NCBI RefSeq assembly: GCF_054482525.1
Contig: NZ_CM137006.1
Length of the DNA stretch: 64,000 bases
Strand: one strand, 5' to 3'
Shown here: one piece after another, positions 1 through 64,000 of the stretch
Position numbering within the stretch: the first letter of the stretch is position 1
Layout of the letters: the number at the start of each line of letters is the position of its first letter
Made by a program: the position numbers and the translations under genes
Notes under the pieces: generated by a model
What the model saw: the letters and a program-made list of their open reading frames with translations, nothing else
Database searches by the model: none
Told to the model about the DNA's origin: nothing

Positions 1-839
1 TGATCTTTGTTGGCCGGGTTCATTAAAATTCCCAGCAAATACAGCAACTCTTCTGCCGTACCCACACCGCCAGGGAAGATAATGATACCGTGAGCGATAC
101 GGACAAACGCTTCCAGACGTTTTTCGATATCTGGCATGATGATCAATTCGTTGACCAGCGGGTTAGGCGGTTCAGCGGCGATAATCGACGGCTCTGTCAT
201 ACCAATAAAACGACTGTCTTTGTAACGCTGCTGTGCGTGTCCGACCGCAGCGCCTTTCATCGGCGCTTCCATCGCTCCCGGACCACAGCCGGTGCAGATA
301 TTCAGCTCACGCAGGCCCAGCTGATTCCCGACGCGACGGGCATACAAATACTCGTTTTCGTTAATTGAGTGCCCGCCCCAGCAGACCACCATATTTGGCG
401 CTTCACCGACATGCAGTGCGCGAGCGTTACGCAAGATGGAAAAGACCAGGTTAGTGATGTGGACGGAGTTGTCGAGATTCAGGTTGGGAAAACGAACGGT
501 GTTATGGATTTGCCCGTAAACGAAGAGAATGTCACGCAGAACCGCGAACAAGTTGGCCTGCAAAGCGCGAATAATTCGCCCATCGACAAAAGCCTCTTCC
601 GGGGGATTAATCAGTTCCAGCTTTACGCCGCGTTCACGGCGCAGGACGTTAATATCGAAATTTTCAAAACGAGACAGCAATTCTTTGCTGTTATCGGTTA
701 AACTACCGGAGTTCAGTACGGCAAGTGAACAGTTGCGAAACAGTTGATAGAGGTCGCTGCTGGCGGTGCGTTTAAGCATATCCACTTCCAGCTGCGACAA
801 CATATCCATGGAGCCAAGCGGGCTAATATGTGTAATCAA
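1..839 (-). CDS. ppnN: Nucleotide 5'-monophosphate nucleosidase PpnN (YgdH), N-terminal 279 codons; gene runs off the window start
   Basis: Minus-strand frame translates [25 protein letters not shown]... from a TTG at 839-837, preceded by AAGGAG; recognised as PpnN/YgdH; sits downstream of queF as in K-12. Confidence 0.8.
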
Positions 840-950
840 GAAAAACTCCTTATGGGACGAATATCGTCATTCCCTTTGATTACAATAGCCCTGCCTGATG
901 ACCTTTCACAACCTTCTGCGTGAATCCAGCACGCAAAATTGAGAAAAAAT

Positions 951-1799
951 TTATTGCCGAACCAGTCTTGTGGTCGATGGGACAAAATCGCTATTACTGC
1001 GCCACGGGTTAATGTCCAGACCGCCACGACGGGTATAACGTGCGTAAACGCTCAATTTCTCTGGCTGGCAGAAGCGTAACAGGTCATTAAAGATGCGTTC
1101 CACGCACTGTTCGTGGAACTCGTTGTGATGACGGAAAGAAACCAGGTAACGCAGCAGTTTTTCTCTGTCAATTTGGCGTCCACGATACTGAATTTGGATC
1201 GATCCCCAATCTGGTTGATGGGTGATCAGGCAGTTTGATTTCAGCAGGTGGCTGACGAGCGTCTCTTCTACTACTTTTTCGCCACTGGTGGCATTCTCCA
1301 GATAGTCAGTAGTGAATTCATAGTTATCGATAGTGATATCCTGGTCATCAATGCAAGTGCCATTGAAATGACCTATCGGTTGGCCTTCCAGTTCATCAAG
1401 ACGATATAACGCCACGCTAACCTTACCCTGGGCGCAAGTGCTTAAGTCGCGCTCCAGCGTCTGGCGCACCTCATCCCAGTTATTAAAACGCGTCTGGTTA
1501 AAACTGTTGAGATAGAGCTTAAAACTCTTCGACTCAATCAGATTTGCGCTGGTGTAATCAAGTTCAACATGACCGACGGCGACCTGCGGCAAACCTTTCG
1601 CATTCAGCCAGGAAAGTTCATACAGCGTCCAGATATCCGTACCGTGAAAAGGCAGGTTATCCGCTTTCAGACCCAGCGGATCGCGATTCAGACTACGCGG
1701 AACGCCTTGCAGTAGGCTGGCGTCATAGGTATCCCGGTAATCGGTTGATTTTCCAAGAGTCAGGCCCGCAAGTGCCTGATGGTTTGCATAAGAAGACAT
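951..1799 (-). CDS. queF: NADPH-dependent 7-cyano-7-deazaguanine (preQ0) reductase QueF
   Basis: 282-aa [47 protein letters not shown]..., recognised as E. coli QueF. Confidence 0.93.
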
Positions 1800-1866
1800 G
1801 TTTCACCGTCATAAACCAGATAAACTAAACGACAAGTGTATCTGGTTTAAGTGAAGAGAGAAATTA

Positions 1867-2412
1867 GTGGACGATTTGACCGCACAAGCCCTGAAAGATT
1901 TTACTGCACGCTACTGCGATGCGTGGCATGAAGAGCATAAAAGCTGGCCGTTAAGTGAGGAACTGTACGGCGTTCCTTCACCGTGCATTATTTCAACCAC
2001 CGAAGATGCCGTATACTGGCAACCCCAGCCGTTTACCGGGGAACAAAATGTAAACGCGGTTGAACGCGCTTTTGATATTGTGATACAACCCACAATTCAT
2101 ACCTTTTATACGACTCAGTTTGCCGGGGATATGCATGCGCAGTTTGGCGATATCAAACTGACATTGCTACAAACCTGGAGTGAAGACGACTTCCGTCGGG
2201 TGCAGGAAAATCTGATTGGTCATCTGGTGACTCAGAAAAGGCTAAAATTGCCGCCCACGCTATTTATCGCGACGCTGGAAGAAGAGTTAGAGGTCATCTC
2301 GGTGTGTAATCTCTCCGGTGAAGTGTGTAAAGAGACGCTGGGAACACGTAAACGGGCGCATTTAGCCTCAAATCTTGCGGAATTCCTTAATCAACTTAAG
2401 CCTCTTCTGTAA
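1867..2412 (+). CDS. syd: SecY-interacting protein Syd
   Basis: 181-aa ORF (GTG start) [27 protein letters not shown]..., recognised as Syd; divergent from queF. Confidence 0.9.
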
Positions 2413-2431
2413 TCCAAATACCCCATCTGGT

Positions 2432-2449
2432 TGTGAGAGATCTCTTACA
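2432..2449. promoter_or_regulatory. 18-bp palindrome TGTGAGAGATCTCTTACA upstream of csrB; UvrY(SirA)-type binding box
   Basis: Perfect inverted repeat about 190 bp upstream of the csrB start; matches the UvrY/SirA box described for csrB promoters. Confidence 0.6.
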
Positions 2450-2623
2450 GACTCTGTAGGAGATCGCCAGGAAATAAGCGAATACTTAAAAAGATAAGAA
2501 TCGTTATTTTCATTTAAAATCAATATATTGCTTGTTAATCCTTAACTTTCATATGAAATTTTCCTTAAGGCATTGTCTGTAAGCGCCTTGTAAGACTTCG
2601 CGAAAAAGACGATTCTATCTTCG

Positions 2624-2989
2624 TCGACAGGGAGTCAGACAACGAAGTGAACATCAGGATGATGACACTTCTGAAGGACACACCAGGATGGTGTTTCAGG
2701 GAAAGGCTTCTGGATGAAGCGAAGAGGATGACGCAGGACGCGTTAAAGGACACCTCCAGGATGGAGAATGAGAACCGGTCAGGATGATTCGGTGGGTCAG
2801 GAAGGCCAGGGACACTTCAGGATGAAGTATCACATCGGGGTGGTGTGAGCAGGAAGCAATAGTTCAGGATGAACGATTGGCCGCAAGGCCAGAGGAAAAG
2901 TTGTCAAGGATGAGCAGGGAGCAACAAAAGTAGCTGGAATGCTGCGAAACGAACCGGGAGCACTGTGAATACAGTGCTCCCTTTTTTTA
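2624..2989 (+). ncRNA. csrB: CsrB small RNA (CsrA-sequestering decoy RNA)
   Basis: About 365 nt carrying around 20 CAGGA(U/A)G / GGA motifs (caggatg, aaggatg, ccaggatgg...), ending in a GC-rich hairpin ccgggagcactgtgaatacagtgctccc plus T7 at 2954-2988; lies between syd and yqcC as in K-12; 5' end approximate. Confidence 0.88.
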
Positions 2990-3033
2990 TTCCTGCTATC
3001 CTTCGCGGCAGTTTTTCTTATTGAGGTTGCTTT

Positions 3034-3363
3034 ATGACCACTCATGACCGCGTTCGTCTCCAGTTGCAGGCGCTTGAAGCGTTACTGCGTGAACATCAGC
3101 ACTGGCGAAACGATGAACCCCAGCCGCATCAATTTAACAGTACCCAACCGTTCTTTATGGACACCATGGAACCACTGGAGTGGTTGCAGTGGGTGCTTAT
3201 TCCGCGAATGCACGATTTGTTAGATAACAACCAGCCGTTACCGGGCGCTTTTGCCGTTGCTCCCTATTATGAAATGGCGCTGGCGACGGACCATCCGCAA
3301 CGCGCGCTTATTCTGGCTGAGCTGGAAAAACTGGATGCTCTTTTTGCGGATGATGCGAGCTAA
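3034..3363 (+). CDS. yqcC: DUF446-family protein YqcC
   Basis: 109-aa ORF MTTHDRVRLQLQALEALLREHQHWRNDEPQP..., immediately upstream of truC. Confidence 0.85.
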   Translation: MTTHDRVRLQLQALEALLREHQHWRNDEPQPHQFNSTQPFFMDTMEPLEWLQWVLIPRMHDLLDNNQPLPGAFAVAPYYEMALATDHPQRALILAELEKLDALFADDAS

Positions 3364-4145
3364 TGCTGGAAATACTCTATCAGGATGAATGGCTGGTTGC
3401 GGTAAATAAACCCTCCGGCTGGCTGGTTCACCGCAGCTGGCTGGATCGCGACGAGAAAGTAGTGGTCATGCAAACCGTGCGTGACCAGATAGGACAGCAT
3501 GTTTTTACTGCTCATCGTCTGGACCGACCCACTTCTGGTGTGTTGTTGATGGGATTATCCAGCGAGGCCGGACGGCTGCTGGCACAACAGTTTGAACAGC
3601 ACCAAATCCAGAAACGTTACCATGCGATTGTGCGCGGCTGGTTGATGGAAGAAGCGGTGCTGGATTATCCACTGGTGGAAGAACTGGACAAAATCGCTGA
3701 TAAATTTGCCCGCGAAGATAAAGGCCCGCAGCCAGCAGTGACGCATTACCGCGGTCTGGCGACCGTAGAAATGCCGGTAGCGACCGGACGTTACCCGACC
3801 ACGCGCTACGGCCTGGTGGAACTGGAGCCGAAAACCGGACGCAAACATCAGCTTCGCCGACATCTTGCCCATTTGCGCCACCCGATTATTGGCGATAGCA
3901 AACATGGCGATTTACGCCAGAATCGCAGCGGTGCTGAACATTTTGGTCTTCAGCGGTTAATGCTGCATGCCAGTCAGTTGTCATTGACGCATCCTTTTAC
4001 TGGCGAGCCGCTGACTATTCACGCGGGCCTGGACGACACCTGGATGCAGGCGTTATCACAATTTGGCTGGCGCGGTCTGCTTCCTGAAAATGAAAGGGTT
4101 GAGTTCAGTGCGCCATCGGGTCAGGATGGAGAGATAAGTTCCTAA
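3363..4145 (+). CDS. truC: tRNA pseudouridine(65) synthase TruC
   Basis: 260-aa [35 protein letters not shown]... with RluA-family motif [12 protein letters not shown]. Confidence 0.9.
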
Positions 4146-4162
4146 TCCAGGGAGAAAACGGT

Positions 4163-4612
4163 ATGGCGGAAATTGGTATTTTTGTCGGCACCATGTACGG
4201 AAATTCGCTGTTAGTGGCGGAAGAAGCAGAAGCAATTCTGACCGCACAGGGCCACAAAGCAACGGTATTTGAAGATCCTGAATTAAGCGACTGGCTGCCC
4301 TATCAGGATAAGTATGTTCTGGTGGTTACGTCCACGACCGGGCAGGGCGACCTTCCTGATAGCATTGTGCCGCTCTTTCAGGGAATCAAAGATAGTCTGG
4401 GCTTCCAGCCGAATCTGCGTTATGGCGTGATTGCGCTCGGCGACAGCAGTTATGTGAATTTCTGCAATGGCGGCAAACAGTTCGATGCCTTGTTGCAGGA
4501 ACAGAGCGCTCAGCGGGTTGGCGAAATGCTGTTGATTGACGCCAGTGAGAACCCGGAACCGGAAACGGAATCAAATCCGTGGGTCGAACATTGGGGCACG
4601 CTGTTGTCCTGA
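4163..4612 (+). CDS. yqcA: Flavodoxin-like protein YqcA
   Basis: 149-aa [29 protein letters not shown]... with flavodoxin fold signature. Confidence 0.88.
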
Positions 4613-5046
4613 TATGTTCAGCGAGCGGTAAATGCCGTTTTAGCGGTGCTGAATCGAATCTTTTCAGGCAAATGCCAGTAAAAACTGCTTCATAGCGCGG
4701 ATTTTTACTGGCGTTTGCCTGGAGTCAAGCGATCCATTTCATACTCTTCTTTATTTCTTCGTTTTAACCCTTCCTTTCTTGTTTTTGTTTTCATTTCCGT
4801 GAAGTGGATTCCACCGTCCAGGGCTAATGCCAAAATCGGGCCTCATTGAACGCATTAATGTTGTGTTGTTGCACGGTGAGCCGCTATGGCGCGCTTTTTA
4901 TACTGCTATTGCCAGATATAAACACGCGCCGTATTCGGCGAACGACCTATAAAAACGGCAAAAAACACCCTACGTCACCTCTGATTTCCTGGCGATGTCG
5001 CAGTCCAGAGTGAGCGTGGCTAACGCGAATTTTCAGGAGTGCAACA

Positions 5047-6399
5047 ATGAGTTCTTTAAGTCAGGCTGCGAGCAGTGTGGAAAAACGCACGAATGCTCGT
5101 TACTGGATAGTGGTGATGTTGTTTATCGTCACATCCTTCAACTACGGCGACCGCGCTACGCTCTCTATCGCCGGTTCGGAAATGGCCAAAGATATCGGCC
5201 TTGATCCTGTGGGAATGGGCTATGTGTTCTCTGCTTTCTCATGGGCTTATGTTATCGGGCAGATCCCTGGTGGCTGGTTGCTGGACCGTTTTGGTTCAAA
5301 ACGCGTCTACTTCTGGTCGATCTTTATCTGGTCGATGTTTACCTTGCTGCAAGGCTTCGTCGATATTTTTAGTGGATTCGGCATTATCGTTGCCCTGTTT
5401 ACGCTGCGCTTCCTGGTCGGGCTTGCTGAAGCGCCATCTTTCCCCGGTAACAGTCGCATTGTAGCGGCCTGGTTTCCGGCGCAGGAAAGGGGAACGGCGG
5501 TGTCGATTTTTAACTCCGCTCAATACTTCGCAACGGTGATCTTCGCGCCGATTATGGGCTGGCTGACGCATGAAGTGGGCTGGTCACACGTCTTTTTCTT
5601 TATGGGCGGTCTGGGCATTGTCATCAGCTTTATCTGGTTGAAAGTCATCCACGAGCCAAATCAACATCCGGGTGTAAATCAGAAAGAGCTGGAGTACATC
5701 GCTGCGGGTGGCGCGCTGATCAATATGGATCAGCAAAACACCAAAGTTAAAGTACCGTTCAGCGTGAAGTGGGGGCAGATCAAACAGCTGCTCGGGTCAC
5801 GGATGATGATCGGCGTTTATATCGGTCAGTACTGTATCAACGCCCTGACTTACTTCTTTATTACCTGGTTCCCGGTTTATCTGGTGCAGGCGCGCGGGAT
5901 GTCGATTCTTAAAGCGGGCTTTGTGGCTTCCGTTCCGGCGGTTTGCGGTTTTATCGGCGGTGTGCTGGGTGGGATTATTTCCGACTGGCTGATGCGCCGC
6001 ACGGGATCGCTGAACATTGCGCGTAAAACACCGATCGTAATGGGCATGTTGCTGTCGATGGTGATGGTGTTCTGCAACTACGTCAACGTTGAGTGGATGA
6101 TCATCGGCTTTATGGCGCTGGCCTTCTTCGGTAAGGGCATCGGGGCGCTGGGTTGGGCAGTAATGGCAGATACCGCGCCAAAAGAGATCAGCGGTCTTTC
6201 CGGTGGCCTGTTCAACATGTTCGGTAACATTTCTGGCATCGTCACGCCAATCGCAATTGGTTATATCGTTGGCACGACTGGCTCCTTTAATGGGGCGCTG
6301 ATTTATGTTGGTGTTCATGCCTTAATCGCGGTACTGAGCTACCTGGTGCTGGTGGGCGATATCAAGCGTATCGAGCTGAAACCTGTCGCGGGGCAATAA
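5047..6399 (+). CDS. gudP: MFS glucarate/galactarate transporter GudP
   Basis: 450-aa polytopic membrane ORF, first gene of the gudPXD arrangement. Confidence 0.9.
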
Positions 6400-6400
6400 G

Positions 6401-7741
6401 ATGACGACACAATCCAGTCCTGTTATTACTGATATGAAAGTCATTCCGGTCGCCGGGCACGATAGCATGTTGCTTAATATTGGTGGGGCGCATAACGCAT
6501 ATTTCACTCGCAATATTGTGGTACTCACCGATAACGCCGGGCATACCGGCATTGGTGAAGCGCCAGGCGGAGAGGTGATTTATCAGACGCTTGTCGATGC
6601 TATTCCGATGGTTCTGGGCCAGGAAGTTGCGCGCCTGAATAAAGTGGTCCAGCAGGTGCATAAAGGTAATCAGGCCGCCGATTTTGATACCTTCGGTAAA
6701 GGGGCCTGGACCTTTGAATTACGCGTTAACGCCGTGGCGGCGCTGGAAGCCGCCTTGCTTGACCTGCTAGGTAAGGCGCTGAATGTTCCGGTCTGCGAAC
6801 TGTTAGGGCCAGGTAAGCAACGCGAGGCTATTACCGTCCTCGGTTATCTGTTTTATATCGGTGATCGGACCAAAACCGATCTTCCTTATCTGGAAAATAC
6901 GCTGGGCAACCATGAGTGGTATCAGTTGCGCCATCAGAAAGCGATGAACAGCGAAGCCGTTGTGCGTCTGGCGGAAGCCTCACAGGATCGCTACGGCTTT
7001 AAAGATTTCAAACTTAAGGGCGGCGTGTTACCTGGCGAGCAAGAAATCGACACTGTTCGTGCATTGAAGAAACGCTTCCCGGATGCGCGGATTACCGTTG
7101 ATCCCAACGGTGCATGGCTGCTTGATGAAGCCATTTCTTTGTGCAAAGGGCTGAATGATGTTCTTACCTATGCCGAAGATCCATGCGGCGCAGAACAGGG
7201 CTTCTCCGGACGTGAAGTGATGGCGGAGTTTCGGCGGGCGACCGGCTTGCCCGTCGCGACTAACATGATCGCCACCAACTGGCGCGAAATGGGCCATGCG
7301 GTAATGCTCAATGCGGTGGATATTCCACTTGCCGATCCGCATTTCTGGACGCTTTCCGGTGCAGTCCGCGTGGCGCAGCTTTGCGACGACTGGGGGCTGA
7401 CCTGGGGCTGCCATTCCAATAACCACTTTGATATCTCTCTGGCGATGTTTACCCATGTGGGCGCGGCGGCACCGGGTAATCCCACCGCTATCGATACCCA
7501 CTGGATTTGGCAGGAGGGCGATTGTCGCCTGACCCGAAATCCGCTGGAGATTAAAAACGGAAAAATTGCCGTTCCTGATGCGCCCGGTCTGGGCGTGGAA
7601 CTGGACTGGGAACAGGTACAAAAGGCACATGAGGCCTATAAACGTCTGCCTGGCGGTGCGCGTAACGACGCAGGCCCGATGCAGTACCTGATCCCCGGCT
7701 GGACCTTTGACCGTAAACGTCCCGTTTTCGGCCGTCATTGA
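6401..7741 (+). CDS. gudX: Glucarate dehydratase-related protein GudX (enolase superfamily)
   Basis: 446-aa [41 protein letters not shown]..., paralogous to the following gudD. Confidence 0.9.
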
Positions 7742-7761
7742 TTCTGAAAAAGGACATAAAT

Positions 7762-9102
7762 ATGAGTTCTCAATTTACGACGCCTGTTGTTACTGAAATG
7801 CAGGTCATCCCGGTGGCGGGCCATGACAGTATGCTGATGAATCTGAGTGGTGCACACGCACCGTTCTTCACGCGTAATATTGTGATTATCAAAGATAATT
7901 CTGGTCACACCGGGGTAGGGGAAATTCCCGGCGGCGAGAAAATCCGTAAAACGCTGGAAGATGCGATTCCGCTAGTGGTGGGTAAAACGCTGGGTGAATA
8001 CAAAAACGTTCTGACGCTGGTGCGTAATACATTTGCCGATCGTGATGCCGGCGGGCGCGGTTTGCAGACATTTGATTTGCGGACCACTATTCATGTGGTT
8101 ACCGGGATAGAAGCGGCAATGCTGGATCTGCTGGGGCAGCATCTGGGGGTTAACGTGGCATCCCTGCTGGGCGATGGTCAACAGCGTAGCGAAGTCGAAA
8201 TGCTCGGTTATCTGTTCTTCGTCGGTAATCGCAAAGCCACACCGCTGCCGTATCAAAGCCAGCCGGATGATAAATGTGACTGGTATCGCCTGCGTCACGA
8301 AGAAGCGATGACGCCGGATGCGGTGGTGCGCCTGGCGGAAGCGGCATATGAAAAATATGGCTTCAACGATTTCAAACTGAAGGGCGGTGTACTGGCCGGG
8401 GAAGAAGAAGCAGAATCTATTGTGGCACTGGCGCAACGCTTCCCACAGGCGCGTATTACCCTCGATCCTAACGGTGCCTGGTCGCTGAACGAAGCGATTA
8501 AAATTGGTAAATACCTGAAAGGTTCGCTGGCTTATGCAGAAGATCCGTGTGGTGCGGAGCAAGGTTTCTCCGGGCGTGAAGTGATGGCAGAGTTCCGTCG
8601 CGCAACTGGCCTGCCGACCGCAACCAATATGATCGCCACCGACTGGCGGCAGATGGGCCATACGCTCTCCCTGCAATCCGTTGATATCCCGCTGGCGGAT
8701 CCGCATTTCTGGACGATGCAAGGTTCGGTACGTGTGGCGCAAATGTGCCATGAATTTGGCCTGACCTGGGGTTCACACTCTAACAACCACTTCGATATTT
8801 CCCTGGCGATGTTTACCCATGTAGCCGCTGCTGCACCGGGTAAAATTACTGCTATTGATACGCACTGGATCTGGCAGGAAGGCAATCAGCGTCTGACCAA
8901 AGAACCGTTTGAGATCAAAGGCGGGCTGGTTCAGGTGCCGCAAAAACCAGGATTGGGCGTAGAAATCGATATGGATCAGGTGATGAAAGCCCACGAGCTG
9001 TATCAGAAACATGGGCTTGGCGCGCGTGACGATGCGATGGGAATGCAGTACCTGATTCCTGGCTGGACGTTCGATAACAAGCGTCCGTGCATGGTGCGTT
9101 AA
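7762..9102 (+). CDS. gudD: D-glucarate dehydratase GudD
   Basis: [42 protein letters not shown]... (446 aa from the ATG at 7762; the track ORF begins 8 codons earlier at 7738). Confidence 0.9.
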
Positions 9103-9113
9103 GACAGAAAACC

Positions 9114-9140
9114 AAAACCGGCTCTGTCAGGAGCCGGTTT
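9114..9140. terminator. Hairpin aaaaccggctctgtcaggagccggttt between convergent gudD and barA (bidirectional terminator candidate)
   Basis: GC-rich inverted repeat flanked by A-run and T-run, 12 bp after the gudD stop. Confidence 0.6.
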
Positions 9141-9164
9141 GAGTCTGATGCCAAACGCAAAATT

Positions 9165-9260
9165 GCCTGTTGCGCTACGTATCAGGCCTACATTATTTTT
9201 TTAATTCATTGAATTTAATTGGTGTTTATGCCGAATAAGGCGTTAACGCCGCATCCGGCA
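9165..9260. repeat. REP-like palindromic units in the gudD-barA intergenic region
   Basis: gcctgttgcgctacgtatcaggcctac and tgccgaataaggcgttaacgccgcatccggca resemble REP consensus (..GCCTGATGCG.. / ..GCCGGATGCGGCG..). Confidence 0.5.
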
Positions 9261-9334
9261 TAAACACAGGCACCTTGTCACCAGTCTGAAACCAGCGTCA
9301 TAAAAAGCCGATTGCTACTCGGCAAGACGGTCCA

Positions 9335-12091
9335 TTACCCTAGAATTTTGCTGGCTTCGCGCGCTACATTATCCATCTCGTCCAACAGTTCCAGCAGCTC
9401 CGGCTCCAAATCTTCTTCTTTAGTACCGCTACGTAGCTGTTGTTCGATCAGTTGGCAGAGATTCTTCATACGCGGCACACCGCTATAGCCGCAACTGCCA
9501 TGCAGTTTATGAATCAAATCAACCAGGCCTTCCGGGTTTTCTCCAACCAGCTGTTCCTCAACTTTGTTGCGAACTTCAGGCAGGAAATCGAGTAACATTT
9601 GCAGCATATCGCGCGCTAAATCGGTTTTTCCTGCTGCCTGGCGTAGTGCCAGTTGCCAGTCGAGGGTCGCATTCGGGTTCACCACAATTTCGTTGACTTC
9701 GGGCGTCACGACGCGAGAGGAAATACCGCTGCCAGGCTTGTAGCGCAACAGCAAATTATGCAATCGCTCTTCTTCAATCGGTTTCGCCAGATAATCGCTC
9801 ATCCCTGCGCCAAGCAGCTTCTCTTTTTGCCCGGCCATTGCATGCGCCGTTACCGCGATAACTGGCGTTTGTTGCTGATGGGGGAGCTGGTGGATGAGTT
9901 CGCAGGCCCGAATGCCGTCCATGTCCGGCATTTGAATATCCATTAAGATCAAATCGAACGGCATCTGTTTCGCCCGTTCAACCGCCTGATGCCCGCTATC
10001 GCAAAGTTCCACATGTTGCACCATATCTTCCAGCAATGCGCCGATAAGTTTCAGGTTAGCGGGGTTGTCATCAACCGCCATGACTGTCATTGCCAGCTTA
10101 CTTTCATCGGTTACAGGCAAAAGCGTGTTTTGTTTGTGATGACAAAATTCCGTCAGGGCAGGTAACAGGCGCGTAGGTGTTAATGGTTTCAGCAGACACG
10201 CGCCGATACCATCTTGCTTAAGTTTTTCAGCATTGACTTGTGCATGGCAAGGAAGTGCCAGCATGAGAAAATCGGTCATCGATACCGCTTTCGCTAATCG
10301 CTCATGTTGCATTGTTAGCGGCTCGCGGAAGGTCACCGCAATGCCTAATAACATCATGTCGTAATGCGCGGGAGGCAGCGCGGAGAACGTTGGGCTATAA
10401 ACCACTTCCAGCGGCGTTTCACTTAAAATATCCAGCGTGCATTGCGCTGCTGCGGAGTTTGGTTCGACATAGGCCAGGCGCTTGCCGGCGAGGCACTGGG
10501 TGGATGGCCCTTCGATAATAATGTTCGGGTTCAGATCGAGATTAATGTGGAACCAGAAAGTTGAACCGCGATTCGGCTGGCTATGGAACGAAATATCGCC
10601 GCCCATTTCATTAACCAGTTTTTGTGTAATCACCAGCCCCAGCCCGGTGCCACCATGACGGCGGGAAATACTGGCATCAGCCTGTCGGAAGGCCTGGAAT
10701 AAGCGCGATTGATCGCGTTCAGGAATACCAATGCCGGTATCCCGAATCTGCACTTCAATCTGAACTTTGGTATTACTCAGCGCACGTTTTTCTACCAGAA
10801 TATCAATGTTGCCATTCTCGGTGAATTTAATTGCATTCCCTACCAGGTTAGTGATGATTTGCTGTAATCGCAGTGGGTCGCCAATTACGTTATCGGGCAC
10901 GTCGCTCTTAATATTGAGCGTCAGTTCCAGCCCTTTATCGTGAGAAGAATGTGCCAGCAGGGTAACTACTTCATCCAGCGTGCTGCGTAGTGGGAATGGA
11001 ATACTTTCCAGAATCAGCTTACCTGCTTCCAGTTTCGAGAAGTCGAGAACATCATTAATAATTGCCAGCAAATTATTTGCCGAACGTTCAATCGTATTCA
11101 GGTGATCGCGCTGCGTTGGTGTTAATTCTGTTTTCAGCGTCAGGCGGGTAAAGCCAATAACACCATTCAGTGGTGTACGCAGCTCGTGTGACATATTTGC
11201 CAAAAACTCGGATTTAATACGCGCCGCTTCCTGGGCGCGCTTTTTCGCCAGATCCAACTCAACGTTCTGAATTTCCATCTGCTCCAGCGTTTCACGCAGA
11301 TCGGACGTCGCCTGGTCGATATTGTGCTGCATCTCTTCGTGATAAGCAGCCAGCGACATTGCCATCGAGTTGATACCGTTTTTCAGCATATCCAGCTCGC
11401 CGAGCATAAATCCTTCCACCCGGCTGTCGAGTTGCCCGCGACGGATGCGGTCGACGGTATTCACCATATTGCGAATCGGACCGGTTACATCGCGCATTAA
11501 GCGCCAGCCAAAAATAAGCGCAATACCGATACAAAACAGCATCATCACGCTGGAAATAAAGATCTCTTTATATTGCTGCAAGCGAACCGATTTAAGATCC
11601 AGCTCAAGCGCAATATATCCCAACATATTTTGACTATTTTTGGCATCGCTACTGGGCGATTCGTCGGGGGAGTAACTCTCAGAAATAATCGGCGTGCGGA
11701 GGATCATAATATCGCCGTCACGAGTGACAGTGAGCTGGCGAGGAAACGGCACGTTGCTGCCGAGCTGCATTGATGAGGGATCAAGATGAAAATTGGAGGT
11801 GACAAAGAGTCGGTTATTTTCATCATAAACCGAAATCGCGCGAACAATATCGGAATGGCGACGATGCAGTACGCTTATTAACTGACCGATAGATTCGCGA
11901 TTTTGCAGGCTCATGCCATATTCAGTAGAAACTGCAAGCGGCTCAATAATGCTGGCACCGGCATCTTCCAGTTGACGCTGCAAGTCGTTATAGCGATGCA
12001 CAACGAAAAAGATACTCAGCAATAAACCAATAAGGACGGTCGGTGCCAGGATCAGAATCATCATGCGTGCGCGCAGGCTGTAGTTGGTCAT
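9335..12091 (-). CDS. barA: Hybrid sensor histidine kinase BarA (BarA/UvrY two-component system)
   Basis: 918-aa [48 protein letters not shown]... with HisKA/HATPase, receiver and HPt regions. Confidence 0.95.
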
Positions 12092-12147
12092 GGAGTTCCG
12101 TTATGGGACAATTAAGGTCACACTGTTAAATTGAGAAAGTCTCGCCA

Positions 12148-13449
12148 ATGGCGCAATTCTACTCTGCAAAACGACGCACGACGACGCGTCAGATCATAAC
12201 TGTTTCAGTCAACGACCTCGACTCTTTTGGTCAGGGCGTGGCACGACATAACGGCAAAGCGTTATTTATTCCTGGATTACTGCCACAGGAAAACGCGGAA
12301 GTTACTGTTACTGAAGATAAAAAACAGTACGCCCGCGCTAAAGTCGTGCGCCGGTTAAGCGATAGCCCGGAACGCGAAACGCCACGCTGCCCTCATTTTG
12401 GCGTATGCGGTGGCTGTCAGCAACAACACGCCAGCGTGGATTTACAGCAGCGAAGCAAAAGTGCGGCACTCGCCCGATTAATGAAACACGAAGTCTCTGA
12501 AGTGATCGCCGATGTTCCCTGGGGCTATCGCCGTCGCGCGCGTTTAAGTCTGAACTACTTACCGAAAACACAGCAACTTCAGATGGGGTTTCGCAAAGCG
12601 GGCTCCAGTGACATTGTCGACGTTAAACAATGCCCCATTTTAGTGCCCCAACTTGAAGCATTGCTGCCCAAAGTCAGGGCATGCCTGGGCAGCTTACAAG
12701 CTATGCGCCATCTTGGTCATGTTGAACTGGTACAGGCAACCAGCGGCACGCTGATGATTTTGCGCCATACCGCACCGCTAAGTTCGGCAGATCGCGAAAA
12801 ACTGGAACGCTTTTCGCATTCTGAAGGCCTGGATCTGTATCTCGCCCCCGATAGTGAGATACTCGAAACCGTCTCTGGTGAGATGCCCTGGTATGACTCA
12901 AACGGGTTGCGCTTAACTTTTAGCCCGCGCGATTTTATTCAGGTCAATGCGGGTGTGAACCAAAAAATGGTAGCGCGTGCGTTGGAATGGCTGGATGTAC
13001 AACCTGAAGATCGCGTACTGGATCTGTTCTGCGGTATGGGCAACTTTACACTGCCATTGGCGACACAAGCTGCCAGTGTGGTGGGTGTAGAAGGCGTTCC
13101 GGCGCTGGTGGAAAAAGGCCAGCAGAATGCGCGTCTTAATGGCTTACACAATGTGACGTTTTATCACGAAAATCTTGAAGAAGATGTCACAAAGCAGCCG
13201 TGGGCGAAAAACGGCTTCGATAAAGTGTTGCTGGACCCGGCGCGAGCAGGTGCCGCAGGTGTTATGCAGCAAATTATAAAACTGGAACCTATTCGTATAG
13301 TTTATGTATCCTGTAACCCTGCAACGCTGGCTCGGGATAGCGAAGCGTTATTAAAAGCAGGATATACCATTGCGCGACTGGCGATGCTGGATATGTTCCC
13401 ACACACGGGACATCTGGAATCGATGGTACTTTTCTCGCGCGTTAAATAG
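12148..13449 (+). CDS. rlmD: 23S rRNA (uracil1939-C5)-methyltransferase RlmD (RumA)
   Basis: 433-aa ORF with TRAM domain, Fe-S cysteine cluster [11 protein letters not shown] and SAM methyltransferase fold. Confidence 0.93.
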
Positions 13450-13496
13450 TTACGATTTGCCGATTTCGGCAGGTCTGGTCCCTAAAGGAGAGGACG

Positions 13497-15731
13497 ATGG
13501 TTGCGGTAAGAAGTGCACATATCAATAAGGCTGGTGAATTTGATCCGGAAAAATGGATCGCAAGTCTGGGTATTACCAGCCAGAAGTCGTGTGAGTGCTT
13601 AGCCGAAACCTGGGCGTATTGTCTGCAACAGACGCAGGGGCATCCGGATGCCAGTCTGTTATTGTGGCGTGGTGTTGAGATGGTGGAGATCCTCTCGACA
13701 TTAAGTATGGACATTGACACGCTGCGGGCGGCGCTGTTGTTCCCTCTGGCCGATGCCAACGTAGTCAGCGAAGATGTGCTGCGTGAGAGCGTCGGTAAGT
13801 CGGTCGTTAACCTTATTCACGGCGTGCGTGATATGGCGGCGATCCGCCAGCTGAAAGCGACGCATACCGATTCTGTTTCCTCCGAACAGGTCGATAACGT
13901 TCGCCGGATGTTATTGGCGATGGTCGATGATTTTCGCTGCGTGGTCATCAAACTGGCAGAGCGTATTGCTCATCTGCGCGAAGTAAAAGATGCGCCGGAA
14001 GATGAACGTGTACTGGCGGCAAAAGAGTGCACCAATATCTACGCGCCGTTGGCGAACCGTCTTGGGATTGGGCAACTGAAATGGGAGCTGGAAGATTACT
14101 GCTTCCGTTATCTCCACCCGACCGAATACAAACGCATCGCAAAACTGCTGCATGAACGCCGTCTCGACCGCGAACACTATATCGAAGAGTTTGTCGGCCA
14201 TCTGCGCGCTGAGATGAAAGCTGAAGGCGTTAAAGCTGAAGTGTATGGTCGACCGAAACACATCTACAGCATCTGGCGCAAAATGCAGAAAAAGAACCTC
14301 GCCTTCGATGAGCTGTTTGATGTGCGTGCGGTACGTATTGTCGCCGAGCGTTTACAGGATTGTTATGCCGCACTGGGGATAGTGCACACTCACTATCGCC
14401 ACCTGCCGGATGAGTTTGACGATTACGTCGCTAACCCGAAACCAAACGGTTATCAGTCTATTCATACCGTGGTTCTGGGACCGGGTGGAAAAACCGTTGA
14501 GATCCAAATCCGCACTAAACAGATGCATGAAGATGCAGAGTTGGGTGTTGCTGCGCACTGGAAATATAAAGAGGGCGCGGCAGCTGGCGGCGCACGTTCG
14601 GGACATGAAGACCGGATTGCCTGGCTGCGTAAACTGATTGCGTGGCAGGAAGAGATGGCTGATTCCGGCGAAATGCTCGACGAAGTACGTAGCCAGGTCT
14701 TTGACGACCGGGTGTACGTCTTTACGCCGAAAGGTGATGTCGTTGATTTGCCTGCGGGATCAACACCGCTGGACTTCGCTTACCACATCCACAGTGATGT
14801 CGGACACCGCTGCATCGGGGCAAAAATTGGCGGGCGCATTGTGCCGTTCACCTACCAGCTGCAGATGGGCGACCAGATTGAAATTATCACCCAGAAACAG
14901 CCGAACCCCAGCCGTGACTGGTTAAACCCAAACCTCGGTTACGTCACAACCAGCCGTGGGCGTTCGAAAATTCACGCCTGGTTCCGTAAACAGGACCGTG
15001 ACAAAAACGTTCTGGCTGGGCGGCAAATCCTTGACGACGAGCTGGAACATCTGGGGATCAGCCTGAAAGAAGCAGAAAAACATCTGCTGCCGCGTTACAA
15101 CTTCAATGATGTCGACGAGTTGCTGGCGGCGATTGGTGGCGGGGATATCCGTCTCAATCAGATGGTGAACTTCCTGCAATCGCAATTTAATAAGCCGAGT
15201 GCCGAAGAGCAGGACGCCGCCGCGCTGAAGCAACTTCAGCAAAAAAGCTACACGCCGCAAAACCGCAGTAAAGATAACGGTCGAGTGGTAGTAGAAGGTG
15301 TCGGTAACCTGATGCACCACATCGCGCGCTGCTGCCAGCCGATCCCTGGAGATGAGATTGTCGGCTTCATTACCCAGGGACGCGGTATTTCAGTACACCG
15401 CGCCGATTGCGAACAACTGGCGGAACTGCGCTCCCATGCGCCAGAACGTATTGTTGATGCGGTATGGGGCGAGAGCTACTCCGCCGGATATTCGCTGGTG
15501 GTCCGCGTGGTGGCTAATGATCGTAGTGGGTTGTTACGTGATATCACGACCATTCTCGCCAATGAGCAAGTGAACGTGCTTGGCGTTGCCAGCCGTAGCG
15601 ATACCAAACAGCAACTGGCGACCATCGACATGACCATTGAGATTTACAACCTGCAAGTGCTGGGCCGCGTGCTGGGTAAACTCAACCAGGTGCCGGATGT
15701 TATCGACGCGCGTCGGTTGCACGGGAGTTAG
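13497..15731 (+). CDS. relA: GTP pyrophosphokinase / (p)ppGpp synthetase I RelA
   Basis: 744-aa ORF MVAVRSAHINKAGEFDPEKWIASLGITSQKSCECLAETWAYCLQQTQG... Confidence 0.95.
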   Translation: MVAVRSAHINKAGEFDPEKWIASLGITSQKSCECLAETWAYCLQQTQGHPDASLLLWRGVEMVEILSTLSMDIDTLRAALLFPLADANVVSEDVLRESVGKSVVNLIHGVRDMAAIRQLKATHTDSVSSEQVDNVRRMLLAMVDDFRCVVIKLAERIAHLREVKDAPEDERVLAAKECTNIYAPLANRLGIGQLKWELEDYCFRYLHPTEYKRIAKLLHERRLDREHYIEEFVGHLRAEMKAEGVKAEVYGRPKHIYSIWRKMQKKNLAFDELFDVRAVRIVAERLQDCYAALGIVHTHYRHLPDEFDDYVANPKPNGYQSIHTVVLGPGGKTVEIQIRTKQMHEDAELGVAAHWKYKEGAAAGGARSGHEDRIAWLRKLIAWQEEMADSGEMLDEVRSQVFDDRVYVFTPKGDVVDLPAGSTPLDFAYHIHSDVGHRCIGAKIGGRIVPFTYQLQMGDQIEIITQKQPNPSRDWLNPNLGYVTTSRGRSKIHAWFRKQDRDKNVLAGRQILDDELEHLGISLKEAEKHLLPRYNFNDVDELLAAIGGGDIRLNQMVNFLQSQFNKPSAEEQDAAALKQLQQKSYTPQNRSKDNGRVVVEGVGNLMHHIARCCQPIPGDEIVGFITQGRGISVHRADCEQLAELRSHAPERIVDAVWGESYSAGYSLVVRVVANDRSGLLRDITTILANEQVNVLGVASRSDTKQQLATIDMTIEIYNLQVLGRVLGKLNQVPDVIDARRLHGS

Positions 15732-15826
15732 TCTTACATAGCTGGATATGGCGTCAGCCGTATCCAGCGATATCTTTTACTCGAAGGTATTACACCTGAC
15801 AGACCCGCAATTTTCAGGACAATTCA

Positions 15827-16618
15827 ATGAATCAAATCGACCGTTTGCTCACTATTATGCAGCGCCTGCGCGATCCGGAAAACGGCTGCCCGTGGGATAA
15901 AGAGCAGACATTTGCCACCATTGCGCCTTACACCCTTGAAGAAACCTACGAAGTGCTGGACGCCATTGCCCGTGAAGATTTTGACGATCTGCGCGGTGAA
16001 CTCGGCGATCTGCTGTTCCAGGTGGTGTTTTACGCACAAATGGCCCAGGAAGAAGGGCGCTTTGACTTTAATGATATTTGCGCCGCGATCAGCGATAAAT
16101 TAGAACGTCGCCATCCGCATGTTTTTGCTGACAGTTCTGCCGAAAACAGTAGTGAAGTGCTTGCCCGTTGGGAGCAAATCAAAACCGAAGAGCGCGCGCA
16201 GAAAGCGCAGCATTCGGTGCTGGACGATATTCCTCGTAGTTTACCGGCTTTAATGCGTGCGCAAAAAATCCAGAAACGTTGCGCCAACGTTGGTTTTGAC
16301 TGGACGACGCTTGGCCCGGTAGTCGATAAAGTCTACGAAGAGATCGATGAGGTGATGTACGAAGCGCGGCAGGCTGTTGTCGACCAGGCTAAACTGGAGG
16401 AGGAAATGGGTGACCTGCTGTTTGCCACAGTCAATCTGGCTCGTCATTTAGGGACAAAAGCGGAAATCGCATTGCAAAAAGCGAACGAAAAATTCGAGCG
16501 TCGTTTTCGCGAAGTGGAGCGTATTGTTGCCGCGCGTGGACTGGAAATGACAGGTGTTGACCCCGAAACAATGGAAGAAGTCTGGCAACAGGTAAAACGG
16601 CAGGAAATTGATCTCTAA
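15827..16618 (+). CDS. mazG: Nucleoside triphosphate pyrophosphohydrolase MazG
   Basis: 263-aa ORF MNQIDRLLTIMQRLRDPENGCPWDKEQTFATIAPYTLEETYEV...; begins only 95 bp after the relA stop. Confidence 0.93.
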   Translation: MNQIDRLLTIMQRLRDPENGCPWDKEQTFATIAPYTLEETYEVLDAIAREDFDDLRGELGDLLFQVVFYAQMAQEEGRFDFNDICAAISDKLERRHPHVFADSSAENSSEVLARWEQIKTEERAQKAQHSVLDDIPRSLPALMRAQKIQKRCANVGFDWTTLGPVVDKVYEEIDEVMYEARQAVVDQAKLEEEMGDLLFATVNLARHLGTKAEIALQKANEKFERRFREVERIVAARGLEMTGVDPETMEEVWQQVKRQEIDL

Positions 16619-16830
16619 GGGAATTACGCGGTCAAGCGCCATTTGTGTCATTTTTTAAATGACAAGCGCTTGATTTGCGTCAAAAACATTTACCCCAAAG
16701 GGGCTATTTTCTCACTCCTGATTTCAATAGTGCGCTGGCGAAGAGGAGGGATAATGAAAGTTTGTGGCACAGGTCATGTTCGGGTATACTGCTTTCCCGT
16801 CCTGGTTATTCCATCGTCTTTTCAACCTAA

Positions 16831-18483
<1,653 letters not shown>

Positions 18484-18554
18484 GAAAAAAGTTAGAACGG
18501 CAACGCGTACCCTGGGTACGCGTTGTTTGTCTGGAGTTTCAGTTTAACTAGTGA

Positions 18555-19868
<1,314 letters not shown>

Positions 19869-19887
19869 GTCTGACTTTATCTGATTT

Positions 19888-19919
19888 AAAAATGCCAGCC
19901 TTCGGGCTGGCATTTTTTA
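19888..19919. terminator. Rho-independent terminator shared by convergent eno and ygcG
   Basis: aaaaatgccagccttcgggctggcattttttat: GC stem with A-run on one side and T-run on the other. Confidence 0.75.
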
Positions 19920-19927
19920 TGGTTGAG

Positions 19928-20800
19928 TTACCAGCGACCGGACGCGCCGCCACCGCCAGAAGAACCGCCACCACCGCTAAATCCGCCGCCACTTGAGCCG
20001 CCACCGGAACCGCTGTTGTCTGAATGATAACTTCTACCAGATGCTTTTTTCTGAAGTACACATAAACAGGTAAAGACCATAATGGTGGTGAAAGTAAAAA
20101 AGAAGAAAAATACAGCAATGGAAAAAGTTTTATCGGAGAACAGGAATAAATCTAAAAGATAGATTGCTGAAATACAGACACTGCTTTTACATGCGCGACA
20201 AAAATTACTGCCTTGATGAAAAAACCAGAAAGGGAAGAACATCACTGCAAATACCCAAAAAATAGCAAAGTAGTAATGATCGCTGGAAGACGCTGATTCA
20301 CTTTCTGAAGGATTAGCCGAATATTGGTGTTGTGAAGTGAGTTGGTTATTCAAAGCGATTATAGCTAACTCTAATCCCTTAGCTAATTTTTGTTGTTTAA
20401 ATGCGGGTATCATGTTGCTACGGATGATATCTCCAGCCAGAGCATCGGTTACCTTTTCTTCCAGCCCATAACCTACCTGGATGCGGACAGTGCGATCCGA
20501 CCAGGCAACAATGATCAGTATCCCATCATTGCGTTTGGCATCTCCTAAACGCCAATTGTTAAAAACCCTTGTAGCATATTGTTCAATTGTCTCGTCTTTG
20601 GTTGTGGGAATAATTAATACAGCAATTTGTACTTGGGTATTATTGAAAATAGATTCTAACTTGTACGTCAGTTCTTTCTTTTCTTGTGAGTTTAAGCTAC
20701 TCGTAAGATCCGTAACTTGTTGCTGTAATTGTGGGACAATAGTTGGTTGGGCTGCAACAAAGGAACACACGAATGTGAATATTAGTATGAAATAGCGCAT
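19928..20800 (-). CDS. ygcG: TPM-domain membrane protein YgcG with C-terminal Gly/Ser-rich tail
   Basis: [29 protein letters not shown]... ending ...[27 protein letters not shown]; start taken at the MRYF codon (290 aa) although the track ORF extends to 20845. Confidence 0.8.
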
Positions 20801-21093
20801 TATAAATGTCTCATTAAATCTGGATAAATAAATTGACGGCGGCATCGGTAATTTGAGATTCGTTATAATTAAAAACGAACACAGAAAAAATAAGTATAAT
20901 TTTGGTGAATGTTTTTGACATGATTAAATCCCTTTACTTTATTTATTTCTGACATAATACGTTACCCCCTTTTATTATTAACGATCTGTTTCTCATTTTT
21001 CTTTAAACCTGCCTGTAACAGAATGTTAATAAGACATGATTGTTGTGGCAGGATCTGCAATAATTAACAATTATCCACTTCACAGAGAATGCT

Positions 21094-21765
21094 ATGCAGT
21101 ACCCGATTAACGAGATGTTCCAGACCCTGCAAGGTGAGGGTTACTTTACCGGCGTCCCCGCCATTTTTATTCGTTTACAGGGATGCCCGGTTGGCTGTGC
21201 CTGGTGCGACACCAAACACACCTGGGAAAAGCTTGAGGATCGGGAAGTTTCCCTTTTCAGCATTCTGGGTAAAACGAAAGAGAGTGATAAGTGGGGAGCA
21301 GCAAGCAGTGAAGACTTACTCGCAGTCATCGGTCGTCAGGGATACACCGCGCGTCACGTGGTGATTACGGGTGGTGAACCTTGTATTCATGATTTGCTGC
21401 CACTGACTGACCTGCTCGAAAAGAACGGTTTCAGTTGTCAGATAGAAACCAGCGGTACTCATGAAGTGCGTTGTACGCCGAATACCTGGGTCACCGTGTC
21501 GCCAAAGCTAAATATGCGTGGTGGTTATGAAGTATTGTCGCAAGCCCTGGAGCGAGCTAACGAAATTAAACACCCAGTTGGACGTGTACGTGATATCGAA
21601 GCACTGGATGAATTGCTTGCGACGCTGACCGATGATAAACCGCGAGTCATTGCACTGCAGCCGATTAGCCAAAAGGATGATGCCACACGTTTGTGCATTG
21701 AAACTTGCATTGCGCGTAACTGGCGTTTGTCGATGCAAACACATAAATATTTAAATATTGCCTGA
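21094..21765 (+). CDS. queE: 7-carboxy-7-deazaguanine synthase QueE (radical SAM)
   Basis: 223-aa ORF MQYPINEMFQTLQGEGYFTGVPAIFIRLQGCPVGCAWCDTKHTW... with the CxxxCxxC radical-SAM-like cluster. Confidence 0.93.
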   Translation: MQYPINEMFQTLQGEGYFTGVPAIFIRLQGCPVGCAWCDTKHTWEKLEDREVSLFSILGKTKESDKWGAASSEDLLAVIGRQGYTARHVVITGGEPCIHDLLPLTDLLEKNGFSCQIETSGTHEVRCTPNTWVTVSPKLNMRGGYEVLSQALERANEIKHPVGRVRDIEALDELLATLTDDKPRVIALQPISQKDDATRLCIETCIARNWRLSMQTHKYLNIA

Positions 21766-22019
21766 TTACACATTTATATGCGTTATAAATGGGTGGAACC
21801 TGTAAAGACTTCCACTCATTTATATTTTTTGTCGCCTCTGAAAACTCATCCATTTTGCCCATTCCGGACTAATCATTGTCATTCTCTACAAATTCTGTGG
21901 CGTTAATTTTTCTCTGGGGTGAAAATTATTGCGGTAAAGTTTGGTAGATTTTAGTCGGTATAGGATTACTTTAAATATTTAGCTTTTCAATCAATGAATT
22001 AAGTGCTCTTTAACATAAT

Positions 22020-22104
22020 GGATGTGTTGTTTGTGTGATACTGTAAAGTTGGTAGATTGTGACTGGCTTAAAAAATCATTAATTAATAATAGGTTATGTT
22101 TAGA
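22020..22104 (+). promoter_or_regulatory. AT-rich CRISPR leader immediately upstream of the first repeat
   Basis: ...ctggcttaaaaaatcattaattaataataggttatgtttaga directly abuts repeat 1; matches my recollection of the type I-E leader at the ygcE-queE CRISPR of E. coli. Confidence 0.7.
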
Positions 22105-22255
22105 GAGTTCCCCGCGCGAGCGGGGATAAACCGAAAACCACGACCTGGCGATCGGCGTGCTGGATGAGTTTCCCGCGCGAGCGGGGATAAACCGGATAGG
22201 TGTTACACATATGACCAGGCACTGGCGAGTTCCCCGCGTCAGCGGGGATAACCAT
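22105..22255 (+). CRISPR. Short type I-E CRISPR array: 3 repeats (third degenerate), 2 spacers of 32 bp
   Basis: 29-bp repeats gagttccccgcgcgagcggggataaaccg (22105-22133), gagtttcccgcgcgagcggggataaaccg (22166-22194), degenerate gagttccccgcgtcagcggggataaccat (22227-22255); spacers aaaaccacgacctggcgatcggcgtgctggat and gataggtgttacacatatgaccaggcactggc; no cas genes in the window. Confidence 0.85.
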
Positions 22256-22300
22256 TCAGGTATGTTCAGGCCGGGCAGTTTCCCGCCCGGCCTTCCTCAC

Positions 22301-23779
22301 TTACGCATTCGACCAGCTCTGGATCGAATCTTCATTCCCCAGCTCACCATGCATCACTTCATACGATTTTTTCAGGATCACATCAGTGTGCTTGGTTAGG
22401 TCTTTGAAAATGCCTTTATTCATCGCGTCGTAGCGTTTGGCATTGCTCTCAACAGGCATAAAGATATCTTTCACGCGAACCATTTTGTCGACAGCCGTTG
22501 CGTAATCCGGGTATAGCCCCAGACCTACCGCCGTATTAATCGCTGCCCCCAGACTTGCACAACCATTAATGGCGTTACGGCGTGCCGGAAGGTTGAACAC
22601 GTCGGCAAAAATCTGCATAAACAGATCGCTGTTCGAACCGCCGCCAGTAATGATCACATGCTTTGCAAAGTGATTCATTTCATTACACATATTGTCGTAA
22701 TTGTTCTTCAGCGTCAGCGCCACGCTTTCCAGTATCGAACGATATATCCATGCGTAATCCATGCTGGAATCAAAGCCGATCATAATCCCGCGTTTGTACG
22801 GTTCCCACGGATTGGTCAGCCAGTCCAGCACCGTCATCAGCCCATTACAGCCAGGTGGCACACTAGAGGCTTTCTTGTTGAGTAAATCTTCCGGTGAAAG
22901 ATCCTGCGCCCTGGCATCCTGAATTAACGACTCGCCTAACATGTCGCGTAGCCAGCTCACCGTCCACATGCCTTTGCGAATACCGTAACCTTCATACAGC
23001 AAGGTTTGCGGAATAGAAGACATAATCGGCCAGTACGCTACCGGATCTTTCGGCAGTGCTTTACCGTTCATCATCAGCGCGATGTAGGTGCCAAGAGAAA
23101 TCACCGCCGTTTCATCATCCAGTAATCCGGCTCCCAGAGCTTCTACCGGTTTATCACTGGTGGTACAAACAACCGGCAGCCCTGCTGGGAAATGTGTCGC
23201 CAGCGCGGCTTGAGGAGTGATATGCCCAAGAACAGTGCCCGGCATTTGCACATCAAACAGCATATGACGGGGGATATTAAACTTCTCCATGACTGCGGCA
23301 TCTTCACTCCATGCCCAGGTCTTATAATCCACCGGCCACTGACCAAAATAGTTGGCGATATTATCTTTAAACTCGCCGGTTAAGCGATGCGTCAGATAAC
23401 CTGAAAAAGAGGTGACATAGGCCACGTCAGGATTCGTATGTTCGTAAGGGCGTGTAACGCGTGCATCCTGCCAGCTGATCAACGGTGCAGCTGGCGTGCC
23501 ATCGGCTTTCAATAACGCACGGCAGCAACGGATGGATCCCAGACCAATACCGACAATATCGTCTTTATTCCCGGCAAACTGACTCATCAAATCGTGACCG
23601 GCAAAACATAATGATGCCCATAAATCGTCGTCAGGATGTTCTGCAGTATCGGCATCTGGCGTGTGCATCGGCTGTAATAAGCCTTTGCCTTCGCAAACCA
23701 CGTTACCTTCCAGATCGTACATCACCACTTTTGTGCTCTGACTTCCGCCATCAATCCCTATGATGTATTTTTTCGACAT
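22301..23779 (-). CDS. ygcE: FGGY-family carbohydrate kinase YgcE
   Basis: 492-aa ORF MSKKYIIGIDGGSQSTKVVMYDLEGNVVCEGKG..., FGGY kinase N-terminal signature. Confidence 0.88.
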   Translation of the reverse strand: MSKKYIIGIDGGSQSTKVVMYDLEGNVVCEGKGLLQPMHTPDADTAEHPDDDLWASLCFAGHDLMSQFAGNKDDIVGIGLGSIRCCRALLKADGTPAAPLISWQDARVTRPYEHTNPDVAYVTSFSGYLTHRLTGEFKDNIANYFGQWPVDYKTWAWSEDAAVMEKFNIPRHMLFDVQMPGTVLGHITPQAALATHFPAGLPVVCTTSDKPVEALGAGLLDDETAVISLGTYIALMMNGKALPKDPVAYWPIMSSIPQTLLYEGYGIRKGMWTVSWLRDMLGESLIQDARAQDLSPEDLLNKKASSVPPGCNGLMTVLDWLTNPWEPYKRGIMIGFDSSMDYAWIYRSILESVALTLKNNYDNMCNEMNHFAKHVIITGGGSNSDLFMQIFADVFNLPARRNAINGCASLGAAINTAVGLGLYPDYATAVDKMVRVKDIFMPVESNAKRYDAMNKGIFKDLTKHTDVILKKSYEVMHGELGNEDSIQSWSNA

Positions 23780-23805
23780 GATTTTTCTCCTGTAATTTTC
23801 TGGAC

Positions 23806-25083
23806 TTACTTGCTGCTAGCCATAGCAGGGGCGCTATCAGCAGTACGAATTTTTTGGAACAGCAAAAAGGTAAAGACGATCACCATGGCAAGCGCCGCCA
23901 TGCCCATCAGCCACATATTGCGGTAGGCTTCTGCTGCGGGCAGGGTGTCTTGCCAGTGGCCGATAATTGGGTAAACGAAGACATCCGGCAGGAATCCAAT
24001 CACCGAACAAATACCTACCGTGGTGCCCATAATGTAAGACGGTGTTCTCGCTTCGCCAGGGCAGGCCCAGTACAGCCCGCGTGAGGCGTAACAGGTGAAT
24101 CCCAGAAGTAAAATCAGACCAATCCCCATCGCGACCGATTGCGGGTTAGAGTTCGTGATGAGCAGGGCAGTTAACGCCAGCAGGCCGAGTACGGAAAGGA
24201 TTTGGATCACGCGGGTAGGGGATTTCACTTTGCTGTAAGTGGTGATAATGCCGCCAAGCGGACCGCACAGTGCGCGGAAGATTTTGTTGATCACAATCCC
24301 CATGTAGCTCGCCGCCACCAGCGACATACCGTACATTTCGGTCAGATAGTTGGTGGAGTAACTCAGAATGGCGTAGATGGTGAAGACACCAAAAATCACC
24401 ATGCTGCAATACCAGGTGGTGCTGATGCGCAAAACGGCCAGGATGTCGCTAAGCTGGAATGACTGTTTTTCTTCGTTATTGGTATTGCGTAGGTTGTTGT
24501 TATCGCTAACAAAAAACCAACACAAAATGCCCAGCAGAATGTAAACCACACTGTAGATGATAATGACCGTTTTCAGGCTGGCGCTGTCATCCGGTGCAAA
24601 GCGAGAAAAGACCCACATGGTAAACACCGCCAGCGACATTACACCGACGCCGCGCAGCCCTTCCATCCAGCCCATAATTTTCCCTTGCTCGCTATGATCG
24701 CCCAGCAACGATGCGGCTTTAATCGACACCGACCACAGCATTAAAATCGTCGTTATCGCAAAGGCGACCTGAATACAGAGCATTACCCACAGCGGTGGAT
24801 ATGTTGCCATTAACAGACCCAGTAATCCGGTAATGATCATCGCGGAAGTAATCATTTTGCGGTGTGAAAATTTATCGGCAATAACGCCGCTGGGGGCATA
24901 AAGAATAATAGCCGCAATACCAAAGGTACTCATTATTAAACCTATCTCGGTATTGCTGAATCCCATAAATTTTGCCATGGGAATTTGATAAATATAACGT
25001 AAATAAGCCAGGTCGAAACTAACGCCGCCGCTAAAACTAATTATCGCGAGGGTTATCCAACGGCGATATGAGTTGTGTTGCAT
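23806..25083 (-). CDS. yqcE: MFS-type transporter YqcE
   Basis: 425-aa polytopic membrane ORF MQHNSYRRWITLAIISFSGGVSFDLAYLRYIYQIPMAKFMGF... Confidence 0.85.
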   Translation of the reverse strand: MQHNSYRRWITLAIISFSGGVSFDLAYLRYIYQIPMAKFMGFSNTEIGLIMSTFGIAAIILYAPSGVIADKFSHRKMITSAMIITGLLGLLMATYPPLWVMLCIQVAFAITTILMLWSVSIKAASLLGDHSEQGKIMGWMEGLRGVGVMSLAVFTMWVFSRFAPDDSASLKTVIIIYSVVYILLGILCWFFVSDNNNLRNTNNEEKQSFQLSDILAVLRISTTWYCSMVIFGVFTIYAILSYSTNYLTEMYGMSLVAASYMGIVINKIFRALCGPLGGIITTYSKVKSPTRVIQILSVLGLLALTALLITNSNPQSVAMGIGLILLLGFTCYASRGLYWACPGEARTPSYIMGTTVGICSVIGFLPDVFVYPIIGHWQDTLPAAEAYRNMWLMGMAALAMVIVFTFLLFQKIRTADSAPAMASSK

Positions 25084-25261
25084 ATCGTATTCCCATTTGT
25101 AATAGACAAAAAAAAGAGAAAAGTAAGCCGCCCTTTCAGGTGGATTACTTTTCTCAGGTCTCTAGTAATTGCAATAAGAAATAACATGGAAAGCAGAGGT
25201 GTTGTGTGAGAGTAATCACGCTTCTGCTTTTTAAAATTATTTGACAATTCGAATATCACAC

Positions 25262-25277
25262 TGTGATTACGATCACA
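25262..25277. promoter_or_regulatory. CRP-type box TGTGA-N6-TCACA in the yqcE/ygcW divergent intergenic region
   Basis: tgtgattacgatcaca has both half-sites perfect; a TTGACA hexamer lies 7 bp upstream (25250-25255). Confidence 0.45.
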
Positions 25278-25330
25278 TTAGCGATTATGCCCTTATGATA
25301 AAAATTATCTCCAGTTACCAGAGATAATGA

Positions 25331-25377
25331 GAAAGGTAACTTCCCTCTCGCGGGGGAAGTTACCTTTCTTTTTTTTT
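25331..25377 (+). terminator. Perfect 15-bp stem hairpin followed by T9, 25 nt upstream of the ygcW start codon
   Basis: gaaaggtaacttccc-tctcgcgg-gggaagttacctttc followed by ttttttttt; classical intrinsic-terminator architecture on the + strand. Confidence 0.55.
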
Positions 25378-25401
25378 GCCTTACGGAAATTGGAGCTAAC
25401 T

Positions 25402-26187
25402 ATGTCAATCGAATCTCTCAATGCGTTCTCAATGGATTTTTTCTCCCTGAAAGGTAAAACCGCAATTGTTACCGGCGGGAATAGCGGTTTAGGCCAGGCA
25501 TTTGCCATGGCGCTGGCCAAAGCAGGCGCAAATATCTTTATTCCAAGCTTCGTTAAAGATAACGGCGAAACAAAGGGAATGATTGAAAAACAGGGTGTTG
25601 AAGTTGATTTTATGCAGGTGGATATCACCGCAAAAGGCGCGCCGCAGAAGATAATCGCCGCCTGTTGCGAACGTTTCGGTACCGTCGATATTCTGGTTAA
25701 CAATGCCGGTATTTGTAAGCTGAATAAGGTGCTGGACTTCGGTCGTGCCGACTGGGATCCAATGATTGATGTGAACCTGACCGCCGCATTCGAGTTAAGC
25801 TATGAAGCTGCAAAAATTATGATCCCGCAGAAAAGCGGTAAAATCATTAATATCTGTTCATTGTTCTCTTACTTAGGTGGACAATGGTCACCTGCTTATT
25901 CTGCCACTAAACATGCTCTTGCCGTATTCACCAAAGCCTATTGCGATGAATTAGGTCAATATAATATTCAGGTGAATGGTATTGCTCCGGGATATTACGC
26001 TACCGATATCACTCTGGCGACCCGTAGTAATCCAGAAACTAACCAGCGCGTTCTTGATCATATTCCGGCAAACCGTTGGGGCGATACTCAGGATTTAATG
26101 GGCGCAGCCGTATTCCTCGCAAGTCCGGCATCGAATTATGTCAACGGACATTTATTAGTGGTTGATGGCGGTTATTTAGTGCGCTAA
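25402..26187 (+). CDS. ygcW: Short-chain dehydrogenase/reductase YgcW
   Basis: ORF from MSIESLNAFSMDFFSLKGKTAIVTGGNSGLGQAFA... (Rossmann TGxxxGxG); the upstream in-frame extension in the track spans the terminator hairpin and is unlikely to be coding. Confidence 0.85.
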   Translation: MSIESLNAFSMDFFSLKGKTAIVTGGNSGLGQAFAMALAKAGANIFIPSFVKDNGETKGMIEKQGVEVDFMQVDITAKGAPQKIIAACCERFGTVDILVNNAGICKLNKVLDFGRADWDPMIDVNLTAAFELSYEAAKIMIPQKSGKIINICSLFSYLGGQWSPAYSATKHALAVFTKAYCDELGQYNIQVNGIAPGYYATDITLATRSNPETNQRVLDHIPANRWGDTQDLMGAAVFLASPASNYVNGHLLVVDGGYLVR

Positions 26188-26256
26188 TCCATAACGGTGG
26201 TTTCTGTTTTCTCTTATTAATGATTATTCCATTTTTATTATCAGGAAGGAATTACT

Positions 26257-27711
26257 ATGTCTTTATCTCGCGCAGCGATTGTCGACCAGCTAAAGGAAAT
26301 TGTTGGTGCAGATCGCGTAATTACCGATGAAACAGTATTAAAGAAAAACAGTATTGACCGTTTTCGTAAATTTCCGGATATTCATGGTATTTATACTTTG
26401 CCGATTCCGGCAGCGGTCGTAAAACTCGGTTCCACAGAACAAGTCTCCCGTGTGCTGAATTTTATGAATGCGCACAAAATTAACGGTGTGCCGCGTACCG
26501 GCGCTTCCGCCACTGAAGGTGGGCTGGAAACCGTTGTGGAAAACTCGGTGGTGCTCGACGGCTCCGCCATGAATCAAATCATTAATATTGATATTGAGAA
26601 TATGCAGGCCACGGCGCAATGTGGCGTTCCGCTGGAAGTGCTGGAAAACGCGTTGCGTGAAAAAGGTTACACCACGGGGCATTCTCCGCAGTCAAAGCCG
26701 CTGGCGCAGATGGGCGGCCTGGTAGCAACCCGCAGTATCGGGCAGTTCTCCACACTCTACGGCGCAATCGAAGATATGGTCGTTGGTCTGGAAGCAGTAT
26801 TGGCTGATGGCACCGTGACACGCATTAAAAACGTGCCACGTCGCGCGGCTGGCCCGGACATTCGTCACATCATCATCGGCAACGAAGGTGCATTGTGCTA
26901 TATCACTGAAGTAACAGTGAAAATCTTTAAATTCACCCCAGAAAACAACCTCTTCTACGGCTATATCCTGGAAGACATGAAAACCGGCTTCAACATCCTG
27001 CGTGAAATCATGGTGGAAGGGTATCGTCCGTCGATCGCTCGTTTGTATGACGCTGAAGATGGCACCCAACACTTCACCCATTTTGCCGATGGTAAATGTG
27101 TGCTGATCTTTATGGCTGAAGGTAACCCTCGCATTGCGAAGGCGACAGGCGAAGGGATTGCTGAAATCGTGGCACGTTACCCGCAATGCCAGCGAGTGGA
27201 CAGCAAGCTGATCGAAACCTGGTTTAATCACCTGAACTGGGGGCCGGATAAAGTGGCCGCTGAACGTGTGCAGATCCTCAAAACCGGCAACATGGGCTTT
27301 ACCACCGAAGTGTCCGGCTGCTGGAGCTGCATCCACGAAATCTACGAAAGCGTTATTAACCGTATTCGTACCGAGTTCCCGCACGCCGACGACATCACCA
27401 TGCTGGGCGGTCACTCCTCTCACAGCTACCAGAACGGCACCAACATGTACTTCGTTTACGACTACAACGTTGTTGACTGTAAGCCGGAAGAGGAAATCGA
27501 CAAGTACCACAATCCGCTCAACAAAATCATCTGCGAAGAAACCATTCGCCTCGGCGGTTCGATGGTGCACCACCACGGTATTGGTAAACATCGCGTTCAC
27601 TGGAGCAAACTGGAACACGGCAGCGCGTGGACGTTGCTGGAAGGTCTGAAAAAACAGTTCGATCCTAACGGCATTATGAATACGGGTACTATCTATCCGA
27701 TTGAAAAATAA
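26257..27711 (+). CDS. ygcU: FAD-linked oxidase YgcU (alkyl-DHAP synthase-like)
   Basis: 484-aa ORF MSLSRAAIVDQLKEIVGADRVITDETVLKKNSIDRF... with FAD-binding PCMH-type domain. Confidence 0.88.
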   Translation: MSLSRAAIVDQLKEIVGADRVITDETVLKKNSIDRFRKFPDIHGIYTLPIPAAVVKLGSTEQVSRVLNFMNAHKINGVPRTGASATEGGLETVVENSVVLDGSAMNQIINIDIENMQATAQCGVPLEVLENALREKGYTTGHSPQSKPLAQMGGLVATRSIGQFSTLYGAIEDMVVGLEAVLADGTVTRIKNVPRRAAGPDIRHIIIGNEGALCYITEVTVKIFKFTPENNLFYGYILEDMKTGFNILREIMVEGYRPSIARLYDAEDGTQHFTHFADGKCVLIFMAEGNPRIAKATGEGIAEIVARYPQCQRVDSKLIETWFNHLNWGPDKVAAERVQILKTGNMGFTTEVSGCWSCIHEIYESVINRIRTEFPHADDITMLGGHSSHSYQNGTNMYFVYDYNVVDCKPEEEIDKYHNPLNKIICEETIRLGGSMVHHHGIGKHRVHWSKLEHGSAWTLLEGLKKQFDPNGIMNTGTIYPIEK

Positions 27712-27803
27712 TATGTCAGGCAGCGTTCCGCTATGAGGGGCGTTGCCTTTTCGGCTTCTCAGGCGAGAAGCCGTTCTTATTACCGGACAATGAAGGGGTA
27801 AAA

Positions 27804-29141
27804 ATGAACACTTCACCGGTGCGAATGGATGATTTACCGCTTAACCGTTTTCACTGCCGCATTGCTGCGCTCACTTTCGGCGCGCACCTGACCGACGGTT
27901 ATGTTCTCGGCGTCATTGGTTACGCCATTATTCAGCTTACACCCGCCATGCAACTGACGCCGTTTATGGCGGGAATGATTGGCGGCTCGGCGCTACTTGG
28001 CCTGTTTATCGGTAGCCTGGTTTTGGGGTGGATCTCCGACCATATTGGTCGGCAAAAAATCTTCACCTTCAGCTTTTTGCTGATTACGCTCGCTTCGTTC
28101 TTACAATTTTTTGCCACCACGCCAGAGCATCTTATTGGACTGCGCATTTTGATCGGCATTGGTCTGGGAGGCGATTACTCAGTAGGTCACACTTTGCTGG
28201 CTGAATTTTCTCCGCGCCGCCATCGCGGTATTTTGCTGGGCGCATTCAGCGTGGTGTGGACCGTAGGCTATGTGCTGGCAAGTATTGCCGGACATCACTT
28301 TATTAGCGAAAGCCCGGAGGCCTGGCGCTGGCTGCTGGCATCGGCAGCTCTGCCCGCATTGTTGATTACGTTATTACGCTGGGGAACGCCAGAATCGCCA
28401 CGCTGGCTACTGCGCCAGGGGCGTTTTGCAGAAGCTCACGCTATCGTGCATCGCTATTTTGGTCCCCATGTTTTACTGGGCGATGAAGTGGCAACGGCGA
28501 CCCATAAACACATCAAAACCTTGTTCTCTTCGCGCTACTGGCGGCGCACAGCGTTTAACAGCGTCTTCTTTGTCTGCCTCGTAATCCCATGGTTTGTGAT
28601 TTATACCTGGCTGCCAACTATCGCCCAAACTATTGGTCTGGAAGATGCGCTGACCGCTAGCCTGATGCTTAATGCGTTGTTAATTGTGGGCGCGCTGCTG
28701 GGATTAGTTCTGACGCACCTGCTGGCACATCGCAAGTTTTTGCTGGGAAGTTTTTTGCTGCTGGCGGCAACGCTGGTAGTAATGGCCTGTTTGCCTTCCG
28801 GCAGTTCATTAACGCTGCTGCTTTTTGTTCTCTTCAGCACCACCATTTCGGCAGTCAGTAATCTGGTGGGCATTTTGCCTGCGGAAAGTTTTCCTACTGA
28901 CATTCGCTCGCTGGGCGTCGGTTTTGCCACCGCCATGAGTCGGTTGGGCGCGGCAGTAAGTACGGGCCTGCTGCCGTGGGTGCTGGCGCAGTGGGGAATG
29001 CAAGTCACCTTATTGCTCCTGGCGGCAGTGTTGTTGGTTGGTTTTGTCGTGACCTGGCTATGGGCACCAGAAACCAAAGCACTCCCGCTGGTGGCGGCGG
29101 GAAATGTTGGAGGTGCGAATGAACATTCTGTTAGCGTTTAA
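27804..29141 (+). CDS. ygcS: MFS transporter YgcS
   Basis: 445-aa polytopic membrane ORF MNTSPVRMDDLPLNRFHCRIAALTFGAHLTDGYVLGVIGYA... Confidence 0.85.
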   Translation: MNTSPVRMDDLPLNRFHCRIAALTFGAHLTDGYVLGVIGYAIIQLTPAMQLTPFMAGMIGGSALLGLFIGSLVLGWISDHIGRQKIFTFSFLLITLASFLQFFATTPEHLIGLRILIGIGLGGDYSVGHTLLAEFSPRRHRGILLGAFSVVWTVGYVLASIAGHHFISESPEAWRWLLASAALPALLITLLRWGTPESPRWLLRQGRFAEAHAIVHRYFGPHVLLGDEVATATHKHIKTLFSSRYWRRTAFNSVFFVCLVIPWFVIYTWLPTIAQTIGLEDALTASLMLNALLIVGALLGLVLTHLLAHRKFLLGSFLLLAATLVVMACLPSGSSLTLLLFVLFSTTISAVSNLVGILPAESFPTDIRSLGVGFATAMSRLGAAVSTGLLPWVLAQWGMQVTLLLLAAVLLVGFVVTWLWAPETKALPLVAAGNVGGANEHSVSV

Positions 29142-29898
29142 AGCCGAACCGGATGCCGGAATGCTGGCGGAAAAAGAGTGGCAGGCGGCGGCTCAGGGTA
29201 ATAGCGGACCGGATGTTTCGCTTCTGCGAAGTTTACTCGGTGCTGATGAACAGGCTGCCGCCGCGCTGCTGTTGACGCAGAGAAAAAACGGTACGTCGAT
29301 GTCTTTAACCGCGTTGAGCATGGGGGATGAACGGGCGTTGCACTGGCTGCGCTATCTCATGGCTCTTGGGTTTGAGGAAGCTGTATTACTGGAGACGGCG
29401 GCAGATCTGCGCTTTGCGCCGGAATTTGTCGCTCGCCATATTGCCGAATGGCAGCGTCAGAATCCGCTGGATCTGATAATTACCGGCTGCCAAAGCAGCG
29501 AAGGGCAGAATGGGCAAACGCCATTTTTGCTGGCGGAAATGCTGGGCTGGCCCTGCTTCACCCAGGTGGAGCGTTTTACTCTCGAAGCGCCGTTTATCAC
29601 CCTCGAACAGCGTACTGAAAACGGGCTGCGCTGTTGCCGGGTTCGCTTGCCTGCGGTGATTGCCGTGCGTCAGTGCGGTGAAGTGGCCTTGCCAGTACCG
29701 GGAATGCGCCAGCGAATGGCGGCGGGGAAAGCAGAAATTATCCGTAAAACTGTTGCTGCCGAATTGCCAGCGATGCTGTGTCTGCAACTGGCAAGAGCAG
29801 AGCAACAACGCGGAGCGACGCTGATTGATGGGCAAACGGTAGCAGAAAAAGCGCAAAAGCTATGGCAGGACTATTTACGTCAAAGGATGCAGCCATGA
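29119..29898 (+). CDS. ygcR: Electron-transfer-flavoprotein beta-subunit-like protein YgcR
   Basis: ORF from MNILLAFKAEPDAGMLAEKEWQAAAQGN... (259 aa); overlaps the ygcS end and ygcQ start, suggesting translational coupling. Confidence 0.82.
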   Translation: MNILLAFKAEPDAGMLAEKEWQAAAQGNSGPDVSLLRSLLGADEQAAAALLLTQRKNGTSMSLTALSMGDERALHWLRYLMALGFEEAVLLETAADLRFAPEFVARHIAEWQRQNPLDLIITGCQSSEGQNGQTPFLLAEMLGWPCFTQVERFTLEAPFITLEQRTENGLRCCRVRLPAVIAVRQCGEVALPVPGMRQRMAAGKAEIIRKTVAAELPAMLCLQLARAEQQRGATLIDGQTVAEKAQKLWQDYLRQRMQP

Positions 29899-30755
29899 AT
29901 ATCGCAATTGTGACAATAAATCAGGAGAATGCCGCAATAGCGAGCTGGCAGGCGGCGCAGGATTTCAGCGGTTGTACCCTGGCGCACTGGAAGATTGAAC
30001 CTCAGCCCGCTGTGGCGGAACAGGTGCTGGATGCGCTGGTGGAACAGTGGCAGCGAACGCCTGCGGACGTTGTTCTCTTTCCGCCGGGAACGTTTGGCGA
30101 TGAACTGTCGACCCGGCTGGCCTGGCGTTTACATGGTGCAAGCATCTGCCAGGTGACTTCGTTAGATATTTCAACCGTAAGCGTGCGCAAATCCCACTGG
30201 GGAAATGCGCTAACGGCGACGCTGCAAACAGAAAAACGCCCGCTATGCCTTTCCCTTGCCCGCCAGGCGGGAGCAGTGAAAAACGCCACGTTGCCCTCTG
30301 GTATGCAGCAACTGAACATTGTCCCAGGTGCGCTTCCCGACTGGCTGGTTAGCATAGAAAACCTGAAAAATGTTACCCGCGACTCATTAGCTGAAGCCAG
30401 ACGGGTGCTGGTGGTGGGGCAGGGCGGAGAGGCAGATAACCAGGAAATCGCTATGCTGGCAGAAAAGCTGGGAGCCGAAGTGGGCTACAGTCGGGCGCGA
30501 GTAATGAACGGTGGTGTTGATGCCGAAAAAGTGATTGGTATTTCCGGACATTTGCTGGCACCTGAGGTGTGTATTGTTGTTGGCGCTTCCGGCGCAGCAG
30601 CATTAATGGCGGGCGTACGCAATAGCAAGTTTGTGGTGGCGATTAATCATGACGCCAGCGCGGCGGTATTTTCACAGGCAGATGTTGGCGTGGTTGATGA
30701 CTGGAAAGCGGTGCTGGAGGCACTGGTGACAACCATTCACGCAGATTGCCAATAA
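29895..30755 (+). CDS. ygcQ: Electron-transfer-flavoprotein alpha-subunit-like protein YgcQ
   Basis: ORF from MNIAIVTINQENAAIASWQAAQDF... (286 aa). Confidence 0.82.
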   Translation: MNIAIVTINQENAAIASWQAAQDFSGCTLAHWKIEPQPAVAEQVLDALVEQWQRTPADVVLFPPGTFGDELSTRLAWRLHGASICQVTSLDISTVSVRKSHWGNALTATLQTEKRPLCLSLARQAGAVKNATLPSGMQQLNIVPGALPDWLVSIENLKNVTRDSLAEARRVLVVGQGGEADNQEIAMLAEKLGAEVGYSRARVMNGGVDAEKVIGISGHLLAPEVCIVVGASGAAALMAGVRNSKFVVAINHDASAAVFSQADVGVVDDWKAVLEALVTTIHADCQ

Positions 30756-30760
30756 CTTGC

Positions 30761-30866
30761 TGCCGGATGATCCTGCCTACGGTTCTGGCCTGGGGACTTG
30801 TAAGCCTGATAAGACGCGTCAAGCGTCGCATCAGGCGCTGAATGTCGGATGTGGCGTGCAGCCTAC
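30761..30866. repeat. REP/BIME-like palindromic units between convergent ygcQ and ygcP
   Basis: tgccggatgatcctgcctacgg ... gcctgataagacgcgtcaagcgtcgcatcaggc ... gtcggatgtggcgtgcagcctac. Confidence 0.6.
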
Positions 30867-30901
30867 AAATCACACAAATTCAATTCGTTACGATTATCCC
30901 G

Positions 30902-31477
30902 TCAAAGCAATTTTTTCGCTAGCGTCCAGACCCCGGTATTTGTGGTGGAAAGCGCCACGACACCTGCGTTAATCGCATTACGCGCATCTTCTTCATCGCA
31001 CACCAGCCCGCCGGCAATCAGCGGTTGGCGGATTTTCTCCGTCACCCAGCCCAGCACTTTAGGCATACAGCCTGGCAGGATCTCAATACAATCCGGATTC
31101 GATTGCGCAACTTGCTTATCAATGTTGTGAAACGAAATCGAATCAACAATAAACAGGCGATGAATACAGAAAAAACCTTCCGCTCTTGCCGCTTTCAACA
31201 TTGAGGCTTTGGTACTGATAATGCCGTCCGCCTCAGTCACCAGTTTCAAAAACTGAATCACCACTTCTTTATTTGACGCGCCTTCCAGCAAATCAACATG
31301 AATAAAAGCATATTTTCCGGCATTTTTAATCTTTTTAACGATTTGACTAATGGTGCAGATATTGCCGTACAACACGGAAATAAACTGGCATTCAGAGTCG
31401 ATTGCCAGTTGCAGGCTGGCATTATCTTTAACGGCAGCAATCACCGGATTCTGGCGGAGCAGGTGTAAGAGGGGCAT
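30902..31477 (-). CDS. ygcP: GlpP-like glycerol-3-phosphate-responsive antiterminator family protein YgcP
   Basis: 191-aa ORF MPLLHLLRQNPVIAAVKDNASLQLAIDSECQFISVLYGNICTI... Confidence 0.82.
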   Translation of the reverse strand: MPLLHLLRQNPVIAAVKDNASLQLAIDSECQFISVLYGNICTISQIVKKIKNAGKYAFIHVDLLEGASNKEVVIQFLKLVTEADGIISTKASMLKAARAEGFFCIHRLFIVDSISFHNIDKQVAQSNPDCIEILPGCMPKVLGWVTEKIRQPLIAGGLVCDEEDARNAINAGVVALSTTNTGVWTLAKKLL

Positions 31478-31493
31478 AAATTATCCTTATTAT

Positions 31494-31754
31494 TTATCCA
31501 AAGCGGTAGGTGATGCCGAATCCGGAAGGCGGATAGTGCCACTGTTGTAGCGTTTTTTCATCGCACAGCAAACGGCAGGTGCCGCACTCCAGACAATTAC
31601 GATAATCAACGTGAAAATCACCTTCCGGTGTGAGCGAAAAAAGACCAGCCGGACAAGCGTTAATCAACTGTTGTGCCGTCTGGCGCTCAACGGAGTCAGC
31701 CGGAACAATGTGCGGCGCATCGGCAACGCGCCAGAGATTACGGGCTACAGACAT
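31494..31754 (-). CDS. ygcO: Ferredoxin-like protein YgcO (FixX-like)
   Basis: ORF from MSVARNLWRVADAPHIVPADS... (86 aa) with cysteine motif CLECGTCRLLC; start chosen to abut ygcN. Confidence 0.78.
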   Translation of the reverse strand: MSVARNLWRVADAPHIVPADSVERQTAQQLINACPAGLFSLTPEGDFHVDYRNCLECGTCRLLCDEKTLQQWHYPPSGFGITYRFG

Positions 31755-33016
31755 CGCAGACTCCTGATAACATCGCCCGCCAGATGCCACAGGCCGTGAC
31801 GACGTAAATGACGCCAGAATAACTGGCGCAGCGGTGGAACAGGTTTATCACCCTGATCCCATAAATCGCGGGAAATATCCTGCATTAACGCAGGCCACGC
31901 ACGGTACCATCCAGGGCGTTGCAAAAGCGCCGGAACATGCTGATAACGTTGTAGAACATCCCATAGCAGGCTGCGCTCGACGTTGTGATGATAAAGCGCA
32001 AACAGATTTTGCGGCTCGCGGTGCTGGCAGGCGCTTATCAGCGTTTGTGCCGCCGCCTGCGCGCCAGTTAGCGCCATATCCATGCCGCGCACGGAAATTC
32101 CGGTATTGACGCAACTGCGCAACGCATCGCCCACCAGCAGCCAGCCGTTACCGGCGTATTGCATCGGCATACTGTGTAAGCCACCTTCTGGAACCAGATG
32201 CGCACCATACTCCAGTGATTCCGTGTTTTTGATAAGCGGGCGCACTGCCGGATGCGTTTTAAAGCGAGCCAGCAGCTCGCTTGCCGGAACACGACTTTGC
32301 GTAAGTGAAGAGAGCGGGCAAACAATCCCTAACGAGAGCGTTTGTTGATTAGTATAAAGAAATGCGCCGCCGGGTAAGTCATCACAGATTCCGCCGCTGA
32401 ACAGCAACGCTGCGCCTTCGTTATTCTCCAGATGAAAACGTTCTTCAATAGCGGATGTTTCCAGCGCCAGCACTTCTTTGATCCCCAACGCCATCGCTTC
32501 GCCAGCAGGACGAGTCACTAACCCGTGACGCTCAGCCAGGACGCTGTTGGCACCTTCTGCCAGCACCACATAACGGGCGCGGAGAATATCGTCACCACAA
32601 ATGACACCACACACCCTGCCGTTTTCTTCATACAGCGCATCCACCGTCGCACCAGGGATGCATTCGACACCTTCTTTTTCGGCTTCGGCAACCAGCCATG
32701 GATCGAACCGTGCACGTAATACGCTCCAGGATTCACCGCCGGGCTGTAAGCTGGAAAACGTCGTTGCGCCATCCGGCGTTAACAGGGAAAGGCTTTCGTG
32801 AGTGATGCGTCGTTCAAGAGGCGCGCTCAGATGAAATTGCGGGAGGAGTTCCGCGAGCGCATGGGTGTATAAACGCCCGCCGGAAAGATTTTTGCTGCCG
32901 GGAATTTCAGCGCGTTCCAGTAACAGAACGGACAAACCTGCCCGCGCGCAGCGTAAAGCACAAGCGGTGCCTGCTATACCCGCACCAATAATAATAATGT
33001 CGCAGTCGTCTTCCAT
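31745..33016 (-). CDS. ygcN: FAD-dependent oxidoreductase YgcN (FixC/ETF-QO-like)
   Basis: ORF from MEDDCDIIIIGAGIAGTACALRCARAGLSVLLLER... (423 aa), FAD-binding GxGxxG. Confidence 0.85.
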   Translation of the reverse strand: MEDDCDIIIIGAGIAGTACALRCARAGLSVLLLERAEIPGSKNLSGGRLYTHALAELLPQFHLSAPLERRITHESLSLLTPDGATTFSSLQPGGESWSVLRARFDPWLVAEAEKEGVECIPGATVDALYEENGRVCGVICGDDILRARYVVLAEGANSVLAERHGLVTRPAGEAMALGIKEVLALETSAIEERFHLENNEGAALLFSGGICDDLPGGAFLYTNQQTLSLGIVCPLSSLTQSRVPASELLARFKTHPAVRPLIKNTESLEYGAHLVPEGGLHSMPMQYAGNGWLLVGDALRSCVNTGISVRGMDMALTGAQAAAQTLISACQHREPQNLFALYHHNVERSLLWDVLQRYQHVPALLQRPGWYRAWPALMQDISRDLWDQGDKPVPPLRQLFWRHLRRHGLWHLAGDVIRSLRCL

Positions 33017-33093
33017 GTCATGCCCCAGATATCCAGAACACAACACCCTAACATGGCGTTACTTAAGGGAAATTGACCGCCAACACACTCTTA

Positions 33094-33459
33094 TCATTCG
33101 CCGCGATAGATACAGCCTGCAGTACAGGTTTCTTTCACCATCACCGCACTTAACAGCGGCACAACGGGTTTAACTTGATCCCAAATCCATTTTGCTAAAA
33201 CTTCGCTGGTTGGGTTTTCCAGACCTGGAATATCATTGAGATAATAGTGATCGAGGCGATCATAGGTTGGTTTAAATGCCGCTTTCAGTTCAGCGAAATC
33301 GATAATCCAGCCCGTATGCGGATCGACTTCCCCGGTAATTTCCAGTCGCACCATAAAGGAATGCCCGTGCAGGCGACCACATTTATGCCCTTCCGGGACG
33401 TGTGGTAAGCGGTGAGCGGCTTCGAAGGTGAAATCTTTAAATAACGTGGTGGACATCAT
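33094..33459 (-). CDS. queD: 6-carboxy-5,6,7,8-tetrahydropterin synthase QueD
   Basis: ORF from [35 protein letters not shown]... (121 aa). Confidence 0.9.
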
Positions 33460-33774
33460 AATTTCTCTACATGACGATAAAACCGCCGTAGAGTACCGGA
33501 AAGGCTGTTTTTTCGCATTATCTAAAACGACTTTGTTGCGCAAAATCGCTGATTTATCTTATTGATGGGCAATATTCATTTGTTTTTCATTGGGTTGGTT
33601 AATCTATTTTGTTGTTAAAGACTATTGCTAAAACAGGTTAGTCGATTTGGTTATTAGTTATCGCTATCCCGTCTTTAATCCACACCGTTCACCCCGTTAA
33701 CCTTACCTTCTCTTCTGTTTTATGGGCGCTGACAGGGCGCAGAAACAGCTTTGCTTACTGGAACATAACGACGC

Positions 33775-35574
33775 ATGACGACACAGGTCCCACCTTCCGC
33801 GTTGCTTCCGTTGAACCCGGAGCAACTGGCACGCCTTCAGGCGGCCACGACCGATTTAACTCCCACCCAGCTTGCCTGGGTTTCTGGCTATTTCTGGGGC
33901 GTACTCAACCAGCAGCCTGCAGCGCTTGCAGCGACGCCAGCGCCCGCCGCAGAAATGCCGGGTATAACTATTATCTCCGCTTCGCAAACCGGCAATGCGC
34001 GCCGGGTTGCTGAAGCATTACGCGATGATTTATTAGCGGCAAAACTGAACGTTAAGCTGGTGAACGCGGGCGACTATAAATTCAAACAAATCGCCAGCGA
34101 AAAACTGCTCATCGTGGTGACGTCAACGCAAGGGGAAGGGGAACCGCCGGAAGAAGCCGTCGCGCTGCATAAGTTCCTGTTCTCCAAAAAAGCGCCAAAG
34201 CTGGAAAACACTGCATTTGCCGTGTTTAGCCTCGGCGATAGCTCTTATGAATTTTTCTGCCAGTCCGGGAAAGATTTTGACAGCAAGCTGGCGGAACTGG
34301 GCGGTGAACGCCTGCTCGACCGTGTCGATGCCGACGTTGAATACCAGGCTGCTGCCAGCGAGTGGCGCGCCCGCGTGGTTGATGTTCTGAAGTCCCGTGC
34401 GCCTGTCGCGGCACCTTCGCAATCCGTCGCTACTGGCGCGGTAAATGAAATCCACACCAGCCCGTACAGCAAAGACGCGCCGCTGGTGGCGAGCCTTTCG
34501 GTTAACCAGAAAATTACCGGGCGTAACTCTGAAAAAGACGTTCGCCATATCGAAATTGACTTAGGTGACTCTGGCCTGCGTTATCAGCCGGGTGACGCGC
34601 TGGGCATCTGGTATCAGAACGATCCGGCACTGGTGAAAGAACTTGTCGAACTGCTGTGGCTGAAAGGCGATGAACCTGTCACCGTTGAGGGCAAAACGCT
34701 GACCCTGAGCGAAGCGCTCCAGTGGCACTTTGAACTCACCGTCAACACCGCGAATATTGTTGAGAACTACGCCACGCTTACCCGCAGCGAAACGCTGCTG
34801 CCGCTGGTGGGCGATAAAGCGAAGTTACAGCATTACGCCGCGACCACGCCGATTGTTGACATGGTGCGTTTCTCTCCGGCGCAACTGGATGCCGAAGCGC
34901 TGATTAACCTGCTGCGCCCGCTGACCCCGCGCCTGTATTCCATCGCCTCCTCGCAGGCGGAAGTCGAGAACGAAGTACATGTCACCGTTGGTGTGGTGCG
35001 TTACGACGTGGAAGGCCGAGCCCGTGCCGGTGGTGCCTCCAGCTTCCTCGCGGATCGCGTGGAAGAAGAGGGCGAAGTCCGCGTCTTTATCGAACATAAC
35101 GATAACTTCCGCCTGCCAGCCAACCCGGAAACCCCGGTGATTATGATTGGCCCAGGCACCGGCATCGCGCCGTTCCGCGCCTTTATGCAGCAACGCGCCG
35201 CTGACGAAGCGCCAGGTAAAAACTGGCTGTTCTTTGGCAACCCGCACTTTACGGAAGATTTCCTCTACCAGGTGGAGTGGCAGCGCTACGTGAAAGAAGG
35301 CGTATTGAGCCGCATCGATCTTGCCTGGTCGCGCGACCAAAAAGAAAAAGTTTATGTACAAGACAAACTGCGCGAACAGGGCGCGGAGCTGTGGCGCTGG
35401 ATCAATGACGGTGCCCACATTTATGTCTGCGGCGACGCTAATCGCATGGCGAAAGACGTTGAGCAGGCACTTCTGGAAGTGATTGCCGAATTTGGTGGCA
35501 TGGACACCGAAGCGGCGGATGAATTTTTAAGTGAGCTGCGCGTAGAGCGCCGTTATCAGCGAGATGTCTACTAA
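33775..35574 (+). CDS. cysJ: Sulfite reductase [NADPH] flavoprotein alpha subunit CysJ
   Basis: 599-aa ORF with flavodoxin, FAD and NADPH domains. Confidence 0.95.
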
Positions 35575-37286
35575 TGAGCGAAAAACATCCAGGGCCTTTA
35601 GTGGTCGAAGGAAAACTGACAGACGCCGAGCGCATGAAGCTTGAAAGCAACTACCTGCGCGGCACCATTGCGGAAGATTTAAACGACGGTCTGACCGGCG
35701 GCTTTAAGGGCGATAACTTCCTGCTGATCCGCTTCCACGGCATGTATCAGCAGGATGACCGCGACATCCGCGCCGAACGTGCTGAACAGAAGCTGGAGCC
35801 ACGTCATGCAATGCTGTTGCGCTGTCGTCTGCCGGGTGGGGTGATTACCACCAAACAGTGGCAGGCGATCGATAAATTTGCCGGTGAAAACACCATCTAT
35901 GGCAGCATTCGCCTGACCAACCGCCAGACGTTCCAGTTCCACGGCATTCTGAAAAAGAACGTCAAACCGGTGCACCAGATGCTGCACTCGGTCGGTCTTG
36001 ATGCGCTGGCGACCGCCAACGATATGAACCGTAACGTGCTGTGCACTTCGAACCCTTACGAGTCGCAGTTGCACGCGGAAGCATATGAATGGGCGAAGAA
36101 AATCTCTGAACATCTGCTGCCACGTACCCGCGCGTATGCGGAGATCTGGCTCGATCAGGAAAAAGTCGCCACTACTGATGAAGAGCCGATCCTTGGTCAG
36201 ACCTACCTGCCGCGTAAGTTCAAAACCACGGTAGTGATCCCGCCGCAGAACGATATCGATCTGCACGCCAACGACATGAACTTCGTGGCGATCGCCGAAA
36301 ACGGCAAGCTGGTGGGCTTTAACCTGCTGGTGGGCGGTGGGCTTTCTATCGAACACGGCAACAAGAAAACCTACGCCCGCACCGCGAGTGAGTTTGGCTA
36401 TCTGCCGCTGGAGCATACGCTGGCAGTGGCGGAAGCCGTCGTGACAACTCAGCGTGACTGGGGTAACCGAACCGATCGTAAAAATGCCAAAACCAAATAC
36501 ACGCTGGAGCGCGTGGGGGTTGAGACGTTTAAAGCGGAAGTGGAGCGTCGCGCGGGGATCAAATTTGAACCGATCCGTCCGTATGAGTTCACCGGACGCG
36601 GCGATCGTATTGGCTGGATTAAGGGCATTGATGATAACTGGCACCTGACGCTGTTTATCGAAAATGGTCGCATCCTTGATTATCCTGGGCGTCCGCTGAA
36701 AACCGGCCTGCTGGAGATCGCGAAGATCCACAAAGGCGATTTCCGCATTACGGCGAACCAGAATCTGATCATCGCCGGTGTGCCGGAAAGCGAGAAAGCG
36801 AAGATCGAGAAGATCGCCAAAGAGAGCGGGTTAATGAATGCCGTCACGCCGCAGCGTGAAAACTCGATGGCCTGCGTGTCATTCCCGACTTGCCCGCTGG
36901 CGATGGCCGAAGCCGAGCGTTTCCTGCCGTCTTTTATCGACAACATCGATAATTTAATGGCGAAACATGGTGTCAGCGATGAGCATATCGTGATGCGTGT
37001 AACAGGCTGCCCGAACGGTTGTGGTCGCGCGATGCTGGCGGAAGTGGGTCTGGTGGGGAAAGCGCCGGGTCGCTACAACCTGCATCTTGGCGGCAACCGC
37101 ATTGGGACACGTATCCCACGGATGTATAAAGAAAACATCACCGAGCCGGAAATCCTGGCGTCGCTTGATGAACTGATAGGGCGCTGGGCGAAAGAGCGCG
37201 AAGCGGGTGAAGGCTTCGGCGACTTTACGGTGCGTGCGGGCATCATTCGCCCGGTGCTCGATCCGGCGCGCGATTTGTGGGATTAA
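35574..37286 (+). CDS. cysI: Sulfite reductase [NADPH] hemoprotein beta subunit CysI
   Basis: 570-aa [47 protein letters not shown]...; start overlaps the cysJ stop (TAATG). Confidence 0.95.
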
Positions 37287-37302
37287 CTATCAGCCCGGTC
37301 TT

Positions 37303-37338
37303 GTAGGCCTGATAAGACGTGTGAGCGTTGCATCAGGC
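37303..37338. repeat. REP element between cysI and cysH
   Basis: gtaggcctgataagacgtgtgagcgttgcatcaggc. Confidence 0.6.
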
Positions 37339-37359
37339 AAGGCAAACAGTGAGGAACTT

Positions 37360-38094
37360 ATGTCCAAACTCGATCTAAACGCCCTGAACGAACTGCCGAA
37401 GGTAGATCGCATTCTGGCGCTGGCAGAAACTAACGCCGAACTGGAAAAACTGGATGCTGAAGGCCGCGTTGCCTGGGCGCTGGATAATCTGCCCGGTGAA
37501 TATGTACTTTCTTCCAGTTTCGGCATTCAGGCGGCGGTGAGCCTGCATCTGGTGAATCAGATTCACCCGGATATCCCGGTGATCCTGACCGATACGGGTT
37601 ATCTGTTCCCGGAAACCTACCGCTTTATTGACGAGTTAACGGACAAACTCAAGCTCAACCTGAAAGTGTACCGCGCTACCGAAAGCGCCGCCTGGCAGGA
37701 AGCGCGCTACGGCAAACTGTGGGAGCAGGGTGTTGAAGGCATTGAAAAGTACAATGACATCAACAAAGTCGAACCGATGAACCGGGCGCTGAAAGAACTG
37801 AATGCGCAAACGTGGTTTGCTGGCCTGCGCCGCGAACAATCCGGCAGTCGCGCCAATTTACCGGTGCTGGCAATTCAGCGTGGCGTATTTAAAGTGCTGC
37901 CGATTATCGACTGGGATAACCGAACTATTTATCAGTACCTGCAAAAGCATGGCCTGAAATATCACCCATTATGGGACGAAGGATATTTATCGGTGGGCGA
38001 TACCCATACAACCTGTAAATGGGAACCCGGCATGGCGGAAGAAGAAACGCGTTTCTTTGGCTTAAAAAGGGAATGTGGGTTACACGAAGGGTAA
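37360..38094 (+). CDS. cysH: Phosphoadenosine phosphosulfate (PAPS) reductase CysH
   Basis: ORF from [60 protein letters not shown]... (244 aa); the upstream in-frame extension in the track crosses the REP element. Confidence 0.93.
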
Positions 38095-38112
38095 ATATTG
38101 CCGGATAAATTA

Positions 38113-38150
38113 AACGCCTCTGTCAGAAATGATGGGGGCGTTTTTATTTT
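38113..38150 (+). terminator. Weak hairpin plus T-run after cysH
   Basis: aaacgcc...ggcgttttt attttg; short stem with a large loop, so not a strong terminator. Confidence 0.35.
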
Positions 38151-38358
38151 GCGAGCAGCATTCCGGCATTTAAAGGTGAACATCGCAGGGAGAATTAACA
38201 GGTATAGAATGGAGTTGGGTGCTTGAGGCTGTCTGGCGTTAAGCATTCGCGAGGTTCCAGATGGACAAAAGCCCCAGGCGATATTTCTATCAACCTGAGG
38301 CCAGCGTTCGAACCTAAGCAATTCGAATGTTAGTCTCTTCTTTGCAGGGAGGCAAGAC

Positions 38359-38511
38359 ATGCTGACAAAATATGCCCTTGTGGCAATCATCGTACTGTGT
38401 TGTACAGTACTGGGATTCACGCTGATGGTAGGCGACTCGTTGTGTGAGTTGAGTATCAGAGAACGTGGTATGGAGTTTAGGGCAGTTCTCGCTTACGAAT
38501 CGAAGAAGTAG
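38359..38511 (+). CDS. Hok/Gef-family membrane toxin (type I toxin-antitoxin; hokX/sokX-type locus at the cysH-iap position)
   Basis: 50-aa [53 protein letters not shown]: N-terminal TM segment, conserved DSLCE and AYES motifs, closest to HokE as I recall it; putative mRNA 5' end gggtgcttgaggct near 38217. Confidence 0.8.
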
Positions 38512-38532
38512 CCACCACGCGGGGGTAAAACC

Positions 38533-39871
38533 CATAAGCGCTAACTTAAGGGTTGAACCATCTGAAGAATGCGACGCCTCGGTGCCTCGTTAAGACGATG
38601 CCTCGCGTTCTTCAATTGCGTTTTGTAGGCTGTCAGGGATACTGTCCCACGAATGGCCACCTGTAAGCTCCAGATGACCATTTTTGTTATTCTCCACAAC
38701 GAGTTAGTTCTTCTTTTCGGATCCGGCACTTCTGGGGGGGAAATCCAGCGATGGCTGGATTATGTCGTCAATTAAAAATGCGGCGAGTAGATTAGCAAAT
38801 ATCCACGCTTTCGCGAGTTCAGGTTCCTTTGCACGCAAAGCATCCAGGTGCAGCAAACTTTTGAGCCGCTTAAAAGCCAGTTCAATTTGCCATCGCAGAC
38901 GGTAACAATCAGCCACTTGCTCTGCTGAATATTCATCTTCCGGTAATGATGTTAGCAATAGCACATGGCCCGCTGCTTCCAGCGTTTCCGCCTGAACTAC
39001 TCGTCCTTTTCGACGATTCTCGCTGAGCAGTCGGGTTTTACTGATTAATGCTTTTTCGGGAGGAAGTGATACGGCAATGAGACGTGCCGGAAAGGGAGCT
39101 CCGGCTTTTTTATTACCTGAATTGCCTATCATTACAGTGGTTTCACCGTTCTTACCGCAATCCAGCCCGCGCAGAAAACCCATCATGTCAAAGCGCATTC
39201 CTTCTGCAGTTAACCAGCGCAATCCTCGCCAGTGAACCCGGACGATATAATCAGCTTCTCCAAAAGCAAGTGAGCGGATACATTCGGGACGCGAACCGAA
39301 TCCCCGGTCAGCAATGCGTATCTCGTCTGCCGTTTGCGCAAATCGGTCCAGCCGTTCAGCGTCTCTGCTGTCGGTTAGCTCAAAATCAGTGAACTGACAG
39401 GTATGAGGATCATATCCCATATGTAGTCGCCATTCAGCGCTGCCGCCCCCGGGCGCACTGATTGCTGTTCCATCGACAAGACGCAATCTCTTTCCGCTTG
39501 TACAACCCGTAACTGCGGCGCGTACAGCAAGTGTTTGTGCGGCAAGTATGCCAAACCAGTCGGCGGCATTCCGCAGCCGCTTCAGGAGAGCCACGTCAGA
39601 TAATGTTGCAACGTCATGGAGCTGAGCCCATGCAGTGACTTCACGTAATGACATCCCCCCGGGGCCGTAAGCCAGCCCCAGACGTAGCAGAGTTGCAGCA
39701 TCACGAATTTCGCGGCGGCGGGTTAGAGCCCCGGCATTACGTGCCGAAGTATCCAGTTCTTCGGGCTTACCAATATGGGCCAGAATTGCTGACCAGTTAT
39801 CGTGAGAGTAATTCATCGGCACGTTAAATCATATCAGGCGTAATACCACAACCCTTAAGTTAGCGCTTATG
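38533..39871 (-). mobile_element. IS186 (IS4 family) insertion sequence, about 1339 bp, flanked by a 10-bp target-site duplication gggtaaaacc
   Basis: Terminal inverted repeats cataagcgctaacttaagggttg (left) and caacccttaagttagcgcttatg (right); direct repeat gggtaaaacc on both flanks; target is the palindrome cgcgggggtaaaaccccgcg. Confidence 0.9.
38704..39816 (-). CDS. insL: IS186 transposase InsL
   Basis: ORF MNYSHDNWSAILAHIGKPEELDTSARNAGALTRRREIRDAATLLRLGLAYGPGGMSLREV... (370 aa from the MNYSHD start). Confidence 0.9.
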   Translation of the reverse strand: MNYSHDNWSAILAHIGKPEELDTSARNAGALTRRREIRDAATLLRLGLAYGPGGMSLREVTAWAQLHDVATLSDVALLKRLRNAADWFGILAAQTLAVRAAVTGCTSGKRLRLVDGTAISAPGGGSAEWRLHMGYDPHTCQFTDFELTDSRDAERLDRFAQTADEIRIADRGFGSRPECIRSLAFGEADYIVRVHWRGLRWLTAEGMRFDMMGFLRGLDCGKNGETTVMIGNSGNKKAGAPFPARLIAVSLPPEKALISKTRLLSENRRKGRVVQAETLEAAGHVLLLTSLPEDEYSAEQVADCYRLRWQIELAFKRLKSLLHLDALRAKEPELAKAWIFANLLAAFLIDDIIQPSLDFPPRSAGSEKKN

Positions 39872-39986
39872 GGGTAAAACCCCGCGTATTGAATTGTTAA
39901 AGTTTGGCCTCCTGCACCCCTTTTTTATACTCTGTTTCTGGTGGCATTGATTTCCTGCAGGCAAGGGAGTAATCATTTCAAACCCA

Positions 39987-41024
39987 TCAAGACGCCTTCG
40001 CCAGCTCCTTCACCAGCGGTAGCATTATCCGCATAACGTCACGGCAGCGACGTTCTATTCTTCCAGGAAGTGCCTTATCAATATGTTGTTGATTATCCAG
40101 TCTTACGTCATGCCAGCTATTTCCCGCAGGGAATGCAGCTGTTTTTGCGCGTTGCTGATAACCATCCTTATTCCCAAGATTCCAATTTGTTGCTTCTACC
40201 GAAAGTACGGCAATACCGGCTTTGTCGAAAACTTCGGCGTCATTACAACAGCCAGTACCCTTCGGATAATTTTTATTCAAACCCGGATTGATCGTTGCGG
40301 CAATTCCATGACTACGCGCAATTGCCAGTGCCCTGTCGCGCGTTAATTTCCTTACTGCTTCAGGGGTTTTTACACCACTGTTGAAATACAATTTATCGCC
40401 AACAATTAAGTTATCGAGATTAATCACCAGCAGCGTATTTTTCTTTTCGGTGTCACTCATCCGCTTGAGTAAATTCTCAGCACCTAATTTCCCTTCCTCT
40501 TCACCACTGGTCGCCACAAATCGAATACCATACTCGGTAGGCGTATTTTTCAGGCGTTCTGCCAGTTCCAGCATGACACCTAAACCTGCGGCATTATCAT
40601 CCATTCCTTGTAACGTCAGCCCGCCGAGATTGGCATCGGCGTCAGCATCGCTCAGCGGGGCGTAAGTATCCAGATGCGCCATAATGATGATCTGCTGCGG
40701 CGCTTTGCCTTCATGAGCGGCAATCACCGTACTTCCCGTCACGTTATGCCAGCTCTTGCGATTATCGCGGGCGGTATAAATATACCGACTATTAAATGTC
40801 CGAATATCACTGCGATAACCCATTTGCTGAAACTGTTGGCGAATATAATCGGCAGATAACATTTCTGCAGGAGTTCCGGTCATGCGTCCCGGAAAGAAAG
40901 TAGCAATATGTCGTGCCTGGGTATTAGCAAAATCGCCAGGTTTAGGTGACGAGGCGTGTACGGGGAGAATAAAGCATACGCCGAGCGCCAGGGCAGCGGT
41001 ACGGTGGCGCAATGCGGAAAACAT
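39987..41024 (-). CDS. iap: Alkaline phosphatase isozyme conversion aminopeptidase Iap
   Basis: 345-aa ORF MFSALRHRTAALALGVCFILPVHASSPKPGDFANTQARHIATFFPGRMTG... Confidence 0.88.
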   Translation of the reverse strand: MFSALRHRTAALALGVCFILPVHASSPKPGDFANTQARHIATFFPGRMTGTPAEMLSADYIRQQFQQMGYRSDIRTFNSRYIYTARDNRKSWHNVTGSTVIAAHEGKAPQQIIIMAHLDTYAPLSDADADANLGGLTLQGMDDNAAGLGVMLELAERLKNTPTEYGIRFVATSGEEEGKLGAENLLKRMSDTEKKNTLLVINLDNLIVGDKLYFNSGVKTPEAVRKLTRDRALAIARSHGIAATINPGLNKNYPKGTGCCNDAEVFDKAGIAVLSVEATNWNLGNKDGYQQRAKTAAFPAGNSWHDVRLDNQQHIDKALPGRIERRCRDVMRIMLPLVKELAKAS

Positions 41025-41275
41025 AGTGAGTCCTTAAATACCATGCAAATTTTTTTACCGCCATAGTATGAAACTGCCGCTGCGCTAAAACAATTTCAAA
41101 TCTTCCTAAACGCCCGAAATCCGGTGCCTTAAGCACTTTTTGATATTAGCTTTGCCAAATCGTTATTCCGTTAAGGAACTACTCATTCTAATTGGTAATT
41201 TCATTCGTTCTCTTACGCTCCCTATAGTCGAAACATCTGATGGCAAGAAAATAGCGGTATTGCAAAGGAACGGTT

Positions 41276-42184
41276 ATGGATCAAAAACGACTTACTCACC
41301 TGCGGCAACTGGAGGCGGAAAGCATCCACATTATTCGCGAGGTGGCGGCAGAATTCTCAAATCCGGTGATGCTCTACTCTATCGGTAAAGATTCCAGCGT
41401 CATGTTGCATCTGGCGCGCAAGGCGTTTTATCCAGGTACGCTGCCTTTCCCGTTGCTGCATGTCGATACCGGCTGGAAATTCCGCGAGATGTATGAGTTC
41501 CGCGATCGTACGGCGAAAGCCTACGGCTGCGAGCTGCTGGTGCATAAAAACCCGGAAGGCGTGGCGATGGGGATTAATCCATTCGTGCACGGCAGCGCGA
41601 AACATACCGATATTATGAAAACTGAAGGCCTGAAACAGGCGCTGAATAAATACGGTTTTGATGCCGCCTTCGGTGGTGCGCGCCGTGACGAAGAGAAATC
41701 TCGCGCTAAAGAGCGAATCTACTCTTTCCGTGACCGCTTCCATCGCTGGGATCCGAAAAATCAGCGCCCGGAGCTGTGGCACAACTACAACGGGCAAATT
41801 AACAAAGGCGAAAGCATCCGCGTCTTCCCGCTCTCTAACTGGACCGAGCAGGATATCTGGCAATACATCTGGCTGGAAAATATCGACATTGTTCCGCTGT
41901 ATCTCGCTGCGGAACGACCGGTTCTGGAACGCGACGGTATGTTGATGATGATTGATGACAACCGTATCGACCTGCAACCGGGCGAAGTGATTAAAAAACG
42001 GATGGTGCGTTTCCGTACGCTGGGCTGCTGGCCGCTGACCGGTGCGGTGGAGTCAAATGCACAAACACTGCCGGAGATCATCGAAGAGATGCTGGTTTCC
42101 ACCACCAGTGAACGTCAGGGCCGCGTGATTGACCGCGACCAGGCGGGGTCTATGGAGCTGAAAAAACGTCAGGGGTATTTTTAA
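41276..42184 (+). CDS. cysD: Sulfate adenylyltransferase subunit 2 CysD
   Basis: 302-aa [54 protein letters not shown]... Confidence 0.95.
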
Positions 42185-42185
42185 G

Positions 42186-43613
42186 ATGAACACCGCACTT
42201 GCACAACAAATCGCCAATGAAGGCGGCGTCGAAGCCTGGATGATTGCGCAACAACATAAAAGCCTGCTGCGTTTTCTGACCTGTGGTAGCGTCGATGACG
42301 GCAAAAGTACCCTGATTGGTCGCCTGCTGCACGATACCCGCCAAATCTACGAAGATCAGCTCTCATCGCTGCATAACGACAGTAAACGTCACGGCACCCA
42401 GGGCGAAAAGCTGGATCTGGCACTGCTGGTGGACGGCCTGCAAGCTGAGCGCGAACAGGGCATCACCATTGACGTGGCTTACCGTTATTTCTCTACCGAG
42501 AAGCGTAAATTTATTATCGCCGACACCCCTGGGCACGAGCAGTACACCCGCAATATGGCGACTGGCGCATCGACATGTGAACTGGCGATCTTACTGATCG
42601 ATGCCCGTAAAGGCGTGCTCGATCAAACCCGTCGTCACAGTTTTATCTCCACACTGTTGGGGATCAAACATCTGGTCGTGGCGATCAACAAAATGGATCT
42701 GGTGGATTACAGTGAAGAGACGTTCACCCGTATTCGTGAAGATTATCTGACCTTTGCCGGGCAGCTGCCGGGTAATCTGGATATCCGCTTTGTGCCGCTC
42801 TCCGCACTGGAAGGCGACAACGTGGCTTCGCAAAGTGAAAGTATGCCGTGGTACAGCGGTCCGACACTGCTCGAAGTGCTGGAAACCGTGGAGATCCAGC
42901 GAGTGGTGGATGCACAGCCTATGCGCTTCCCGGTGCAGTACGTTAACCGCCCGAATCTCGATTTTCGTGGTTACGCCGGAACGCTGGCATCCGGTCGCGT
43001 GGAAGTTGGGCAACGTGTCAAAGTGCTGCCCTCTGGTGTGGAATCAAACGTCGCGCGGATCGTGACTTTTGATGGCGATCGCGGAGAAGCCTTTGCCGGA
43101 GAAGCGATCACCCTGGTGCTGACGGATGAGATCGACATCAGCCGTGGCGATCTGCTGCTGGCGGCAGACGAAGCGTTACCGGCTGTGCAGAGCGCGTCGG
43201 TGGATGTGGTATGGATGGCGGAACAGCCGCTTTCCCCAGGCCAGAGTTACGACATCAAAATTGCCGGTAAGAAGACGCGTGCTCGTGTTGATGGCATTCG
43301 TTATCAGGTTGATATTAATAACCTTACCCAACGCGAAGTTGAAAACCTGCCGCTGAACGGCATCGGCCTGGTGGATCTCACTTTTGACGAGCCACTGGTG
43401 TTAGATCGTTATCAGCAAAATCCGGTTACCGGTGGGCTGATTTTTATCGATCGCCTGAGCAATGTGACCGTGGGTGCCGGTATGGTGCACGAGCCAGTTA
43501 GCCAGGCAACTGCTGCGCCATCTGAATTCAGTGCATTCGAACTGGAATTGAATGCCCTGGTTCGTCGCCACTTTCCGCACTGGGGCGCGCGCGATTTGCT
43601 GGGGGATAAATAA
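42186..43613 (+). CDS. cysN: Sulfate adenylyltransferase subunit 1 CysN (GTPase)
   Basis: 475-aa ORF with GTP-binding motifs [19 protein letters not shown]. Confidence 0.95.
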
Positions 43614-44218
43614 TGGCGCTGCATGACGAAAACGTCGTCTGGCATAGCCATCCGGTCACTGTGCATCAACGCGAGCTACACCACGGTCATCGTGGTGTAG
43701 TGCTGTGGTTTACCGGCCTCTCCGGGTCCGGTAAATCAACGGTCGCCGGGGCGCTGGAGGAGGCGTTACATAAACTCGGCGTCAGTACGTATCTGCTGGA
43801 TGGCGACAATGTTCGCCACGGATTATGCAGCGATCTCGGTTTTAGCGATGCCGATCGTAAAGAGAATATCCGTCGCGTCGGTGAAGTGACGAATTTGATG
43901 GTTGAAGCCGGACTGGTGGTGCTGACCGCATTCATCTCGCCACACCGCGCCGAACGCCAGATGGTTCGTGAACGCGTAGGAGAAGGGCGCTTTATCGAAG
44001 TGTTTGTCGATACGCCGCTGGCGATTTGCGAAGCCCGCGATCCAAAAGGCTTATATAAGAAAGCGCGTGCCGGTGAACTGCGCAACTTTACGGGAATAGA
44101 TTCCGTTTACGAAGCGCCTGAATCGGCAGAAATTCATCTCAATGGTGAACAATTAGTAACAAATTTGGTACAGCAATTATTAGATCTGTTGAGACAGAAC
44201 GATATTATCAGATCCTGA
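43613..44218 (+). CDS. cysC: Adenylyl-sulfate (APS) kinase CysC
   Basis: 201-aa ORF with P-loop GLSGSGKST. Confidence 0.95.
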
Positions 44219-44267
44219 GACACCACCGGGTTTCCATGCCCGGTTCGTCAAAGTAACAGGATCAAAT

Positions 44268-44591
44268 ATGCGTAATAGCCATAACATTACACTAACAAAT
44301 AACGACAGCCTTACTGAGGATGAAGAAACCACATGGTCACTGCCTGGTGCCGTGGTCGGTTTTATCTCATGGTTATTTGCGCTGGCGATGCCGATGTTGA
44401 TTTATGGCTCTAACACTCTGTTCTTCTTTATCTACACCTGGCCTTTCTTTCTGGCACTGATGCCCGTCGCGGTAGTGGTGGGGATTGCGCTGCATTCATT
44501 GATGGACGGAAAGCTACGCTACAGTATTGTTTTCACCCTGGTGACAGTAGGCATTATGTTTGGCGCACTGTTTATGTGGCTACTGGGCTAA
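44268..44591 (+). CDS. ygbE: Inner-membrane protein YgbE (DUF3561)
   Basis: 107-aa hydrophobic ORF MRNSHNITLTNNDSLTEDEETTWSLPGAVVGFISWLFALAMPML... Confidence 0.8.
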   Translation: MRNSHNITLTNNDSLTEDEETTWSLPGAVVGFISWLFALAMPMLIYGSNTLFFFIYTWPFFLALMPVAVVVGIALHSLMDGKLRYSIVFTLVTVGIMFGALFMWLLG

Positions 44592-44784
44592 TTTGTACTT
44601 TCTTGTCTCCTCTGTTCATAATTCAAACCGTAACTAATAATGAGATTATGTTCTGCACGCCCTGGGTATACGTAACAATGGACAAATGTGGTACATTTGC
44701 CCGCGTTGTCGCGGTATCCCCAACAGAGGATGTAGAGTCGTCTTCGGATGCATGGGATGATGATGCCGTTTTTCAGGGGGCAGG

Positions 44785-45096
44785 ATGGGTAAACTAACGC
44801 TGCTGTTGCTGGCTATTCTGGTCTGGCTACAGTATTCGCTGTGGTTCGGTAAGAACGGTATACATGACTATACCCGCGTCAATGATGATGTGGCGGCACA
44901 GCAAGCTACAAACGCGAAACTTAAAGCGCGAAACGATCAACTTTTTGCCGAAATTGACGATCTCAATGGCGGCCAGGAGGCGCTCGAAGAGCGTGCGCGT
45001 AATGAACTCAGCATGACCAGGCCGGGCGAAACTTTTTATCGTCTGGTGCCTGACGCGTCGAAGCGCGCACAGTCTGCGGGGCAAAACAATCGATAA
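44785..45096 (+). CDS. ftsB: Cell division protein FtsB
   Basis: 103-aa [66 protein letters not shown]... Confidence 0.92.
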
Positions 45097-45114
45097 ATCA
45101 GCCCAGGAATTAAC

Positions 45115-45825
45115 ATGGCAACCACTCATTTGGATGTTTGCGCCGTGGTTCCGGCGGCCGGATTTGGCCGTCGAATGCAAACGGAATGTCCTAAGCAATA
45201 TCTCTCAATCGGTAATCAAACCATTCTTGAACACTCGGTGCATGCGCTGCTGGCGCATCCCCGGGTGAAACATGTCGTCATTGCCATAAGTCCTGGCGAT
45301 AGCCGTTTTGCACAACTTCCTCTGGCGAATCATCCGCAAATCACCGTTGTAGATGGCGGTGATGAGCGTGCCGATTCGGTGCTGGCAGGTCTGAAAGCCG
45401 CTGGCGACGCGCAGTGGGTATTGGTGCATGACGCCGCTCGTCCTTGTCTGCATCAGGATGACCTCGCGCGATTGTTGGCGTTGAGCGAAACCAGCCGCAC
45501 GGGGGGGATCCTCGCCGCACCAGTGCGCGATACGATGAAACGTGCCGAACCGGGCAAAAATGCCATTGCTCATACCGTTGATCGCAACGGCTTATGGCAC
45601 GCGCTGACGCCGCAATTTTTCCCTCGTGAGCTGTTACATGACTGCCTGACGCGCGCTCTAAATGAAGGCGCTACCATTACCGACGAAGCCTCGGCGCTGG
45701 AATATTGCGGATTTCATCCGCAGTTGGTCGAAGGCCGCGCGGATAACATTAAAGTCACGCGCCCGGAAGATTTGGCACTGGCCGAGTTTTACCTCACCCG
45801 AACCATCCATCAGGAGAATACATAA
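45115..45825 (+). CDS. ispD: 2-C-methyl-D-erythritol 4-phosphate cytidylyltransferase IspD
   Basis: 236-aa [45 protein letters not shown]... Confidence 0.93.
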
Positions 45826-46304
45826 TGCGAATTGGACACGGTTTTGACGTACACGCCTTTGGCGGTGAAGGCCCAATTATCATTGGTGGCGTACGCATTC
45901 CTTACGAAAAAGGATTGCTGGCGCATTCTGATGGCGACGTGGCGCTCCATGCGTTGACCGATGCATTGCTTGGCGCGGCGGCGCTGGGGGATATCGGCAA
46001 GCTGTTCCCGGATACCGATCCGGCATTTAAAGGTGCCGACAGCCGCGAGCTGCTACGCGAAGCCTGGCGTCGTATTCAGGCGAAGGGTTATACCCTGGGC
46101 AACGTCGATGTCACTATCATCGCTCAGGCACCGAAGATGTTGCCGCACATTCCACAAATGCGCGTGTTTATTGCCGAAGATCTCGGCTGCCATATGGATG
46201 ATGTTAACGTGAAAGCCACTACTACGGAAAAACTTGGATTTACCGGACGTGGGGAAGGGATTGCCTGTGAAGCGGTGGCGCTACTCATTAAGGCAACAAA
46301 ATGA
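45825..46304 (+). CDS. ispF: 2-C-methyl-D-erythritol 2,4-cyclodiphosphate synthase IspF
   Basis: 159-aa [47 protein letters not shown]... Confidence 0.95.
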
Positions 46305-47330
46305 TTGAGTTTGATAATCTCACTTACCTCCACGGTAAACCGCAAGGCACCGGGCTGCTGAAAGCCAATCCGGAAGACTTTGTGGTGGTGGAAGATTTGG
46401 GCTTTGAGCCTGATGGTGAAGGTGAGCATATTCTGGTTAGAATCCTCAAAAACGGCTGCAATACCCGTTTTGTGGCGGATGCACTGGCGAAATTCCTTAA
46501 AATTCATGCCCGTGAAGTCAGCTTCGCTGGGCAAAAAGACAAACATGCTGTAACGGAACAGTGGTTATGTGCTCGCGTGCCGGGCAAGGAAATGCCCGAT
46601 CTGAGCGCCTTTCAACTGGAAGGCTGCCAGGTGCTGGAGTATGCGCGGCACAAGCGCAAGCTGCGTTTAGGCGCGCTGAAAGGTAACGCCTTTACCCTGG
46701 TTCTGCGCGAAGTGAGCAATCGCGATGACGTTGAACAACGTCTGATCGATATTTGCGTAAAAGGTGTACCGAACTACTTCGGTGCCCAACGTTTTGGGAT
46801 TGGCGGTAGCAACTTGCAGGGCGCGCTGCGCTGGGCGCAAACCAATACTCCGGTGCGCGATCGCAATAAACGGAGTTTTTGGTTGTCGGCAGCCCGCAGT
46901 GCGTTGTTTAATCAGATTGTTGCTGAGCGCCTCAAAAAAGCAGACGTTAATCAAGTTGTTGACGGCGATGCGCTACAATTAGCCGGACGTGGTAGCTGGT
47001 TTGTTGCAACCACCGAAGAACTGGCGGAATTACAGCGTCGCGTCAACGATAAAGAGCTAATGATAACCGCCGCATTGCCGGGCAGTGGCGAATGGGGAAC
47101 TCAGCGTGAAGCGCTGGCATTCGAACAAGCAGCTGTCGCCGCAGAAACTGAATTACAAGCCTTACTGGTGCGCGAAAAAGTTGAAGCCGCGCGCAGAGCG
47201 ATGCTGCTGTATCCGCAACAATTAAGCTGGAACTGGTGGGATGACGTCACCGTAGAAATCCGTTTCTGGCTTCCGGCGGGTAGTTTTGCAACCAGCGTTG
47301 TCAGGGAACTTATCAACACAACAGGTGATT

Positions 47331-47350
<20 letters not shown>
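46301..47350 (+). CDS. truD: tRNA pseudouridine(13) synthase TruD
   Basis: 349-aa [51 protein letters not shown]... Confidence 0.92.
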
Positions 47351-48712
<1,362 letters not shown>

Positions 48713-48851
48713 AACGTGAGGAAATACCTGGATTTTTCCTGGTTATTTTGCCGCAGGTCAGCGTATCGTGAACATCTTTTCCAGTGTTCAGTATGGTGCC
48801 TTGCACGGTAATTATGTCACTGGTTATTAACCAATTTTTCCTGGGGGATAA

Positions 48852-49991
48852 ATGAGCGCGGGAAGCCCAAAATTCACCGTTCGCCGCATTGCGGCTTTGT
48901 CACTGGTTTCGCTATGGCTGGCAGGCTGTTCTGACACTTCAAATCCACCGGCACCGGTCAGCTCCGTTAATGGCAATGCGCCTGCAAATACCAATTCTGG
49001 TATGTTGATTACGCCGCCGCCGAAAATGGGGACGACGTCTACAGCGCAGCAACCGCAAATTCAGCCGGTACAGCAGCCACAAATTCAGGCTACTCAACAA
49101 CCGCAAATCCAGCCAGTACAGCCAGTAGCTCAGCAGCCGGTACAGATGGAAAACGGACGCATCGTCTACAACCGCCAGTATGGGAACATTCCGAAAGGCA
49201 GTTATAGCGGCAGTACCTATACCGTGAAAAAAGGCGACACACTTTTCTATATCGCCTGGATTACTGGCAACGATTTCCGTGACCTTGCTCAGCGCAACAA
49301 TATTCAGGCACCATACGCGCTGAACGTCGGTCAGACCTTACAGGTGGGTAATGCTTCCGGTACGCCAATCACTGGCGGAAATGCCATTACCCAGGCCGAT
49401 GCAGCAGAGCAAGGAGTTGTGATCAAGCCTGCACAAAATTCCACCGTTGCTGTTGCGTCGCAACCGACAATTACGTATTCTGAGTCTTCGGGTGAACAGA
49501 GTGCTAACAAAATGTTGCCGAACAACAAGCCAACTGCGACCACGGTCACAGCGCCTGTAACGGTACCAACAGCAAGCACAACCGAGCCGACTGTCAGCAG
49601 TACATCAACCAGTACGCCTATCTCCACCTGGCGCTGGCCGACTGAGGGCAAAGTGATCGAAACCTTTGGCGCTTCTGAGGGGGGCAACAAGGGGATTGAT
49701 ATCGCAGGCAGCAAAGGACAGGCAATTATCGCGACCGCAGATGGCCGCGTTGTTTATGCCGGTAACGCGCTGCGCGGCTACGGTAATCTGATTATCATCA
49801 AACATAATGATGATTACCTGAGTGCCTACGCCCATAACGACACAATGCTGGTCCGGGAACAACAAGAAGTGAAGGCGGGGCAAAAAATAGCAACCATGGG
49901 TAGCACCGGAACCAGTTCAACACGCTTGCATTTTGAAATTCGTTACAAGGGGAAATCCGTAAACCCGCTGCGTTATTTGCCGCAGCGATAA
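48852..49991 (+). CDS. nlpD: Lipoprotein NlpD (LysM plus M23 peptidase-like activator of amidase)
   Basis: 379-aa ORF with lipobox LAGC and a Q/P-rich tandem repeat ([25 protein letters not shown]). Confidence 0.93.
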
Positions 49992-50053
49992 ATCGGCGGA
50001 ACCAGGCTTTTGCTTGAATGTTCCGTCAAGGGATCACGGGTAGGAGCCACCTT

Positions 50054-51046
50054 ATGAGTCAGAATACGCTGAAAGTTCATGATTTAAATGAAGATGCGGA
50101 ATTTGATGAGAACGGAGTTGAGGTTTTTGACGAAAAGGCCTTAGTAGAAGAGGAACCCAGTGATAACGATTTGGCCGAAGAGGAACTGTTATCGCAGGGA
50201 GCCACACAGCGTGTGTTGGACGCGACTCAGCTTTACCTTGGTGAGATTGGTTATTCACCACTGTTAACGGCCGAAGAAGAAGTTTATTTTGCGCGTCGCG
50301 CACTGCGTGGAGATGTTGCCTCCCGCCGCCGGATGATCGAGAGTAACTTGCGTCTGGTGGTAAAAATTGCCCGCCGTTATGGCAATCGTGGTCTGGCGTT
50401 GCTGGACCTGATCGAAGAGGGCAACCTGGGGCTGATCCGCGCGGTAGAGAAGTTTGACCCGGAACGTGGTTTCCGCTTCTCAACATACGCAACCTGGTGG
50501 ATTCGCCAGACGATTGAACGGGCGATTATGAACCAAACCCGTACTATTCGTTTGCCTATTCACATCGTAAAGGAGCTGAACGTTTACCTGCGAACCGCAC
50601 GCGAGTTGTCCCATAAACTGGACCACGAACCAAGTGCGGAAGAGATCGCAGAGCAACTGGATAAGCCAGTTGATGACGTCAGCCGTATGCTTCGTCTTAA
50701 CGAGCGCATTACCTCGGTAGACACCCCGCTGGGTGGTGATTCCGAAAAAGCGTTGCTGGACATCCTGGCCGATGAAAAAGAGAACGGTCCGGAAGATACC
50801 ACGCAAGATGACGATATGAAGCAGAGCATCGTCAAATGGCTGTTCGAGCTGAACGCCAAACAGCGTGAAGTACTGGCACGTCGATTCGGTTTGCTGGGGT
50901 ACGAAGCGGCAACACTGGAAGATGTAGGTCGTGAAATTGGCCTCACCCGTGAACGTGTTCGCCAGATTCAGGTTGAAGGCCTGCGCCGTTTGCGCGAAAT
51001 CCTGCAAACGCAGGGGCTGAATATCGAAGCGCTGTTCCGCGAGTAA
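50054..51046 (+). CDS. rpoS: RNA polymerase sigma factor RpoS (sigma-38), full length
   Basis: ORF from [66 protein letters not shown]... (330 aa); no internal stop. Confidence 0.95.
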
Positions 51047-51061
51047 GTAAGCATCTGTCAG

Positions 51062-51098
51062 AAAGGCCAGTCTCAAGCGAGGCTGGCCTTTTTCTTTT
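51062..51098 (+). terminator. rpoS rho-independent terminator
   Basis: aaaggccagtctcaagcgaggctggcctttttctttt. Confidence 0.7.
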
Positions 51099-51165
51099 GG
51101 TTGGGGAGCCGGTGTGTTTGTGGGCTGGATAAGCCGCGATAGCGTCGCATCCGGCAATTTGCACC

Positions 51166-51573
51166 CTATGTGTTCATCATCTTGCGCACCAACTGCATAA
51201 ACAGCTCCTTCTCTTCTGCACTCAAACGCCCCAAAAATTCCTCATCCACACTGTCACCAATCGGTATCGCCGCAGCAAGTACCTTTTCTCCTTCGGCAGT
51301 CAGCCAGACAAAGCGACGCCGCTTGTCAGCGGTGTCATGTTCGCGTCTGACTAAGCCACGATTTTCCATTCTTGCCAACATTTCTGCCAGCGTTGCTTTG
51401 GTGCTGACGGCTGCTTCCATCAGTGCCACCTGTTCGATACCTGGTTTATCAGCAATGGCGCGCATCACCGCGTACTGTGGTTTGGTCAGGTCAGGTAACT
51501 CGTGCTGCCAGCGAGCCGTATGCTGCTGAAAAAGCTGTCGTAACTGATGGAACGCTTTATTTCGTAACGCCAT
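51166..51573 (-). CDS. MarR/SlyA-family transcriptional regulator, divergent from the decarboxylase operon
   Basis: 135-aa ORF MALRNKAFHQLRQLFQQHTARWQHELPDLTKPQYAVMRAIADKPGIEQVALMEAAVSTKATLAEMLARMENRGLVRREH... (winged-helix MarR signature). Confidence 0.8.
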   Translation of the reverse strand: MALRNKAFHQLRQLFQQHTARWQHELPDLTKPQYAVMRAIADKPGIEQVALMEAAVSTKATLAEMLARMENRGLVRREHDTADKRRRFVWLTAEGEKVLAAAIPIGDSVDEEFLGRLSAEEKELFMQLVRKMMNT

Positions 51574-51597
51574 GTAAACTCCGGGCTAATTCTCTGT

Positions 51598-51610
51598 CGC
51601 TATCATAGCG
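51598..51610. promoter_or_regulatory. Palindrome cgctatcatagcg just upstream of the MarR-family gene (operator candidate)
   Basis: 13-bp perfect palindrome 25 bp upstream of the regulator start codon. Confidence 0.35.
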
Positions 51611-51687
51611 GTTTTTCAGTGACGAAGAAGATGTTGTTACTTTTCAATCCTTGCCGCTGTGGAAATGAAGGACTATGTTAATAATAA

Positions 51688-51701
51688 CGTTCGTATACGA
51701 A
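51688..51701. promoter_or_regulatory. Palindrome gttcgtatacgaac just upstream of the UbiX-like gene (operator candidate)
   Basis: 14-bp perfect palindrome about 20 bp upstream of the start codon at 51720. Confidence 0.35.
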
Positions 51702-51719
51702 CAATTAAGAGAGTAAGCA

Positions 51720-52313
51720 ATGAAACTGATCGTCGGGATGACAGGGGCTACCGGTGCGCCTCTTGGTGTGGCATTACTGCAAGCGCTGCGGGAGATGCCG
51801 AATGTCGAGACTCATCTGGTGATGTCGAAGTGGGCGAAAACCACTATTGAACTGGAAACGCCTTACAGCGCTCGCGATGTTGCCGCCCTCGCAGACTTCA
51901 GCCATAACCCGGCGGATCAGGCGGCGACTATCTCTTCCGGCTCCTTTCGTACCGACGGCATGATCGTTATTCCATGCAGTATGAAAACGCTCGCCGGTAT
52001 CCGCGCTGGTTACGCCGATGGTCTCGTAGGGCGCGCGGCGGACGTCGTGCTCAAAGAAGGCCGCAAACTGGTGCTGGTGCCGCGTGAAATGCCGCTTAGC
52101 ACAATCCATCTCGAAAATATGCTCGCACTTTCGCGCATGGGCGTGGCGATGGTGCCGCCCATGCCTGCCTTTTATAACCATCCCGAAACGGTAGATGACA
52201 TTGTCCACCACGTGGTAGCCCGCGTGCTGGATCAATTTGGCCTCGAACATCCTCACGCCAGGCGCTGGCAAGGATTGCCGCAGGCCCGGAATTTTTCTCA
52301 GGAGAATGAATAA
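51720..52313 (+). CDS. UbiX/Pad1-family flavin prenyltransferase (B subunit of a non-oxidative hydroxyarylic acid decarboxylase; EcdB/BsdB-like)
   Basis: 197-aa ORF MKLIVGMTGATGAPLGVALLQAL... (UbiX N-terminal GMTGATG signature). Confidence 0.85.
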   Translation: MKLIVGMTGATGAPLGVALLQALREMPNVETHLVMSKWAKTTIELETPYSARDVAALADFSHNPADQAATISSGSFRTDGMIVIPCSMKTLAGIRAGYADGLVGRAADVVLKEGRKLVLVPREMPLSTIHLENMLALSRMGVAMVPPMPAFYNHPETVDDIVHHVVARVLDQFGLEHPHARRWQGLPQARNFSQENE

Positions 52314-53740
52314 TGGCATTTGATGATTTACGCAGCTTTTTACAGGCGCTTGATGACCACGGCCAGTTACTGAAAATCAGCGAAGAGGTGAACGCGGAAC
52401 CGGATCTGGCTGCCGCTGCCAACGCCACCGGGCGTATCGGCGATGGTGCACCGGCTCTGTGGTTTGACAATATTCGCGGCTTTACCGATGCCCGCGTGGC
52501 GATGAATACCATCGGTTCCTGGCAGAACCACGCGATTTCCCTCGGCCTGCCGCCAAACACCCCGGTTAAAAAACAGATTGATGAGTTTATCCGCCGCTGG
52601 GATAACTTCCCCATTGCCCCGGAGCGCCGCGCCAATCCAGCCTGGGCGCAGAACACCGTCGATGGCGACGAGATCAACCTGTTCGATATTCTGCCACTGT
52701 TTCGTTTAAACGACGGTGATGGCGGTTTCTATCTCGACAAAGCGTGCGTGGTTTCCCGCGATCCGCTTGATCCGGATAACTTCGGCAAGCAGAACGTCGG
52801 CATCTACCGTATGGAAGTGAAGGGTAAGCGTAAGCTCGGTCTGCAACCGGTGCCGATGCACGATATCGCCCTGCATCTGCATAAAGCGGAAGAGCGCGGT
52901 GAAGATCTGCCGATTGCAATCACGCTCGGTAACGATCCGATCATCACCCTGATGGGGGCCACGCCGCTGAAATACGATCAGTCTGAGTATGAAATGGCAG
53001 GCGCGCTGCGCGAAAGCCCGTATCCGATCGCCACCGCGCCATTGACCGGTTTTGATGTGCCGTGGGGCTCGGAGGTGATCCTCGAAGGAGTCATCGAAAG
53101 CCGCAAACGCGAGATTGAAGGGCCATTCGGTGAGTTTACCGGCCACTACTCAGGCGGGCGCAATATGACCGTCGTGCGCATTGATAAAGTCTCTTATCGC
53201 AGCAAACCCATTTTTGAATCGCTCTATCTCGGGATGCCGTGGACGGAAATCGACTACCTGATGGGTCCAGCCACCTGCGTGCCGCTGTATCAGCAACTGA
53301 AAGCCGAGTTCCCGGAAGTGCAGGCGGTGAACGCCATGTACACCCACGGCCTGCTGGCGATTATCTCCACCAAAAAACGCTACGGTGGCTTTGCCCGCGC
53401 GGTGGGCCTGCGTGCGATGACCACGCCACACGGTCTGGGCTACGTGAAGATGGTGATTATGGTCGATGAAGACGTTGATCCGTTCAACCTGCCGCAGGTG
53501 ATGTGGGCGCTCTCTTCGAAAGTGAACCCGGCAGGGGATTTGGTGCAGTTGCCGAATATGTCCGTGCTGGAACTCGACCCAGGCTCAAGCCCAGCAGGGA
53601 TCACCGACAAGCTGATTATCGACGCCACCACGCCTGTCGCCCCGGACAACCGTGGTCACTACAGCCAGCCCGTGGTGGATTTGCCGGAAACCAAAGCCTG
53701 GGCTGAAAAACTGACCGCTATGCTGGCCGCACGTAAATAA
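52313..53740 (+). CDS. UbiD-family decarboxylase (C subunit; EcdC/BsdC-like)
   Basis: 475-aa ORF MAFDDLRSFLQALDDHGQLLKISEEVNAEPDLAAAANATGR...; start overlaps the upstream stop. Confidence 0.85.
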   Translation: MAFDDLRSFLQALDDHGQLLKISEEVNAEPDLAAAANATGRIGDGAPALWFDNIRGFTDARVAMNTIGSWQNHAISLGLPPNTPVKKQIDEFIRRWDNFPIAPERRANPAWAQNTVDGDEINLFDILPLFRLNDGDGGFYLDKACVVSRDPLDPDNFGKQNVGIYRMEVKGKRKLGLQPVPMHDIALHLHKAEERGEDLPIAITLGNDPIITLMGATPLKYDQSEYEMAGALRESPYPIATAPLTGFDVPWGSEVILEGVIESRKREIEGPFGEFTGHYSGGRNMTVVRIDKVSYRSKPIFESLYLGMPWTEIDYLMGPATCVPLYQQLKAEFPEVQAVNAMYTHGLLAIISTKKRYGGFARAVGLRAMTTPHGLGYVKMVIMVDEDVDPFNLPQVMWALSSKVNPAGDLVQLPNMSVLELDPGSSPAGITDKLIIDATTPVAPDNRGHYSQPVVDLPETKAWAEKLTAMLAARK

Positions 53741-53750
53741 GGAGAACAAG

Positions 53751-53987
53751 ATGATTTGTCCACGTTGTGCCGATGAACAGATTGAAGTGATGGCGAAATC
53801 GCCGGTAAAAGATGTCTGGACGATCTATCAGTGCCAGCATTGCCTCTATACCTGGCGCGATACCGAACCGCTACGCCGCACCAGCCGCGAACATTATCCC
53901 GAAGCGTTCCGCATGACGCAGAAAGATATTGATGACGCGCCGATGGTGCCGAGCATCCCGCCGCTGCTGGCGGAAGGTAAGCGCTAA
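53751..53987 (+). CDS. Small subunit D of hydroxyarylic acid decarboxylase (EcdD/BsdD-like; Cys-rich zinc-ribbon-like)
   Basis: 78-aa ORF MICPRCADEQIEVMAKSPVKDVWTIYQCQHCLYTWRD... with CxxC...CxxC. Confidence 0.75.
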   Translation: MICPRCADEQIEVMAKSPVKDVWTIYQCQHCLYTWRDTEPLRRTSREHYPEAFRMTQKDIDDAPMVPSIPPLLAEGKR

Positions 53988-53989
53988 AT

Positions 53990-54020
53990 AAAAGGTCCGA
54001 TGCCCATCGGACCTTTTTAT
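53990..54020. terminator. Bidirectional terminator hairpin between the decarboxylase operon and ygbN
   Basis: aaaaggtccgatgcccatcggacctttttat. Confidence 0.6.
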
Positions 54021-54025
54021 TAAGG

Positions 54026-55390
54026 TCAAATTACCGCCCATACGCACCAGGTAATTAAGAATCCGGTAAAACCGAGAATGGTCGTTAACACTGTCCAGGT
54101 TTTCAGACCGTCTGCTACCGACAACCCCAGATATTTGGTCACAATCCAGAACCCTGAGTCATTAATATGTGACGCGCCAAGCCCACCAAAGCAGGCTGCC
54201 AGCGTCACCAATACGCACTGAATCGGATTCAATCCCATCACCGCTTCTGAGAGTAACCCGCCGGTTGTCAGGATTGCTACGGTTGCTGACCCCTGCGATG
54301 CACGCAGCGCCAGTGAAATAATAAATGCGGCTGGTAACAGAGGCAGGTCAATCATTTGTAGCATGTTGGCAAGGGCTTTGCCGACGCCCGATTCCACCAG
54401 CACTTTGCCAAATACCCCTCCAGCACCAGTAACCAAAATCACTACCGCCGCAGTGGGAAGGGCTGAGCCCATAATGTCGCTGGTGTGTTGTAAGCTCCAG
54501 CCGCGACGTAAAGCCAATAACCAGAATGCCAGCACCAGCGCAATCATTAGAGCTACCATTGGTGAGCCGATCAGCTGTAGCGTACCAAGCAGGGGATGCG
54601 AAGGCGGCATCAGTGTTGCGGAAACCGTACCCGCCATGATAATCGCGATAGGAATAACAATTAGCGAGGTGACCAGCGCGACGCCCGGTGGATTTATTTT
54701 ATCGCTTAATTTTGTCGCGCCTTCCTCACTGGCCGGAGCCAGTTGCATCTGTTCCAGTACTTCCACCGACATCGCATATTGGCGCTTATTGATTATTTTC
54801 GCTGCAAAGTAGCCAACAATCCCTGCTGGAATAGAAATCGCAATACCGATGATGGTTAGCCAGCCGATGTCTGCGTGGAGTAACCCCGCTGCGGCGACAG
54901 GGCCTGGATGCGGCGGTACCGCCACATGAACAGTTAGCATGATTCCAGCGACAGGCAGGCCAAATTTGAGTGGCGATATTTTGGCAACCTTGGCAAAACC
55001 GTAAATGATTGGCGCAAGAATAATAAAGCCGACATCAAAGAAGACGGGAATACCGAGGAAGAACGCTGCCAGAGTCAGCGCAGCGATAGTTCGTTTGTCA
55101 CCTAACTTGCGACTGAAATAATTAGCCAGTGACTCTGCACCACCAGAGTGTTCGATCATACGCCCCAGCATAGCGCCCAGACCAATAATAATAGTGACGG
55201 AACCAAGCACACCGCCCATCCCGGCGATCATCACTTTACCCACTTCGCCCGCTGGTATACCCGCCGCAAGTGCGACTAACAGGCTGACGAGGAGCAGAGC
55301 AACGAATGGTTGTACCTTTGCCTTGATGACCAGCAGCAACAGCATGATTACGCCAGTTAACGCAATGCATAACAATGTAATTGTGGACAT
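54026..55390 (-). CDS. ygbN: GntP-family permease YgbN
   Basis: 454-aa polytopic membrane ORF MSTITLLCIALTGVIMLLLLVIKAKVQPFVALLLVSLLVALAAG... Confidence 0.88.
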   Translation of the reverse strand: MSTITLLCIALTGVIMLLLLVIKAKVQPFVALLLVSLLVALAAGIPAGEVGKVMIAGMGGVLGSVTIIIGLGAMLGRMIEHSGGAESLANYFSRKLGDKRTIAALTLAAFFLGIPVFFDVGFIILAPIIYGFAKVAKISPLKFGLPVAGIMLTVHVAVPPHPGPVAAAGLLHADIGWLTIIGIAISIPAGIVGYFAAKIINKRQYAMSVEVLEQMQLAPASEEGATKLSDKINPPGVALVTSLIVIPIAIIMAGTVSATLMPPSHPLLGTLQLIGSPMVALMIALVLAFWLLALRRGWSLQHTSDIMGSALPTAAVVILVTGAGGVFGKVLVESGVGKALANMLQMIDLPLLPAAFIISLALRASQGSATVAILTTGGLLSEAVMGLNPIQCVLVTLAACFGGLGASHINDSGFWIVTKYLGLSVADGLKTWTVLTTILGFTGFLITWCVWAVI

Positions 55391-55478
55391 GGGAAACCCT
55401 GTCTGAAAGTTATAGTTAACCTACCCCATCCGTAGATGGGGGGATGTATGGGTACGTTGTAATTAGGGATTTAACGAA

Positions 55479-56255
55479 TTAGCGCCAGGCGTCAAACCAG
55501 CCAAGCCCTTCTTCGGTGAGGCCACGAGGTTTATATTCACAACCGATCCAGCCCTGATATCCCACCTCATCGAACAGGCGGAACAGCCACGGATAGTTGA
55601 TTTCTCCATCGTCCGGTTCATGTCGATCAGGTAGTCCGGCAATTTGTACGTGCGCATATTTCCCGGCGTAGTCGCGGATTAAATGCGTCAGGTTGCCATC
55701 TACTTTTTGCGCATGAAAAGTATCTAGTTGAATAAACACGTTATCTCGCGCAACTTCTTCAACAATAGCCAGTGCCTGATACTGGCTGGAGAAGAGATAA
55801 TGAGGCTTAACGCCGGGGCTGAGTGCTTCAACTAATATTCGCTTGCCGTGTGGTGCAAAGCGGTCGGCAGCGTAGCGGATATTATCGATAAATACTGCCC
55901 TGTACCGTTCAGCATCTTCGCCAGCGGGCACGACGCCTGCCATCACATGGACTTGTTCACAATTGAGCGCCAATGCATATTCCAGTGCCAGGTCGATGTC
56001 TGCGTGTGCTTCGTGCTCACGTCCGGGAAGGGCGGATAATCCCCATTCCCCCGCATTAATATCTCCGGGAGCGGTATTGAACAGCGCCAGTGTCAGATGG
56101 TTTTGCTCCAGTTGCTTTTGGATTTGCAGGGTGGAGTAGTTATAGGGAAACAGAAATTCCACAGCATCGAACCCGGCTTTTCGCGCTGCGGCGAAGCGTT
56201 CAATAAAAGGCACTTCGGTGAACATCATGGATAAATTAGCTGCAAAACGAGGCAT
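55479..56255 (-). CDS. ygbM: Sugar-phosphate isomerase-like protein YgbM (2-oxo-tetronate isomerase OtnI; hydroxypyruvate isomerase family)
   Basis: 258-aa [41 protein letters not shown]... Confidence 0.85.
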
Positions 56256-56259
56256 TGCA

Positions 56260-56898
56260 TTAACTCCTTAATTCCGCAATTTCACCTGCGGTCAGATAAC
56301 GGATCGGGCGGTCACCGAGAATAAAAATCAGCTTTGCCGTTTCCTCCAGCTCTTCCATATTGTTGGCGGCTTCTTGCAGGCTTTCACCGCAAACCACTGG
56401 GCCATGATTTGCCAGTAAAAAAGCCTGATTGTCTGCTGCCAGTTCCGCCAGATCCTGTGCGATGCGTTTATCGCCCGGTCGGTAATAAGGCACCAGCGGG
56501 ATATTTCCCATCCGCATCACCACGTATGGTGTGAACGGACGAATAACGTTGCTGCTGTCCAGCCCTTGCAGGCAGGAAAGCGCCGTCGACCATGTGCTGT
56601 GCAAATGCACCACCGCTTTACAGCGCGGATTGTTGCGATACAGCGCCAGATGAAAGAGCACCTCTTTCGAGGGTTTGTCACCACTTAACCATTCGCCATC
56701 CGCGGCGACTTTGGAAAGCCGCTGCGGATCGAGATTGCCCAGGCATGAACCTGTCGGTGTCGCCAGTAAATTCCCGTCAGGTAAAAGCAGCGACAGATTG
56801 CCAGCCGAACCGGTTGCATAGCCGCGCTGAAAGAATGAACTGGCAATCCGCGTCATCTCCTCTCGCAAAGACTGCTCTACTTTTGCGAAATCGCTCAT
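56260..56898 (-). CDS. ygbL: Class II aldolase/adducin-family decarboxylase YgbL (OtnC)
   Basis: 212-aa [42 protein letters not shown]... Confidence 0.85.
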
Positions 56899-58157
56899 GA
56901 TAAAAACTCTCTTTGGGCTCGTGAAAAAAAGGCTTCATCACCGAAGTTGCCAGATTTAAGGGCGAGTGAGACAGGCTTATCCAGTGCGTTTACCCACGGC
57001 ACGCCGGGGGAAATGGTTGGGCCAATATGAAACCCTTTTATTCCCAGGCTCTGTGTGACTACGCCGGAGGTCTCACCGCCTGCGACAATAAAGCGTGTCA
57101 CGCCTTCCGCGGCTAACCGCGTCGCTAGTTGAGAAAACAGTGTTTCTACTGCCTGACTGGCTTTTTGTGCACCGTATTGCTGTTGAATTGCTGCCAATGC
57201 GTCAGTGCTGGCGGTGGCAAAAACCAGTGGAGCAAGTACACTTTCCTGGCCCAGAACCCACTCTGCCAGTTCGTGTGCATAAGCGGCCAGAGTTTCAATT
57301 GAGAGGCAGCGTGCCACATCAACTTCACGGGCTGGTGCAATTTGACGGTAATGTGCTACCTGGCGGTTGGTCATTTGAGAGCATGAACCGGAGAGCACTA
57401 CGCCGCGCCCAGCGAGCGGATGCCCTGCTTTGCGAGCCTGGTTACCGTTTTCTTGCGCCCACTGCCGGGCAAGGCCAATCGCCAGACCAGAACCGCCCGT
57501 TACCAGTGGGGCATCGCGCAAGGCTTCTCCCTGAATTTCCAGATGGTGTTCGGTCAGCGCATCAAGCACCGCGTAGCGGTAGCCCTCTTGCTGTAAGCGA
57601 GCCAGCTCTTGACGAACGGCATCCACACCTTGTTCGAAAACATGTGCCGAAACGACGCCGCAGCGCCCTGTGGATTGCGCTTCAACCAGACGGGGAAGAT
57701 AGCTGTCGGTCATGGGATTTACCGGGTGATGGCGCATCCCAGATTCGGCCAGCAGTTGATTCATTACGAACAAATACCCCTGATAAACCGTACGTCCGTT
57801 GACCGGCAGGGCCGGAGAGAAGACCGTAAACGGCGTGTCGAGAGCATCCATTAATGCATCGGTAACCGGGCCGATATTACCTTTCGCCGTACTGTCGAAA
57901 GTAGAGCAGTATTTGAAATAGATCTGTTTGCAACCTTGCTGTTGCAACCAGCTCAGAGCCGCCAGCGATTGCTGTGTGGCTTCAACCACCGGACAGGAAC
58001 GCGTTTTCAGGCTGATCACCAGTGCGTCGATTGCTTCCGGCATTTTACCTGTTGGAACACCGTTAATTTGTACCGTTGGTAGACCGTTTTCCACCAGAAA
58101 ACTGGCGATATCCGTCGCGCCGGTAAAATCATCGGCGATAACGCCAATCTTGATCAT
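56895..58157 (-). CDS. ygbK: Four-carbon acid sugar kinase YgbK (OtnK)
   Basis: 420-aa ORF MIKIGVIADDFTGATDIASFLVENGLPTVQINGVPTG... Confidence 0.85.
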   Translation of the reverse strand: MIKIGVIADDFTGATDIASFLVENGLPTVQINGVPTGKMPEAIDALVISLKTRSCPVVEATQQSLAALSWLQQQGCKQIYFKYCSTFDSTAKGNIGPVTDALMDALDTPFTVFSPALPVNGRTVYQGYLFVMNQLLAESGMRHHPVNPMTDSYLPRLVEAQSTGRCGVVSAHVFEQGVDAVRQELARLQQEGYRYAVLDALTEHHLEIQGEALRDAPLVTGGSGLAIGLARQWAQENGNQARKAGHPLAGRGVVLSGSCSQMTNRQVAHYRQIAPAREVDVARCLSIETLAAYAHELAEWVLGQESVLAPLVFATASTDALAAIQQQYGAQKASQAVETLFSQLATRLAAEGVTRFIVAGGETSGVVTQSLGIKGFHIGPTISPGVPWVNALDKPVSLALKSGNFGDEAFFSRAQREFLS

Positions 58158-59062
58158 GATTTCGCTCCCGGTAGAGTGATGCCAGAGAAAATCTTGATAA
58201 CTGCGCTATCGTCTTCTTTCCCGTAACCCGCGTTACTGGCGCTGGTGAACATATTCAATGCTGTTGAGGCCAATGGCAGCGGGAAGTGCAGGGCTTTGGC
58301 TGTATCGGCAACCAGACCAAGATCCTTAACAAAAATATCGACGGCTGAATGCGGGGTGTAATCGCCATCCACCACATGACGCATCCGGTTTTCGAACATC
58401 CAGGAATTTCCGGCGGCATTGGTCACGACGTCATACATCACATCCAGCGGGATCCCCGCACGGGCTGCAAGTGCCATCGCTTCGGCTCCGGCAGCAATAT
58501 GTACGCCCGCTAACAACTGGTGAATAATTTTTACGGTCGAACCTAGTCCCGGTTCTGCACCTATGCGATAAACTTTTCCGGCAACGGCTTCCAGCACGGG
58601 TGCCAGTCGTTCAAAGGCAATATTGCTACCGGAGGCCATGACAGTCATTTCACCGTTAGCGGCTTTTACTGCACCACCAGAAACTGGCGCATCCAGCATT
58701 TCCAGATCGAATCCAGCCAGAGCGGTAGCAATTTCTTGCGCATCAGCACTAGCGATAGTGGAAGAAACCATTACTGCCGTACCGGGTTTCAGATGTTGTG
58801 CAACGCCTGTTTCACCAAACAGCACCTGTTTAACCTGGGCCGCATTGACCACCAGCACCAGCAGAGCGTCCAGTTTTTCGGCAAACGTCGCGGCGTTATC
58901 AGAAACCCCGCAAGCACCTGCCTCTTTCAACGTAGCGCAGGCATTGCTGTTCAGGTCTGCGCCCCAGGTAGAAAGACCTGCGCGGACACATGACAGTGCT
59001 GCTCCCATTCCCATTGACCCTAAGCCAACGATACCGACATGAAACTCAGATCCCGTTTTCAT
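58154..59062 (-). CDS. ygbJ: NAD-dependent L-threonate dehydrogenase YgbJ (LtnD; 3-hydroxyisobutyrate dehydrogenase family)
   Basis: 302-aa ORF MKTGSEFHVGIVGLGSMGMGAALSCVRAGLSTWGADLN... Confidence 0.85.
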   Translation of the reverse strand: MKTGSEFHVGIVGLGSMGMGAALSCVRAGLSTWGADLNSNACATLKEAGACGVSDNAATFAEKLDALLVLVVNAAQVKQVLFGETGVAQHLKPGTAVMVSSTIASADAQEIATALAGFDLEMLDAPVSGGAVKAANGEMTVMASGSNIAFERLAPVLEAVAGKVYRIGAEPGLGSTVKIIHQLLAGVHIAAGAEAMALAARAGIPLDVMYDVVTNAAGNSWMFENRMRHVVDGDYTPHSAVDIFVKDLGLVADTAKALHFPLPLASTALNMFTSASNAGYGKEDDSAVIKIFSGITLPGAKS

Positions 59063-59257
59063 CTGCTCTCCTTGTTAATTTAAGTGATATTTTGTTTGAT
59101 ATTGTGAATATAAGCGCTGGAAGATAACGATATGGTGAGCTGATTCACATAAATTAACATTGTGTGTTATTTTATGTGAACTAAGTGTTAGTTGCGCCGC
59201 GCACGTTTCGCAGGCAAATAGCGTAGAATGTCAGCAGGACAAAGGAAGGAGCAAAAG

Positions 59258-60025
59258 TTGATACCCGTAGAGCGTCGCCAAATCATCCTTGAGATGGTAG
59301 CTGAAAAAGGCATTGTCAGTATTGCTGAACTAACGGACAGAATGAATGTGTCACATATGACCATTCGTCGGGATTTACAAAAACTGGAGCAGCAGGGAGC
59401 CGTTGTGCTGGTGTCCGGAGGCGTCCAGTCTCCGGGACGCGTGGCGCATGAACCTTCTCATCAGGTAAAAACTGCGCTGGCAATGACGCAAAAAGCGGCT
59501 ATTGGCAAGCTGGCGGCAAGTCTTGTTCAGCCGGGAAGTTGTATCTATCTGGATGCGGGAACGACCACGCTAGCGATAGCACAGCATCTGATTCACATGG
59601 AGTCACTGACTGTGGTCACAAACGATTTCGTTATTGCGGACTACTTGCTCGACAACAGTAATTGCACAATTATTCACACTGGCGGTGCAGTGTGTCGGGA
59701 AAACCGTTCCTGTGTCGGGGAAGCCGCTGCGACCATGCTGCGCAGCCTGATGATTGATCAGGCTTTTATTTCTGCATCGTCATGGAGTGTGCGGGGGATT
59801 TCTACGCCAGCGGAAGATAAAGTCACGGTGAAACGGGCGATTGCCAGTGCCAGCCGCCAGCGAGTTTTGGTCTGTGATGCGACGAAATATGGTCAGGTGG
59901 CGACATGGCTGGCGTTACCATTAAGCGAGTTTGATCAGATTATTACAGACGACGGTTTGCCGGAGAGTGCCAGTCGCGCGCTGGCGAAGCAGGATCTCTC
60001 TTTGCTGGTAGCGAAAAATGAATAA
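59258..60025 (+). CDS. ygbI: DeoR-family transcriptional regulator YgbI
   Basis: ORF (M)IPVERRQIILEMVAEKGIVSIAELTDRMNVSHMTIRRDLQKLEQQG... from a TTG at 59258 preceded by AGGAAGGA (255 aa); an alternative in-frame ATG lies at 59228. Confidence 0.8.
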   Translation: MIPVERRQIILEMVAEKGIVSIAELTDRMNVSHMTIRRDLQKLEQQGAVVLVSGGVQSPGRVAHEPSHQVKTALAMTQKAAIGKLAASLVQPGSCIYLDAGTTTLAIAQHLIHMESLTVVTNDFVIADYLLDNSNCTIIHTGGAVCRENRSCVGEAAATMLRSLMIDQAFISASSWSVRGISTPAEDKVTVKRAIASASRQRVLVCDATKYGQVATWLALPLSEFDQIITDDGLPESASRALAKQDLSLLVAKNE

Positions 60026-60075
60026 TGGCCTGCAATAACACCGGGTTACTCATGCTTCACAGAAGAAGCATGAGA

Positions 60076-60732
60076 CTACTTTATTTTATAAAATGACAGC
60101 CGCCCGCTTTTCGGCGATCCGGTATCAATATAAATCTGGTTAGCGAACGTCTGAATGTTATCAAACATCATATGTCCAAATATAAAATAATCAGCGCCGT
60201 TTATTTGTTGTAACTCGCCATTAAGCGATTTCTGCACACGATCAACAGGCCAGAGTAGTTCTCTCTCCGCTATTTCTTTGCCAAAGAGATATTCACTCCC
60301 CGGATAATCTGCATGCGCGATGACATATTTTATTATGTCGTTAGTGATTTCAATAATATGTGGAAGGTGATGAAATTTCAGCAACAGATCTATTGCTTCT
60401 TGTTGTTCCGTCTCATTTAATTCAAAGAACCAGTCGCCGCCGCTGGCAAGCCACATATTGCCATCGCCGGTCGCGAACGCATCCAACGCCATCGCTTCAT
60501 GGTTGCCTTTAACCGACGTAAACCAGGGCTGGTTTAGCAGGCGCAGCACGTTAAGACTCTCCGGCCCACGATCAATATTATCGCCGACAGAAATAAGTAA
60601 GTCGGTTTCAGGGCAAAAAGAGAGTTGATGTAAGCGGGATTGTAATAATTGATAGTCACCATGAATATCACCAACGGCCCATATATGGCGATAGTGATGG
60701 GCATTGATTTTTTGATAGCGTGTAGATGGCAT
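60076..60732 (-). CDS. pphB: Serine/threonine protein phosphatase 2 PphB (PrpB)
   Basis: 218-aa ORF MPSTRYQKINAHHYRHIWAVGDIHGDYQLLQSRLHQLSF... (metallophosphatase GDxHG motif). Confidence 0.88.
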   Translation of the reverse strand: MPSTRYQKINAHHYRHIWAVGDIHGDYQLLQSRLHQLSFCPETDLLISVGDNIDRGPESLNVLRLLNQPWFTSVKGNHEAMALDAFATGDGNMWLASGGDWFFELNETEQQEAIDLLLKFHHLPHIIEITNDIIKYVIAHADYPGSEYLFGKEIAERELLWPVDRVQKSLNGELQQINGADYFIFGHMMFDNIQTFANQIYIDTGSPKSGRLSFYKIK

Positions 60733-60837
60733 GGTTTTACCCTGTAAAATAAGATTTCCTATTATACAGGGTATTTTTATTTGATTCGTCAGTTGTCGTT
60801 AATATTCCCGATAGCAAAAGACTATCGGGAATTGTTA

Positions 60838-63399
60838 TTACACCAGACTCTTCAACCGATAAATCCACTCCAGCGCCTGACGCGGAGTCAGTGAATCCGG
60901 GTCGAGGTTTTCCAGTGCCTCGACCGCAGGCGAAGTTTCTTCTGGTACGGACAGCAAAGACATTTGCGTACCATCCACTTGCGTAGCGGCGGCGTTCGGC
61001 GAAATGCTTTCCAGCTCACGCAGTTTTTGCCGTGCGCGCTTAATCACCTCTTTTGGCACGCCCGCCAGAGCAGCAACCGCCAGGCCGTAGCTTTTGCTCG
61101 CCGCGCCGTCCTGTACGCTGTGCATAAAGGCGATGGTGTCGCCGTGCTCCAGCGCATCGAGGTGCACGTTAGCCACGCCTTCCATTTTCTCCGGCAGTTG
61201 AGTCAGCTCGAAGTAATGGGTGGCAAACAACGTCAATGCCTTAATCTTATTCGCCAGATTTTCAGCGCACGCCCACGCCAGCGACAGACCATCGTAAGTG
61301 GACGTTCCACGCCCAATCTCATCCATCAGCACCAGACTGTACTCGGTGGCGTTATGTAAAATATTGGCGGTTTCTGTCATCTCCACCATAAAGGTTGAAC
61401 GCCCGGATGCCAGATCATCCGCTGCCCCTACGCGGGTAAAGATGCGATCGATAGGTCCAATCTCGACTTTTTGTGCCGGTACATAGCTGCCGATGTAGGC
61501 CATCAGCGCAATCAGTGCGGTCTGGCGCATATAGGTACTTTTACCGCCCATATTCGGACCGGTAATGATCAACATGCGACGCTGCGGCGACAGGTTCAGC
61601 GGGTTGGCGATAAACGGCTCATTCAGCACCTGTTCAACCACCGGATGGCGGCCTTCGGTGATGCGAATACCCGGTTTATCAATAAAGGTCGGGCAGGTGT
61701 AGTTCAGGGTATAGGCCCGTTCCGCCAGGTTAACCAGTACGTCGAGTTCCGCCAGCGCGCTTGCGCTCTGTTGCAACGCTTCCAGATGCGGCAACAGCAG
61801 GTCGAACAGCTCTTCATAAAGCTGTTTTTCCAGAGCCAGTGCTTTGCCTTTTGAAGTGAGGACTTTATCTTCGTACTCTTTTAGCTCTGGAATGATGTAG
61901 CGCTCGGCGTTTTTCAGCGTCTGGCGACGCATGTAGTTGATGGGTGCCAGATGGCTTTGCCCACGGCTGATTTGAATGTAGTAGCCGTGCACCGCATTAA
62001 AGCCAACTTTCAGCGTGTCCAGGCCGGTACGTTCACGCTCGCGGACTTCCAGACGCTCCAGATAATCGGTCGCGCCGTCAGCCAGCGCGCGCCACTCATC
62101 CAGCTCTTCGTTATAGCCTGATGCGATAACACCACCGTCGCGTACCAGCACTGGCGGTGTGTCGATGATTGCTCGCTCCAGCAGATCGCGCAGCTCGGCA
62201 AACTCGCCCATCTTTTCACGCAGCGCCTGTACCGGTGCACTATTGACAGTTTCTAACTGCGCACGCAGCTCCGGCAGTTGCTGGAAAGCGTGACGCATAC
62301 GGGCCAGATCGCGTGGGCGAGCGGTACGCAACGCCAGACGCGCCAGAATACGTTCCAGGTCGCCGACCTGACGTAGTACCGGCTGCAGCTCGGCGGTGAA
62401 ATCCTGCAATGCGCCAATAGTTTGCTGGCGCTCAAGCAACACGCGAGTATCGCGCACTGGCATATGCAGCCAGCGTTTCAGCATACGACTACCCATCGGC
62501 GTGACGGTGCAGTCGAGCACAGAAGCCAGCGTATTTTCCGCACCGCCCGCCAGGTTCTGAGTAATTTCCAGGTTACGACGCGTCGCGGCATCCATAATGA
62601 TGCTGTCCTGCTCACGTTCCATGGTGATAGAACGTATATGCGGCAGGGTCGTGCGTTGGGTATCTTTCGCATACTGCAACAGACACCCGGCAGCACAAAG
62701 TCCGCGCGGCGCGTTCTCGACGCCAAAACCGACCAGATCGCGGGTCCCAAATTGCAGATTCAACTGCTGGCGCGCGGTGTCGATTTCAAACTCCCACAGC
62801 GGACGACGGCGCAGACCGCGACGACCTTCAATTAACGACATTTCAGCAAAATCTTCTGCATACAGCAGTTCCGCAGGATTAGTGCGTTGCAGTTCTGCCG
62901 CCATCGTTTCCCGGTCAGCCGGTTCGCTCAGGCGAAAACGACCGGAACTGATATCCAGCGTCGCGTAGCCGAAACCTTTGCTGTCCTGCCAGATAGCTGC
63001 CAGCAGGTTATCCTGACGCTCCTGCAACAGCGCTTCATCGCTGATGGTGCCCGGCGTAACGATACGCACAACTTTGCGCTCAACCGGACCTTTGCTGGTC
63101 GCTGGATCGCCAATTTGTTCGCAGATGGCAACGGACTCGCCCTGATTCACCAGTTTGGCGAGGTAGTTTTCCACCGCATGGTAGGGGATCCCCGCCATCG
63201 GGATCGGCTCTCCCGCCGAAGCACCGCGTTTGGTCAGTGAAATATCCAGCAGTTGCGACGCGCGTTTTGCGTCGTCATAAAACAGTTCATAAAAATCACC
63301 CATCCGGTAAAACAGCAGGATCTCGGGATGCTGGGCTTTCAGCTTGAGATATTGCTGCATCATGGGCGTATGGGCATCGAAATTTTCTATTGCACTCAT
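60838..63399 (-). CDS. mutS: DNA mismatch repair protein MutS
   Basis: 853-aa [51 protein letters not shown]... with Walker [10 protein letters not shown]. Confidence 0.96.
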
Positions 63400-63645
63400 G
63401 GGTTTATGTCCGGTTCCCTGATATTAAATGGGGTGTGATGGTTTTTATTTTCGTTGTAATCACATAAGGCGCACATGATACCGGAGTTAATCATTTCAGG
63501 GGAAGAAGCGAACGGCGAGTTCTTGATGCTGGTTCCGGGAAAGATGCTGTTTTGCAGCTTTTGCGTGATGCTTATGAAGCAAGTACGCAAAATTGCGTCG
63601 GTTGAATAAACCTCCTCCTTCAGAGCCATAGTCCCCTTTCAAATT

Positions 63646-63668
63646 AAGTTGTAGTATAAATACATCTT
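63646..63668. promoter_or_regulatory. NsrR-like operator upstream of ygbA
   Basis: aagttgtagtataaatacatctt: the right half AAATACATCTT matches the NsrR consensus half-site; 18 bp upstream of the ygbA ATG. Confidence 0.5.
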
Positions 63669-63685
63669 AATGAGGTGGAGGCAGC

Positions 63686-64000
63686 ATGTCCGGCAAGCGT
63701 ATCTCTCGTGAAAAACTGACGATTAAAAAAATGATCGATCTTTATCAAGCGAAATGCCCGCAGGCGTCAGCGGAGCCGGAGCATTACGAGGCGTTGTTTG
63801 CTTACGCGCAAAAGCGGCTGGATAAATGTGTGTTCGGCGAAGAGAAACCAGCCTGTAAGCAGTGTCCGGTGCACTGTTACCAGCCTGCAAAGCGTGAAGA
63901 GATGAAACAGATTATGCGTTGGGCCGGGCCGAGAATGCTGTGGCGTCATCCGATCTTAACCGTGCGTCATCTCATCGATGACAAGCGTCCGGTGCCGGAG
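63686..64000 (+). CDS. ygbA: YgbA (nitrosative-stress-inducible, NsrR-regulon protein), N-terminal 105 codons; runs off the window end
   Basis: Open frame MSGKRISREKLTIKKMIDLYQAKCPQASAEPEHYEALFAYAQKRLDKCVFGEEKPACKQCPVHCYQ...; not in the ORF track because it has no stop within the window. Confidence 0.8.
   Translation, partial: MSGKRISREKLTIKKMIDLYQAKCPQASAEPEHYEALFAYAQKRLDKCVFGEEKPACKQCPVHCYQPAKREEMKQIMRWAGPRMLWRHPILTVRHLIDDKRPVPE

Follow-up and report, generated by a model that had tools for sequence, protein, structure and literature searches.

Overlapping divergent promoters are said to be a classical class among closely spaced divergent gene pairs, and their description is attributed to Beck and Warren, 1988. 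Compact divergent promoters may contain a palindromic operator, as bioA/bioB does: in the bioA/bioBFCD control region of E. coli, the promoters are contained in an imperfect palindrome of about 40 bp, which is a proven BirA operator.

Bidirectional promoters, as described by Warman et al. (bioRxiv 10.1101/2020.01.31.928960; PMC12825309), feature pseudo-symmetrical TAnnnT sequences on both strands and generate divergent mRNAs; polymerase binds in either orientation, but not in both, and the promoters are typically weak. Their divergent starts are separated by 7–25 bp, 18 bp being the commonest distance, with 10 and 23 bp also noted; they flank, or fall within, an overlapping -10 element common to both. 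The basal activity of symmetric promoters is usually too low for competition between polymerases to matter (Warman et al. 2026, PMC12825309).

The region analyzed here is the 67-bp gap (1800–1866) which parts two divergent genes, queF (951–1799, minus strand) and syd (1867–2412, plus strand, with a GTG start), in a stretch of 64,000 nucleotides of E. coli DNA, indicated in the following as the window. The region is matched in 5425 of the 5426 complete E. coli genomes, with the same queF and syd annotations, which confirm the gene identities given in an earlier note, made from the sequence alone. Positions 1760–1900 are identical to MG1655, whose coordinates, subtracted from 2927147, give those of the window.

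The gap contains an inverted repeat with arms of 10 nt, AAACCAGATA (1813–1822) and TATCTGGTTT (1839–1848). The earlier note had described it with a 15-nt spacer and an end at 1847: the repeat is indeed present, while the spacer measures 16 nt and the last base is 1848. The arms are actually perfect over 11 nt (1812–1822 and 1839–1849) and, when one mismatch is allowed, grow inward to 15 nt (1812–1826 and 1835–1849), leaving a centre of 8 nt. The left 10-nt arm begins 14 bp from the first base of the queF start codon (ATG, A at 1799), and 19 bp lead from the end of the right one to the syd GTG (1867).

We consider it likely that two overlapping divergent sigma-70 promoters have their core in this palindrome, whose inner halves would be made up of their -10 hexamers, facing each other. 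The elements of the region are listed below, along with the evidence on which each one was located.

1812–1849, both strands: whole palindrome, from a repeat search and our own script.
1803–1807, minus strand: Shine-Dalgarno-like GGTGA of queF, alignment columns 65–69.
1819 and 1820, plus strand: flank of the putative syd promoter, with G at -14 (1819) and A at -13 (1820).
1821–1826, plus strand: putative syd -10 hexamer TAAACT, from conservation; the mapped syd start lies 8 nt past its last base.
1827–1834, both strands: shared spacer, which would hold the discriminators and start sites of the two promoters, alignment columns 35–44.
1828–1829, minus strand: two queF transcription starts, each on a U of a TTT run, with a leader of 29–30 nt, from SMRT-Cappable-seq, 87 reads.
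1834, plus strand: syd transcription start (A), with a leader of 33 nt, from SMRT-Cappable-seq.
1835–1840, minus strand, read from 1840 down to 1835: putative queF -10 hexamer TACACT, from conservation; it lies 6–7 nt upstream of the mapped queF starts.
1842, minus strand: G at -14 of the putative queF promoter.
1855–1863, plus strand: syd ribosome-binding region AGAGAGAAA, alignment columns 5–13, 91–100% identical and nearly invariant.

According to this proposal, TAAACT would drive syd and TACACT would drive queF, each within a promoter featuring a G at -14 and no recognisable -35. RNA polymerase would bind in either orientation, melting a common segment, composed of the 8-bp spacer plus one hexamer, and would start syd at 1834 and queF at 1829 or 1828, the two starts pointing apart. 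Each transcript would cross the -10 box of the other promoter, and each mRNA would contain one arm only. Since the 67-bp gap holds two facing TAnnnT boxes, the symmetry would be a by-product of their presence.

Conservation was evaluated on 80 loci, ranging from Escherichia to Yersinia, Serratia and Pantoea, collected by searching species-representative genomes with a QueF query. In all of them syd lies upstream of queF, next to it and in divergent orientation, and the gap between the two genes is 63–72 bp long throughout Enterobacteriaceae. In the orientation of queF, the conserved core reads (CAGG)A-TA(C/A)ACT-N7-10-AGT(G/T/C)TA-(CCTG), corresponding to one TAnnnT hexamer for each strand, the two facing each other. 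Of 73 short intergenic regions, 72 contain the pattern TAnnnT-N6-11-AnnnTA a single time, in the aligned position, and in these both hexamers carry the T-12, A-11 and T-7 that characterize a -10 element. Other genera feature TACACT, TAGACT, TACAAT, TAGAAT or TATAAT on the syd side, and TAAACT, TACAAT or TAGAAT on the queF side: the variants alter the middle positions, often towards TATAAT, and keep T1, A2 and T6. As judged from the alignment, this is the known signature of a sigma-70 -10 element, not the pattern of a dyad. The G at -14 is also kept, in 55 of 58 sequences on the queF side and in 57 of 58 on the syd side.

Among 59 distinct Enterobacteriaceae intergenic sequences, core columns are 90–100% identical. 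As a neutral yardstick, 53 four-fold degenerate queF sites from the same genomes were used: their majority base has a mean frequency of 0.61, and no site is invariant. Within the core, conservation is poor only in the spacer between the hexamers, where columns are 42–81% identical, mostly within the range of the four-fold sites; the spacer appears to evolve at about the neutral rate, with the hexamers being invariant. Pairing of the outer AAACC/GGTTT of the arms is limited to Escherichia, Citrobacter and Salmonella and is absent from 40–46 of the 59 sequences, the innermost of these outer pairs being formed in 8 of the 59. The conservation across Enterobacteriaceae raised in the earlier note holds for the core (90–100%, vs 61% at four-fold sites) and not for the outer AAACC/GGTTT, limited to one clade. 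Its placing of the repeat in the control region shared by the divergent queF and syd is supported as well: the element is conserved, acts in cis and serves both genes. In Yersinia and Serratia, where the gap is enlarged to 130–136 bp, the hexamer pair adjoins queF in the former and syd in the latter; in both it stays together, and thus behaves as one unit.

A few natural variants are found. E. coli E69 (CP089930.1, 2435–2500) features a 1-bp deletion in the spacer, which brings the distance between the hexamers from 8 to 7 bp. In E. albertii, an A to G change in one arm (CCGGATAC) breaks the perfect repeat, and both hexamers are intact. In one of the 5425 genomes, E. coli FDN-9 (NZ_CP158140.1), a 35-bp deletion (1791–1825 of the window) has taken away the queF start codon and Shine-Dalgarno sequence, together with the arm next to queF and most of the syd -10 box; queF is annotated by PGAP as shortened, and the deletion represents a natural mutant of the element. 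A Dcm site, CCAGG, present in many genera, was judged incidental, as it is absent in E. coli.

The frequency of inverted repeats in the window was compared with that found in dinucleotide shuffles, with spacers of up to 30 nt. By chance, 1.55 repeats with arms of at least 10 nt, and 0.3 with arms of at least 11 nt, are expected in each window; 15 and 10, respectively, are observed. A single repeat of the queF/syd kind, taken alone, could still be a chance occurrence. A palindrome due to chance or to neutral evolution, devoid of function, or else a DNA structural element such as a cruciform, would agree with the roughly 0.3–1.5 repeats of such size expected per 64 kb, and with the restriction of the outer AAACC/GGTTT to the Escherichia/Citrobacter/Salmonella clade. 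Both are very improbable here: the repeat is considered non-random because it is conserved, with 90–100% identity in core columns against a neutral benchmark of 61%, and the transcription start sites, described below, fall at its centre. Moreover, 11-bp arms with a 16-nt spacer form cruciforms poorly.

The 14 other perfect inverted repeats of the 64-kb window feature arms of 10–16 nt, and are ten times more numerous than expected from the shuffles. They include 25330–25369, the longest one, with 16-nt arms, 19888–19917 and 53990–54017, and are probably terminators or REP-like elements. The possibility that the queF/syd repeat is itself an intrinsic terminator was discarded: it is not reported by a terminator scan, its stem is rich in A+T, and both genes are transcribed away from it.

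Start sites had been predicted from conservation, before any start-site data, at about 1833 for syd and about 1828 for queF. Mapped starts are available in the SMRT-Cappable-seq operon tables of MG1655 (Yan et al. 2018, PMC6131387), which come from one study with two growth media. One start is listed for syd (b2793), at 2925313, reverse; for queF (b2794), starts are listed at 2925317 and 2925318, forward, with 87 reads in the transcript table. Values for the reverse strand are 1-based, as csrB is listed at 2924524, its annotated 5' end. Those for the forward strand are 0-based: gcvB is listed at 2942695 and annotated at 2942696, and in 24 forward starts the listed base is a pyrimidine in 75% of cases, while the next one is a purine in 62% and never a C. 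The queF starts are therefore located, in 1-based coordinates, at 2925318 and 2925319.

In the window, the syd start corresponds to 1834 (A), 8 nt downstream of TAAACT; those of queF fall at 1829 and 1828, both U, at 6 and 7 nt past the end of TACACT. All these distances are comprised in the interval, about 6–9 nt downstream of a -10 hexamer, where starts are expected. The syd and queF starts are 5–6 bp apart, and are both contained in the 8-bp centre of the palindrome.

In E. coli, queF starts on a U inside a TTT run (G-TTT-AG; 1827–1830, minus strand), while most other genera feature CAT or AAT in the queF start region, offering an A start. That the U-tract could allow reiterative initiation, or sensitivity to UTP, is pure speculation. 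The same SMRT-Cappable-seq tables also report a 'novel' transcript, b2793|b4408, resulting from read-through that begins at the syd promoter and continues into csrB (from MG1655 2925313, reverse), and a transcript b2794|b2795 (queF-ppnN) from the queF promoter.

We infer from conservation and start sites, taken together, that TAAACT and TACACT are elements used by sigma-70. As for the two modes of polymerase binding, their geometry suggests that they are mutually exclusive, because the footprints would coincide. Some features speak against the promoters: both -10 boxes match the consensus at 4 of 6 positions only, and queF starts on a U, which is less usual, 6–7 nt from its hexamer. A consensus promoter scan of 1500–2200 found no promoter, because no -35 is present. 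The best -35 candidates, selected by eye, match the consensus at 2–3 of 6 positions and coincide with the ribosome-binding site of the other gene: the place of a would-be queF -35 is overlapped by the syd ribosome-binding region, and that of a would-be syd -35 by the queF GGTGA. The absence of -35 elements fits a weak, constitutive expression of queF and syd, and may be partly compensated by the G at -14.

Other promoter elements were considered. A sigma-S-type -10 was dropped, as the base at -13 is A or G, not C. In many genera (Klebsiella, Enterobacter, Kluyvera etc.) the syd-proximal arm contains a -35-like TAGACA/AAGCCA, followed after 16–17 bp by TAGTGT in the queF-proximal arm (queF-strand alignment columns 20–25 and 44–49). 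Together they might form another promoter for queF, also on its strand, plausible by eye in Klebsiella or Enterobacter. It was rejected for E. coli, where it is degenerate and no start is listed near 1815. In the queD promoter (MG1655 2892150–2892190, also covered by the window), the mapped start is preceded by CCGG-TACTCT: the GG-TAnnCT box resembles the GG-TACACT of queF/syd in other genera, and the resemblance may be a coincidence.

The position of the starts also bears on the suggestion, made in the earlier note, of an mRNA leader structure. The two arms would have to pair in the 5' UTR of queF, of syd or of both, possibly masking the queF Shine-Dalgarno sequence, and give rise to a translational or riboswitch-like control. 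The whole gap, if transcribed, would fold well (-18.4 and -21.0 kcal/mol, with z of -4.1 and -5.1), and on the queF strand the stem would extend by pairing of UUCAC with GGUGA. Both starts, however, are located inside the spacer (1834 for syd, 1829/1828 for queF), so that the z-scores obtained by folding the whole gap are irrelevant. No primary transcript holds both arms, and, as each mapped transcript has only one, a hairpin between them cannot form in the leaders of these mRNAs. The real leaders are unstructured, being no more stable than their shuffles (z of +0.38 and +1.52).

The alignment of the 59 sequences agrees with this result. In the two possible helix registers, paired cells are 71.6% and 76.1%, vs 71.2% and 75.5% for shuffled partners; the observed pairing is reached by 140 of 500 and 122 of 500 shuffles, respectively, and pairs changed on both sides are fewer than the shuffled mean. 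The covariation score is marginally high (2 of 500), a value which relatedness of the sequences can produce. A Rfam scan of 1600–3100, with E <= 10, found nothing at the repeat or elsewhere in 1600–2600, and only csrB and weak chance matches outside it. The queF/syd repeat shares with preQ1 riboswitches, whose working part is a short hairpin near the Shine-Dalgarno sequence, the association with queuosine-pathway genes; unlike them, its hairpin does not match Rfam and is not transcribed as a unit. The preQ1 riboswitch of E. coli (preQ1-I type III), moreover, lies upstream of yhhQ, and controls this gene, not queF (PMC10622847). A control based on pairing of the arms in a leader is thus considered extremely unlikely.

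The palindrome could also be an operator, the other suggestion of the earlier note: the binding site of a dimeric transcription factor, with a half-site of roughly CAGG-A-TACACT, controlling queF and syd together, beside or instead of the -10 hexamers. The symmetry, in fact, reaches past the hexamers: CAGG and CCTG, just outside of them, are conserved on both sides (86–98%), and the G at -14 would account for this only in part. Furthermore, the variable third position of the hexamers is weakly correlated between the arms (C with G in 28 sequences, A with T in 10, unpaired in 20), which could reflect either shared ancestry or a real symmetry constraint. Other observations make such an operator unlikely. 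The spacing of the half-sites varies, being 8 bp in 29 sequences, 9 in 26, 10 in two and 7 in one, and reaching 14 in Siccibacter and 23 in Winslowiella, a variation that a rigid dimer would not tolerate. CAGG is one base out of register between the two sides (-17 to -14 on one, -16 to -13 on the other). No second copy of the site is found, with up to 3 mismatches, within the 64-kb window, which includes queD and queE. Finally, the literature, searched in full text for any regulator of queF, yqcD or syd, returned nothing on this region and no regulator linked to it.

It is similarly doubtful that the symmetry is more than that of two -10 boxes, with CAGG/CCTG and the shared melted spacer making up a two-state switch. 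If so, the orientation of polymerase, or a putative symmetric factor, would select between queF, involved in queuosine tRNA modification, and syd, involved in SecY quality control, resulting in anticorrelated or jointly gated expression; such a switch would arise from a geometry outside the defined class of bacterial bidirectional promoters.

Interpreted as two overlapping sigma-70 promoters, the queF/syd element may be compared with the systems described above. It resembles the overlapping divergent sigma-70 promoters, as the regions bound by polymerase would overlap fully and the genes are transcribed apart. In its short gap of 67 bp, each ribosome-binding site takes the position of the would-be -35 of the other promoter. 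Among these it represents a tight extreme, with starts 5–6 bp apart and each -10 box falling between about +2 and +9 of the other transcript. With the class of Warman et al. it shares the symmetry, with TAnnnT on both strands, and the divergent mRNAs; judging from the geometry, polymerase binding might be exclusive here too. It differs in that starts are 5 or 6 bp apart (2925313 for syd, 2925318 and 2925319 for queF), instead of 7–25 bp, and in that the hexamers are separate, 8 bp from each other, and outside both starts. The queF/syd pair was not found in the searchable part of the supplementary files of Warman 2026. As in bioA/bioBFCD, compact divergent promoters would be contained in a palindrome; in contrast with the BirA operator, the spacing of the half-sites is not fixed. 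On the whole, the site fits the older and broader class of overlapping divergent promoters, at its tight extreme.

A different palindrome is found nearby, between the end of syd and csrB, whose Rfam match is at 2632–2991. It is perfect, 18 bp long (TGTGAGAGATCTCTTACA, 2432–2449), and presumably corresponds to the known binding site of UvrY (BarA/UvrY) upstream of csrB.

The queF/syd repeat is real and conserved. Most likely, as indicated by sequence comparison along with the mapped starts, it is also functionally important, as a promoter element of an ordinary kind whose geometry is unusually tight. A conspicuous, conserved palindrome would thus receive an ordinary explanation: within 67 bp there must be room for a promoter and a ribosome-binding site for each gene, and TAnnnT boxes that face each other are necessarily read as an inverted repeat. 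This suggests caution, since such repeats should not be called operators or RNA hairpins in the absence of start-site data. Unless a regulator is found, the implications are limited to promoter architecture. In this respect, queF/syd is a clean natural example of divergent starts 5–6 bp apart, just outside the range of 7–25 bp which defines bidirectional promoters, and the pair could be used to test the competition between polymerases at the tight extreme.

Follow-up and report, generated by a model that had tools for sequence, protein, structure and literature searches.

We propose that a long inverted repeat between yqcA and gudP in E. coli is transcribed into a stem-loop at the 3′ end of the yqcC-truC-yqcA mRNA, where it would protect this end and, working with Rho, insulate the downstream operon from yqcA transcription. 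We put the probability of this reading at roughly 45%. The window that we analysed is a 64-kb (64,000-nucleotide) stretch of the E. coli chromosome, on the + strand of which lie csrB, yqcC, truC, yqcA and gudP. The fold of the repeat, the conservation of its pairing across genera, the composition of the DNA that follows it and a published Rho signal in the same intergenic region all bear on the proposal, and each is described below.

The inverted repeat and its predicted fold

The hairpin is made up of the following parts.

4662-4724, + strand: the full predicted RNA stem-loop, with the 20-bp stem, three closing pairs (U.G, U-A, U.G) and a 4-bp inner stem
4665-4684, + strand: the 5′ arm, CAGGCAAATGCCAGTAAAAA, which ends with an A5 run (4680-4684) and holds the mini-palindrome GGCAAATGCC
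4685-4701, + strand: the loop region, with a weak inner stem of CUGC (4685-4688) and GCGG (4697-4700), an 8-nt loop and a bulged A4701
4702-4721, + strand: the 3′ arm, TTTTTACTGGCGTTTGCCTG, which starts with a T5 run (4702-4706) and whose G4713 wobbles with T4673

The arms are as an initial annotation of this DNA had described them, a 20-bp stem with one mismatch around a 17-nt loop, and 19 of the 20 pairs are Watson-Crick. At the remaining pair, T4673:G4713, RNA from the + strand, which is the sense strand of yqcA and gudP, has a G.U wobble, and RNA from the - strand has an A.C mismatch. This is the longest local inverted repeat within the 64-kb window, and a pattern made from the arms, with up to 3 mismatches allowed, matches the window twice where 0.03 matches are expected. 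The chance of a 19/20 inverted repeat within 60 nt is about 2e-4 per 64 kb of random sequence, a figure that is our own estimate and not the output of a tool. The inverted repeat is real, and not a product of chance.

For RNA of the + strand, RNAfold predicts a 23-bp stem, a bulged A and a 4-bp inner stem with a minimum free energy of -40.8 kcal/mol, compared with -16.9 +/- 2.9 kcal/mol for shuffled sequences (z -8.1; 0 of 200 shuffles fold as well). The hairpin at 4662-4724 still dominates when 200 nt of context are folded. The corresponding energies are -31.7 kcal/mol for RNA of the - strand and -22.2 kcal/mol for single-stranded DNA.

The full stem is A/T-rich near the loop, where the T5 run of the 3′ arm faces the A5 run of the 5′ arm. 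No U-run lies 3′ of the full stem (GAGTCAAGCG / GAGUCAAGCG comes next), so the earlier remark that the repeat has no trailing T-run is right for the stem as a whole, although it overlooked the T5 run that opens the 3′ arm. In the RNA this U5 run sits 3′ of the inner core after a single bulged A, yet is paired to A5 in the full structure. The loop region is the counterpart of an inner hairpin in the homologous module of other genera. In E. coli this inner hairpin has a 4-bp stem that includes one U.G pair, an 8-nt loop and an energy of -3.9 kcal/mol, and it is absent from the predicted fold of a nascent RNA that ends at the T-run.

Surrounding genes and intergenic DNA

The neighbouring features of the window are as follows.

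2632-2991, + strand: csrB, from an Rfam match of 382.9 bits
4163-4612, + strand: the coding sequence of yqcA (flavodoxin), last gene of the yqcC-truC-yqcA run, from the list of open reading frames and RefSeq annotation, including that of K-12
4613-4664, + strand: the 52-nt spacer from stop codon to hairpin, hypervariable and with indels among Escherichia lineages
4722-4800, + strand: a pyrimidine-rich tract of about 80 nt directly 3′ of the stem (C19, G8, T41, A11), a candidate Rho-utilisation region
4724-4745, + strand: a conserved motif, GTCAAGCGAyCnnTTTCAyAC, which was found in alignments, abuts the hairpin and also occurs in genera without the hairpin
5029, + strand: a published Rho termination region, given as the best-scoring position of a bicyclomycin read-through signal, with the coordinate converted from K-12 2922118
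5047-6399, + strand: gudP, first gene of gudPXD, from the list of open reading frames and RefSeq and K-12 annotation; the unit that the hairpin would insulate

The hairpin is located in the 3′ untranslated region of yqcA. The distances first reported, about 50 bp from yqcA and about 330 bp from gudP, agree with the 52 nt that we count from the end of the stop codon (4612) to the hairpin and the 325 nt from the hairpin to the gudP ATG at 5047. The spacer shows no significant structure (fold z -1.7), and a terminator scan of 4100-5200 found no + strand terminator-like site, and none between yqcA and gudP.

The tract at 4722-4800 has a GC skew of -0.46 to -0.58. What genera have in common is the length of this tract, 72-73 nt from one conserved motif to another, and its composition, but not its sequence, and the C/G ratio is about 2-3 in most of the homologous loci that have this segment. 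There is a second C-rich tract at 4920-4999. The motif at 4724-4745 resembles a CRP site (GCGA-N6-TCAyA), which makes it a candidate by our own reading, and it probably belongs to the regulatory DNA upstream of gudP rather than to the hairpin.

The - strand was also considered. A 42-codon open reading frame lies at 4705-4833 on this strand, has its stop codon inside the 3′ arm and is called a hypothetical protein by PGAP in some RefSeq genomes. We reject a conserved small protein here because frameshifts and stop codons interrupt the reading frame in Citrobacter, Salmonella, Silvania and others, as does a stop codon in E. coli E69. A possible - strand promoter that overlaps the 3′ arm (TTGACT-16-AAAAAT) was set aside as well: the number of such sites in the scan equals the chance expectation, and the TTGAC word is conserved, but by our reading its -10 partner is not kept in genera without the hairpin.

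Copy number and distribution in E. coli

When the 5′ arm and its flank are used as the query, the hairpin segment is found in 5425 of 5426 complete E. coli genomes, at one place per genome. A search with the full palindrome gave two places per genome; the second vanishes when one arm is used alone, and we therefore ascribe it to a match of the palindrome with itself across the two strands. An identical hairpin is found in K-12 at 2922426-2922482 on the - strand, where neither a repeat nor an RNA is annotated. About 78% of the genomes in our E. coli sample are identical over 106 nt, and the 3 variant sites all lie in the loop or flank and none in the arms, a sample too small to test the pairing.

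A covariance-model search of the window and 82 loci found no second copy. The single copy per genome and the lack of a K-12 repeat annotation lead us to reject a dispersed repeat (REP/BIME, MITE) or the remnant of a mobile element. A search of Rfam 15 returned only CsrB nearby, and nothing credible over the hairpin in E. coli, Salmonella, Citrobacter, Superficieibacter or Phytobacter. Our literature search found no paper with both yqcA and gudP and none that prints the arm sequence, and we found no published description of the hairpin.

A homologous module in other Enterobacteriaceae

We compared 80 yqcA loci from other species of Enterobacteriaceae. At most of these gudP is the next gene after yqcA, with a gap of 279-528 bp. 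A homologous module is found just ahead of the gudP upstream region in Escherichia, Salmonella, part of Citrobacter, Superficieibacter and Silvania, as well as in one Raoultella and one "Enterobacter" genome, and there are diverged forms in Phytobacter and Kosakonia. Its layout is CTGAATCG(A/T)GTTAGC..GGCAAATGCC.GTAAAA on the 5′ side of an inner hairpin and TTTTTAC.GGC.TTT.C on the 3′ side. We built a covariance model from 19 copies; it recovers all of them, together with two Silvania copies that were left out of the building, and finds nothing credible elsewhere.

Genera without the module include Enterobacter, the C. freundii group, Trabulsiella, Buttiauxella and others. The module has been lost or remodelled in many genera that retain the synteny of yqcA and gudP. 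At the position of the hairpin some other genera carry palindromes that we read as REP-like (GCCGGGTAAGGCG...CCCGGC).

The inner part of the module is a short hairpin with a T-run behind it. In Citrobacter and Superficieibacter it folds at -5 to -9 kcal/mol and is followed by T5-6, and the copy of Citrobacter sp. MGH106 looks like a terminator on both strands in our terminator scan. The energy of the inner hairpin ranges from 0 to -5.8 kcal/mol in Escherichia lineages. The T-run behind it is nearly invariant in the 19 homologues and longer than the upstream A-run in 14 of them; three loci (L063, L065 and L072) have a run on the + strand only, and in Phytobacter and Kosakonia an A-run takes the place of the T-run. 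This homology to short hairpin and T-run sites in sister genera had been overlooked by the initial annotation.

Two further differences set Escherichia apart. Salmonella, Citrobacter and most other genera have a yqcA-proximal terminator directly after the stop codon (in Salmonella, CCCTCCCCCTACGGGAGGG and then a T-run), whereas Escherichia has none. The outer stem is also five pairs longer in Escherichia than in other genera, because the GGCGTTTTCA of other genera reads GGCGTTTGCC in Escherichia, an extension that takes few changes (TTTTCA to TTTGCC). The 5′ part of the module (CTGAATCG.GTTAGC, GGCAAATGCC) is conserved in sequence and not merely in pairing.

Selection on pairing and strand preference

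The pairing has been maintained while the sequence changed. In the alignment of 19 homologues 76% of the cells are paired, compared with 33-50% when the partners are slid by 1-3 columns, and the covariation score is 0.170 compared with 0.03-0.11 for the slid partners. One pair of the outer stem is A-U in 7 sequences, C-G in 5 and U-A in 3, and five of the 6 inner pairs change on both sides. The conservation of pairing in related genomes had been proposed earlier as a check, and here the answer is positive: in other genera the pairing is kept by compensatory changes. This covariation of the stem favours a folded strand over a site for a sequence-specific protein.

Among six Escherichia lineages, the proportion of variable columns is 10% in the 5′ arm, 25% in the 3′ arm and 7-11% between the hairpin and gudP, compared with 71% for the loop and 59% for the spacer upstream of the hairpin. 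The divergent E. coli lineage L002 has five changes in the arms, two of them disruptive, and folds at -25.9 compared with -39.3 for the same segment of the window.

Which strand is folded? Cells that are not Watson-Crick, read on the + strand, are G.U in 44 cases and A.C in 22 overall, and 18 and 2 in Escherichia, counts that rest on few independent events. The + strand folds better in 6 of 6 Escherichia lineages, by 3.4-11.5 kcal/mol; outside Escherichia the difference in energy between the strands goes both ways. The + strand is thus likely to be the one that folds, although the few independent events and the mixed energies outside Escherichia mean that this call is not proven.

Termination, Rho and the proposed mechanism

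E. coli mRNAs that depend on Rho have been found to end precisely 3′ of stable stem-loops which have no U-tail and behind which the sequence holds more C than G (Dar & Sorek 2018, PMC6061677). The same study presents evidence that these 3′ stem-loops protect against PNPase and RNase II, and reports that they match intrinsic terminators in the lengths of stem and loop. The hairpin downstream of yqcA is likewise stable and without a U-tail, and it is followed at 4722-4800 by rut-like sequence in which C exceeds G. An intrinsic terminator, on the other hand, has a G+C-rich stem of about 5-14 bp and a loop of 3-8 nt, and the E. coli hairpin departs from this form. The initial annotation held that the repeat is not a classical terminator, and for the E. 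coli form this stands; the scan did not flag it. Given that the inner hairpin is missing from the predicted fold of the nascent RNA, efficient intrinsic termination is unlikely in E. coli.

The literature places Rho dependence somewhere in the yqcA-gudP intergenic region. K-12 position 2922118 on the - strand is given as a region of Rho termination, with a score of 3.98 and a p of 9e-8, by Adams et al. 2021 (PMC7815308, supplementary file 2). Reads upstream and downstream of this position number 114 and 23 in untreated cells and 112 and 90 with bicyclomycin (Adams et al. 2021, PMC7815308), a four-fold rise of the downstream reads, and termination upstream of gudP is therefore at least partly Rho-dependent. 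The score comes from 800-nt windows, its resolution is hundreds of nt, and the peak lies about 300 nt downstream of the hairpin. The signal at 5029 could come from yqcA read-through or, equally, from the attenuation of transcripts that start at the gudP promoter.

The portion of the curated Term-seq tables of Adams et al. 2021 that covers this region gives no 3′ end between K-12 2914915 and 2924161, and the tables hold no coordinate that begins with 29219-29227. As yqcA is weakly expressed, we treat the missing 3′ end as absence of evidence. The initial annotation had also suggested an RNA processing or stability element. Pairing on the + strand, compensatory changes, a variable loop, the C-rich tract and the Rho region all favour this suggestion; on the other side, no transcript boundary is mapped at the hairpin, and for this reason it is by inference that we let the yqcA mRNA end there and let the hairpin protect it.

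The sequence of events that we propose is as follows. The repeat would make up the untranslated 3′ end of the yqcC-truC-yqcA transcript, where it would fold into a very stable stem-loop of 23+4 bp. In E. coli it would not act as an efficient intrinsic terminator because the inner hairpin is too weak, and RNA polymerase would mostly pass it and enter the C-rich, G-poor untranslated tract at 4722-4800. Rho could load on this tract and end transcription before or within the gudP leader, after which 3′-to-5′ exonucleases would shorten the RNA as far as the base of the hairpin. The outcome would be a defined and protected 3′ end for yqcA, with yqcA transcription kept out of the inducible gudPXD. 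We suggest that the ancestor was a short hairpin and T-run site, terminator-like both ways, of the kind conserved upstream of the gudP control region in many Enterobacteriaceae. Escherichia differs in having no yqcA-proximal terminator, a weak inner hairpin and a longer outer stem.

Some observations sit less comfortably with the protective stem-loop. The module is also conserved where yqcA has a terminator of its own, and a cap for yqcA can therefore be neither its original nor its sole role. A purely structural cap does not explain why the 5′ part of the module is conserved in sequence, and the A-run that replaces the T-run in Phytobacter and Kosakonia counts against our reading.

Alternative explanations

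The hairpin may be a weak intrinsic terminator, possibly one that works in both directions. The inner hairpin and the A5:U5 pairs would form first, with release at the T5 run (4702-4706), and the outer 15 bp would be a mere extension that forms on read-through RNA. The near-invariant T-run, its excess in length over the A-run in 14/19 homologues and the Citrobacter sp. MGH106 homologue, flagged on both strands, speak for this, and the three loci with a run on the + strand only fit a + strand terminator. In E. coli, however, the 4-bp inner stem with its U.G pair is weak, its energy falls to 0 in two Escherichia lineages, and it does not form in the predicted fold of an RNA with its end at the T-run; the site went unflagged in the terminator scan, and nothing converges on it from the - strand. 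The four-fold effect of bicyclomycin also points to termination that is at least partly Rho-dependent. We consider a weak terminator unlikely.

Just as unlikely, in our view, is a relic without function. Quasi-palindromes in E. coli are known to mutate by templated correction, and an old terminator-like quasi-palindrome could have been perfected in Escherichia by a template-switch mutation and could persist because it is harmless. The loss or remodelling of the module in many genera that keep the synteny, the few changes needed to extend the Escherichia stem and the weaker fold of the L002 lineage all speak for such a relic. That said, variation in the arms is as low as in the regulatory DNA next to them, over the same time in which the loop and the spacer before the hairpin have varied freely, compensatory changes have occurred across genera, and the hairpin is the only structure in E. 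coli able to end or protect the yqcA mRNA.

RNase III needs a duplex in the length range of this stem, and the hairpin could be a processing site of the kind found in the lambda sib retroregulator. The full duplex of about 26 bp would form solely on RNA that extends past the T-run, and a cut would separate the yqcA mRNA from the downstream RNA and expose it to decay from its 3′ end. The predicted duplex of 23+4 bp has a single bulge and provides the continuous duplex of at least 20 bp (about two helical turns), Escherichia has a longer stem than the other genera, and a hairpin and T-run nested in a longer stem is also the layout of lambda tI/sib. Length alone does not make an in vivo substrate, however, and the in vivo RNase III study on which the length range draws stresses sequence and pairing preferences around the cut site (PMC6212723). 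A processing site is in our estimation rather unlikely, but it would be compatible with the protective stem-loop, and the two could coexist.

We judge two related readings improbable. The first is a switch of the sib type, where a stop at the T-run would leave the small hairpin and read-through would give the duplex that RNase III cuts; were this true, the decay of the yqcA mRNA and the fate of RNA entering the gudP leader would be coupled to the efficiency of termination. The second is a small RNA, either derived from the 3′ untranslated region or independent, with the 5′ part of the module (CTGAATCG.GTTAGC...GGCAAATGCC) as its body and its end at the hairpin in Salmonella and Citrobacter. 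For an independent small RNA we found no promoter-like site upstream of CTGAATCG in Salmonella or upstream of the module in Citrobacter, and inspection by eye gave no conserved -10 upstream of CTGAATCG.

The repeat had also been read as a protein-binding site that controls gudPXD, that is, a palindrome in DNA bound at a distal upstream position by CdaR, CRP or another factor. The hairpin does abut conserved non-coding DNA that reaches the gudP promoter (the segment with 7-11% variable columns). There is a mini-palindrome in each of the arms, GGCAAATGCC or GGCGTTTGCC, words of the AATGCC type (family D2) recur in the intergenic region, and a 9-mer of the arm is shared with a palindrome upstream of cdaR, although this match has an E of 0.66. 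The stem positions nevertheless covary (A-T, C-G, T-A) and leave no fixed half-site, the half-sites would be 37 bp apart from centre to centre, the hairpin lies about 190-245 bp upstream of what we take to be the likely promoter, and many genera have an intact gudP control region without the module. A CdaR operator in particular was rejected. The candidate box that we used, GGCATT-TGCAC-AATGCC, is not an established one and was drawn by us from a 14-mer common to the upstream regions of K-12 cdaR and garD; the best intergenic match to it scores 10/17, which is the mode of shuffled sequence. With a stem that covaries and arms that match this box no better than shuffles do, the claim of a protein-binding site finds no support, and we consider it very unlikely. 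To explanations of any other kind we leave a slight chance.

Implications and relation to known systems

The hairpin is a real, conserved and structured element of an ordinary kind, most likely a tail-less 3′ stem-loop beside rut-like sequence, descended from a terminator-like hairpin. If this is true, it shows once more how an mRNA without a canonical terminator can be ended and protected in E. coli, and how transcription of yqcC-truC-yqcA, a constitutive housekeeping unit, is prevented from spilling over into an inducible sugar-acid (glucarate) operon.

The comparison of genera is mildly instructive for evolution, as they differ at one and the same site. Some have a proximal terminator and the distal module, others a proximal terminator or a REP-like palindrome alone, and Escherichia has the distal module only, remodelled into a long tail-less hairpin beside a rut-like tract. 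We would then see here a natural instance in which a Rho-assisted 3′ end has replaced an intrinsic one. It is a minor story that bears on no open question, and the hairpin has no associated phenotype.

Of the systems that we know, the stem-loops of Dar & Sorek 2018 (PMC6061677) are similar in that they lack a U-tail and have more C than G downstream, and here too there is a Rho signal in the intergenic region. The yqcA hairpin differs from that class in its internal A5/T5 runs, which would come from a terminator-like ancestor, and in having no mapped 3′ end at its foot. Its stem is also much longer than the terminator-sized stems that we would expect of that class.

Bidirectional intrinsic terminators offer a second parallel. 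The modules of Citrobacter, Superficieibacter and others consist of a short hairpin between A4-5 and T5-6, and E. coli keeps both runs. The E. coli core, however, has 4 bp, its runs are buried in a 20-bp stem, and there is no convergent gene, since yqcA and gudP are co-oriented.

REP/BIME elements that stabilise 3′ ends are likewise intergenic palindromes downstream of a gene, and like them the hairpin could block 3′ exonucleases. Unlike them, it is single-copy and lacks a REP consensus, and the K-12 annotation shows no repeat at its position.

Finally, in lambda sib/tI the RNase III site is formed only by read-through of the terminator. The yqcA hairpin shares with it a terminator-like core nested in a longer duplex that is formed by read-through only and has the length for RNase III. 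There is no sequence similarity between the two, and the likeness is one of layout alone.

Conserved sequences on the 3′ side of the hairpin

Between the hairpin (4665-4684 and 4702-4721) and gudP we find two motifs that are kept across many genera:

4724-4745, GTCAAGCGAyCnnTTTCAyAC, a CRP-like motif (GCGA-N6-TCAyA)
4790-4815, TTTCATTTCCGTGAA..TTCCAC

The CRP-like motif is found even in loci that have no hairpin. The distance from TCAAGCGA to CCGTGAA is constant, at 72-73 nucleotides in nearly all loci that carry both, and in one yqcA locus (L041) it is 62 nucleotides. The spacer between these two elements has kept its pyrimidine-rich composition and not its sequence.

Variation in and around the hairpin

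In most Enterobacteriaceae yqcA is followed immediately by either a GC-rich hairpin of the terminator type or a REP-like palindrome (e.g. L023 2958-2986, L007 and other loci). Escherichia has neither at this site (4613-4664), and its spacer there is hypervariable, with indels of 8 and 24 nucleotides between lineages.

The module, the homologue of the hairpin in other genera, has a distinct form in Kosakonia and Phytobacter. Here an A-run (..AAAAGTGCATTTACA) stands in place of the T-run on the 3′ side (L049, L050, L051, L059 and L064, at about 3045-3135), and therefore the L050 hairpin resembles a terminator facing the minus strand only. The change from T-run to A-run may be the result of a small inversion or a template-switch event.

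In E. coli 2014C-4135 (L089) the match to the window ends right after GAGTCAAG, at 4729, and from L089 position 131 the sequence is unrelated, having arisen by insertion or rearrangement. The hairpin of this strain is intact but separated from the gudP upstream region.

The 3′ arm also hosts the end of an open reading frame:

4705-4833, minus strand, 42-codon ORF starting at TTG (29 codons if counted from ATG)

Its TAA stop falls within the arm, and some RefSeq E. coli genomes carry it as the hypothetical protein WP_001296328.1. Because the frame is lost outside Escherichia and broken in E. coli E69, this is probably a spurious gene call.

Other elements in the window

2632-2991, csrB small RNA gene (Rfam RF00018, 382.9 bits), directly 5′ of yqcC
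9222-9267, 28-nucleotide GC-rich palindrome of REP-like appearance
25330-25369, perfect 16-bp inverted repeat with an 8-nucleotide loop
53985-54022, 18-bp inverted repeat flanked on either side by A/T runs, resembling a two-way terminator

Candidate CdaR box

Upstream of cdaR there is a perfect 17-bp palindrome, GGCATT-TGCAC-AATGCC (L083 2310-2463, the K-12 degP-cdaR intergenic region), that we propose as a candidate binding box for CdaR, the gud/gar regulator. We searched the gudP upstream region for a clear counterpart and found none. The garD upstream region (L082 6909-7282, garP-garD intergenic) shares 14 identical bases, CATTGTGCAAATGC, with the palindrome; by our own estimate the probability of this by chance is about 4e-4.

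Probable gudP promoter and leader

Judged from its sequence, the following site is likely the gudP promoter:

4876-4904, -10 TATACT (4899-4904) and a poor -35, GTGAGC (4876-4881)

It lies immediately 3′ of the conserved AATGTTGTGTTGTTGCACGG, and its Citrobacter equivalent, GTGAGA-17-TATACT, was flagged by a promoter scan. The weak -35 with TATACT agrees with an activator-dependent promoter. If this is the promoter, the hairpin would lie approximately 190-245 bp upstream of the gudP transcription start.

A Rho termination region of the “orphan” class has been reported just 5′ of the gudP start codon, at 5029 (K-12 2922118, minus strand; PMC7815308), and the presumed gudP leader contains a second C-rich, G-poor tract (4920-4999). 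Together, these suggest Rho-dependent attenuation of gudP in the uninduced operon.

Follow-up and report, generated by a model that had tools for sequence, protein, structure and literature searches.

We find that relA and mazG stand side by side, with no mazEF between them, in the Escherichia coli strain analyzed here. The empty junction is probably the ancestral state in Escherichia, and the mazEF module of K-12-type strains would then be an inserted cassette of ~0.69 kb that replaced ~56 bp of the older spacer. We put the probability of this reading, in both its structural and its evolutionary part, at roughly 0.88.

The relA-mazG junction of the window lacks mazEF

All positions refer to the window, by which we mean the whole 64-kb stretch of DNA analyzed. 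The window is E. coli DNA: the 24-kb stretch around the junction is ~100% identical to the complete genomes of SCU-102, 19KM1776, and PCN033, and among complete genomes just these three match the window at 99% or more over that length. Full-length NCBIfam matches identified rlmD (12148 to 13449) and pyrG (16846 to 18483), and eno (18570 to 19868) was identified via the RefSeq annotation. The product of relA (13497 to 15731, plus strand), a GTP diphosphokinase of 744 aa, matched NF008124 over its full length (1 to 744, 1675 bits); the gene ends with a TAG stop codon at 15729 to 15731. mazG (15827 to 16618, plus strand) encodes a nucleoside triphosphate pyrophosphohydrolase of 263 aa (TIGR00444, 415 bits; NF007113) and starts with ATG at 15827. 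With relA ending at 15731 and mazG starting at 15827, the spacer between them (15732 to 15826, plus strand) is exactly 95 bp, the length given in the original prediction. We regard this spacer as an unoccupied mazEF insertion site.

Does the window encode MazE or MazF at all? A tblastn search of the whole 64 kb with the K-12 proteins returned zero matches at E ≤ 1e-3. Hence, neither an ORF for MazE, an AbrB/SpoVT-type antitoxin, nor one for MazF, a PemK-family endoribonuclease, was found in the window by tblastn, and the spacer measures only 95 bp. The spacer had been predicted to lack coding capacity as well as mazEF, and this was borne out: the only ORF of at least 30 aa that starts within it (15748 to 15900, 50 aa) is out of frame with mazG, overlaps mazG, and has no family match. 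We rejected it as a gene; it starts inside the hairpin described below, and by eye no ribosome-binding site lies upstream. Scanned against Rfam at E ≤ 1, positions 15000 to 17000 matched none of the known RNA families.

Alignment of the junction with mazEF-bearing strains

K-12 does carry mazEF at this junction, as the prediction had stated. In the annotation of MG1655 (NC_000913.3), the order is relA, 77 bp, mazE, mazF, 70 bp, mazG, and an antisense RNA, aMEF, is annotated too. Strains 042 and UTI89 carry mazEF between relA and mazG in the same arrangement. When we aligned the junctions, K-12 had mazEF at this place, whereas the window had none.

Aligned with K-12 and 042, the window loses homology right after the relA stop codon and regains it ~35 to 40 bp upstream of the mazG ATG, at CACCTGACAGACCCGCAATTTTCAGGACAATTCAATG. 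Past the stop codon, the window spacer showed no similarity to the K-12 relA-mazE spacer, and in that alignment the autoregulated mazEF promoter/operator palindrome (ATCTACAATGTAGAT...) had no counterpart in the window spacer. By alignment, ~56 bp of the window (roughly 15733 to 15784) correspond to ~0.69 kb in K-12, a stretch that takes in the mazEF promoter/operator, both genes of the module, and some of the mazF-mazG spacer. Evidence for a replaced segment also came from blastn: an 801-bp junction query was 93% covered, and with a separate 161-bp query across the junction, homology in mazEF+ genomes restarts at query position 86, which is window position 15785.

These comparisons delimit two parts of the spacer, both on the plus strand. 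The first, at 15733 to 15784, is specific to the empty allele; its right edge can be placed no more finely than ~15770 to 15792, because the 20-odd bases to the left of CACCTG are only ~60% alike. The second, at 15793 to 15826, is a mazG leader that the alignments show to be common to the empty, the mazEF-occupied, and the Escherichia albertii alleles. The Shine-Dalgarno sequence of mazG (AGGA, 15816 to 15819) lies inside this conserved leader.

Distribution of the empty junction in E. coli

How widespread is the empty junction? We counted a genome as empty when a 161-bp query spanning the junction was covered end to end, which was the case for 1006 (18.5%) of the 5426 complete genomes of E. 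coli. The 72 bp specific to this allele occur in exactly those 1006 genomes, in one copy each and always at the 3' end of relA. Among the carriers are EC958 and other O25b:H4-ST131 strains, an O15:H18 ST69 strain, ABU 83972, and an APEC O78:H4 strain.

Chromosomal K-12 mazEF DNA was present in 4419 of the 5426 genomes. The presence of mazEF is indeed strain-variable, as had been predicted, and the two sets are almost exactly complementary, adding up to 5425 of 5426. The junction is disrupted in only about 3 of the 5426 genomes. Hence, at most a handful of empty-junction genomes can carry mazEF elsewhere. From these population counts and the 64-kb window, we infer that the strain studied here probably has no mazEF elsewhere either.

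A polymorphism at this site is a common, ordinary strain difference that has already been published (PMC7167474). CFT073 has been reported to be without a classic mazF (PMC7232551). Fraikin et al. (2020, PMC7167474) described relA-mazG as an undisturbed bicistronic operon in many strains without mazEF and judged that toxin-antitoxin (TA) insertion at relA-mazG is probably independent of function. UTI89 is cited in that paper as one strain lacking these TA systems; contrary to this example, the RefSeq record of UTI89 (NZ_CP064825.1) has mazE and mazF between relA and mazG. What our analysis adds is modest: the 18.5% frequency, the near-exact complementarity, the polarity of the change as judged by 80 outgroup loci, the recognition of the hairpin as a REP, and the scar in E. 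albertii.

The empty junction is probably the ancestral state

The absence of mazEF relative to K-12, which the prediction had pointed out, is real. It can be refined, since the outgroup loci and two further Escherichia lineages suggest that the mazEF-free state is ancestral rather than the result of a loss. Our outgroup sample was the mazG locus from 80 species-representative Enterobacterales genomes. In the DNA fetched around mazG, a MazE/MazF match was found in 0 of the 80 species, and relA lies 43 to 170 bp from mazG in 62 of the 79 loci that have relA within the fetched DNA. Two diverged Escherichia lineages, L004 and L005, have an identical or near-identical 95-bp spacer (97 to 100%). 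The relA DNA identity to the window is 96.5% for L005, 92.5% for L004, and 90.7% for E. albertii; L004 is about as diverged as E. albertii. Because the outgroups lack mazEF at mazG, because L004 and L005 share the spacer, and because the window spacer holds no remnants of the module, we take the empty allele to be ancestral.

The relA-mazG spacer of the E. albertii type strain (NBRC 107761; L006:2737-3000) is 264 bp long. It contains ~40 bp from the left part of the mazEF operator region, recognized by homology to K-12, as well as a K-12-type mazF-mazG spacer, and a REP/BIME sequence stands where mazE and mazF would be. A mazEF operator half-site is kept only in E. albertii. Judged by these remnants, the E. 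albertii spacer is the deletion scar of a lost mazEF cassette. Since the scar puts the cassette outside E. coli, its history must include recombination or an old cross-species polymorphism and not one clean insertion.

Perhaps the empty junction of the window arose in the same way, from an ancestor that had mazEF and deleted it, with the REP-like hairpin coming later? E. albertii shows that mazEF loss at this site, with REP/BIME sequence filling the gap, does happen, and within E. coli the empty allele turns up in several separate lineages (ST131, ST69, and ABU 83972 among them). However, unlike the E. albertii scar, the window spacer retains neither an operator nor a mazF-mazG spacer remnant; the same 95-bp spacer is found in an Escherichia as diverged as E. 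albertii (L004); and the hairpin stands where REPs stand in other genera whose sampled genomes have no mazEF at the locus. A derived empty junction is already disfavored by these observations, and we consider it very improbable. An ancestral empty junction is the reading that we carry forward.

A hairpin related to REP elements follows relA

The spacer had been predicted to hold a hairpin with an 8-bp stem and a 12-nt loop. The inverted repeat is present as given, with GCTGGATA (15741 to 15748) and TATCCAGC (15761 to 15768) separated by 12 nt, but the fold is a different one: a 12-bp stem with 7 G-C pairs and 1 G-U pair, capped by a GUCA tetraloop, in what appears to be a REP relic. This hairpin (15741 to 15768, plus strand) starts 9 nt past the relA stop and has an energy of -21.9 kcal/mol (z = -6.6 versus shuffles); the whole 95-bp spacer folds at -33.2 kcal/mol (z = -5.1). 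The K-12 relA-mazE and mazF-mazG spacers have no comparable hairpin (z = -0.5 and -1.1, respectively). A weak second hairpin of 9 pairs, rich in A-U and G-U, can be drawn at 15769 to 15791 (plus strand). L004 has two substitutions in its 3' arm, and by eye these changes break two pairs; we rejected it as a functional element and regard it as probably incidental.

About 24 to 25 of 28 positions of the main hairpin match the REPs of Citrobacter, Klebsiella, and E. albertii and the REP at 9230 to 9259 of the window, with local alignment scores of 14 to 18 compared to 5.7 ± 1.3 for shuffles. Its placement is that of a Y-type REP, an extragenic imperfect palindrome near the 3' end of a gene, and in Citrobacter, Klebsiella, and Salmonella, the corresponding position after relA is likewise taken by REP or BIME elements. 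A search with the REP consensus that allowed up to 3 mismatches found only the REP at 9230 to 9259 and not the hairpin. The 5' GTAG tetranucleotide of REPs is the recognition or cleavage site of RAYT. In the hairpin, this head reads ATAG instead (the window has CATAGCTGG and L004 has GTAGCCGG). Moreover, the hairpin variant is single-copy in each genome, unlike REPs, which are present in many copies. We conclude from its sequence that the hairpin is probably a degenerate REP element, and because the GTAG head is missing and the variant occurs once per genome, it would be a relic copy.

Is this relic still of any use to the cell? Three features speak for a decaying REP without present function, in a spacer that is neutral: the hairpin has more than 3 mismatches to the REP consensus, it lacks the GTAG head, and this variant is single-copy in every genome. 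Yet its stem is unchanged in the 4 aligned E. coli empty alleles, and in L004 the pairing is maintained by a compensatory double change (T-A to C-G) together with G-U transitions. Furthermore, a hairpin is kept at this site across the order despite unrelated sequences: a stable hairpin lies just after relA in 61 of 62 Enterobacterales spacers (median z = -3.65, with 77% below -2), and these are variously REPs, CCCTCTCCC/GGGAGAGGG stems, and, in more distant genera, hairpin-plus-T-run terminators. We therefore think it unlikely that the hairpin is a functionless remnant.

Possible roles of the hairpin at the relA 3' end

We see roughly even odds that the hairpin acts on the relA transcript, either as a partial intrinsic terminator or as a stabilizer of the mRNA 3' end. 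The original prediction had suggested that it could serve as the relA terminator, and this suggestion still stands: the hairpin passes a lenient terminator-like scan (at least 5 T in an 8-base window), and the stable hairpins that are nearly universal after relA in the 62 spacers include several canonical terminators. Passing the scan is weak evidence, since it found 4 sites in 1.6 kb compared to 1.7 ± 1.4 in shuffles. The G+C-rich stem-loop expected of an intrinsic terminator is there, and it is followed by a U-rich tail, GATATCTTTT (15769 to 15778, plus strand), that forms an imperfect terminator T-tract. The U-tract of this tail (GAUAUCUUUU) satisfies the lenient scan, yet it is interrupted and nowhere exceeds 4 U residues in a row; termination may therefore be weak. 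REPs have reportedly been linked both to protection of mRNA 3' ends and to transcription attenuation. In the mechanism that we propose, the hairpin would mark and protect the 3' end of relA mRNA and would end part of the transcripts. mazG would be expressed mainly by read-through from the relA promoters and translated via the conserved leader and its AGGA at 15816 to 15819. We infer read-through because there is no credible promoter between the hairpin and the mazG ribosome-binding site.

Alternatively, the hairpin might be an efficient intrinsic terminator that insulates relA, leaving mazG independent with a promoter of its own in the last 55 bp of the spacer. The terminator-like scan agrees with this possibility, as do the textbook terminators at the corresponding place in distant genera, and a sigma-70-like match (CTGACA-16-GACAAT) is present at 15796 to 15823. 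However, the U-tract is interrupted, and relA-mazG has been described as a bicistronic operon in mazEF-less strains (PMC7167474). The promoter match is itself at chance level, with 1 found compared to 1.2 ± 1.2 in shuffles, and only 3 nt separate the end of its -10 element from the ATG; a transcript started there would lack a Shine-Dalgarno sequence and would be no normal mazG mRNA. We rejected this match as a mazG promoter, and we doubt that mazG is transcribed independently of relA.

A stronger version of the hairpin's role can also be imagined. REPs within ~15 nt of a stop codon are said to interfere with terminating ribosomes. The hairpin might then be a functional regulator that sets the 3' end or the stability of relA mRNA, possibly hinders terminating ribosomes, and limits read-through into mazG. 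We hold this to be distinctly improbable. If it were true, carriers of the empty allele (18.5% of E. coli, ST131 and ST69 among them) and the mazEF+ majority, which lost the hairpin, would have systematically different dosages of RelA and MazG, and the set-point of the stringent response would differ as a result, independently of MazF.

The mazEF cassette and other occupants of the site

With partial termination and read-through as our working view of the ancestral spacer, what would the arrival of mazEF have changed? In K-12-type strains, a self-contained cassette of ~0.69 kb, consisting of the mazEF promoter/operator, mazE, and mazF but no terminator, would have replaced ~56 bp including the hairpin. 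The replacement would have fused relA, mazEF, and mazG into one read-through unit. The window strain, for its part, either would never have received the cassette or would have regained the original allele by recombination. According to published descriptions, TA cassettes comprise ORFs and their promoter/operator but no terminator (PMC5120126), and mazEFG co-transcription has been reported (PMC6343021). The loss of the hairpin and the gain of a promoter without a terminator in the K-12-type cassette fit both descriptions.

Other occupants of the junction have been seen. parDE can occupy the relA-mazG spacer in Salmonella spp. (PMC7167474), and we observed parDE in the relA-mazG spacer of Superficieibacter sp. 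1612_C1 (L019:2060-3000; ParD_antitoxin, 1.2e-18; ParE_toxin, 1.3e-11). The spacer of Buttiauxella agrestis (L043:1207-3000) encodes an Hcp protein (T6SS_HCP, 1.9e-20), a DUF4225 protein (9.9e-47), and a 109-aa membrane protein, which are possibly a T6SS effector and immunity set. ORFs for membrane proteins of ~110 aa that by eye resemble the one in B. agrestis lie directly upstream of mazG in Superficieibacter electus (L017) and Klebsiella spallanzanii (L032). The K. spallanzanii locus has two further large ORFs, of 493 and 340 aa, and the 3 kb upstream of mazG do not contain relA.

The relA-mazG junction thus takes small selfish or defense cassettes in other genera, and mazEF would be one such insertion into an old hairpin-bearing spacer. 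The polarity of the change supports the view, already published, that mazEF is linked to relA by accident and not by function. In the window strain, relA and mazG would be a simple ancestral gene pair, and inferences drawn from K-12 about the relA-mazEFG operon, MazF stress responses, and MazF phage defense do not apply to it.

Other features of the window

The window contains an IS186-like insertion sequence of the IS4 family (38534 to 39870, 1337 bp) with a 372-aa transposase gene on the minus strand (38704 to 39822), 39-nt imperfect terminal inverted repeats, and a 12-bp target duplication, GGGGTAAAACCC (38522 to 38533 and 39871 to 39882). SCU-102, although otherwise near-identical, lacks this element, which in the window lies immediately 3' of a hok-family toxin gene (38359 to 38511). 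From cysH to iap (37360 to 41024), the window has only this Hok/Gef-family gene and the insertion sequence, and no cas genes are annotated in the SCU-102 region that matches the cysH-iap interval of the window. K-12 has its type I-E CRISPR-Cas locus between cysH and iap.

A minimal orphan CRISPR array lies between queE and ygcE (22105 to 22194). It consists of two type I-E-like repeats, with 1 and 2 mismatches to the K-12 repeat, and one 32-bp spacer; no cas genes are nearby. The mutS-rpoS interval, a known polymorphic segment of E. coli, holds genes for hydroxyarylic acid decarboxylase subunits B, C, and D and for a MarR-type regulator between ygbN and rpoS (~51.7 to 54.0 kb), as judged from the SCU-102 annotation; these positions are approximate because they are shifted by the insertion sequence.

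Comparison with known systems

How does the junction of the window compare with arrangements already described? The K-12 relA-mazEFG locus shares with it the flanking genes, the relA 3' end, and the last 34 to 40 bp of the mazG leader. The intervals between relA and mazG are otherwise unlike: that of K-12 measures 731 bp and carries the mazEF promoter/operator, mazE, mazF, and aMEF without a stable hairpin after relA, whereas the 95 bp of the window carry a REP-type hairpin and zero TA genes. Sites of the parDE type, in Superficieibacter and, as reported, in Salmonella spp. (PMC7167474), involve the same intergenic position but a different TA family, while the window has no cassette. With the Y-type REP and BIME elements of Enterobacteriaceae, the hairpin has in common that it is an extragenic palindrome just 3' of a gene, alike at most of its 28 positions; it departs from usual REPs in its ATAG head, in a fully paired stem without internal mismatch, and in being a single-copy variant. 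The closest counterparts are the mazEF-less E. coli, namely CFT073, ST131 strains such as EC958, ABU 83972, and ST69. Their 95-bp spacers are 97 to 100% identical to that of the window, and nothing essential differs.

Follow-up and report, generated by a model that had tools for sequence, protein, structure and literature searches.

A catalogued small open reading frame between queE and ygcG of Escherichia coli is probably a remnant of lemA

Introduction

What is the 35-codon open reading frame (ORF) that ends directly in front of ygcG in Escherichia coli, and does its product or merely its position matter? In the stretch of DNA analysed here (64,000 nucleotides, hereafter the window) this ORF lies on the minus strand, opens with ATG at 20921-20919 and closes with TAA at 20816-20814, so that the gap 20813-20801 separates it from the ygcG start codon at 20800 (Table 1). 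Coordinates, reading frame, the AAGGGA upstream of the start and the 13-nt distance were all confirmed in the ORF listing of the region, as claimed by the original prediction, in which the ORF was regarded as unannotated, hydrophobic and possibly encoding a small membrane protein or a leader peptide translationally coupled to ygcG. The adjacency to ygcG and the hydrophobic core of the product stand; the novelty does not.

The spacer between queE and ygcG is 293 nt long with 30% GC, and in K-12 it has been described as an H-NS-bound region with divergent sigma-70 promoters (PMC3946193), as a 338-bp "promoter island" (PMC3661553) and as a sigma-S site detected by ChIP-seq and SELEX (PMC4447067, PMC5493296). 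Deletion of yqcG, the small gene located there, was reported to increase queE expression, the DNA is bound by PhoP-P (PMC4974570), and transposon insertions are sparse at the yqcG spacer (PMC5821084). Here the identity, the descent and the possible role of the 35-codon ORF are considered in turn.

Table 1. Features of the queE-ygcG region in the window
Feature	Position	Strand	Remark
eno	18570..19868	+	neighbour
ygcG	19928..20800	-	TPM-domain protein, 290 aa
AT-rich diverged block	20626..21003	.	27-40% GC; contains the stub
Spacer between ORF stop and ygcG	20801..20813	-	13 nt, ygcG ATG at 20800; without usable Shine-Dalgarno
35-codon ORF	20814..20921	-	probable 5' stub of lemA with the ancestral lemA start codon; corresponds to the C-terminal 33 codons of yqcG plus Met-Ser
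yqcG locus per RefSeq/PGAP	20814..20955	-	annotated in PCN033 as "hypothetical protein, frameshifted"; 142 nt long (intact yqcG: 141 nt)
28-codon ORF	20869..20955	-	opens at the start codon of K-12 yqcG; the rest of yqcG is in another frame here
A5 run	20912..20916	-	A4 in K-12/B/O103 alleles, from the alignment
AAGGGA Shine-Dalgarno	20929..20934	-	7 nt 5' of ATG 20921; homologous to the lemA Shine-Dalgarno
AAAGGGGG Shine-Dalgarno for ATG 20955	20965..20972	-	-12.0 kcal/mol; absent from lemA-type loci
queE	21094..21765	+	divergently transcribed; promoter motif TTTAAA-17-GTTAAT starts at 21002 (+)

Results

Identity with yqcG

The locus, which was thought to be unannotated, is that of the known small gene yqcG. 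A 501-nt query from the window had matches in 5421 of 5426 complete E. coli genomes, with 100% identity in PCN033, and RefSeq flags the yqcG locus as "frameshifted" in PCN033, EC958 and N3. The exact 35-aa product has been deposited in GenBank as AKK49525.1 (PPECC33_03001, E. coli PCN033) and occurs on 305 contigs; the same sequence is elsewhere named "small protein involved in the cell envelope stress response", and near-identical 35-aa variants are found on at least 1000 contigs. The status of a new small ORF was rejected on these grounds: the 35-codon ORF represents a yqcG allele that had been catalogued before, at an ordinary locus.

In the alignment with K-12 yqcG the window has one extra A (A5 in place of A4) plus single-nucleotide polymorphisms (SNPs), and it is this base that sets which start codon reaches the shared 33 codons, ATG 20921 with A5 and ATG 20955 with A4. 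Over these codons the product is identical to residues 14-46 of K-12/B YqcG at 28 of 33 positions (85%), and the ATG that supplies the initial Met-Ser of the 35-aa ORF does not lie in the K-12 frame (CAT GTC). The 46-codon frame that begins at the K-12 yqcG start is broken in the window by A5, with 28 codons left, and the N-terminal 13 residues of YqcG are not common to the A5 and A4 allele classes. When the 46-aa YqcG was used as a query, all protein relatives belonged to E. coli or Shigella; Pfam and NCBIfam held no family for the 35-, 46- or 28-aa products. The 46-aa YqcG of K-12 has been reported as a real protein, as far as the citing text conveys it (ref. 52 cited in PMC5821084).

Descent from lemA

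In about a quarter of E. coli genomes queE is followed by genes for a LemA family protein and two TPM proteins. A scan of species-representative genomes for QueE, together with tblastn, revealed the order queE, lemA-TPM-TPM-TPM, eno in E. albertii, E. whittamii and SCPM-O-B-8794, and neither lemA nor the stub in most other Enterobacteriaceae; the Escherichia outgroups sampled were E. albertii and E. whittamii. The lemA start codon of E. coli HR5-1, SCPM-O-B-8794, E. albertii and E. whittamii aligns exactly with ATG 20921, and the GGATTTAA-CATG context as well as the AAGGGA/AAAGGA Shine-Dalgarno is conserved both at the lemA starts and at ATG 20921. From this ATG the window and lemA can be aligned ungapped and in frame for about 93 nt (the first 31 codons), where 53-56 of 93 nucleotides match (z about 6), as compared with 39-42 at the best of all other offsets within 4 kb; nt 36-93, the second half, are similar by themselves at P<0.001. 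At the protein level 11-12 of 31 residues are identical between the stub and the LemA N-terminal sequence (MLRIFIVIIFIFNLSGCGYNDIQTYDEQVNA), again in the same frame and with no gaps.

The start codon, the Shine-Dalgarno and the N-terminal signal region of lemA are found at the site, and the LemA domain (PF04011), which in Pfam covers residues 32-193 of LemA, occurs in neither the 35-aa nor the 46-aa product. On these alignments the homology shows descent from lemA, not membership of the LemA family, and the 35-codon ORF is very likely a relic, the decayed 5' stub, of lemA. The frame, the conservation of which was named as a check with the original prediction, is common to the A5 haplotypes and the lemA starts; no protein relative of YqcG came from outside E. 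coli and Shigella. The right-hand deletion junction could not be traced, as lemA-type loci offer no close DNA counterpart to window 20886-20626, and the ORF stop, the 13-nt spacer and the 5' end of ygcG showed no convincing homology to the lemA/TPM1 or the TPM3/TPM4 junction.

The ancestral Escherichia state between queE and eno is a lemA-TPM-TPM(-TPM) operon, and in yqcG-type E. coli all sequence between about codon 31 of lemA and the last TPM gene (ygcG) is gone. What is left over is the lemA Shine-Dalgarno, its start and about 30 signal-peptide and linker codons; 5 more codons and a stop come after them, 13 nt before ygcG. In the window, with its A5 run, the stub keeps the ATG of lemA as its start and is still in the lemA frame.

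Polarity and distribution of the alleles

The distance from the ATG to a conserved TTC codon is 9 nt in all four Escherichia lemA genes and in the A5 alleles, and 8 nt in K-12. Because the A5 register is common to all lemA outgroups examined, we infer by parsimony that the register of the window is ancestral and that the K-12 A4 form is derived by a 1-nt deletion. In the ygcG tree A5 and A4 haplotypes are sister clades, so that the polarity is taken from the outgroup lemA register only and an A4 ancestor followed by re-insertion would cost no more than one additional step. In A4 strains the loss of one A would have taken the lemA ATG out of the frame of the stub and joined to the latter 13 former 5'-UTR codons that begin at an upstream ATG, giving the 46-aa YqcG. 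The 13 N-terminal residues of YqcG stem from the former lemA 5'-UTR, because in lemA-type loci the equivalent of ATG 20955 is without a Shine-Dalgarno (-2.4 kcal/mol) and meets a stop after 2 codons.

The alleles were counted in the 5426 complete genomes with exact 30-mers that span the Shine-Dalgarno SNP and the A-run. A5 with AAGGGA, the state of the window and of ST131 EC958, is present in 1059 genomes, and A4 with AATGGA, the state of K-12, B and O103, in 2692; A5 with AATGGA, a mosaic haplotype exemplified by N3, is found in 48 and A4 with AAGGGA in a single genome (FCI1), and full-length lemA is carried by 1455, including O157:H7 and Nissle 1917, the five states together accounting for 5255 of 5426. 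AAGGGA is thus nearly confined to alleles in which the lemA ATG is in frame (1059 A5 against 1 A4). A5 as such occurs in more than 1100 genomes and in at least two haplotypes, which differ at 7 of 105 nt and both contain the same 35-codon ORF.

Some of the rare forms call for comment. The N3 type (A5, AATGGA) was considered as an evolutionary intermediate and rejected, since it combines a window-like ygcG with a K-12-like 5' part, as recombinant mosaics do. The ygcG of FCI1 equals that of the window in codons 59-165 and has 3 differences in codons 1-58; its combination of A4 and AAGGGA reflects a recent slip or else an error in sequencing the homopolymer. A protein (P0057) that joins MLRIFIVIIFIF to the YqcG C-terminus was likewise rejected as a natural lemA/yqcG recombinant, as its only source is CP092814, where Ns fall on precisely this stretch and the neighbouring genes are fragmented, and it is probably a reference-guided assembly chimera.

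Translation signals

The length of the 35-codon ORF by itself is not beyond chance, as an ATG-initiated ORF of at least 35 codons was present on the same strand in 12% of 5000 shuffled queE-ygcG spacers (P=0.12). The Shine-Dalgarno of ATG 20921 pairs with the anti-Shine-Dalgarno at -5.1 kcal/mol, a value matched by 12% of random positions; at this lemA ATG position it is -5.1 kcal/mol in the window, in EC958 and in functional lemA, and -3.1 kcal/mol in K-12 and N3. Some translation from ATG 20921 is somewhat more likely than not.

The 35-codon ORF is overlapped by a 28-codon ORF, which was not mentioned in the original prediction and which starts at ATG 20955. The Shine-Dalgarno of ATG 20955 was equalled by none of 3000 random positions. 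In each of the three A5 haplotypes this ORF has 28 codons; it stops 69 nt before ygcG, and its exact 28-aa sequence is absent from a collection of 15 billion proteins. Ribosomes that translate it would cross ATG 20921 and would weaken both the translation of the 35-aa product and any coupling to ygcG.

At window 20954-20962 on the minus strand lies the 9-mer GTATTATGT, which is invariant in yqcG-type and lemA-type loci of three Escherichia species, with flanks that are 30-45% diverged. It contains a -10-like TATTAT (20959-20954) overlapping the K-12 yqcG start codon, and this TATTAT may be the -10 element of an ancestral lemA promoter.

The peptide and selection

The hydrophobic core of the 35-aa product is real, and its longest apolar run, flanked by K and N, has 10 residues; a membrane-spanning segment takes about 18-20. 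The run derives from the lipoprotein signal peptide of LemA without its lipobox cysteine, and because of its origin and its length the product is a weak candidate for the small membrane protein that was envisaged.

Synonymous-substitution analysis, another check named with the original prediction, gave no sign of constraint. In Nei-Gojobori comparisons of the window, EC958, K-12, O103 and FCI1 alleles over the 33 shared codons, dN/dS was 0.5-2.3, thus about 1, with pN of 0.07-0.12, values that come from small counts with 1-2 synonymous changes per comparison; the adjacent ygcG (165 codons) has dN/dS of about 0.3. In the 13 upstream yqcG codons 4 of 4 differences are non-synonymous. The openness of the frame is no evidence of selection either, because only 3.6% of possible substitutions create a stop, and after 10-25 substitutions the frame would be expected to stay open in 40-70% of cases. 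The peptide sequence is without detectable constraint, and a sequence-specific function of the peptide seems improbable.

Coupling to ygcG

The Shine-Dalgarno of the ygcG ATG has a pairing energy of -2.7 kcal/mol, which is reached by 43% of random positions and so is background. The abutting fourth TPM gene of SCPM-O-B-8794 is similar in this respect (-2.8 kcal/mol), and ygcG looks like an operon-internal gene relying on upstream translation. Translational coupling of the 35-codon ORF to ygcG is plausible because ygcG is essentially without a Shine-Dalgarno of its own, and in the window strain the 35-codon ORF is the sole ORF that ends close to ygcG. That such coupling matters for ygcG can be put forward only tentatively. 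A leader peptide in the attenuation sense, the other role suggested for the ORF, finds no counterpart in the DNA: there were no terminator-like sites in the ORF/ygcG region, RNA folding of the region was not significant (z = 0.76), and Rfam gave no match at E <=1.

The surrounding block and neighbouring genes

The stub lies in an AT-rich block with abrupt borders. Identity to lemA-type loci is 99/100 over 21110-21011, falls to 55-75% from about 21003, where the break coincides with the -35 of the published queE promoter (PMC3946193), and returns to about 95% at 20625, inside ygcG; the block roughly coincides with the H-NS "promoter island" of K-12 (PMC3661553, PMC3946193). Because the boundary is abrupt, an old or imported allele bounded by recombination is suggested rather than decay in place, and with 30-45% divergence from the lemA type the block may have been imported already truncated. 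The stub DNA is also part of the divergent queE control region bound by H-NS, PhoP and sigma-S.

The mosaic structure extends into ygcG, in which codons 1-58 are about 40% identical to any TPM paralogue and the part from about codon 59-60 onward matches the fourth TPM gene of lemA-type loci at 95-100% identity; the fourth and last TPM gene of SCPM-O-B-8794 is the ygcG orthologue, with 81% identity overall. The glycine-rich C-terminal tail of ygcG has 80-88% DNA identity among all TPM paralogues, which suggests gene conversion. At the SCPM-O-B-8794 locus (L005, reverse complement of 1-4100, positions 1782-3559) the N-termini encoded by TPM genes three and four are nearly identical (MRLIFILLALWCLPGLAQQIAVPELRQQ...), and this points to a tandem duplication or a gene conversion that took place recently in the operon. 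In E. coli O103 ML775 (L087, positions 734-1228) ygcG is annotated as a pseudogene with an internal stop and the K-12-type yqcG is intact, which implies that ygcG is dispensable in at least some strains.

On the other side, queE is followed by ygcE, and the interval between them contains three 29-nt direct repeats (GAGTTCCCCGCGCGAGCGGGGATAAACCG) with 61-nt spacing at window 22105-22255 (+). These repeats form a short CRISPR array such as is typical of E. coli; a longer annotated CRISPR is present at the same place in other strains (L002, L003).

Discussion

The reading that we favour, with a probability of roughly 0.8, is that the 35-codon ORF is a lemA stub and an allele of yqcG, that the window retains the ancestral frame and that the stub has at most a positional role. 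The opposite direction is implied by the PGAP annotation, according to which the A-run of a 46-aa yqcG gained one base (+1) and the gene was thereby inactivated, with the 35-codon ORF as a by-product that is not translated. The "frameshifted" flag in three strains, the report of the 46-aa K-12 form (and not of the shorter one) as a real protein and the fact that the strong upstream Shine-Dalgarno serves ATG 20955, not 20921, agree with such a plain pseudogene; yet the A5 register is shared with every lemA outgroup, A5 is tightly linked to the intact lemA-type Shine-Dalgarno, and more than 1100 A5 genomes with at least two haplotypes have the same 35-codon ORF, which makes this account unlikely. 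Little probability is likewise given to the idea that the 28-aa ORF is the product really translated and that its ribosomes occlude the 35-codon ORF. It draws on the difference between the two Shine-Dalgarno sequences (-12.0 against -5.1 kcal/mol), the former beyond all 3000 random positions, and on the 28 codons being kept in the three A5 haplotypes; against it stand the absence of the exact sequence from the protein collection and the possibility that, if the TATTAT of GTATTATGT is the ancestral lemA -10, ATG 20955 would be off that transcript, as far as can be read from the DNA.

One may also ask if the ORF encodes a functional small membrane or stress protein, i.e., a short YqcG isoform that forms an inner-membrane helix and takes part in the envelope-stress response. 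Database names ("small protein involved in the cell envelope stress response", "membrane stress resistance protein"), the frame that is open in all A5 haplotypes seen and the sigma-S ChIP/SELEX signal of the spacer speak for it, and K-12 YqcG is reportedly induced by envelope stress. However, dN/dS is about 1 or higher, openness of the frame is uninformative, the two allele classes do not have the N-terminal 13 residues in common, the apolar run resembles that of a signal peptide and does not reach the length of a standard transmembrane helix, neither Pfam nor NCBIfam has a family for the product, the relatives are confined to E. coli and Shigella, and the stub is absent altogether from the 1455 genomes with full-length lemA; a stress protein is quite unlikely for these reasons. 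Recoding, in which +1 ribosomal (or transcriptional) slippage on GTC-AAA-AAC restores a 46-aa YqcG-like protein, would have the merit that a +1 slip of tRNA-Lys on A5 gives exactly the K-12 frame, but the run has only five A's with no slow codon or stop in the A site, AAGGGA located 12 nt upstream has the wrong spacing for +1 stimulation and no structured RNA follows downstream, so that it is highly improbable. A chance ORF in an AT-rich spacer, for which the result with the shuffled spacers could be quoted, is effectively refuted, because the ORF has in-register homology to lemA (z about 6) and 85% amino acid identity to yqcG.

If the ORF is a lemA stub, any role of it would most likely be positional and not exerted by the peptide sequence. 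Ribosomes loaded at the retained lemA start would stop 13 nt before ygcG and would aid its translation, just as in the intact operon the upstream members would help the translation of the next gene. A series may be proposed from intact lemA (1455 genomes and the outgroups) through the stub with the lemA start (about 1100) to the K-12 type (about 2700), created by a 1-nt deletion through which 13 former 5'-UTR codons with a new and strong Shine-Dalgarno were recruited, and the K-12 frameshift would have moved the coupling ORF onto a stronger ribosome-binding site. The full version of this idea, that K-12 YqcG was born from the wreckage of lemA, that the window shows the prior stage and that selection keeps an ORF ending near ygcG and not the peptide, is rather doubtful.

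Three points are new here: yqcG is a stub of lemA, the window has the ancestral frame, and the K-12 YqcG is probably derived. The RefSeq label of a frameshifted pseudogene is anchored on K-12, and the evolutionary direction that it implies is probably inverted. YqcG, a textbook-listed small protein, appears to go back to the signal-peptide stub that a deleted lemA left behind and to evolve with its sequence unconstrained, and this calls for caution, as detection of a small protein is not equal to function. Three states co-exist in one species, namely the intact operon, the stub in the ancestral frame and the stub with a recruited 5'-UTR, which would make the locus a convenient natural system for the retention or co-option of remnant ORFs, e.g., as a coupling device for a gene devoid of a Shine-Dalgarno. 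The locus itself is ordinary; its evolutionary history is modestly interesting.

Comparison with known systems places the ORF among its relatives. The LemA (PF04011) operons of O157:H7, Nissle 1917, E. albertii and E. whittamii occupy the same queE-adjacent site as the stub, with a homologous Shine-Dalgarno, start codon, frame and first ~30 codons, and in both cases a TPM-domain gene follows after 13 nt; in contrast to LemA, the stub has lost the lipobox cysteine (LSGC in LemA, VFVF in the window) and misses the entire LemA domain. K-12 YqcG (b4682, "cell envelope stress response protein YqcG", 46 aa) has the same locus, strand and stop 13 nt before ygcG, whereas the window product lacks the 13 N-terminal YqcG residues, begins at another ATG and is 35 aa long; the window retains the lemA-type AAGGGA, which K-12 has lost (AATGGA). 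Attenuation leaders such as trpL and pheL also are small ORFs directly 5' of a gene, but they possess terminator/antiterminator structures, a regulatory codon run and an Rfam leader match that the window does not have. Translationally coupled cistrons that work by termination-reinitiation differ from the window in that they have an RNA structure occluding the ribosome-binding site for upstream translation to melt (z = 0.76 in the window); they share with it the short distance from stop to start, 13 nt in this case, and a downstream gene without a Shine-Dalgarno.

Follow-up and report, generated by a model that had tools for sequence, protein, structure and literature searches.

The short type I-E array between queE and ygcE is very probably a CRISPR-II array of the CRISPR2.2-3 form, carried by a strain that lacks cas genes, in which ordinary phage memories are held in an inert state and persist by descent and local recombination. 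It is already known in kind, being an ordinary remnant in a well-described E. coli locus. The window, by which we mean the whole 64-kb (64,000-nucleotide) stretch of DNA analysed here, comes from a region that is 100% identical to E. coli PCN033 (NZ_CP006632.1), an extraintestinal pathogenic strain that is cas-less at the sites examined and has a short CRISPR2.2-3 array. A search of the literature on PCN033 and CRISPR found nothing on the native arrays of this strain.

Array anatomy and locus identity

A repeat finder and direct reading of the sequence both identified three direct repeats of 29 nt with a period of 61 nt, which together occupy positions 22105-22255 (Table 1). We scanned the window with the K-12 type I-E consensus GAGTTCCCCGCGCCAGCGGGGATAAACCG at up to three mismatches and obtained two matches, corresponding to repeats 1 and 2, and none elsewhere in the window, whereas 100 shuffles of the window gave 0.00 matches expected. 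Repeat 1 departs from the consensus at one position and repeat 2 at two. The C>T substitution of repeat 2 converts the outermost stem pair from C-G to U-G, and the hairpin is retained in both repeats (−15.1 kcal/mol for repeat 1 and −12.2 kcal/mol for repeat 2); the 7-bp stem is present in all three. The locus therefore displays the hallmarks of type I-E (CRISPR2) arrays: 29-nt repeats with a 7-bp hairpin, unique 32-nt spacers at a 61-nt period, an AT-rich leader upstream, and a degenerate repeat at the leader-distal end. These observations confirm a three-repeat, two-spacer type I-E array.

Table 1. Features of the queE-ygcE array and of the cysH-iap interval (window coordinates).
Feature	Position	Strand	Description	Sequence
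Leader (leader 2.3 type)	21766-22104	+	339 nt, queE stop to repeat 1, 32% GC	
Repeat 1	22105-22133	+	29 nt, I-E/CRISPR2 type, loop variant GCGA	GAGTTCCCCGCGCGAGCGGGGATAAACCG
Spacer 1 (sp1)	22134-22165	+	32 nt, leader-proximal, newest	AAAACCACGACCTGGCGATCGGCGTGCTGGAT
Repeat 2	22166-22194	+	29 nt, one C>T relative to repeat 1	
Spacer 2 (sp2)	22195-22226	+	32 nt, leader-distal anchor, oldest	GATAGGTGTTACACATATGACCAGGCACTGGC
Terminal repeat	22227-22255	+	3' end degenerate; same type as last repeat of K-12 CRISPR2.2	GAGTTCCCCGCGTCAGCGGGGATAACCAT
GC-rich hairpin	22269-22292	.	between array and ygcE stop codon; read from sequence	GGCCGGGC-AGTTTCCC-GCCCGGCC
cysH-iap interval	38094-38638	.	usual site of cas-E and CRISPR2.1; 544 bp, hok/sok only	

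The array is flanked by queE (21094-21765, + strand) and ygcE (22301-23779, − strand). Gene order on the queE side runs syd ... barA-rlmD-relA-mazG-pyrG-eno-ygcG-queE, and beyond ygcE it continues ... queD-cysJIH-hok-iap-cysDNC ... rpoS ... mutS. The corresponding order in K-12 MG1655 is queE, leader, CRISPR2.3 (7 repeats), approximately 0.5 kb of AT-rich DNA, CRISPR2.2, and ygcE, where CRISPR2.2 ends in ATGTTCCCCGCGTCAGCGGGGATAACCAT followed by tcaggtatgttcaggccgggcagtttcccgcccggcc. PCN033 lacks the 0.5-kb inter-array segment of K-12, and its terminal repeat GAGTTCCCCGCGTCAGCGGGGATAACCAT, together with the tcaggtatgttcaggccggg... that follows, equals the end of K-12 CRISPR2.2. Because a CRISPR2.3-type leader is here joined to the CRISPR2.2 terminal repeat and downstream hairpin, we assign the locus to the fused, single-array CRISPR2.2-3 form. 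Consistent with this assignment, a single array lies between ygcE and ygcF (queE) and ends in the CRISPR2.2 terminal repeat; CRISPR2.2-3 is the published single-array form of the E. coli CRISPR-II locus (Diez-Villasenor et al. 2010; Almendros et al. 2014, PMC3903273). The GC-rich hairpin downstream of the array is identical in K-12, 1190, and 2012C-4221 and has no T run after it; it may mark where transcription of ygcE, or of the array, ends.

The leader is identical to the K-12 CRISPR2.3 leader at 316 of 339 positions (93%), with the similarity rising toward the array (99/100 over the last 100 nt and 60/60 over the last 60 nt). It is also a recombinant mosaic: its queE-proximal 160 nt (21766-21925) agree with strain 1190 at every position and show 16 differences from 2012C-4221, and in the following 179 nt (21926-22104) it is 2012C-4221 that is matched throughout and 1190 that departs, at 13 sites. 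Promoters reside in the leaders adjoining CRISPR2.1 and CRISPR2.3 (Almendros et al. 2014, PMC3903273), and leader 2.3 is conserved in strains without cas-E (PMC3903273). A simple sigma-70 scan of the leader returned no consensus site on the + strand, and its putative promoter function is assigned here by homology to K-12 (PMC3903273).

The original prediction, made from the letters of the window, had placed between queE and ygcE a type I-E array that has a leader, contains two 32-bp spacers, and closes with a degenerate repeat, all of which is borne out by direct reading of the repeats, spacers, and flanks. The interval it had drawn, 22020-22300, covers the array together with the promoter-proximal portion of the leader, which in full starts at 21766.

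Several other features of the window were recorded. The relA-mazG intergenic region (15732-15826) lacks the mazE-mazF pair in PCN033, whereas 1190 and 2012C-4221, two strains with the sp2 anchor, have mazEF there. A full-length CsrB sRNA lies at 2632-2991 on the + strand (Rfam RF00018, 382.9 bits), in its expected place near syd. Between ygcG and queE, a small frameshifted 'hypothetical protein' pseudogene occupies 20814-20955 and is a pseudogene in 1190 and 2012C-4221 as well. Finally, an operon for subunits B, C, and D of a non-oxidative hydroxyarylic acid decarboxylase, with a MarR-family regulator, is found at about 49817-52638, between ygbN and rpoS, within the variable mutS-rpoS region of E. 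coli.

Phage origins and distribution of the spacers

The two spacers differ in how widely they are shared. Sp1 occurs in three of 5426 complete E. coli genomes, always in the queE-ygcE array: PCN033, SCU-102 (human, USA), and 19KM1776 (dog, Switzerland). All three genomes lack cas-E, and their arrays are identical. An identical copy of sp2, by comparison, is present in 35 of the 5426 genomes and a single-mismatch variant in one more, again always in the queE-ygcE array. In all seven other arrays of its group that were read, sp2 is the last spacer: five have the order [a,b,c,sp2], one is [a,b,sp2], and one (2012C-4221) is [d,e,f,sp2'], as compared with [sp1,sp2] in PCN033. As sp2 is always last, we regard it as the ancestral anchor of this spacer group; spacers shared among CRISPR-II arrays lie mostly at the leader-distal end (PMC3903273).

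A search of the phage collection with sp1 returned only a weak match to the Fels-1 portal gene (26/32, E=0.3), in which the differences fall mostly at third codon positions. For the donor, we scanned IMG/VR with a codon-degenerate pattern for NHDL[AV]IG[AV]LD, which retrieved 48 contigs. The best match, in UViG_2529293142_000021 (positions 487-518 of locus L008), is identical to sp1 at 31 of 32 positions and has ATG, a canonical I-E PAM, directly 5' of the protospacer; the sole mismatch is at position 23, outside the seed. The open reading frame containing this protospacer encodes a portal protein (PHROGs phrog_21, E=5e-115; Pfam Phage_portal_2), and it sits within a lambda-like head module consisting of GpA terminase, portal, ClpP-capsid fusion, and decoration protein. 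Prophages in the assemblies GCA_016998275.1, GCA_012710875.1, and GCA_035967155.1 contain the same portal protein and protospacer, as do many SRA assemblies; the protospacer lies at 3209-3240 in loci L082-L085, and an unaltered copy of the portal protein occurs in 172 collection blocks, three NCBI draft assemblies among them. None of the 5426 complete E. coli genomes contains this protein or its phage protospacer, and the pattern gave 0 matches in GTDB species-representative genomes. Among deposited phages, Citrobacter phage Chris1 and Hafnia phage yong2 come nearest to the UViG_2529293142_000021 locus, at approximately 66% identity. By these matches, sp1 derives from the portal gene of a lambda-like phage.

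Sp2 agrees at 29 of 32 positions with a tail protein gene of Escherichia phage phiSTEC1575-Stx2k (E=5e-4), and 41 E. coli genomes likewise have 29/32 matches in genes with the annotation 'phage tail protein' or 'prophage tail fibre'; 17 IMG/VR contigs match as well. All three mismatches to the tail genes are synonymous, with both sequences encoding DRCYTYDQAL, so the true donor was a close variant of these tail genes. The homologues in all 17 IMG/VR contigs and in phiSTEC1575-Stx2k have AAA at the PAM position, not AAG or ATG. Since AAA and AAG are both lysine codons in the frame of the protospacer, a donor with an AAG PAM is plausible. Relative to the known targets, sp2 also has a seed mismatch at position 4. 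Judged from its matches, sp2 derives from a prophage tail protein gene.

The comparison with ygcE-queE arrays of other strains and the searches of phage, plasmid, and E. coli genomes, both of which had been proposed with the original prediction, thus yielded the distribution above (sp2 in 36 and sp1 in three of 5426 genomes), phage portal and tail matches, no plasmid match above chance level, and no second site in the PCN033 chromosome at E≤1. In the plasmid collection, both spacers gave chance-level partial matches only, mostly to GC-rich genera. The prediction had further held that the array would be an ordinary inherited remnant if its spacers were ancestral, widely shared, and devoid of protospacer matches. 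Half of this description applies: sp2 is a shared ancestral anchor, but sp1 is rare, and both spacers have phage protospacer matches.

Absence of cas genes at the canonical sites and probable history of the array

The RefSeq annotation, covering 1766-42300 and the remainder of the 64-kb window, contains no cas gene, in agreement with the original prediction, and the two canonical cas sites of the source genome are empty as well. At cysH-iap and in the window, the complete type I-E set (cas3, cse1, cse2, cas7, cas5, cas6e, cas1, and cas2) is not present. The cysH-iap interval instead contains a Hok coding sequence (38359-38511) and an Rfam sok match (38217-38374), and a scan with the K-12 consensus found no I-E repeat in it. 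Alignment of this interval from three strains showed it to be colinear and 544-545 bp long, with PCN033 identical to 1190 at 543/544 positions and to 2012C-4221 at 524/545. The same cysH-hok-iap order without cas-E was seen in all five strains inspected (PCN033, 1190, 2012C-4221, SCU-102, and 19KM1776). Across the 5426 complete E. coli genomes, the whole cysH-hok/sok-iap junction is found in 592, while most others match the cysH-hok part only. We considered hok/sok as a replacement of the cas operon and rejected the idea, as hok/sok beside cysH is normal in most strains, including carriers of cas-E1. On the 3' side of hok, at about 38494-38740, there are also matches to fragments bearing an IS421/IS4-like transposase annotation and to hokD neighbourhoods of plasmids. 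Together, the distribution of the junction and the IS-like matches 3' of hok fit the published scenario of IS-mediated cas-E deletion, in which cas-E was deleted repeatedly in E. coli, leaving hok/sok arrangements (PMC3903273).

The clpA-infA interval is the only known site of the E. coli I-F system, and in PCN033 it contains no cas-F genes. The array is therefore an orphan with respect to both canonical cas loci, cysH-iap and clpA-infA. Outside the window, at about 983692-983779 of the PCN033 record between clpA and tRNA-Ser/infA, PCN033 carries an orphan CRISPR4 (I-F) mini-array of two repeats, made up of GTTCACTGCCGTACAGGCAGCTTAGAAA, the 32-nt spacer GCCAACCGAAAGAAAAACTCGATTTTTATACC, and a degenerate repeat.

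On this basis we propose that, in the PCN033 lineage, the type I-E cas operon and CRISPR2.1 were deleted from the cysH-iap interval, and that both spacers would have been acquired from temperate phages while the ancestor, or a recombination donor, still had Cas1-Cas2. Sp2, the ancient anchor of its spacer group, would have come from a lambdoid or Stx-type prophage tail gene, and sp1 from the portal gene of a lambda-like phage, beside a canonical ATG PAM. The leader promoter, mapped in K-12, probably drives a short pre-crRNA of approximately 0.2 kb toward the hairpin at 22269-22292. Without Cas6e this transcript would not be cut into crRNAs, and without Cascade and Cas3 there would be no interference, leaving an inert array that may be maintained through inheritance and local recombination. 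It is best regarded as a remnant passed down and in slow decay, as indicated by the point mutation in repeat 2 and by spacer loss in relatives. If Cas proteins were supplied, sp1 should be proficient for interference against its known target because of the ATG PAM and the single mismatch outside the seed, whereas sp2 should not be, even then, because of its seed mismatch and the AAA PAM.

A single colinear, cas-less cysH-hok/sok-iap junction is found in three lineages that also have the sp2 anchor in common (one with a single-base variant), and yet their leader-proximal spacers are unrelated, namely [sp1], [a,b,c], and [d,e,f]; the PCN033 leader, in addition, is the mosaic described above. Such a pattern could arise if, once cas-E was gone, new spacers were taken up or array heads exchanged through transiently transferred Cas1-Cas2 or array segments, making the array a live substrate; we think there is only a slight chance of this. 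Among the spacers of 2012C-4221, e and f are unique to that genome, while the first 28 nt of d equal a spacer in 391 other genomes, which suggests shared ancestry or recombination. The differing leader-proximal spacers are most simply accounted for by recombination inside the CRISPR-II locus and by the loss of different spacers from ancestral arrays that were longer, both of which agree with published accounts. Acquisition after cas loss is not required and is unlikely. Were post-loss change to occur, orphan CRISPR-II arrays would continue to evolve and could be re-armed in genomes that have no cas genes of their own, which would bear on how CRISPR memory survives cas loss, but nothing here requires it.

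The remaining alternatives concern what the array does, or whether it is an array at all. PGAP annotates no CRISPR at this site of PCN033, and Rfam returned no CRISPR-DR family match, either for the whole window at gathering thresholds or for 21766-22300 at E≤1, as might be expected of a chance repeat or an assembly artefact. The Rfam result is uninformative because repeat identity was demonstrated directly, and with consensus matches at 0.00 chance expectation, a period of exactly 61 nt, a leader and locus homologous to K-12, and an identical array in two independent assemblies, we dismiss this explanation entirely. A self-targeting or regulatory RNA, in which pairing of a spacer with a gene of the host chromosome would modulate that gene, had been raised in the original prediction. 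The intact leader and the hairpins kept in the repeats make an RNA product plausible; however, at E≤1 each spacer is found only once in the PCN033 chromosome, in its own array, the next-best sites in the window reach 20-21/32 (chance level), both spacers have clear origins in phage structural genes, and the canonical sites encode no Cas proteins that could use such a guide. We accordingly regard this role as unsupported and exceedingly improbable. An anti-cas function, in which the spacers target incoming cas genes and block re-establishment of an active I-E system, would have a precedent in the I-F mechanism described for the same species (Almendros 2016, as summarised in PMC5972030), and PCN033 does carry an orphan CRISPR4 mini-array. 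No listed match of either spacer lies in a cas gene, however, among the 5426 E. coli genomes, many of which have cas-E: sp1 matched only the three arrays, and sp2, among the 60 of 77 matches listed, hit arrays, prophage tail genes, or unannotated sites. An anti-cas function is thus hardly credible.

A dormant, reusable memory, functional for both interference and adaptation once a cas-E module is re-acquired horizontally, has more in its favor, and we still consider it improbable. The last 60 nt of the leader equal those of K-12, two canonical repeats are retained, and sp1 mismatches its ATG-flanked protospacer only outside the seed. Arrays of the cas-less E. coli strain BL21-AI reportedly take up spacers when Cas1-Cas2 is supplied from a plasmid (Yosef, Goren and Qimron 2012). 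In addition, cas-E modules are exchanged among E. coli lineages (PMC3903273). Against this, there is no evidence of selection for retention; the very short array, the mutated repeat 2, and the spacer loss seen between [a,b,c,sp2] and [a,b,sp2] fit a pattern of neutral decay; and sp2 combines its seed mismatch with a non-canonical PAM relative to all known targets. Our preferred reading, an inert CRISPR2.2-3 remnant of ordinary phage memories, matters little beyond annotation, adding one more short array of this form in a cas-less extraintestinal pathogenic E. coli. The spacers are usable as lineage markers, with sp1 plus sp2 defining a three-genome clade and sp2 a group of 36 of the 5426 genomes.

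Comparison with known arrays

CRISPR2.3 and CRISPR2.2 of K-12 MG1655, which constitute its CRISPR II, share repeat family, orientation, and flanking genes with the PCN033 array. K-12 has two arrays of 7 and 3 repeats about 0.5 kb apart, whereas PCN033 has one fused array of 3 repeats, and the two strains have no spacer in common. K-12 also keeps cas3-cse1-cse2-cas7-cas5-cas6e-cas1-cas2, in trans 24 kb away, while PCN033 is without the cas-E genes. In BL21 and BL21-AI, too, an I-E array with an intact leader resides in a genome without cas, inert alone and competent when Cas proteins are supplied; this competence is reported to have been demonstrated by experiment for BL21-AI only, whereas we infer it for the PCN033 array. 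The orphan CRISPR4 (I-F) arrays of E. coli are likewise short, became orphan after cas loss, and belong to the same species, but they have an I-F repeat type, unlike the I-E array here. According to PMC5972030, which summarises Almendros et al. 2016, CRISPR4 spacers match cas-F genes and have a demonstrated anti-cas role, whereas the spacers described here match phage portal and tail genes.

The closest counterparts are the other CRISPR2.2-3 arrays of E. coli, which occupy the same site between ygcE and ygcF/queE, with leader 2.3, a 29-nt type 2 repeat, 32-nt spacers, and a degenerate terminal repeat that, like the sequence after it, is shared with K-12 CRISPR2.2, and which are known also in strains without cas-E. 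CRISPR-II persists after cas-E deletion (PMC3903273), and I-E repeat counts range from 2-3 to about 30, are lower in pathogens (Garcia-Gutierrez et al. 2015, PMC4489801), and are few in pathogenic and cas-less strains (PMC4489801); the short PCN033 array fits both patterns. From other CRISPR2.2-3 arrays it shows no difference of kind: the PCN033 copy stands at the short end of the range with its three repeats, has the GCGA loop variant of the repeat, and carries a leader-proximal spacer that is found in only three of 5426 complete genomes.

Follow-up and report, generated by a model that had tools for sequence, protein, structure and literature searches.

Each of the two divergent leader RNAs of the ygc cluster of Escherichia coli contains a strong intrinsic terminator and, overlapping it, a weak antiterminator hairpin. 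Analogy with GlpP-controlled operons makes it very probable that the cluster-encoded protein YgcP acts as a genuine antiterminator, and its putative targets are these two leaders. Taken with the gene content, this would make the cluster an inducible catabolic module with two layers of control, CRP at initiation and YgcP at elongation, in which chemistry like that of alkyl-DHAP synthase (ADPS) acts on a substrate possibly bearing an onium group; we believe that this reading has a slightly better than even chance of being right. The leaders of ygcW and yqcE were previously unannotated, and the element and a second CRP-like box are additions to the preliminary description of the locus.

The window, a stretch of 64,000 nucleotides, is E. 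coli DNA, and its cluster region is 100% identical to that of E. coli PCN033, where RefSeq places the ten genes between queE and queD. The ORF list and the RefSeq annotation of PCN033 bear out the order and strands of the ten contiguous genes given in the preliminary description, and Pfam upholds the families named there. On the minus strand, ygcE (22301-23779; FGGY-family kinase, 492 aa, FGGY_N and FGGY_C) is the second gene of the yqcE-ygcE operon, behind yqcE (23806-25083; MFS_1 transporter, 425 aa). The plus strand carries ygcW (25402-26187; SDR oxidoreductase, 261 aa, adh_short), ygcU (26257-27711; FAD-linked enzyme of the alkyl-DHAP-synthase type, 484 aa, FAD_binding_4 and FAD-oxidase_C), ygcS (27804-29141; MFS transporter, 445 aa, Sugar_tr/MFS_1), ygcR (29119-29898; ETF beta-like subunit, 259 aa, ETF) and ygcQ (29895-30755; ETF alpha-like subunit, 286 aa, ETF_alpha). 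The remaining genes, again on the minus strand, are ygcP (30902-31477; GlpP-family protein and proposed antiterminator, 191 aa), ygcO (31494-31754; FixX-like ferredoxin, 86 aa, 4Fe-4S ferredoxin) and ygcN (31745-33016; FixC-like FAD oxidoreductase with an ETF-QO ubiquinone-binding domain, 423 aa from the annotated ATG). The cluster region described as 22301-33046 stands except for its end, since 33046 is the GTG start of the longest ORF and the annotated ygcN start lies at 33016. The NCBIfam matches of ygcO to FixX (76 bits, cut-off 166) and of ygcN to FixC (367 bits, cut-off 610) are below the cut-offs, and none of the ten proteins reaches an NCBIfam equivalog cut-off. A full-text literature search found no substrate assignment, and the view of the cluster as a redox or catabolic module without an established substrate thus holds.

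The ygcW leader on the plus strand contains the antiterminator element at 25313-25341 (AGUUACC, loop AGAGAUAAUGAGAAA, GGUAACU; fold of -6.7 kcal/mol and covariation) and an intrinsic terminator at 25329-25378 with a 19-bp stem, a UCGC loop and a U-run, which ends 24 nt 5' of the ygcW ATG. This terminator was revealed by folding (-33.8 kcal/mol, z = -6.9) and a terminator-site search, and no other terminator-like site in 21700-33800 is as strong. In the yqcE leader on the minus strand, folding, a motif search and conservation define a terminator at 25108-25155, made up of GAGAAAAGUAAUCCACC...GGCGGCUUACUUUUCUC followed by U8. Together, the two leader terminators outrank all others of the region. 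The antiterminator element of this leader (25143-25170; fold and covariation) pairs AAUUACU (25170-25164) across the loop AGAGACCUGAGAAA with AGUAAUC (25149-25143), which doubles as the 5' arm of the terminator. The complete yqcE leader folds at -20.7 kcal/mol, and the minimum-energy fold of the nascent RNA is the antiterminator hairpin, at -1.4 kcal/mol. As the antiterminator hairpins are weak compared with the terminators, a stabilising factor is needed.

The ygcW and yqcE leaders are identical at 61 of 102 positions. A strict leader motif occurs exactly twice per Enterobacterales locus, in both divergent leaders (102 matches, zero elsewhere in about 1.2 Mb), and no occurrence is expected by chance in the window. 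The yqcE-leader terminator is kept in every Enterobacterales locus, and 5063 of 5426 E. coli genomes carry the unannotated leader, at two sites each. A covariance model built from the Enterobacterales leaders was used to find the element elsewhere; it lies directly 5' of cluster operons in Vibrio, Photobacterium, Clostridium, Sporomusa, Anaeromicrobium, Fodinisporobacter, Bacillus, Thalassobacillus and Listeria sensu lato. It is conserved across Enterobacterales, Vibrio, Bacilli, Clostridia and Negativicutes, and a YgcP-type gene is adjacent in every case. In a MAFFT alignment made blind to structure, the antiterminator helix was 92.2% paired in 42 diverse leaders, with two-sided changes in six of seven pairs and 21 compensatory cells, counts to be read with the facts that the sequences are related and that the trimming register was picked by complementarity (shuffle control median 1.1%). 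None of 500 shuffles was as good, and slid registers were at most 55% paired. The outer helix of the terminator was 93.3% paired, again with compensatory changes and with none of 500 shuffles as good. The antiterminator consensus is a stem RUUACY:RGUAAY with a loop AGAG...GAGAAA.

YgcP matches G3P_antiterm (PF04309) over its full length (E 1.4e-62) and GlpP of PDB entry 3kts (8.5e-28), its C-terminal IAGGL...STTN segment aligning with that of GlpP. The preliminary description had correctly placed it in the GlpP-like family but had overlooked its probable targets, the two leader elements. Antitermination by GlpP with glycerol-3-phosphate (G3P) is established in B. subtilis, and GlpP is an RNA-binding antiterminator (PMC9604022). 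Genuine glp loci (L064, L065 and the glpF and glpD loci of S. aureus) show a terminator/antiterminator layout like that of the ygc leaders, which makes it very probable that YgcP is a true antiterminator. The covariance model gives the canonical glp leaders of S. aureus scores short of significance (E 0.5-0.9), so the family-wide link between YgcP/GlpP and such leaders rests on layout, not statistics.

The perfect CRP box reported earlier for the yqcE/ygcW intergenic region, TGTGATTACGATCACA (TGTGA-N6-TCACA), was found at 25262-25277, and published data support the proposed carbon-catabolite control: a CRP ChIP-seq peak at this box in ETEC (PMC4287617), a Kd of about 1.7 nM in Footprint-seq (PMC12871828), further CRP binding (PMC1794230) and the listing of yqcE-ygcE among Crp-activated entries (PMC8085971). 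The preliminary description had missed a second CRP-like box, CGTGATTACTCTCACA (25205-25220), which has one mismatch to TGTGA-N6-TCACA, is kept in Enterobacteriaceae and, judging by its sequence and spacing, may be functional. Putative extended -10 elements, proposed from sequence and cross-species conservation, are TGtTATTTC for yqcE (25178-25186, minus strand) and TGaTAAAAA for ygcW (25296-25304, plus strand; conserved as TGnTAAAAA). With predicted starts at about 25171 for yqcE and about 25311 for ygcW, the second and the perfect box, respectively, would each be centred at -41.5, and the two promoters resemble CRP promoters of class II. The two CRP sites, like the two leaders, are kept across Enterobacteriaceae.

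YgcU aligns with ADPS over both domains. The ADPS catalytic residues, marked in the alignment by the PDB mutant entries 4bc7 and 4bca, are R419, Y578 and H615-617; they correspond to the invariant R262, Y398 and H438-440 of YgcU. An EtfB-EtfA pair lies directly 3' of YgcU in eight lineages (L061, L067-L071, L073 and L083), namely Vibrio, Photobacterium, Clostridium, Sporomusa, Bacillus, Anaeromicrobium, L073 and L083. The L082 contig stops after EtfB. ETF genes follow YgcU in most lineages other than Listeria, Serratia and Pantoea, whose versions of the cluster lack them, and FixCX-like genes (ygcNO) were seen in Enterobacterales only.

The genome-context comparison proposed earlier revealed the same core in other phyla: ygcP, ygcW, ygcU, ygcE and a transporter. 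YqcE-like MFS genes occur also in the clusters of Vibrio, Photobacterium, Listeria and L073. Nine non-enterobacterial loci contain other carriers, BCCT in seven (their proteins do not reach the generic family cut-off) and OpuAC ABC systems in two; in L069 and L071 the BCCT genes stand immediately behind the leader. Genes of MttB family methyltransferases abut the cluster in L082 and L083 (Desulfobacterota), and L082 also has corrinoid and pterin-binding genes. BCCT, OpuAC and MttB genes are all absent from the E. coli cluster. The carriers and adjoining MttB genes of other phyla point to a compound bearing a quaternary amine; our best guess at the substrate is a compound with a glycerol or DHAP backbone and an onium substituent.

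The mechanism that we favour would begin with two divergent class II CRP promoters driving yqcE-ygcE and ygcW-ygcU(-ygcS-ygcR-ygcQ), each served by a separate CRP box whose centre lies about 41.5 bp 5' of the predicted start. In the leaders, of roughly 65 nt, the weak hairpin and the very stable terminator would compete for one 5' arm, the terminator prevailing by default. The anatomy, covariation and co-occurrence suggest that YgcP, when it holds a phosphorylated intermediate (most likely the one that YgcE makes), binds the antiterminator hairpin and stabilises it, much as B. subtilis GlpP senses glycerol-3-phosphate. A small diol-bearing compound would be imported by YqcE and/or YgcS, its secondary alcohol oxidised by YgcW and its primary alcohol phosphorylated by YgcE, presumably yielding a C1-substituted dihydroxyacetone-phosphate-like intermediate. 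YgcU may then remove or swap the C1 substituent by flavin-N5 chemistry, its flavin exchanging electrons with a dedicated ETF (YgcRQ), which in E. coli would reach the quinone pool via the FixCX-like YgcNO. The transporters and neighbours found in other phyla suggest that the C1 substituent or the whole substrate carries the quaternary-ammonium group. ADPS chemistry involves no net redox change and so leaves the need for an ETF unaccounted for, which counts against this mechanism.

D-lactate and D-2-hydroxyglutarate dehydrogenases that share YgcU's fold are known to work with ETF, the PDB matches of YgcU include LctD, and in anaerobes the cluster is joined by a genuine GlcD/LctD-like oxidase that has a separate ETF. 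These facts fit an ordinary polyol or sugar acid (hexonate, tetritol) that MFS carriers import, the SDR oxidises and the FGGY kinase phosphorylates, with YgcU as a GlcD/LctD-type dehydrogenase passing electrons via ETF and FixCX to quinone. YgcW appears nearest to KduD (PRK06935, 345 bits, cut-off 369), then to gluconate-5-dehydrogenase types, and YqcE distantly matches, as its best subfamily, the D-galactonate (anion:cation symporter) type; both would be compatible with a sugar acid and count against the favoured mechanism. However, GlcD, LctD and LDHD align with YgcU over the FAD domain only, and the second, GlcD-like oxidase of these clusters reads EHGVGK and is without the catalytic Arg and Tyr, whereas YgcU possesses the ADPS-specific Arg/Tyr/HHH set. 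An aldolase, dehydratase or isomerase gene to complete a sugar pathway is absent from every cluster version compared, and the BCCT/OpuAC carriers and MttB neighbours also disagree with this route, which we consider unlikely. The ETF-coupled oxidation of a polyol or sugar acid suggested in the preliminary description was thus too generic, YgcU resembling ADPS rather than a GlcD-type 2-hydroxyacid dehydrogenase.

It is decidedly improbable that the leaders act without YgcP, as riboswitches or constitutive attenuators or insulators, with YgcP being, for example, an enzyme-like TIM-barrel protein. The element matches no Rfam family and its conserved loop could in principle hold a small molecule, but a hairpin of about 30 nt with a 14-20-nt loop is small for an aptamer, a GlpP-family gene accompanies the element in every locus examined (more than 70), and the glp layout and the RNA-binding function of GlpP described above point the other way. 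A second G3P-responsive route, with YgcP sensing G3P, YgcE as a glycerol-type kinase and YgcU-ETF-FixCX as an alternative G3P:quinone dehydrogenase, is a shade less probable again. RefSeq names YgcP a 'glycerol-3-phosphate responsive antiterminator', ADPS-like enzymes bind a triose-phosphate moiety, and YgcE is nearest, among solved kinases, to LsrK (1e-54) and then glycerol kinases (1e-40). Nevertheless, YgcE scores 101 against the GlpK equivalog cut-off of 590, and E. coli YgcP is about 30% identical to Listeria GlpP versus 55-59% to cluster-linked Firmicutes proteins, which indicates a clade apart from GlpP. Unlike the ygc cluster, genuine glp loci carry GlpF, GlpK, GlpD or DAO-BFD dehydrogenases, and SDR, BCCT/OpuAC and MttB partners have no role in glycerol use. 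The slightest chance is given to the view that the E. coli cluster was acquired horizontally and is now a cryptic remnant in decay that no longer has a function. Horizontal transfer is indicated by high cross-phylum identities (75-77% for YgcW against the Listeria and Bacillus proteins), from genus to genus the ETF and FixCX genes have drifted apart far more quickly than the core genes, and no phenotype or substrate report was found in the searched literature. Against decay, all ten ORFs are intact, at a uniform identity of about 96-97% to K-12 and free of frameshifts; about 93% of complete E. coli genomes have the cluster (5060 of 5426, with query coverage of 80% or more); the 67-nt leader shows no difference at all in 4465 genomes; and the CRP sites and leaders are maintained across the family.

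YgcS, for which indirect evidence exists (PMC8601175), matches aromatic-acid, sugar-porter and organic-cation subfamilies, all below cut-off, and is a distant homologue of NiaP. In Serratia and Pantoea, ygcS belongs to a separate operon beside a LysR-family gene, with Fae-like, aldo-keto reductase and aldehyde dehydrogenase genes. The terminator-like site search also detected a GC-rich 9-bp hairpin, CGGCUUCUC-AGGC-GAGAAGCCG, with a weak U tail between ygcU and ygcS (27752-27773, plus strand).

The ten-gene ygc cluster occupies positions 22301-33046, is flanked by queE and queD and is 100% identical to the corresponding region of E. coli PCN033, whose RefSeq annotation its gene order and gene names match: ygcE and yqcE on the minus strand, then ygcW, ygcU, ygcS, ygcR and ygcQ on the plus strand, then ygcP, ygcO and ygcN on the minus strand. 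The preliminary description delimited the cluster correctly, apart from its end at 33046, which is the start of the longest open reading frame, the annotated ygcN start being at 33016; every protein family named there was recovered by Pfam. Among 5426 complete E. coli genomes, 5060 contain at least 80% of the region 22301-33046. It was also stated that the substrate had not been established, and a whole-word literature search on all ten gene names, with subscription journals mostly outside its scope, indeed found no assignment to a substrate or pathway. A search for literature combining FGGY, BCCT, GlpP, ADPS (alkyl-DHAP synthase) and ETF terms found nothing. None of the ten proteins reached an NCBIfam equivalog cut-off, the nearest being YgcW compared with KduD (345.2 bits with PRK06935, cut-off 369, and 269.9 with TIGR01832, cut-off 338.85; close but below). 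Deletion of ygcU had no effect on the repression of the type III secretion system of EHEC by D-serine (PMC13012123), and overexpression of YgcS, a distant homologue of NiaP, has been described as giving a higher NMN yield, which is indirect evidence. The "YgcO" of a PTS-Ntr review is a typographical error for YcgO. In E. coli K-12, the ygc genes form one of the larger intact clusters without a known function. The present analysis adds a regulatory mechanism, an ADPS-like re-reading of YgcU and a narrowed substrate class to the preliminary description, and the list of family names now gives way to testable predictions concerning two RNA switches, the regulator YgcP with its predicted sites, the catalytic residues of YgcU and the narrower class of substrates.

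Expression of the cluster is probably controlled at two levels, by CRP at initiation and by a YgcP-type antiterminator acting on two unannotated leader switches conserved across phyla. The spacer between the divergent genes yqcE and ygcW is 318 bp long and contains, in each direction, a long hairpin and then a U-run close 5' of the start codon. The terminator of the ygcW leader (25329-25369 plus the U-run, plus strand) has a 19-bp stem and a fold z of -6.9, and is the strongest terminator-like site within 21700-33800. The terminator of the yqcE leader folds at 25155-25116 on the minus strand and is followed by U8. The two leaders are identical at 61 of 102 positions. Located 5' of each terminator is an element of 6-7 nt (AGUUACC for ygcW, AAUUACU for yqcE) whose sequence repeats the beginning of the 3' arm of the same terminator, so that it can base-pair with the 5' arm (GGUAACU or AGUAAU) around the conserved loop AGAG-N-GAGAAA. 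This antiterminator hairpin is the minimum-energy fold of the nascent RNA (-6.7 kcal/mol for ygcW and -1.4 kcal/mol for yqcE), but it is weak compared with the terminators (-33.8 and -20.7 kcal/mol, respectively), which indicates that termination is the default and that read-through requires a stabilising factor.

The composite leader motif has only two sites in the 64-kb window, where none is expected by chance. The 67-nt leader is present in 5063 of the 5426 E. coli genomes, at two sites per genome and never on plasmids, and no annotated feature lies beneath it. None of the 4227 Rfam models matches it; a hit of rliE over the ygcW leader was dismissed as being at chance level (26 bits, gathering score 90, E 0.96). 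An element carried by about 93% of E. coli genomes is thus missing from both Rfam and the RefSeq annotation.

The conservation of the leaders was assessed using loci with YgcP relatives from 65 species, to which further loci were added via protein look-ups (comparison loci from other bacteria bear L-numbers below). A strict regular expression gave exactly two matches in each Enterobacterales locus holding the spacer, always the ygcW and yqcE leaders, and none elsewhere in about 1.2 Mb. A covariance model was then built from 55 distinct Enterobacterales leaders and the leader of Thalassobacillus (L060). Its matches lie directly 5' of cluster operons in Listeria sensu lato, Bacillus, Thalassobacillus, Vibrio, Photobacterium, Clostridium, Sporomusa, Anaeromicrobium, Fodinisporobacter and one further genome, and the best match in each of the later loci (L067-L073) has an E value between 1e-4 and 2e-13. 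A scan of metagenomes for the leader motif revealed five loci only, all of the Yersiniaceae type, with nothing new in gene content.

Base pairs were counted in 42 diverse leaders (trimmed alignment A3, anchored extraction), which are mutually related and were each trimmed at the best-complementary upstream 6-mer. In the antiterminator helix, 92.2% of the cells are paired, 6 of 7 pairs show two-sided changes and 21 cells are compensatory; none of 500 shuffles was as good, and a slid register pairs at most 55%. The corresponding values for the outer terminator helix are 93.3% paired cells, 3 of 11 pairs with two-sided changes and 14 compensatory cells, with 0/500 shuffles as good and at most 64% pairing in a slid register. 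In the control for trimming, a median of 1.1% of shuffles equalled the real leader, and for 87% of the leaders this share was below 5%. The variants of the helix include GUUACU:AGUAAC, AUUACU:AGUAAU, GUUACC:GGUAAC, GUUGCC:GGCGAC, CUACC:GGUAG and GUUGCU:AGCGAC.

Several loci show rearrangements of the spacer. In Citrobacter youngae (L010) and Klebsiella spallanzanii (L012), an insertion of about 120 bp resembling an ERIC/IRU-type repeat separates the yqcE leader element from the start codon, the leader motif being retained further upstream. In Limnobaculum eriocheiris (L032, 13867-13970), one bidirectional terminator between A9 and T9 runs apparently replaces the two leaders, and upstream antiterminator elements are lacking; a deletion may have locked the cluster in the off state here.

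The perfect CRP box reported in the preliminary description, TGTGATTACGATCACA, is present at 25262-25277 and matches TGTGA-N6-TCACA. It was predicted computationally in 2007 (PMC1794230), carries a peak in CRP ChIP-seq data of ETEC (PMC4287617) and binds CRP with a Kd of about 1.7 nM according to Footprint-seq (PMC12871828); yqcE-ygcE is included in a list of Crp-activated genes (PMC8085971). A second CRP-like box, CGTGATTACUCUCACA, was found at 25220-25205 (centre 25212.5). Two extended -10 elements are conserved, TGnTAAAAA at 25296-25304 and TGnTATTTC at 25186-25178, and a spacing of -41.5 fits both boxes when these elements are taken as the reference. On this basis, ygcW transcription would start at about 25311, with the perfect box (centre 25269.5) at -41.5, and yqcE transcription at about 25171, with the second box at -41.5, and both promoters would have the geometry of class II CRP-dependent promoters. 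Both predicted transcripts would begin 1-3 nt ahead of the antiterminator element.

The candidate for the stabilising factor is YgcP. Pfam family PF04309 covers residues 12-184 of its 191 residues over the whole profile (1-173 of 173, E 1.4e-62), and the comparison with the Listeria GlpP structure 3kts gave 8.5e-28. In B. subtilis, GlpP with glycerol-3-phosphate (G3P) antiterminates the leaders of glpD, glpFK and glpTQ (PMC9604022 and references therein). YgcP is about 30% identical to Listeria GlpP and shares 55-59% identity with the cluster-linked Firmicute proteins, which places it in a distinct clade travelling with the cluster. The two regulators have in common the protein family, a terminator just after the promoter in the leader of each controlled operon, and a probable inducer that is the product of a kinase inside the regulon. 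Both ygc leaders possess in silico the conditional terminator expected of GlpP targets, and no published targets of a YgcP-type protein were found in the literature searched. YgcP differs from GlpP in being found in Gammaproteobacteria, in the genes linked to it, which encode SDR, ADPS-like, FGGY and ETF proteins and not GlpF, GlpK and GlpD, and in its ligand, which is presumably not G3P. The C-terminal IAGGL...STTN segment of YgcP aligns with the corresponding segment of GlpP and, read by analogy with phosphate-binding barrels, hints that the YgcP ligand may also be a phosphate ester; the product of the YgcE kinase is a natural candidate. If correct, this mode of control would be the first example of GlpP-type riboregulation to be described for Proteobacteria.

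Canonical glp leaders were represented in the comparison by S. aureus and clostridial glp loci. The genuine glp loci share the layout of an upstream element, NGAG, GAGA, the 5' arm and the terminator; it occurs in Lachnoclostridium and Faecalibacterium, where glpP is followed by genes of a DAO-BFD G3P dehydrogenase, and at glpP-glpF-glpK-glpD of S. aureus. The sequence of the ygc leaders, however, is far more conserved than that of glp leaders, and the model scores the canonical glp leaders weakly: those of S. aureus are its two best sites in the locus and are non-significant (E 0.5-0.9). In Listeria monocytogenes (L075, 6501-6573), a canonical glpP is followed by pflB-pflA and not by glp genes, and the best match of the leader model, also non-significant, lies in the glpP-pflB spacer. 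The BglG/LicT type of RAT antitermination, known from the bgl operon of E. coli, follows the logic proposed here, with a weak hairpin that is stabilised by the protein and overlaps the terminator's 5' arm in the leader of a CRP-dependent catabolic operon. The proteins are nevertheless of different kinds, BglG/LicT belonging to the CAT-PRD family controlled by PTS phosphorylation and YgcP to the PF04309 TIM-barrel type, presumably controlled by a small phospho-ligand.

The genes ygcP, ygcW, ygcU and ygcE co-occur with a transporter gene from Enterobacterales to Firmicutes. The identity of their products to the E. coli proteins is 75-77% for YgcW, 53-59% for YgcE and 61-67% for YgcU, reaching 73% for YgcU in Sporomusa and Desulfobacterota. 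Such unusually high identity across phyla indicates horizontal spread of the core. The genes ygcRQ and ygcNO are absent from the versions of Serratia, Pantoea, Erwinia and Listeria, and FixCX-like genes were seen in Enterobacterales versions only. Between genera (L002-L055), ygcR, ygcQ, ygcN and ygcO diverge far faster than ygcP, ygcW and ygcU: YgcQ retains 40-60% identity where YgcP retains about 90%, with YgcQ and YgcO both at 43% in one case with YgcP at 90%. Identity between the window and K-12 is a uniform 96-97%, which rules out hypervariability of the ETF genes within E. coli; the effect is one between species. An EtfB-EtfA pair lies directly 3' of the YgcU gene in Vibrio, Photobacterium, Clostridium, Sporomusa, Anaeromicrobium, Bacillus, L073 and L083, while the contig of Desulfobacula (L082) ends right after EtfB. 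The clusters of anaerobes contain an added second oxidase, often with its own EtfBA, and one such EtfA has a ferredoxin domain.

The E. coli YgcE shares 53-59% identity with Firmicute kinases but only 42-48% with those of Serratia and Pantoea, and these identities suggest two kinase lineages or a replacement. In Serratia (L042, 4338-9896) and Pantoea (L048, 4461-9976), ygcS is the first gene of a separate operon with genes for an Fae-like protein (formaldehyde-activating enzyme family), an aldo-keto reductase and an aldehyde dehydrogenase, which may tie the pathway to an aldehyde or formaldehyde; the divergent gene upstream of this operon in L042 encodes a LysR-family regulator.

YgcU is ADPS-like and not GlcD-like, judging by its alignments. 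A profile made from 14 homologues of YgcU could be aligned with the guinea-pig and Dictyostelium ADPS (AGPS, EC 2.5.1.26; PDB 4bby and 2uuu) over both the FAD and cap domains, whereas glycolate oxidase, LctD, LDHD and D2HGDH align over the FAD domain only. ADPS Arg419, marked by 4bc7 (SIRLMD to SIHLMD), corresponds to the invariant R262 of YgcU; Tyr578, marked by 4bca (ACIYF to ACIFF), to the invariant Y398; and the HHH loop 615-617 (SHHHGVGK) to the invariant VHHHGIGK (H438-440). The GlcD model TIGR00387 gave 144.5 against a cut-off of 567.9, and HHHGIG stands in place of EHGxG. The GlcD-like second oxidase of the same clusters serves as an internal control, since it carries EHGVGK, lacks the Arg and Tyr and is 18-21% identical to YgcU. 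In ether-lipid synthesis, ADPS converts acyl-DHAP and a fatty alcohol to alkyl-DHAP; its Arg, Tyr and HHH residues participate in abstraction of the C1 proton of DHAP, formation of a flavin-N5 adduct and expulsion of the C1 substituent. By analogy, YgcU may act on a C1-substituted DHAP-like intermediate. The N-terminal extension of eukaryotic ADPS (about 130-170 residues) is absent from YgcU, the alignment beginning at chain residue 136-180 or so, and its gene stands in a catabolic and not a lipid-biosynthetic context, in an operon that also encodes a kinase, an SDR and a dedicated ETF, so YgcU is filed as ADPS-like and not as ADPS. ADPS itself requires no external electron carrier, and ADPS-type chemistry without net redox change would leave the role of the ETF unexplained.

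The remaining enzymes were compared with characterised relatives. YgcE has FGGY_N and FGGY_C domains; among the equivalog models XylB, LsrK, GlpK, GntK, AraB, FucK and RhaB, the best scores were those of XylB (143, cut-off 380), LsrK (141, cut-off 528) and GlpK (101, cut-off 590), all below the NCBIfam cut-offs. As a family, YgcE is closest to LsrK; glycerol kinases come second and pentulose and hexonate kinases are more distant, a rank consistent with phosphorylation of the primary hydroxyl of a small vicinal diol. YgcR and YgcQ contain ETF and ETF_alpha Pfam domains, with all NCBIfam ETF, FixA and FixB models far below cut-off. YgcN gave 367.5 with FixC (cut-off 610) and 30.3 with PF21162 ETFQO_UQ-bd (cut-off 27.7), and YgcO 76.4 with FixX (cut-off 166); by these scores, the two proteins are FixC/FixX paralogues, not orthologues. 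In E. coli, fixABCX is carnitine-linked and ydiQRST encodes ETF/ETF-QO paralogues. The ygc cluster shares with both systems EtfB- and EtfA-like subunits, a FixC-like flavoprotein and a FixX-like ferredoxin, and with the LctBCD complex of Acetobacterium woodii (PDB 7qh2) an FAD_binding_4 enzyme encoded beside its own EtfBA; the second oxidase of the anaerobes is LctD-like, accompanied by an EtfA with a ferredoxin domain. The partner enzyme of ygc, however, is ADPS-like, while that of fixABCX, ydiQRST and LctBCD is an acyl-CoA or lactate dehydrogenase. YqcE resembles organic-anion carriers, and YgcS is placed among aromatic-acid, sugar and organic-cation MFS subfamilies.

The preliminary description proposed uptake, phosphorylation and ETF-coupled oxidation of a polyol or sugar-acid. 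The source names given for YgcU and YgcP homologues are generic throughout. Clues to the substrate come from the neighbouring genes. An onium-type carrier was found in every cluster with a fetched neighbourhood outside Enterobacteria and Listeria, except for the Desulfobacterota-like contigs L082 and L083. BCCT genes occur in seven loci (L060, L061 and L067-L071) and OpuAC-type ABC systems in two (L072 and L073); in Sporomusa and Anaeromicrobium, the leader lies directly 5' of BCCT genes, which places these genes in the same regulon. The cluster BCCTs form a divergent clade scoring 275-321 bits against a family cut-off of 407.55, and no BCCT or OpuAC protein reached an equivalog when typed by subfamily, the BCCTs being below even the generic family cut-off. 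In Desulfobacula (L082), genes of an MttB-family protein, a corrinoid protein and a pterin-binding methyltransferase lie a few genes 5' of the cluster SDR gene, and an MttB-family gene immediately precedes the SDR gene in L083. Non-pyrrolysine MttB-family methyltransferases, among them MtgB, MtpB, MtcB and MtyB, demethylate quaternary amines such as glycine betaine, proline betaine, carnitine and gamma-butyrobetaine. The likeness to MttB-type quaternary-amine catabolism consists in MTTB, corrinoid, pterin-binding and BCCT/OpuAC genes being adjacent to or co-regulated with a ygc-type core in several phyla; the E. coli cluster, on the other hand, has none of the MttB, corrinoid, pterin-binding, BCCT and OpuAC genes, and quaternary-amine pathways are not known to employ an FGGY kinase or an ADPS-like enzyme. 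For E. coli itself, the link to quaternary amines is doubtful. In Vibrio hannami, a gene of the TauE/SafE family (sulfite-exporter type; L067, 12752-13507) adjoins the cluster BCCT gene and has three SnoaL-like genes and a sugar ABC system as neighbours; it may hint, for instance, at a leaving group of the sulfonate type.

As a speculation, the GlpP-like sensor, the GlpK/LsrK-like kinase, the ADPS-like enzyme and the transporters would all fit a molecule that has a glycerol or DHAP backbone and bears an onium substituent. Such a substrate could be the deacylated head group of a betaine lipid or a trimethylammonio-propanediol-type molecule, which would be phosphorylated and oxidised to a C1-substituted DHAP; this would be cleaved by the ADPS-like flavoenzyme with its dedicated ETF, and the whole route would be switched by the cross-phylum leader RNA bound by the YgcP-type antiterminator. 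The chemical outline of the ygc pathway is tentative, being somewhat less probable than its opposite. Taken together with the regulation, as an undescribed catabolism of a quaternary-ammonium compound with a glycerol backbone via an ADPS-like enzyme and ETF, under a new class of leader RNA bound by YgcP-type antiterminators, the reading seems rather unlikely; if true, it might represent a new microbial route in methylamine metabolism. Should the quaternary-amine link hold, it would give the bacterial homologues of the ether-lipid enzyme ADPS a catabolic role and would bear on turnover of the choline, carnitine and betaine-lipid type in the gut and marine sediments.

Three further features were detected beside or within the cluster. 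A short type I-E CRISPR array (22105-22255, plus strand) lies between queE and ygcE, at the known ygcE-ygcF "CRISPR2" position; copies of its repeat GAGTTCCCCGCGCGAGCGGGGATAAACCG start at 22105 and 22166 (one mismatch), with a degenerate third copy near 22227 and two 32-nt spacers. K-12 has about 0.8 kb extra here, so the identity falls to 66% with gaps at 22000-22299. REP/BIME-like palindromes GCCTGATAAGACGCGTCAAGCGTCGCATCAGGC were found at 30756-30901 between the convergent ygcQ and ygcP genes, where the Rfam model naRNA4 gave a sub-threshold match at 30804-30836 (29 bits, gathering score 59.5). A GC-rich 9-bp hairpin with a weak U tail at 27752-27773, between ygcU and ygcS, could be a partial internal terminator or a processing/stability element dividing the core genes from ygcS-ygcR-ygcQ.
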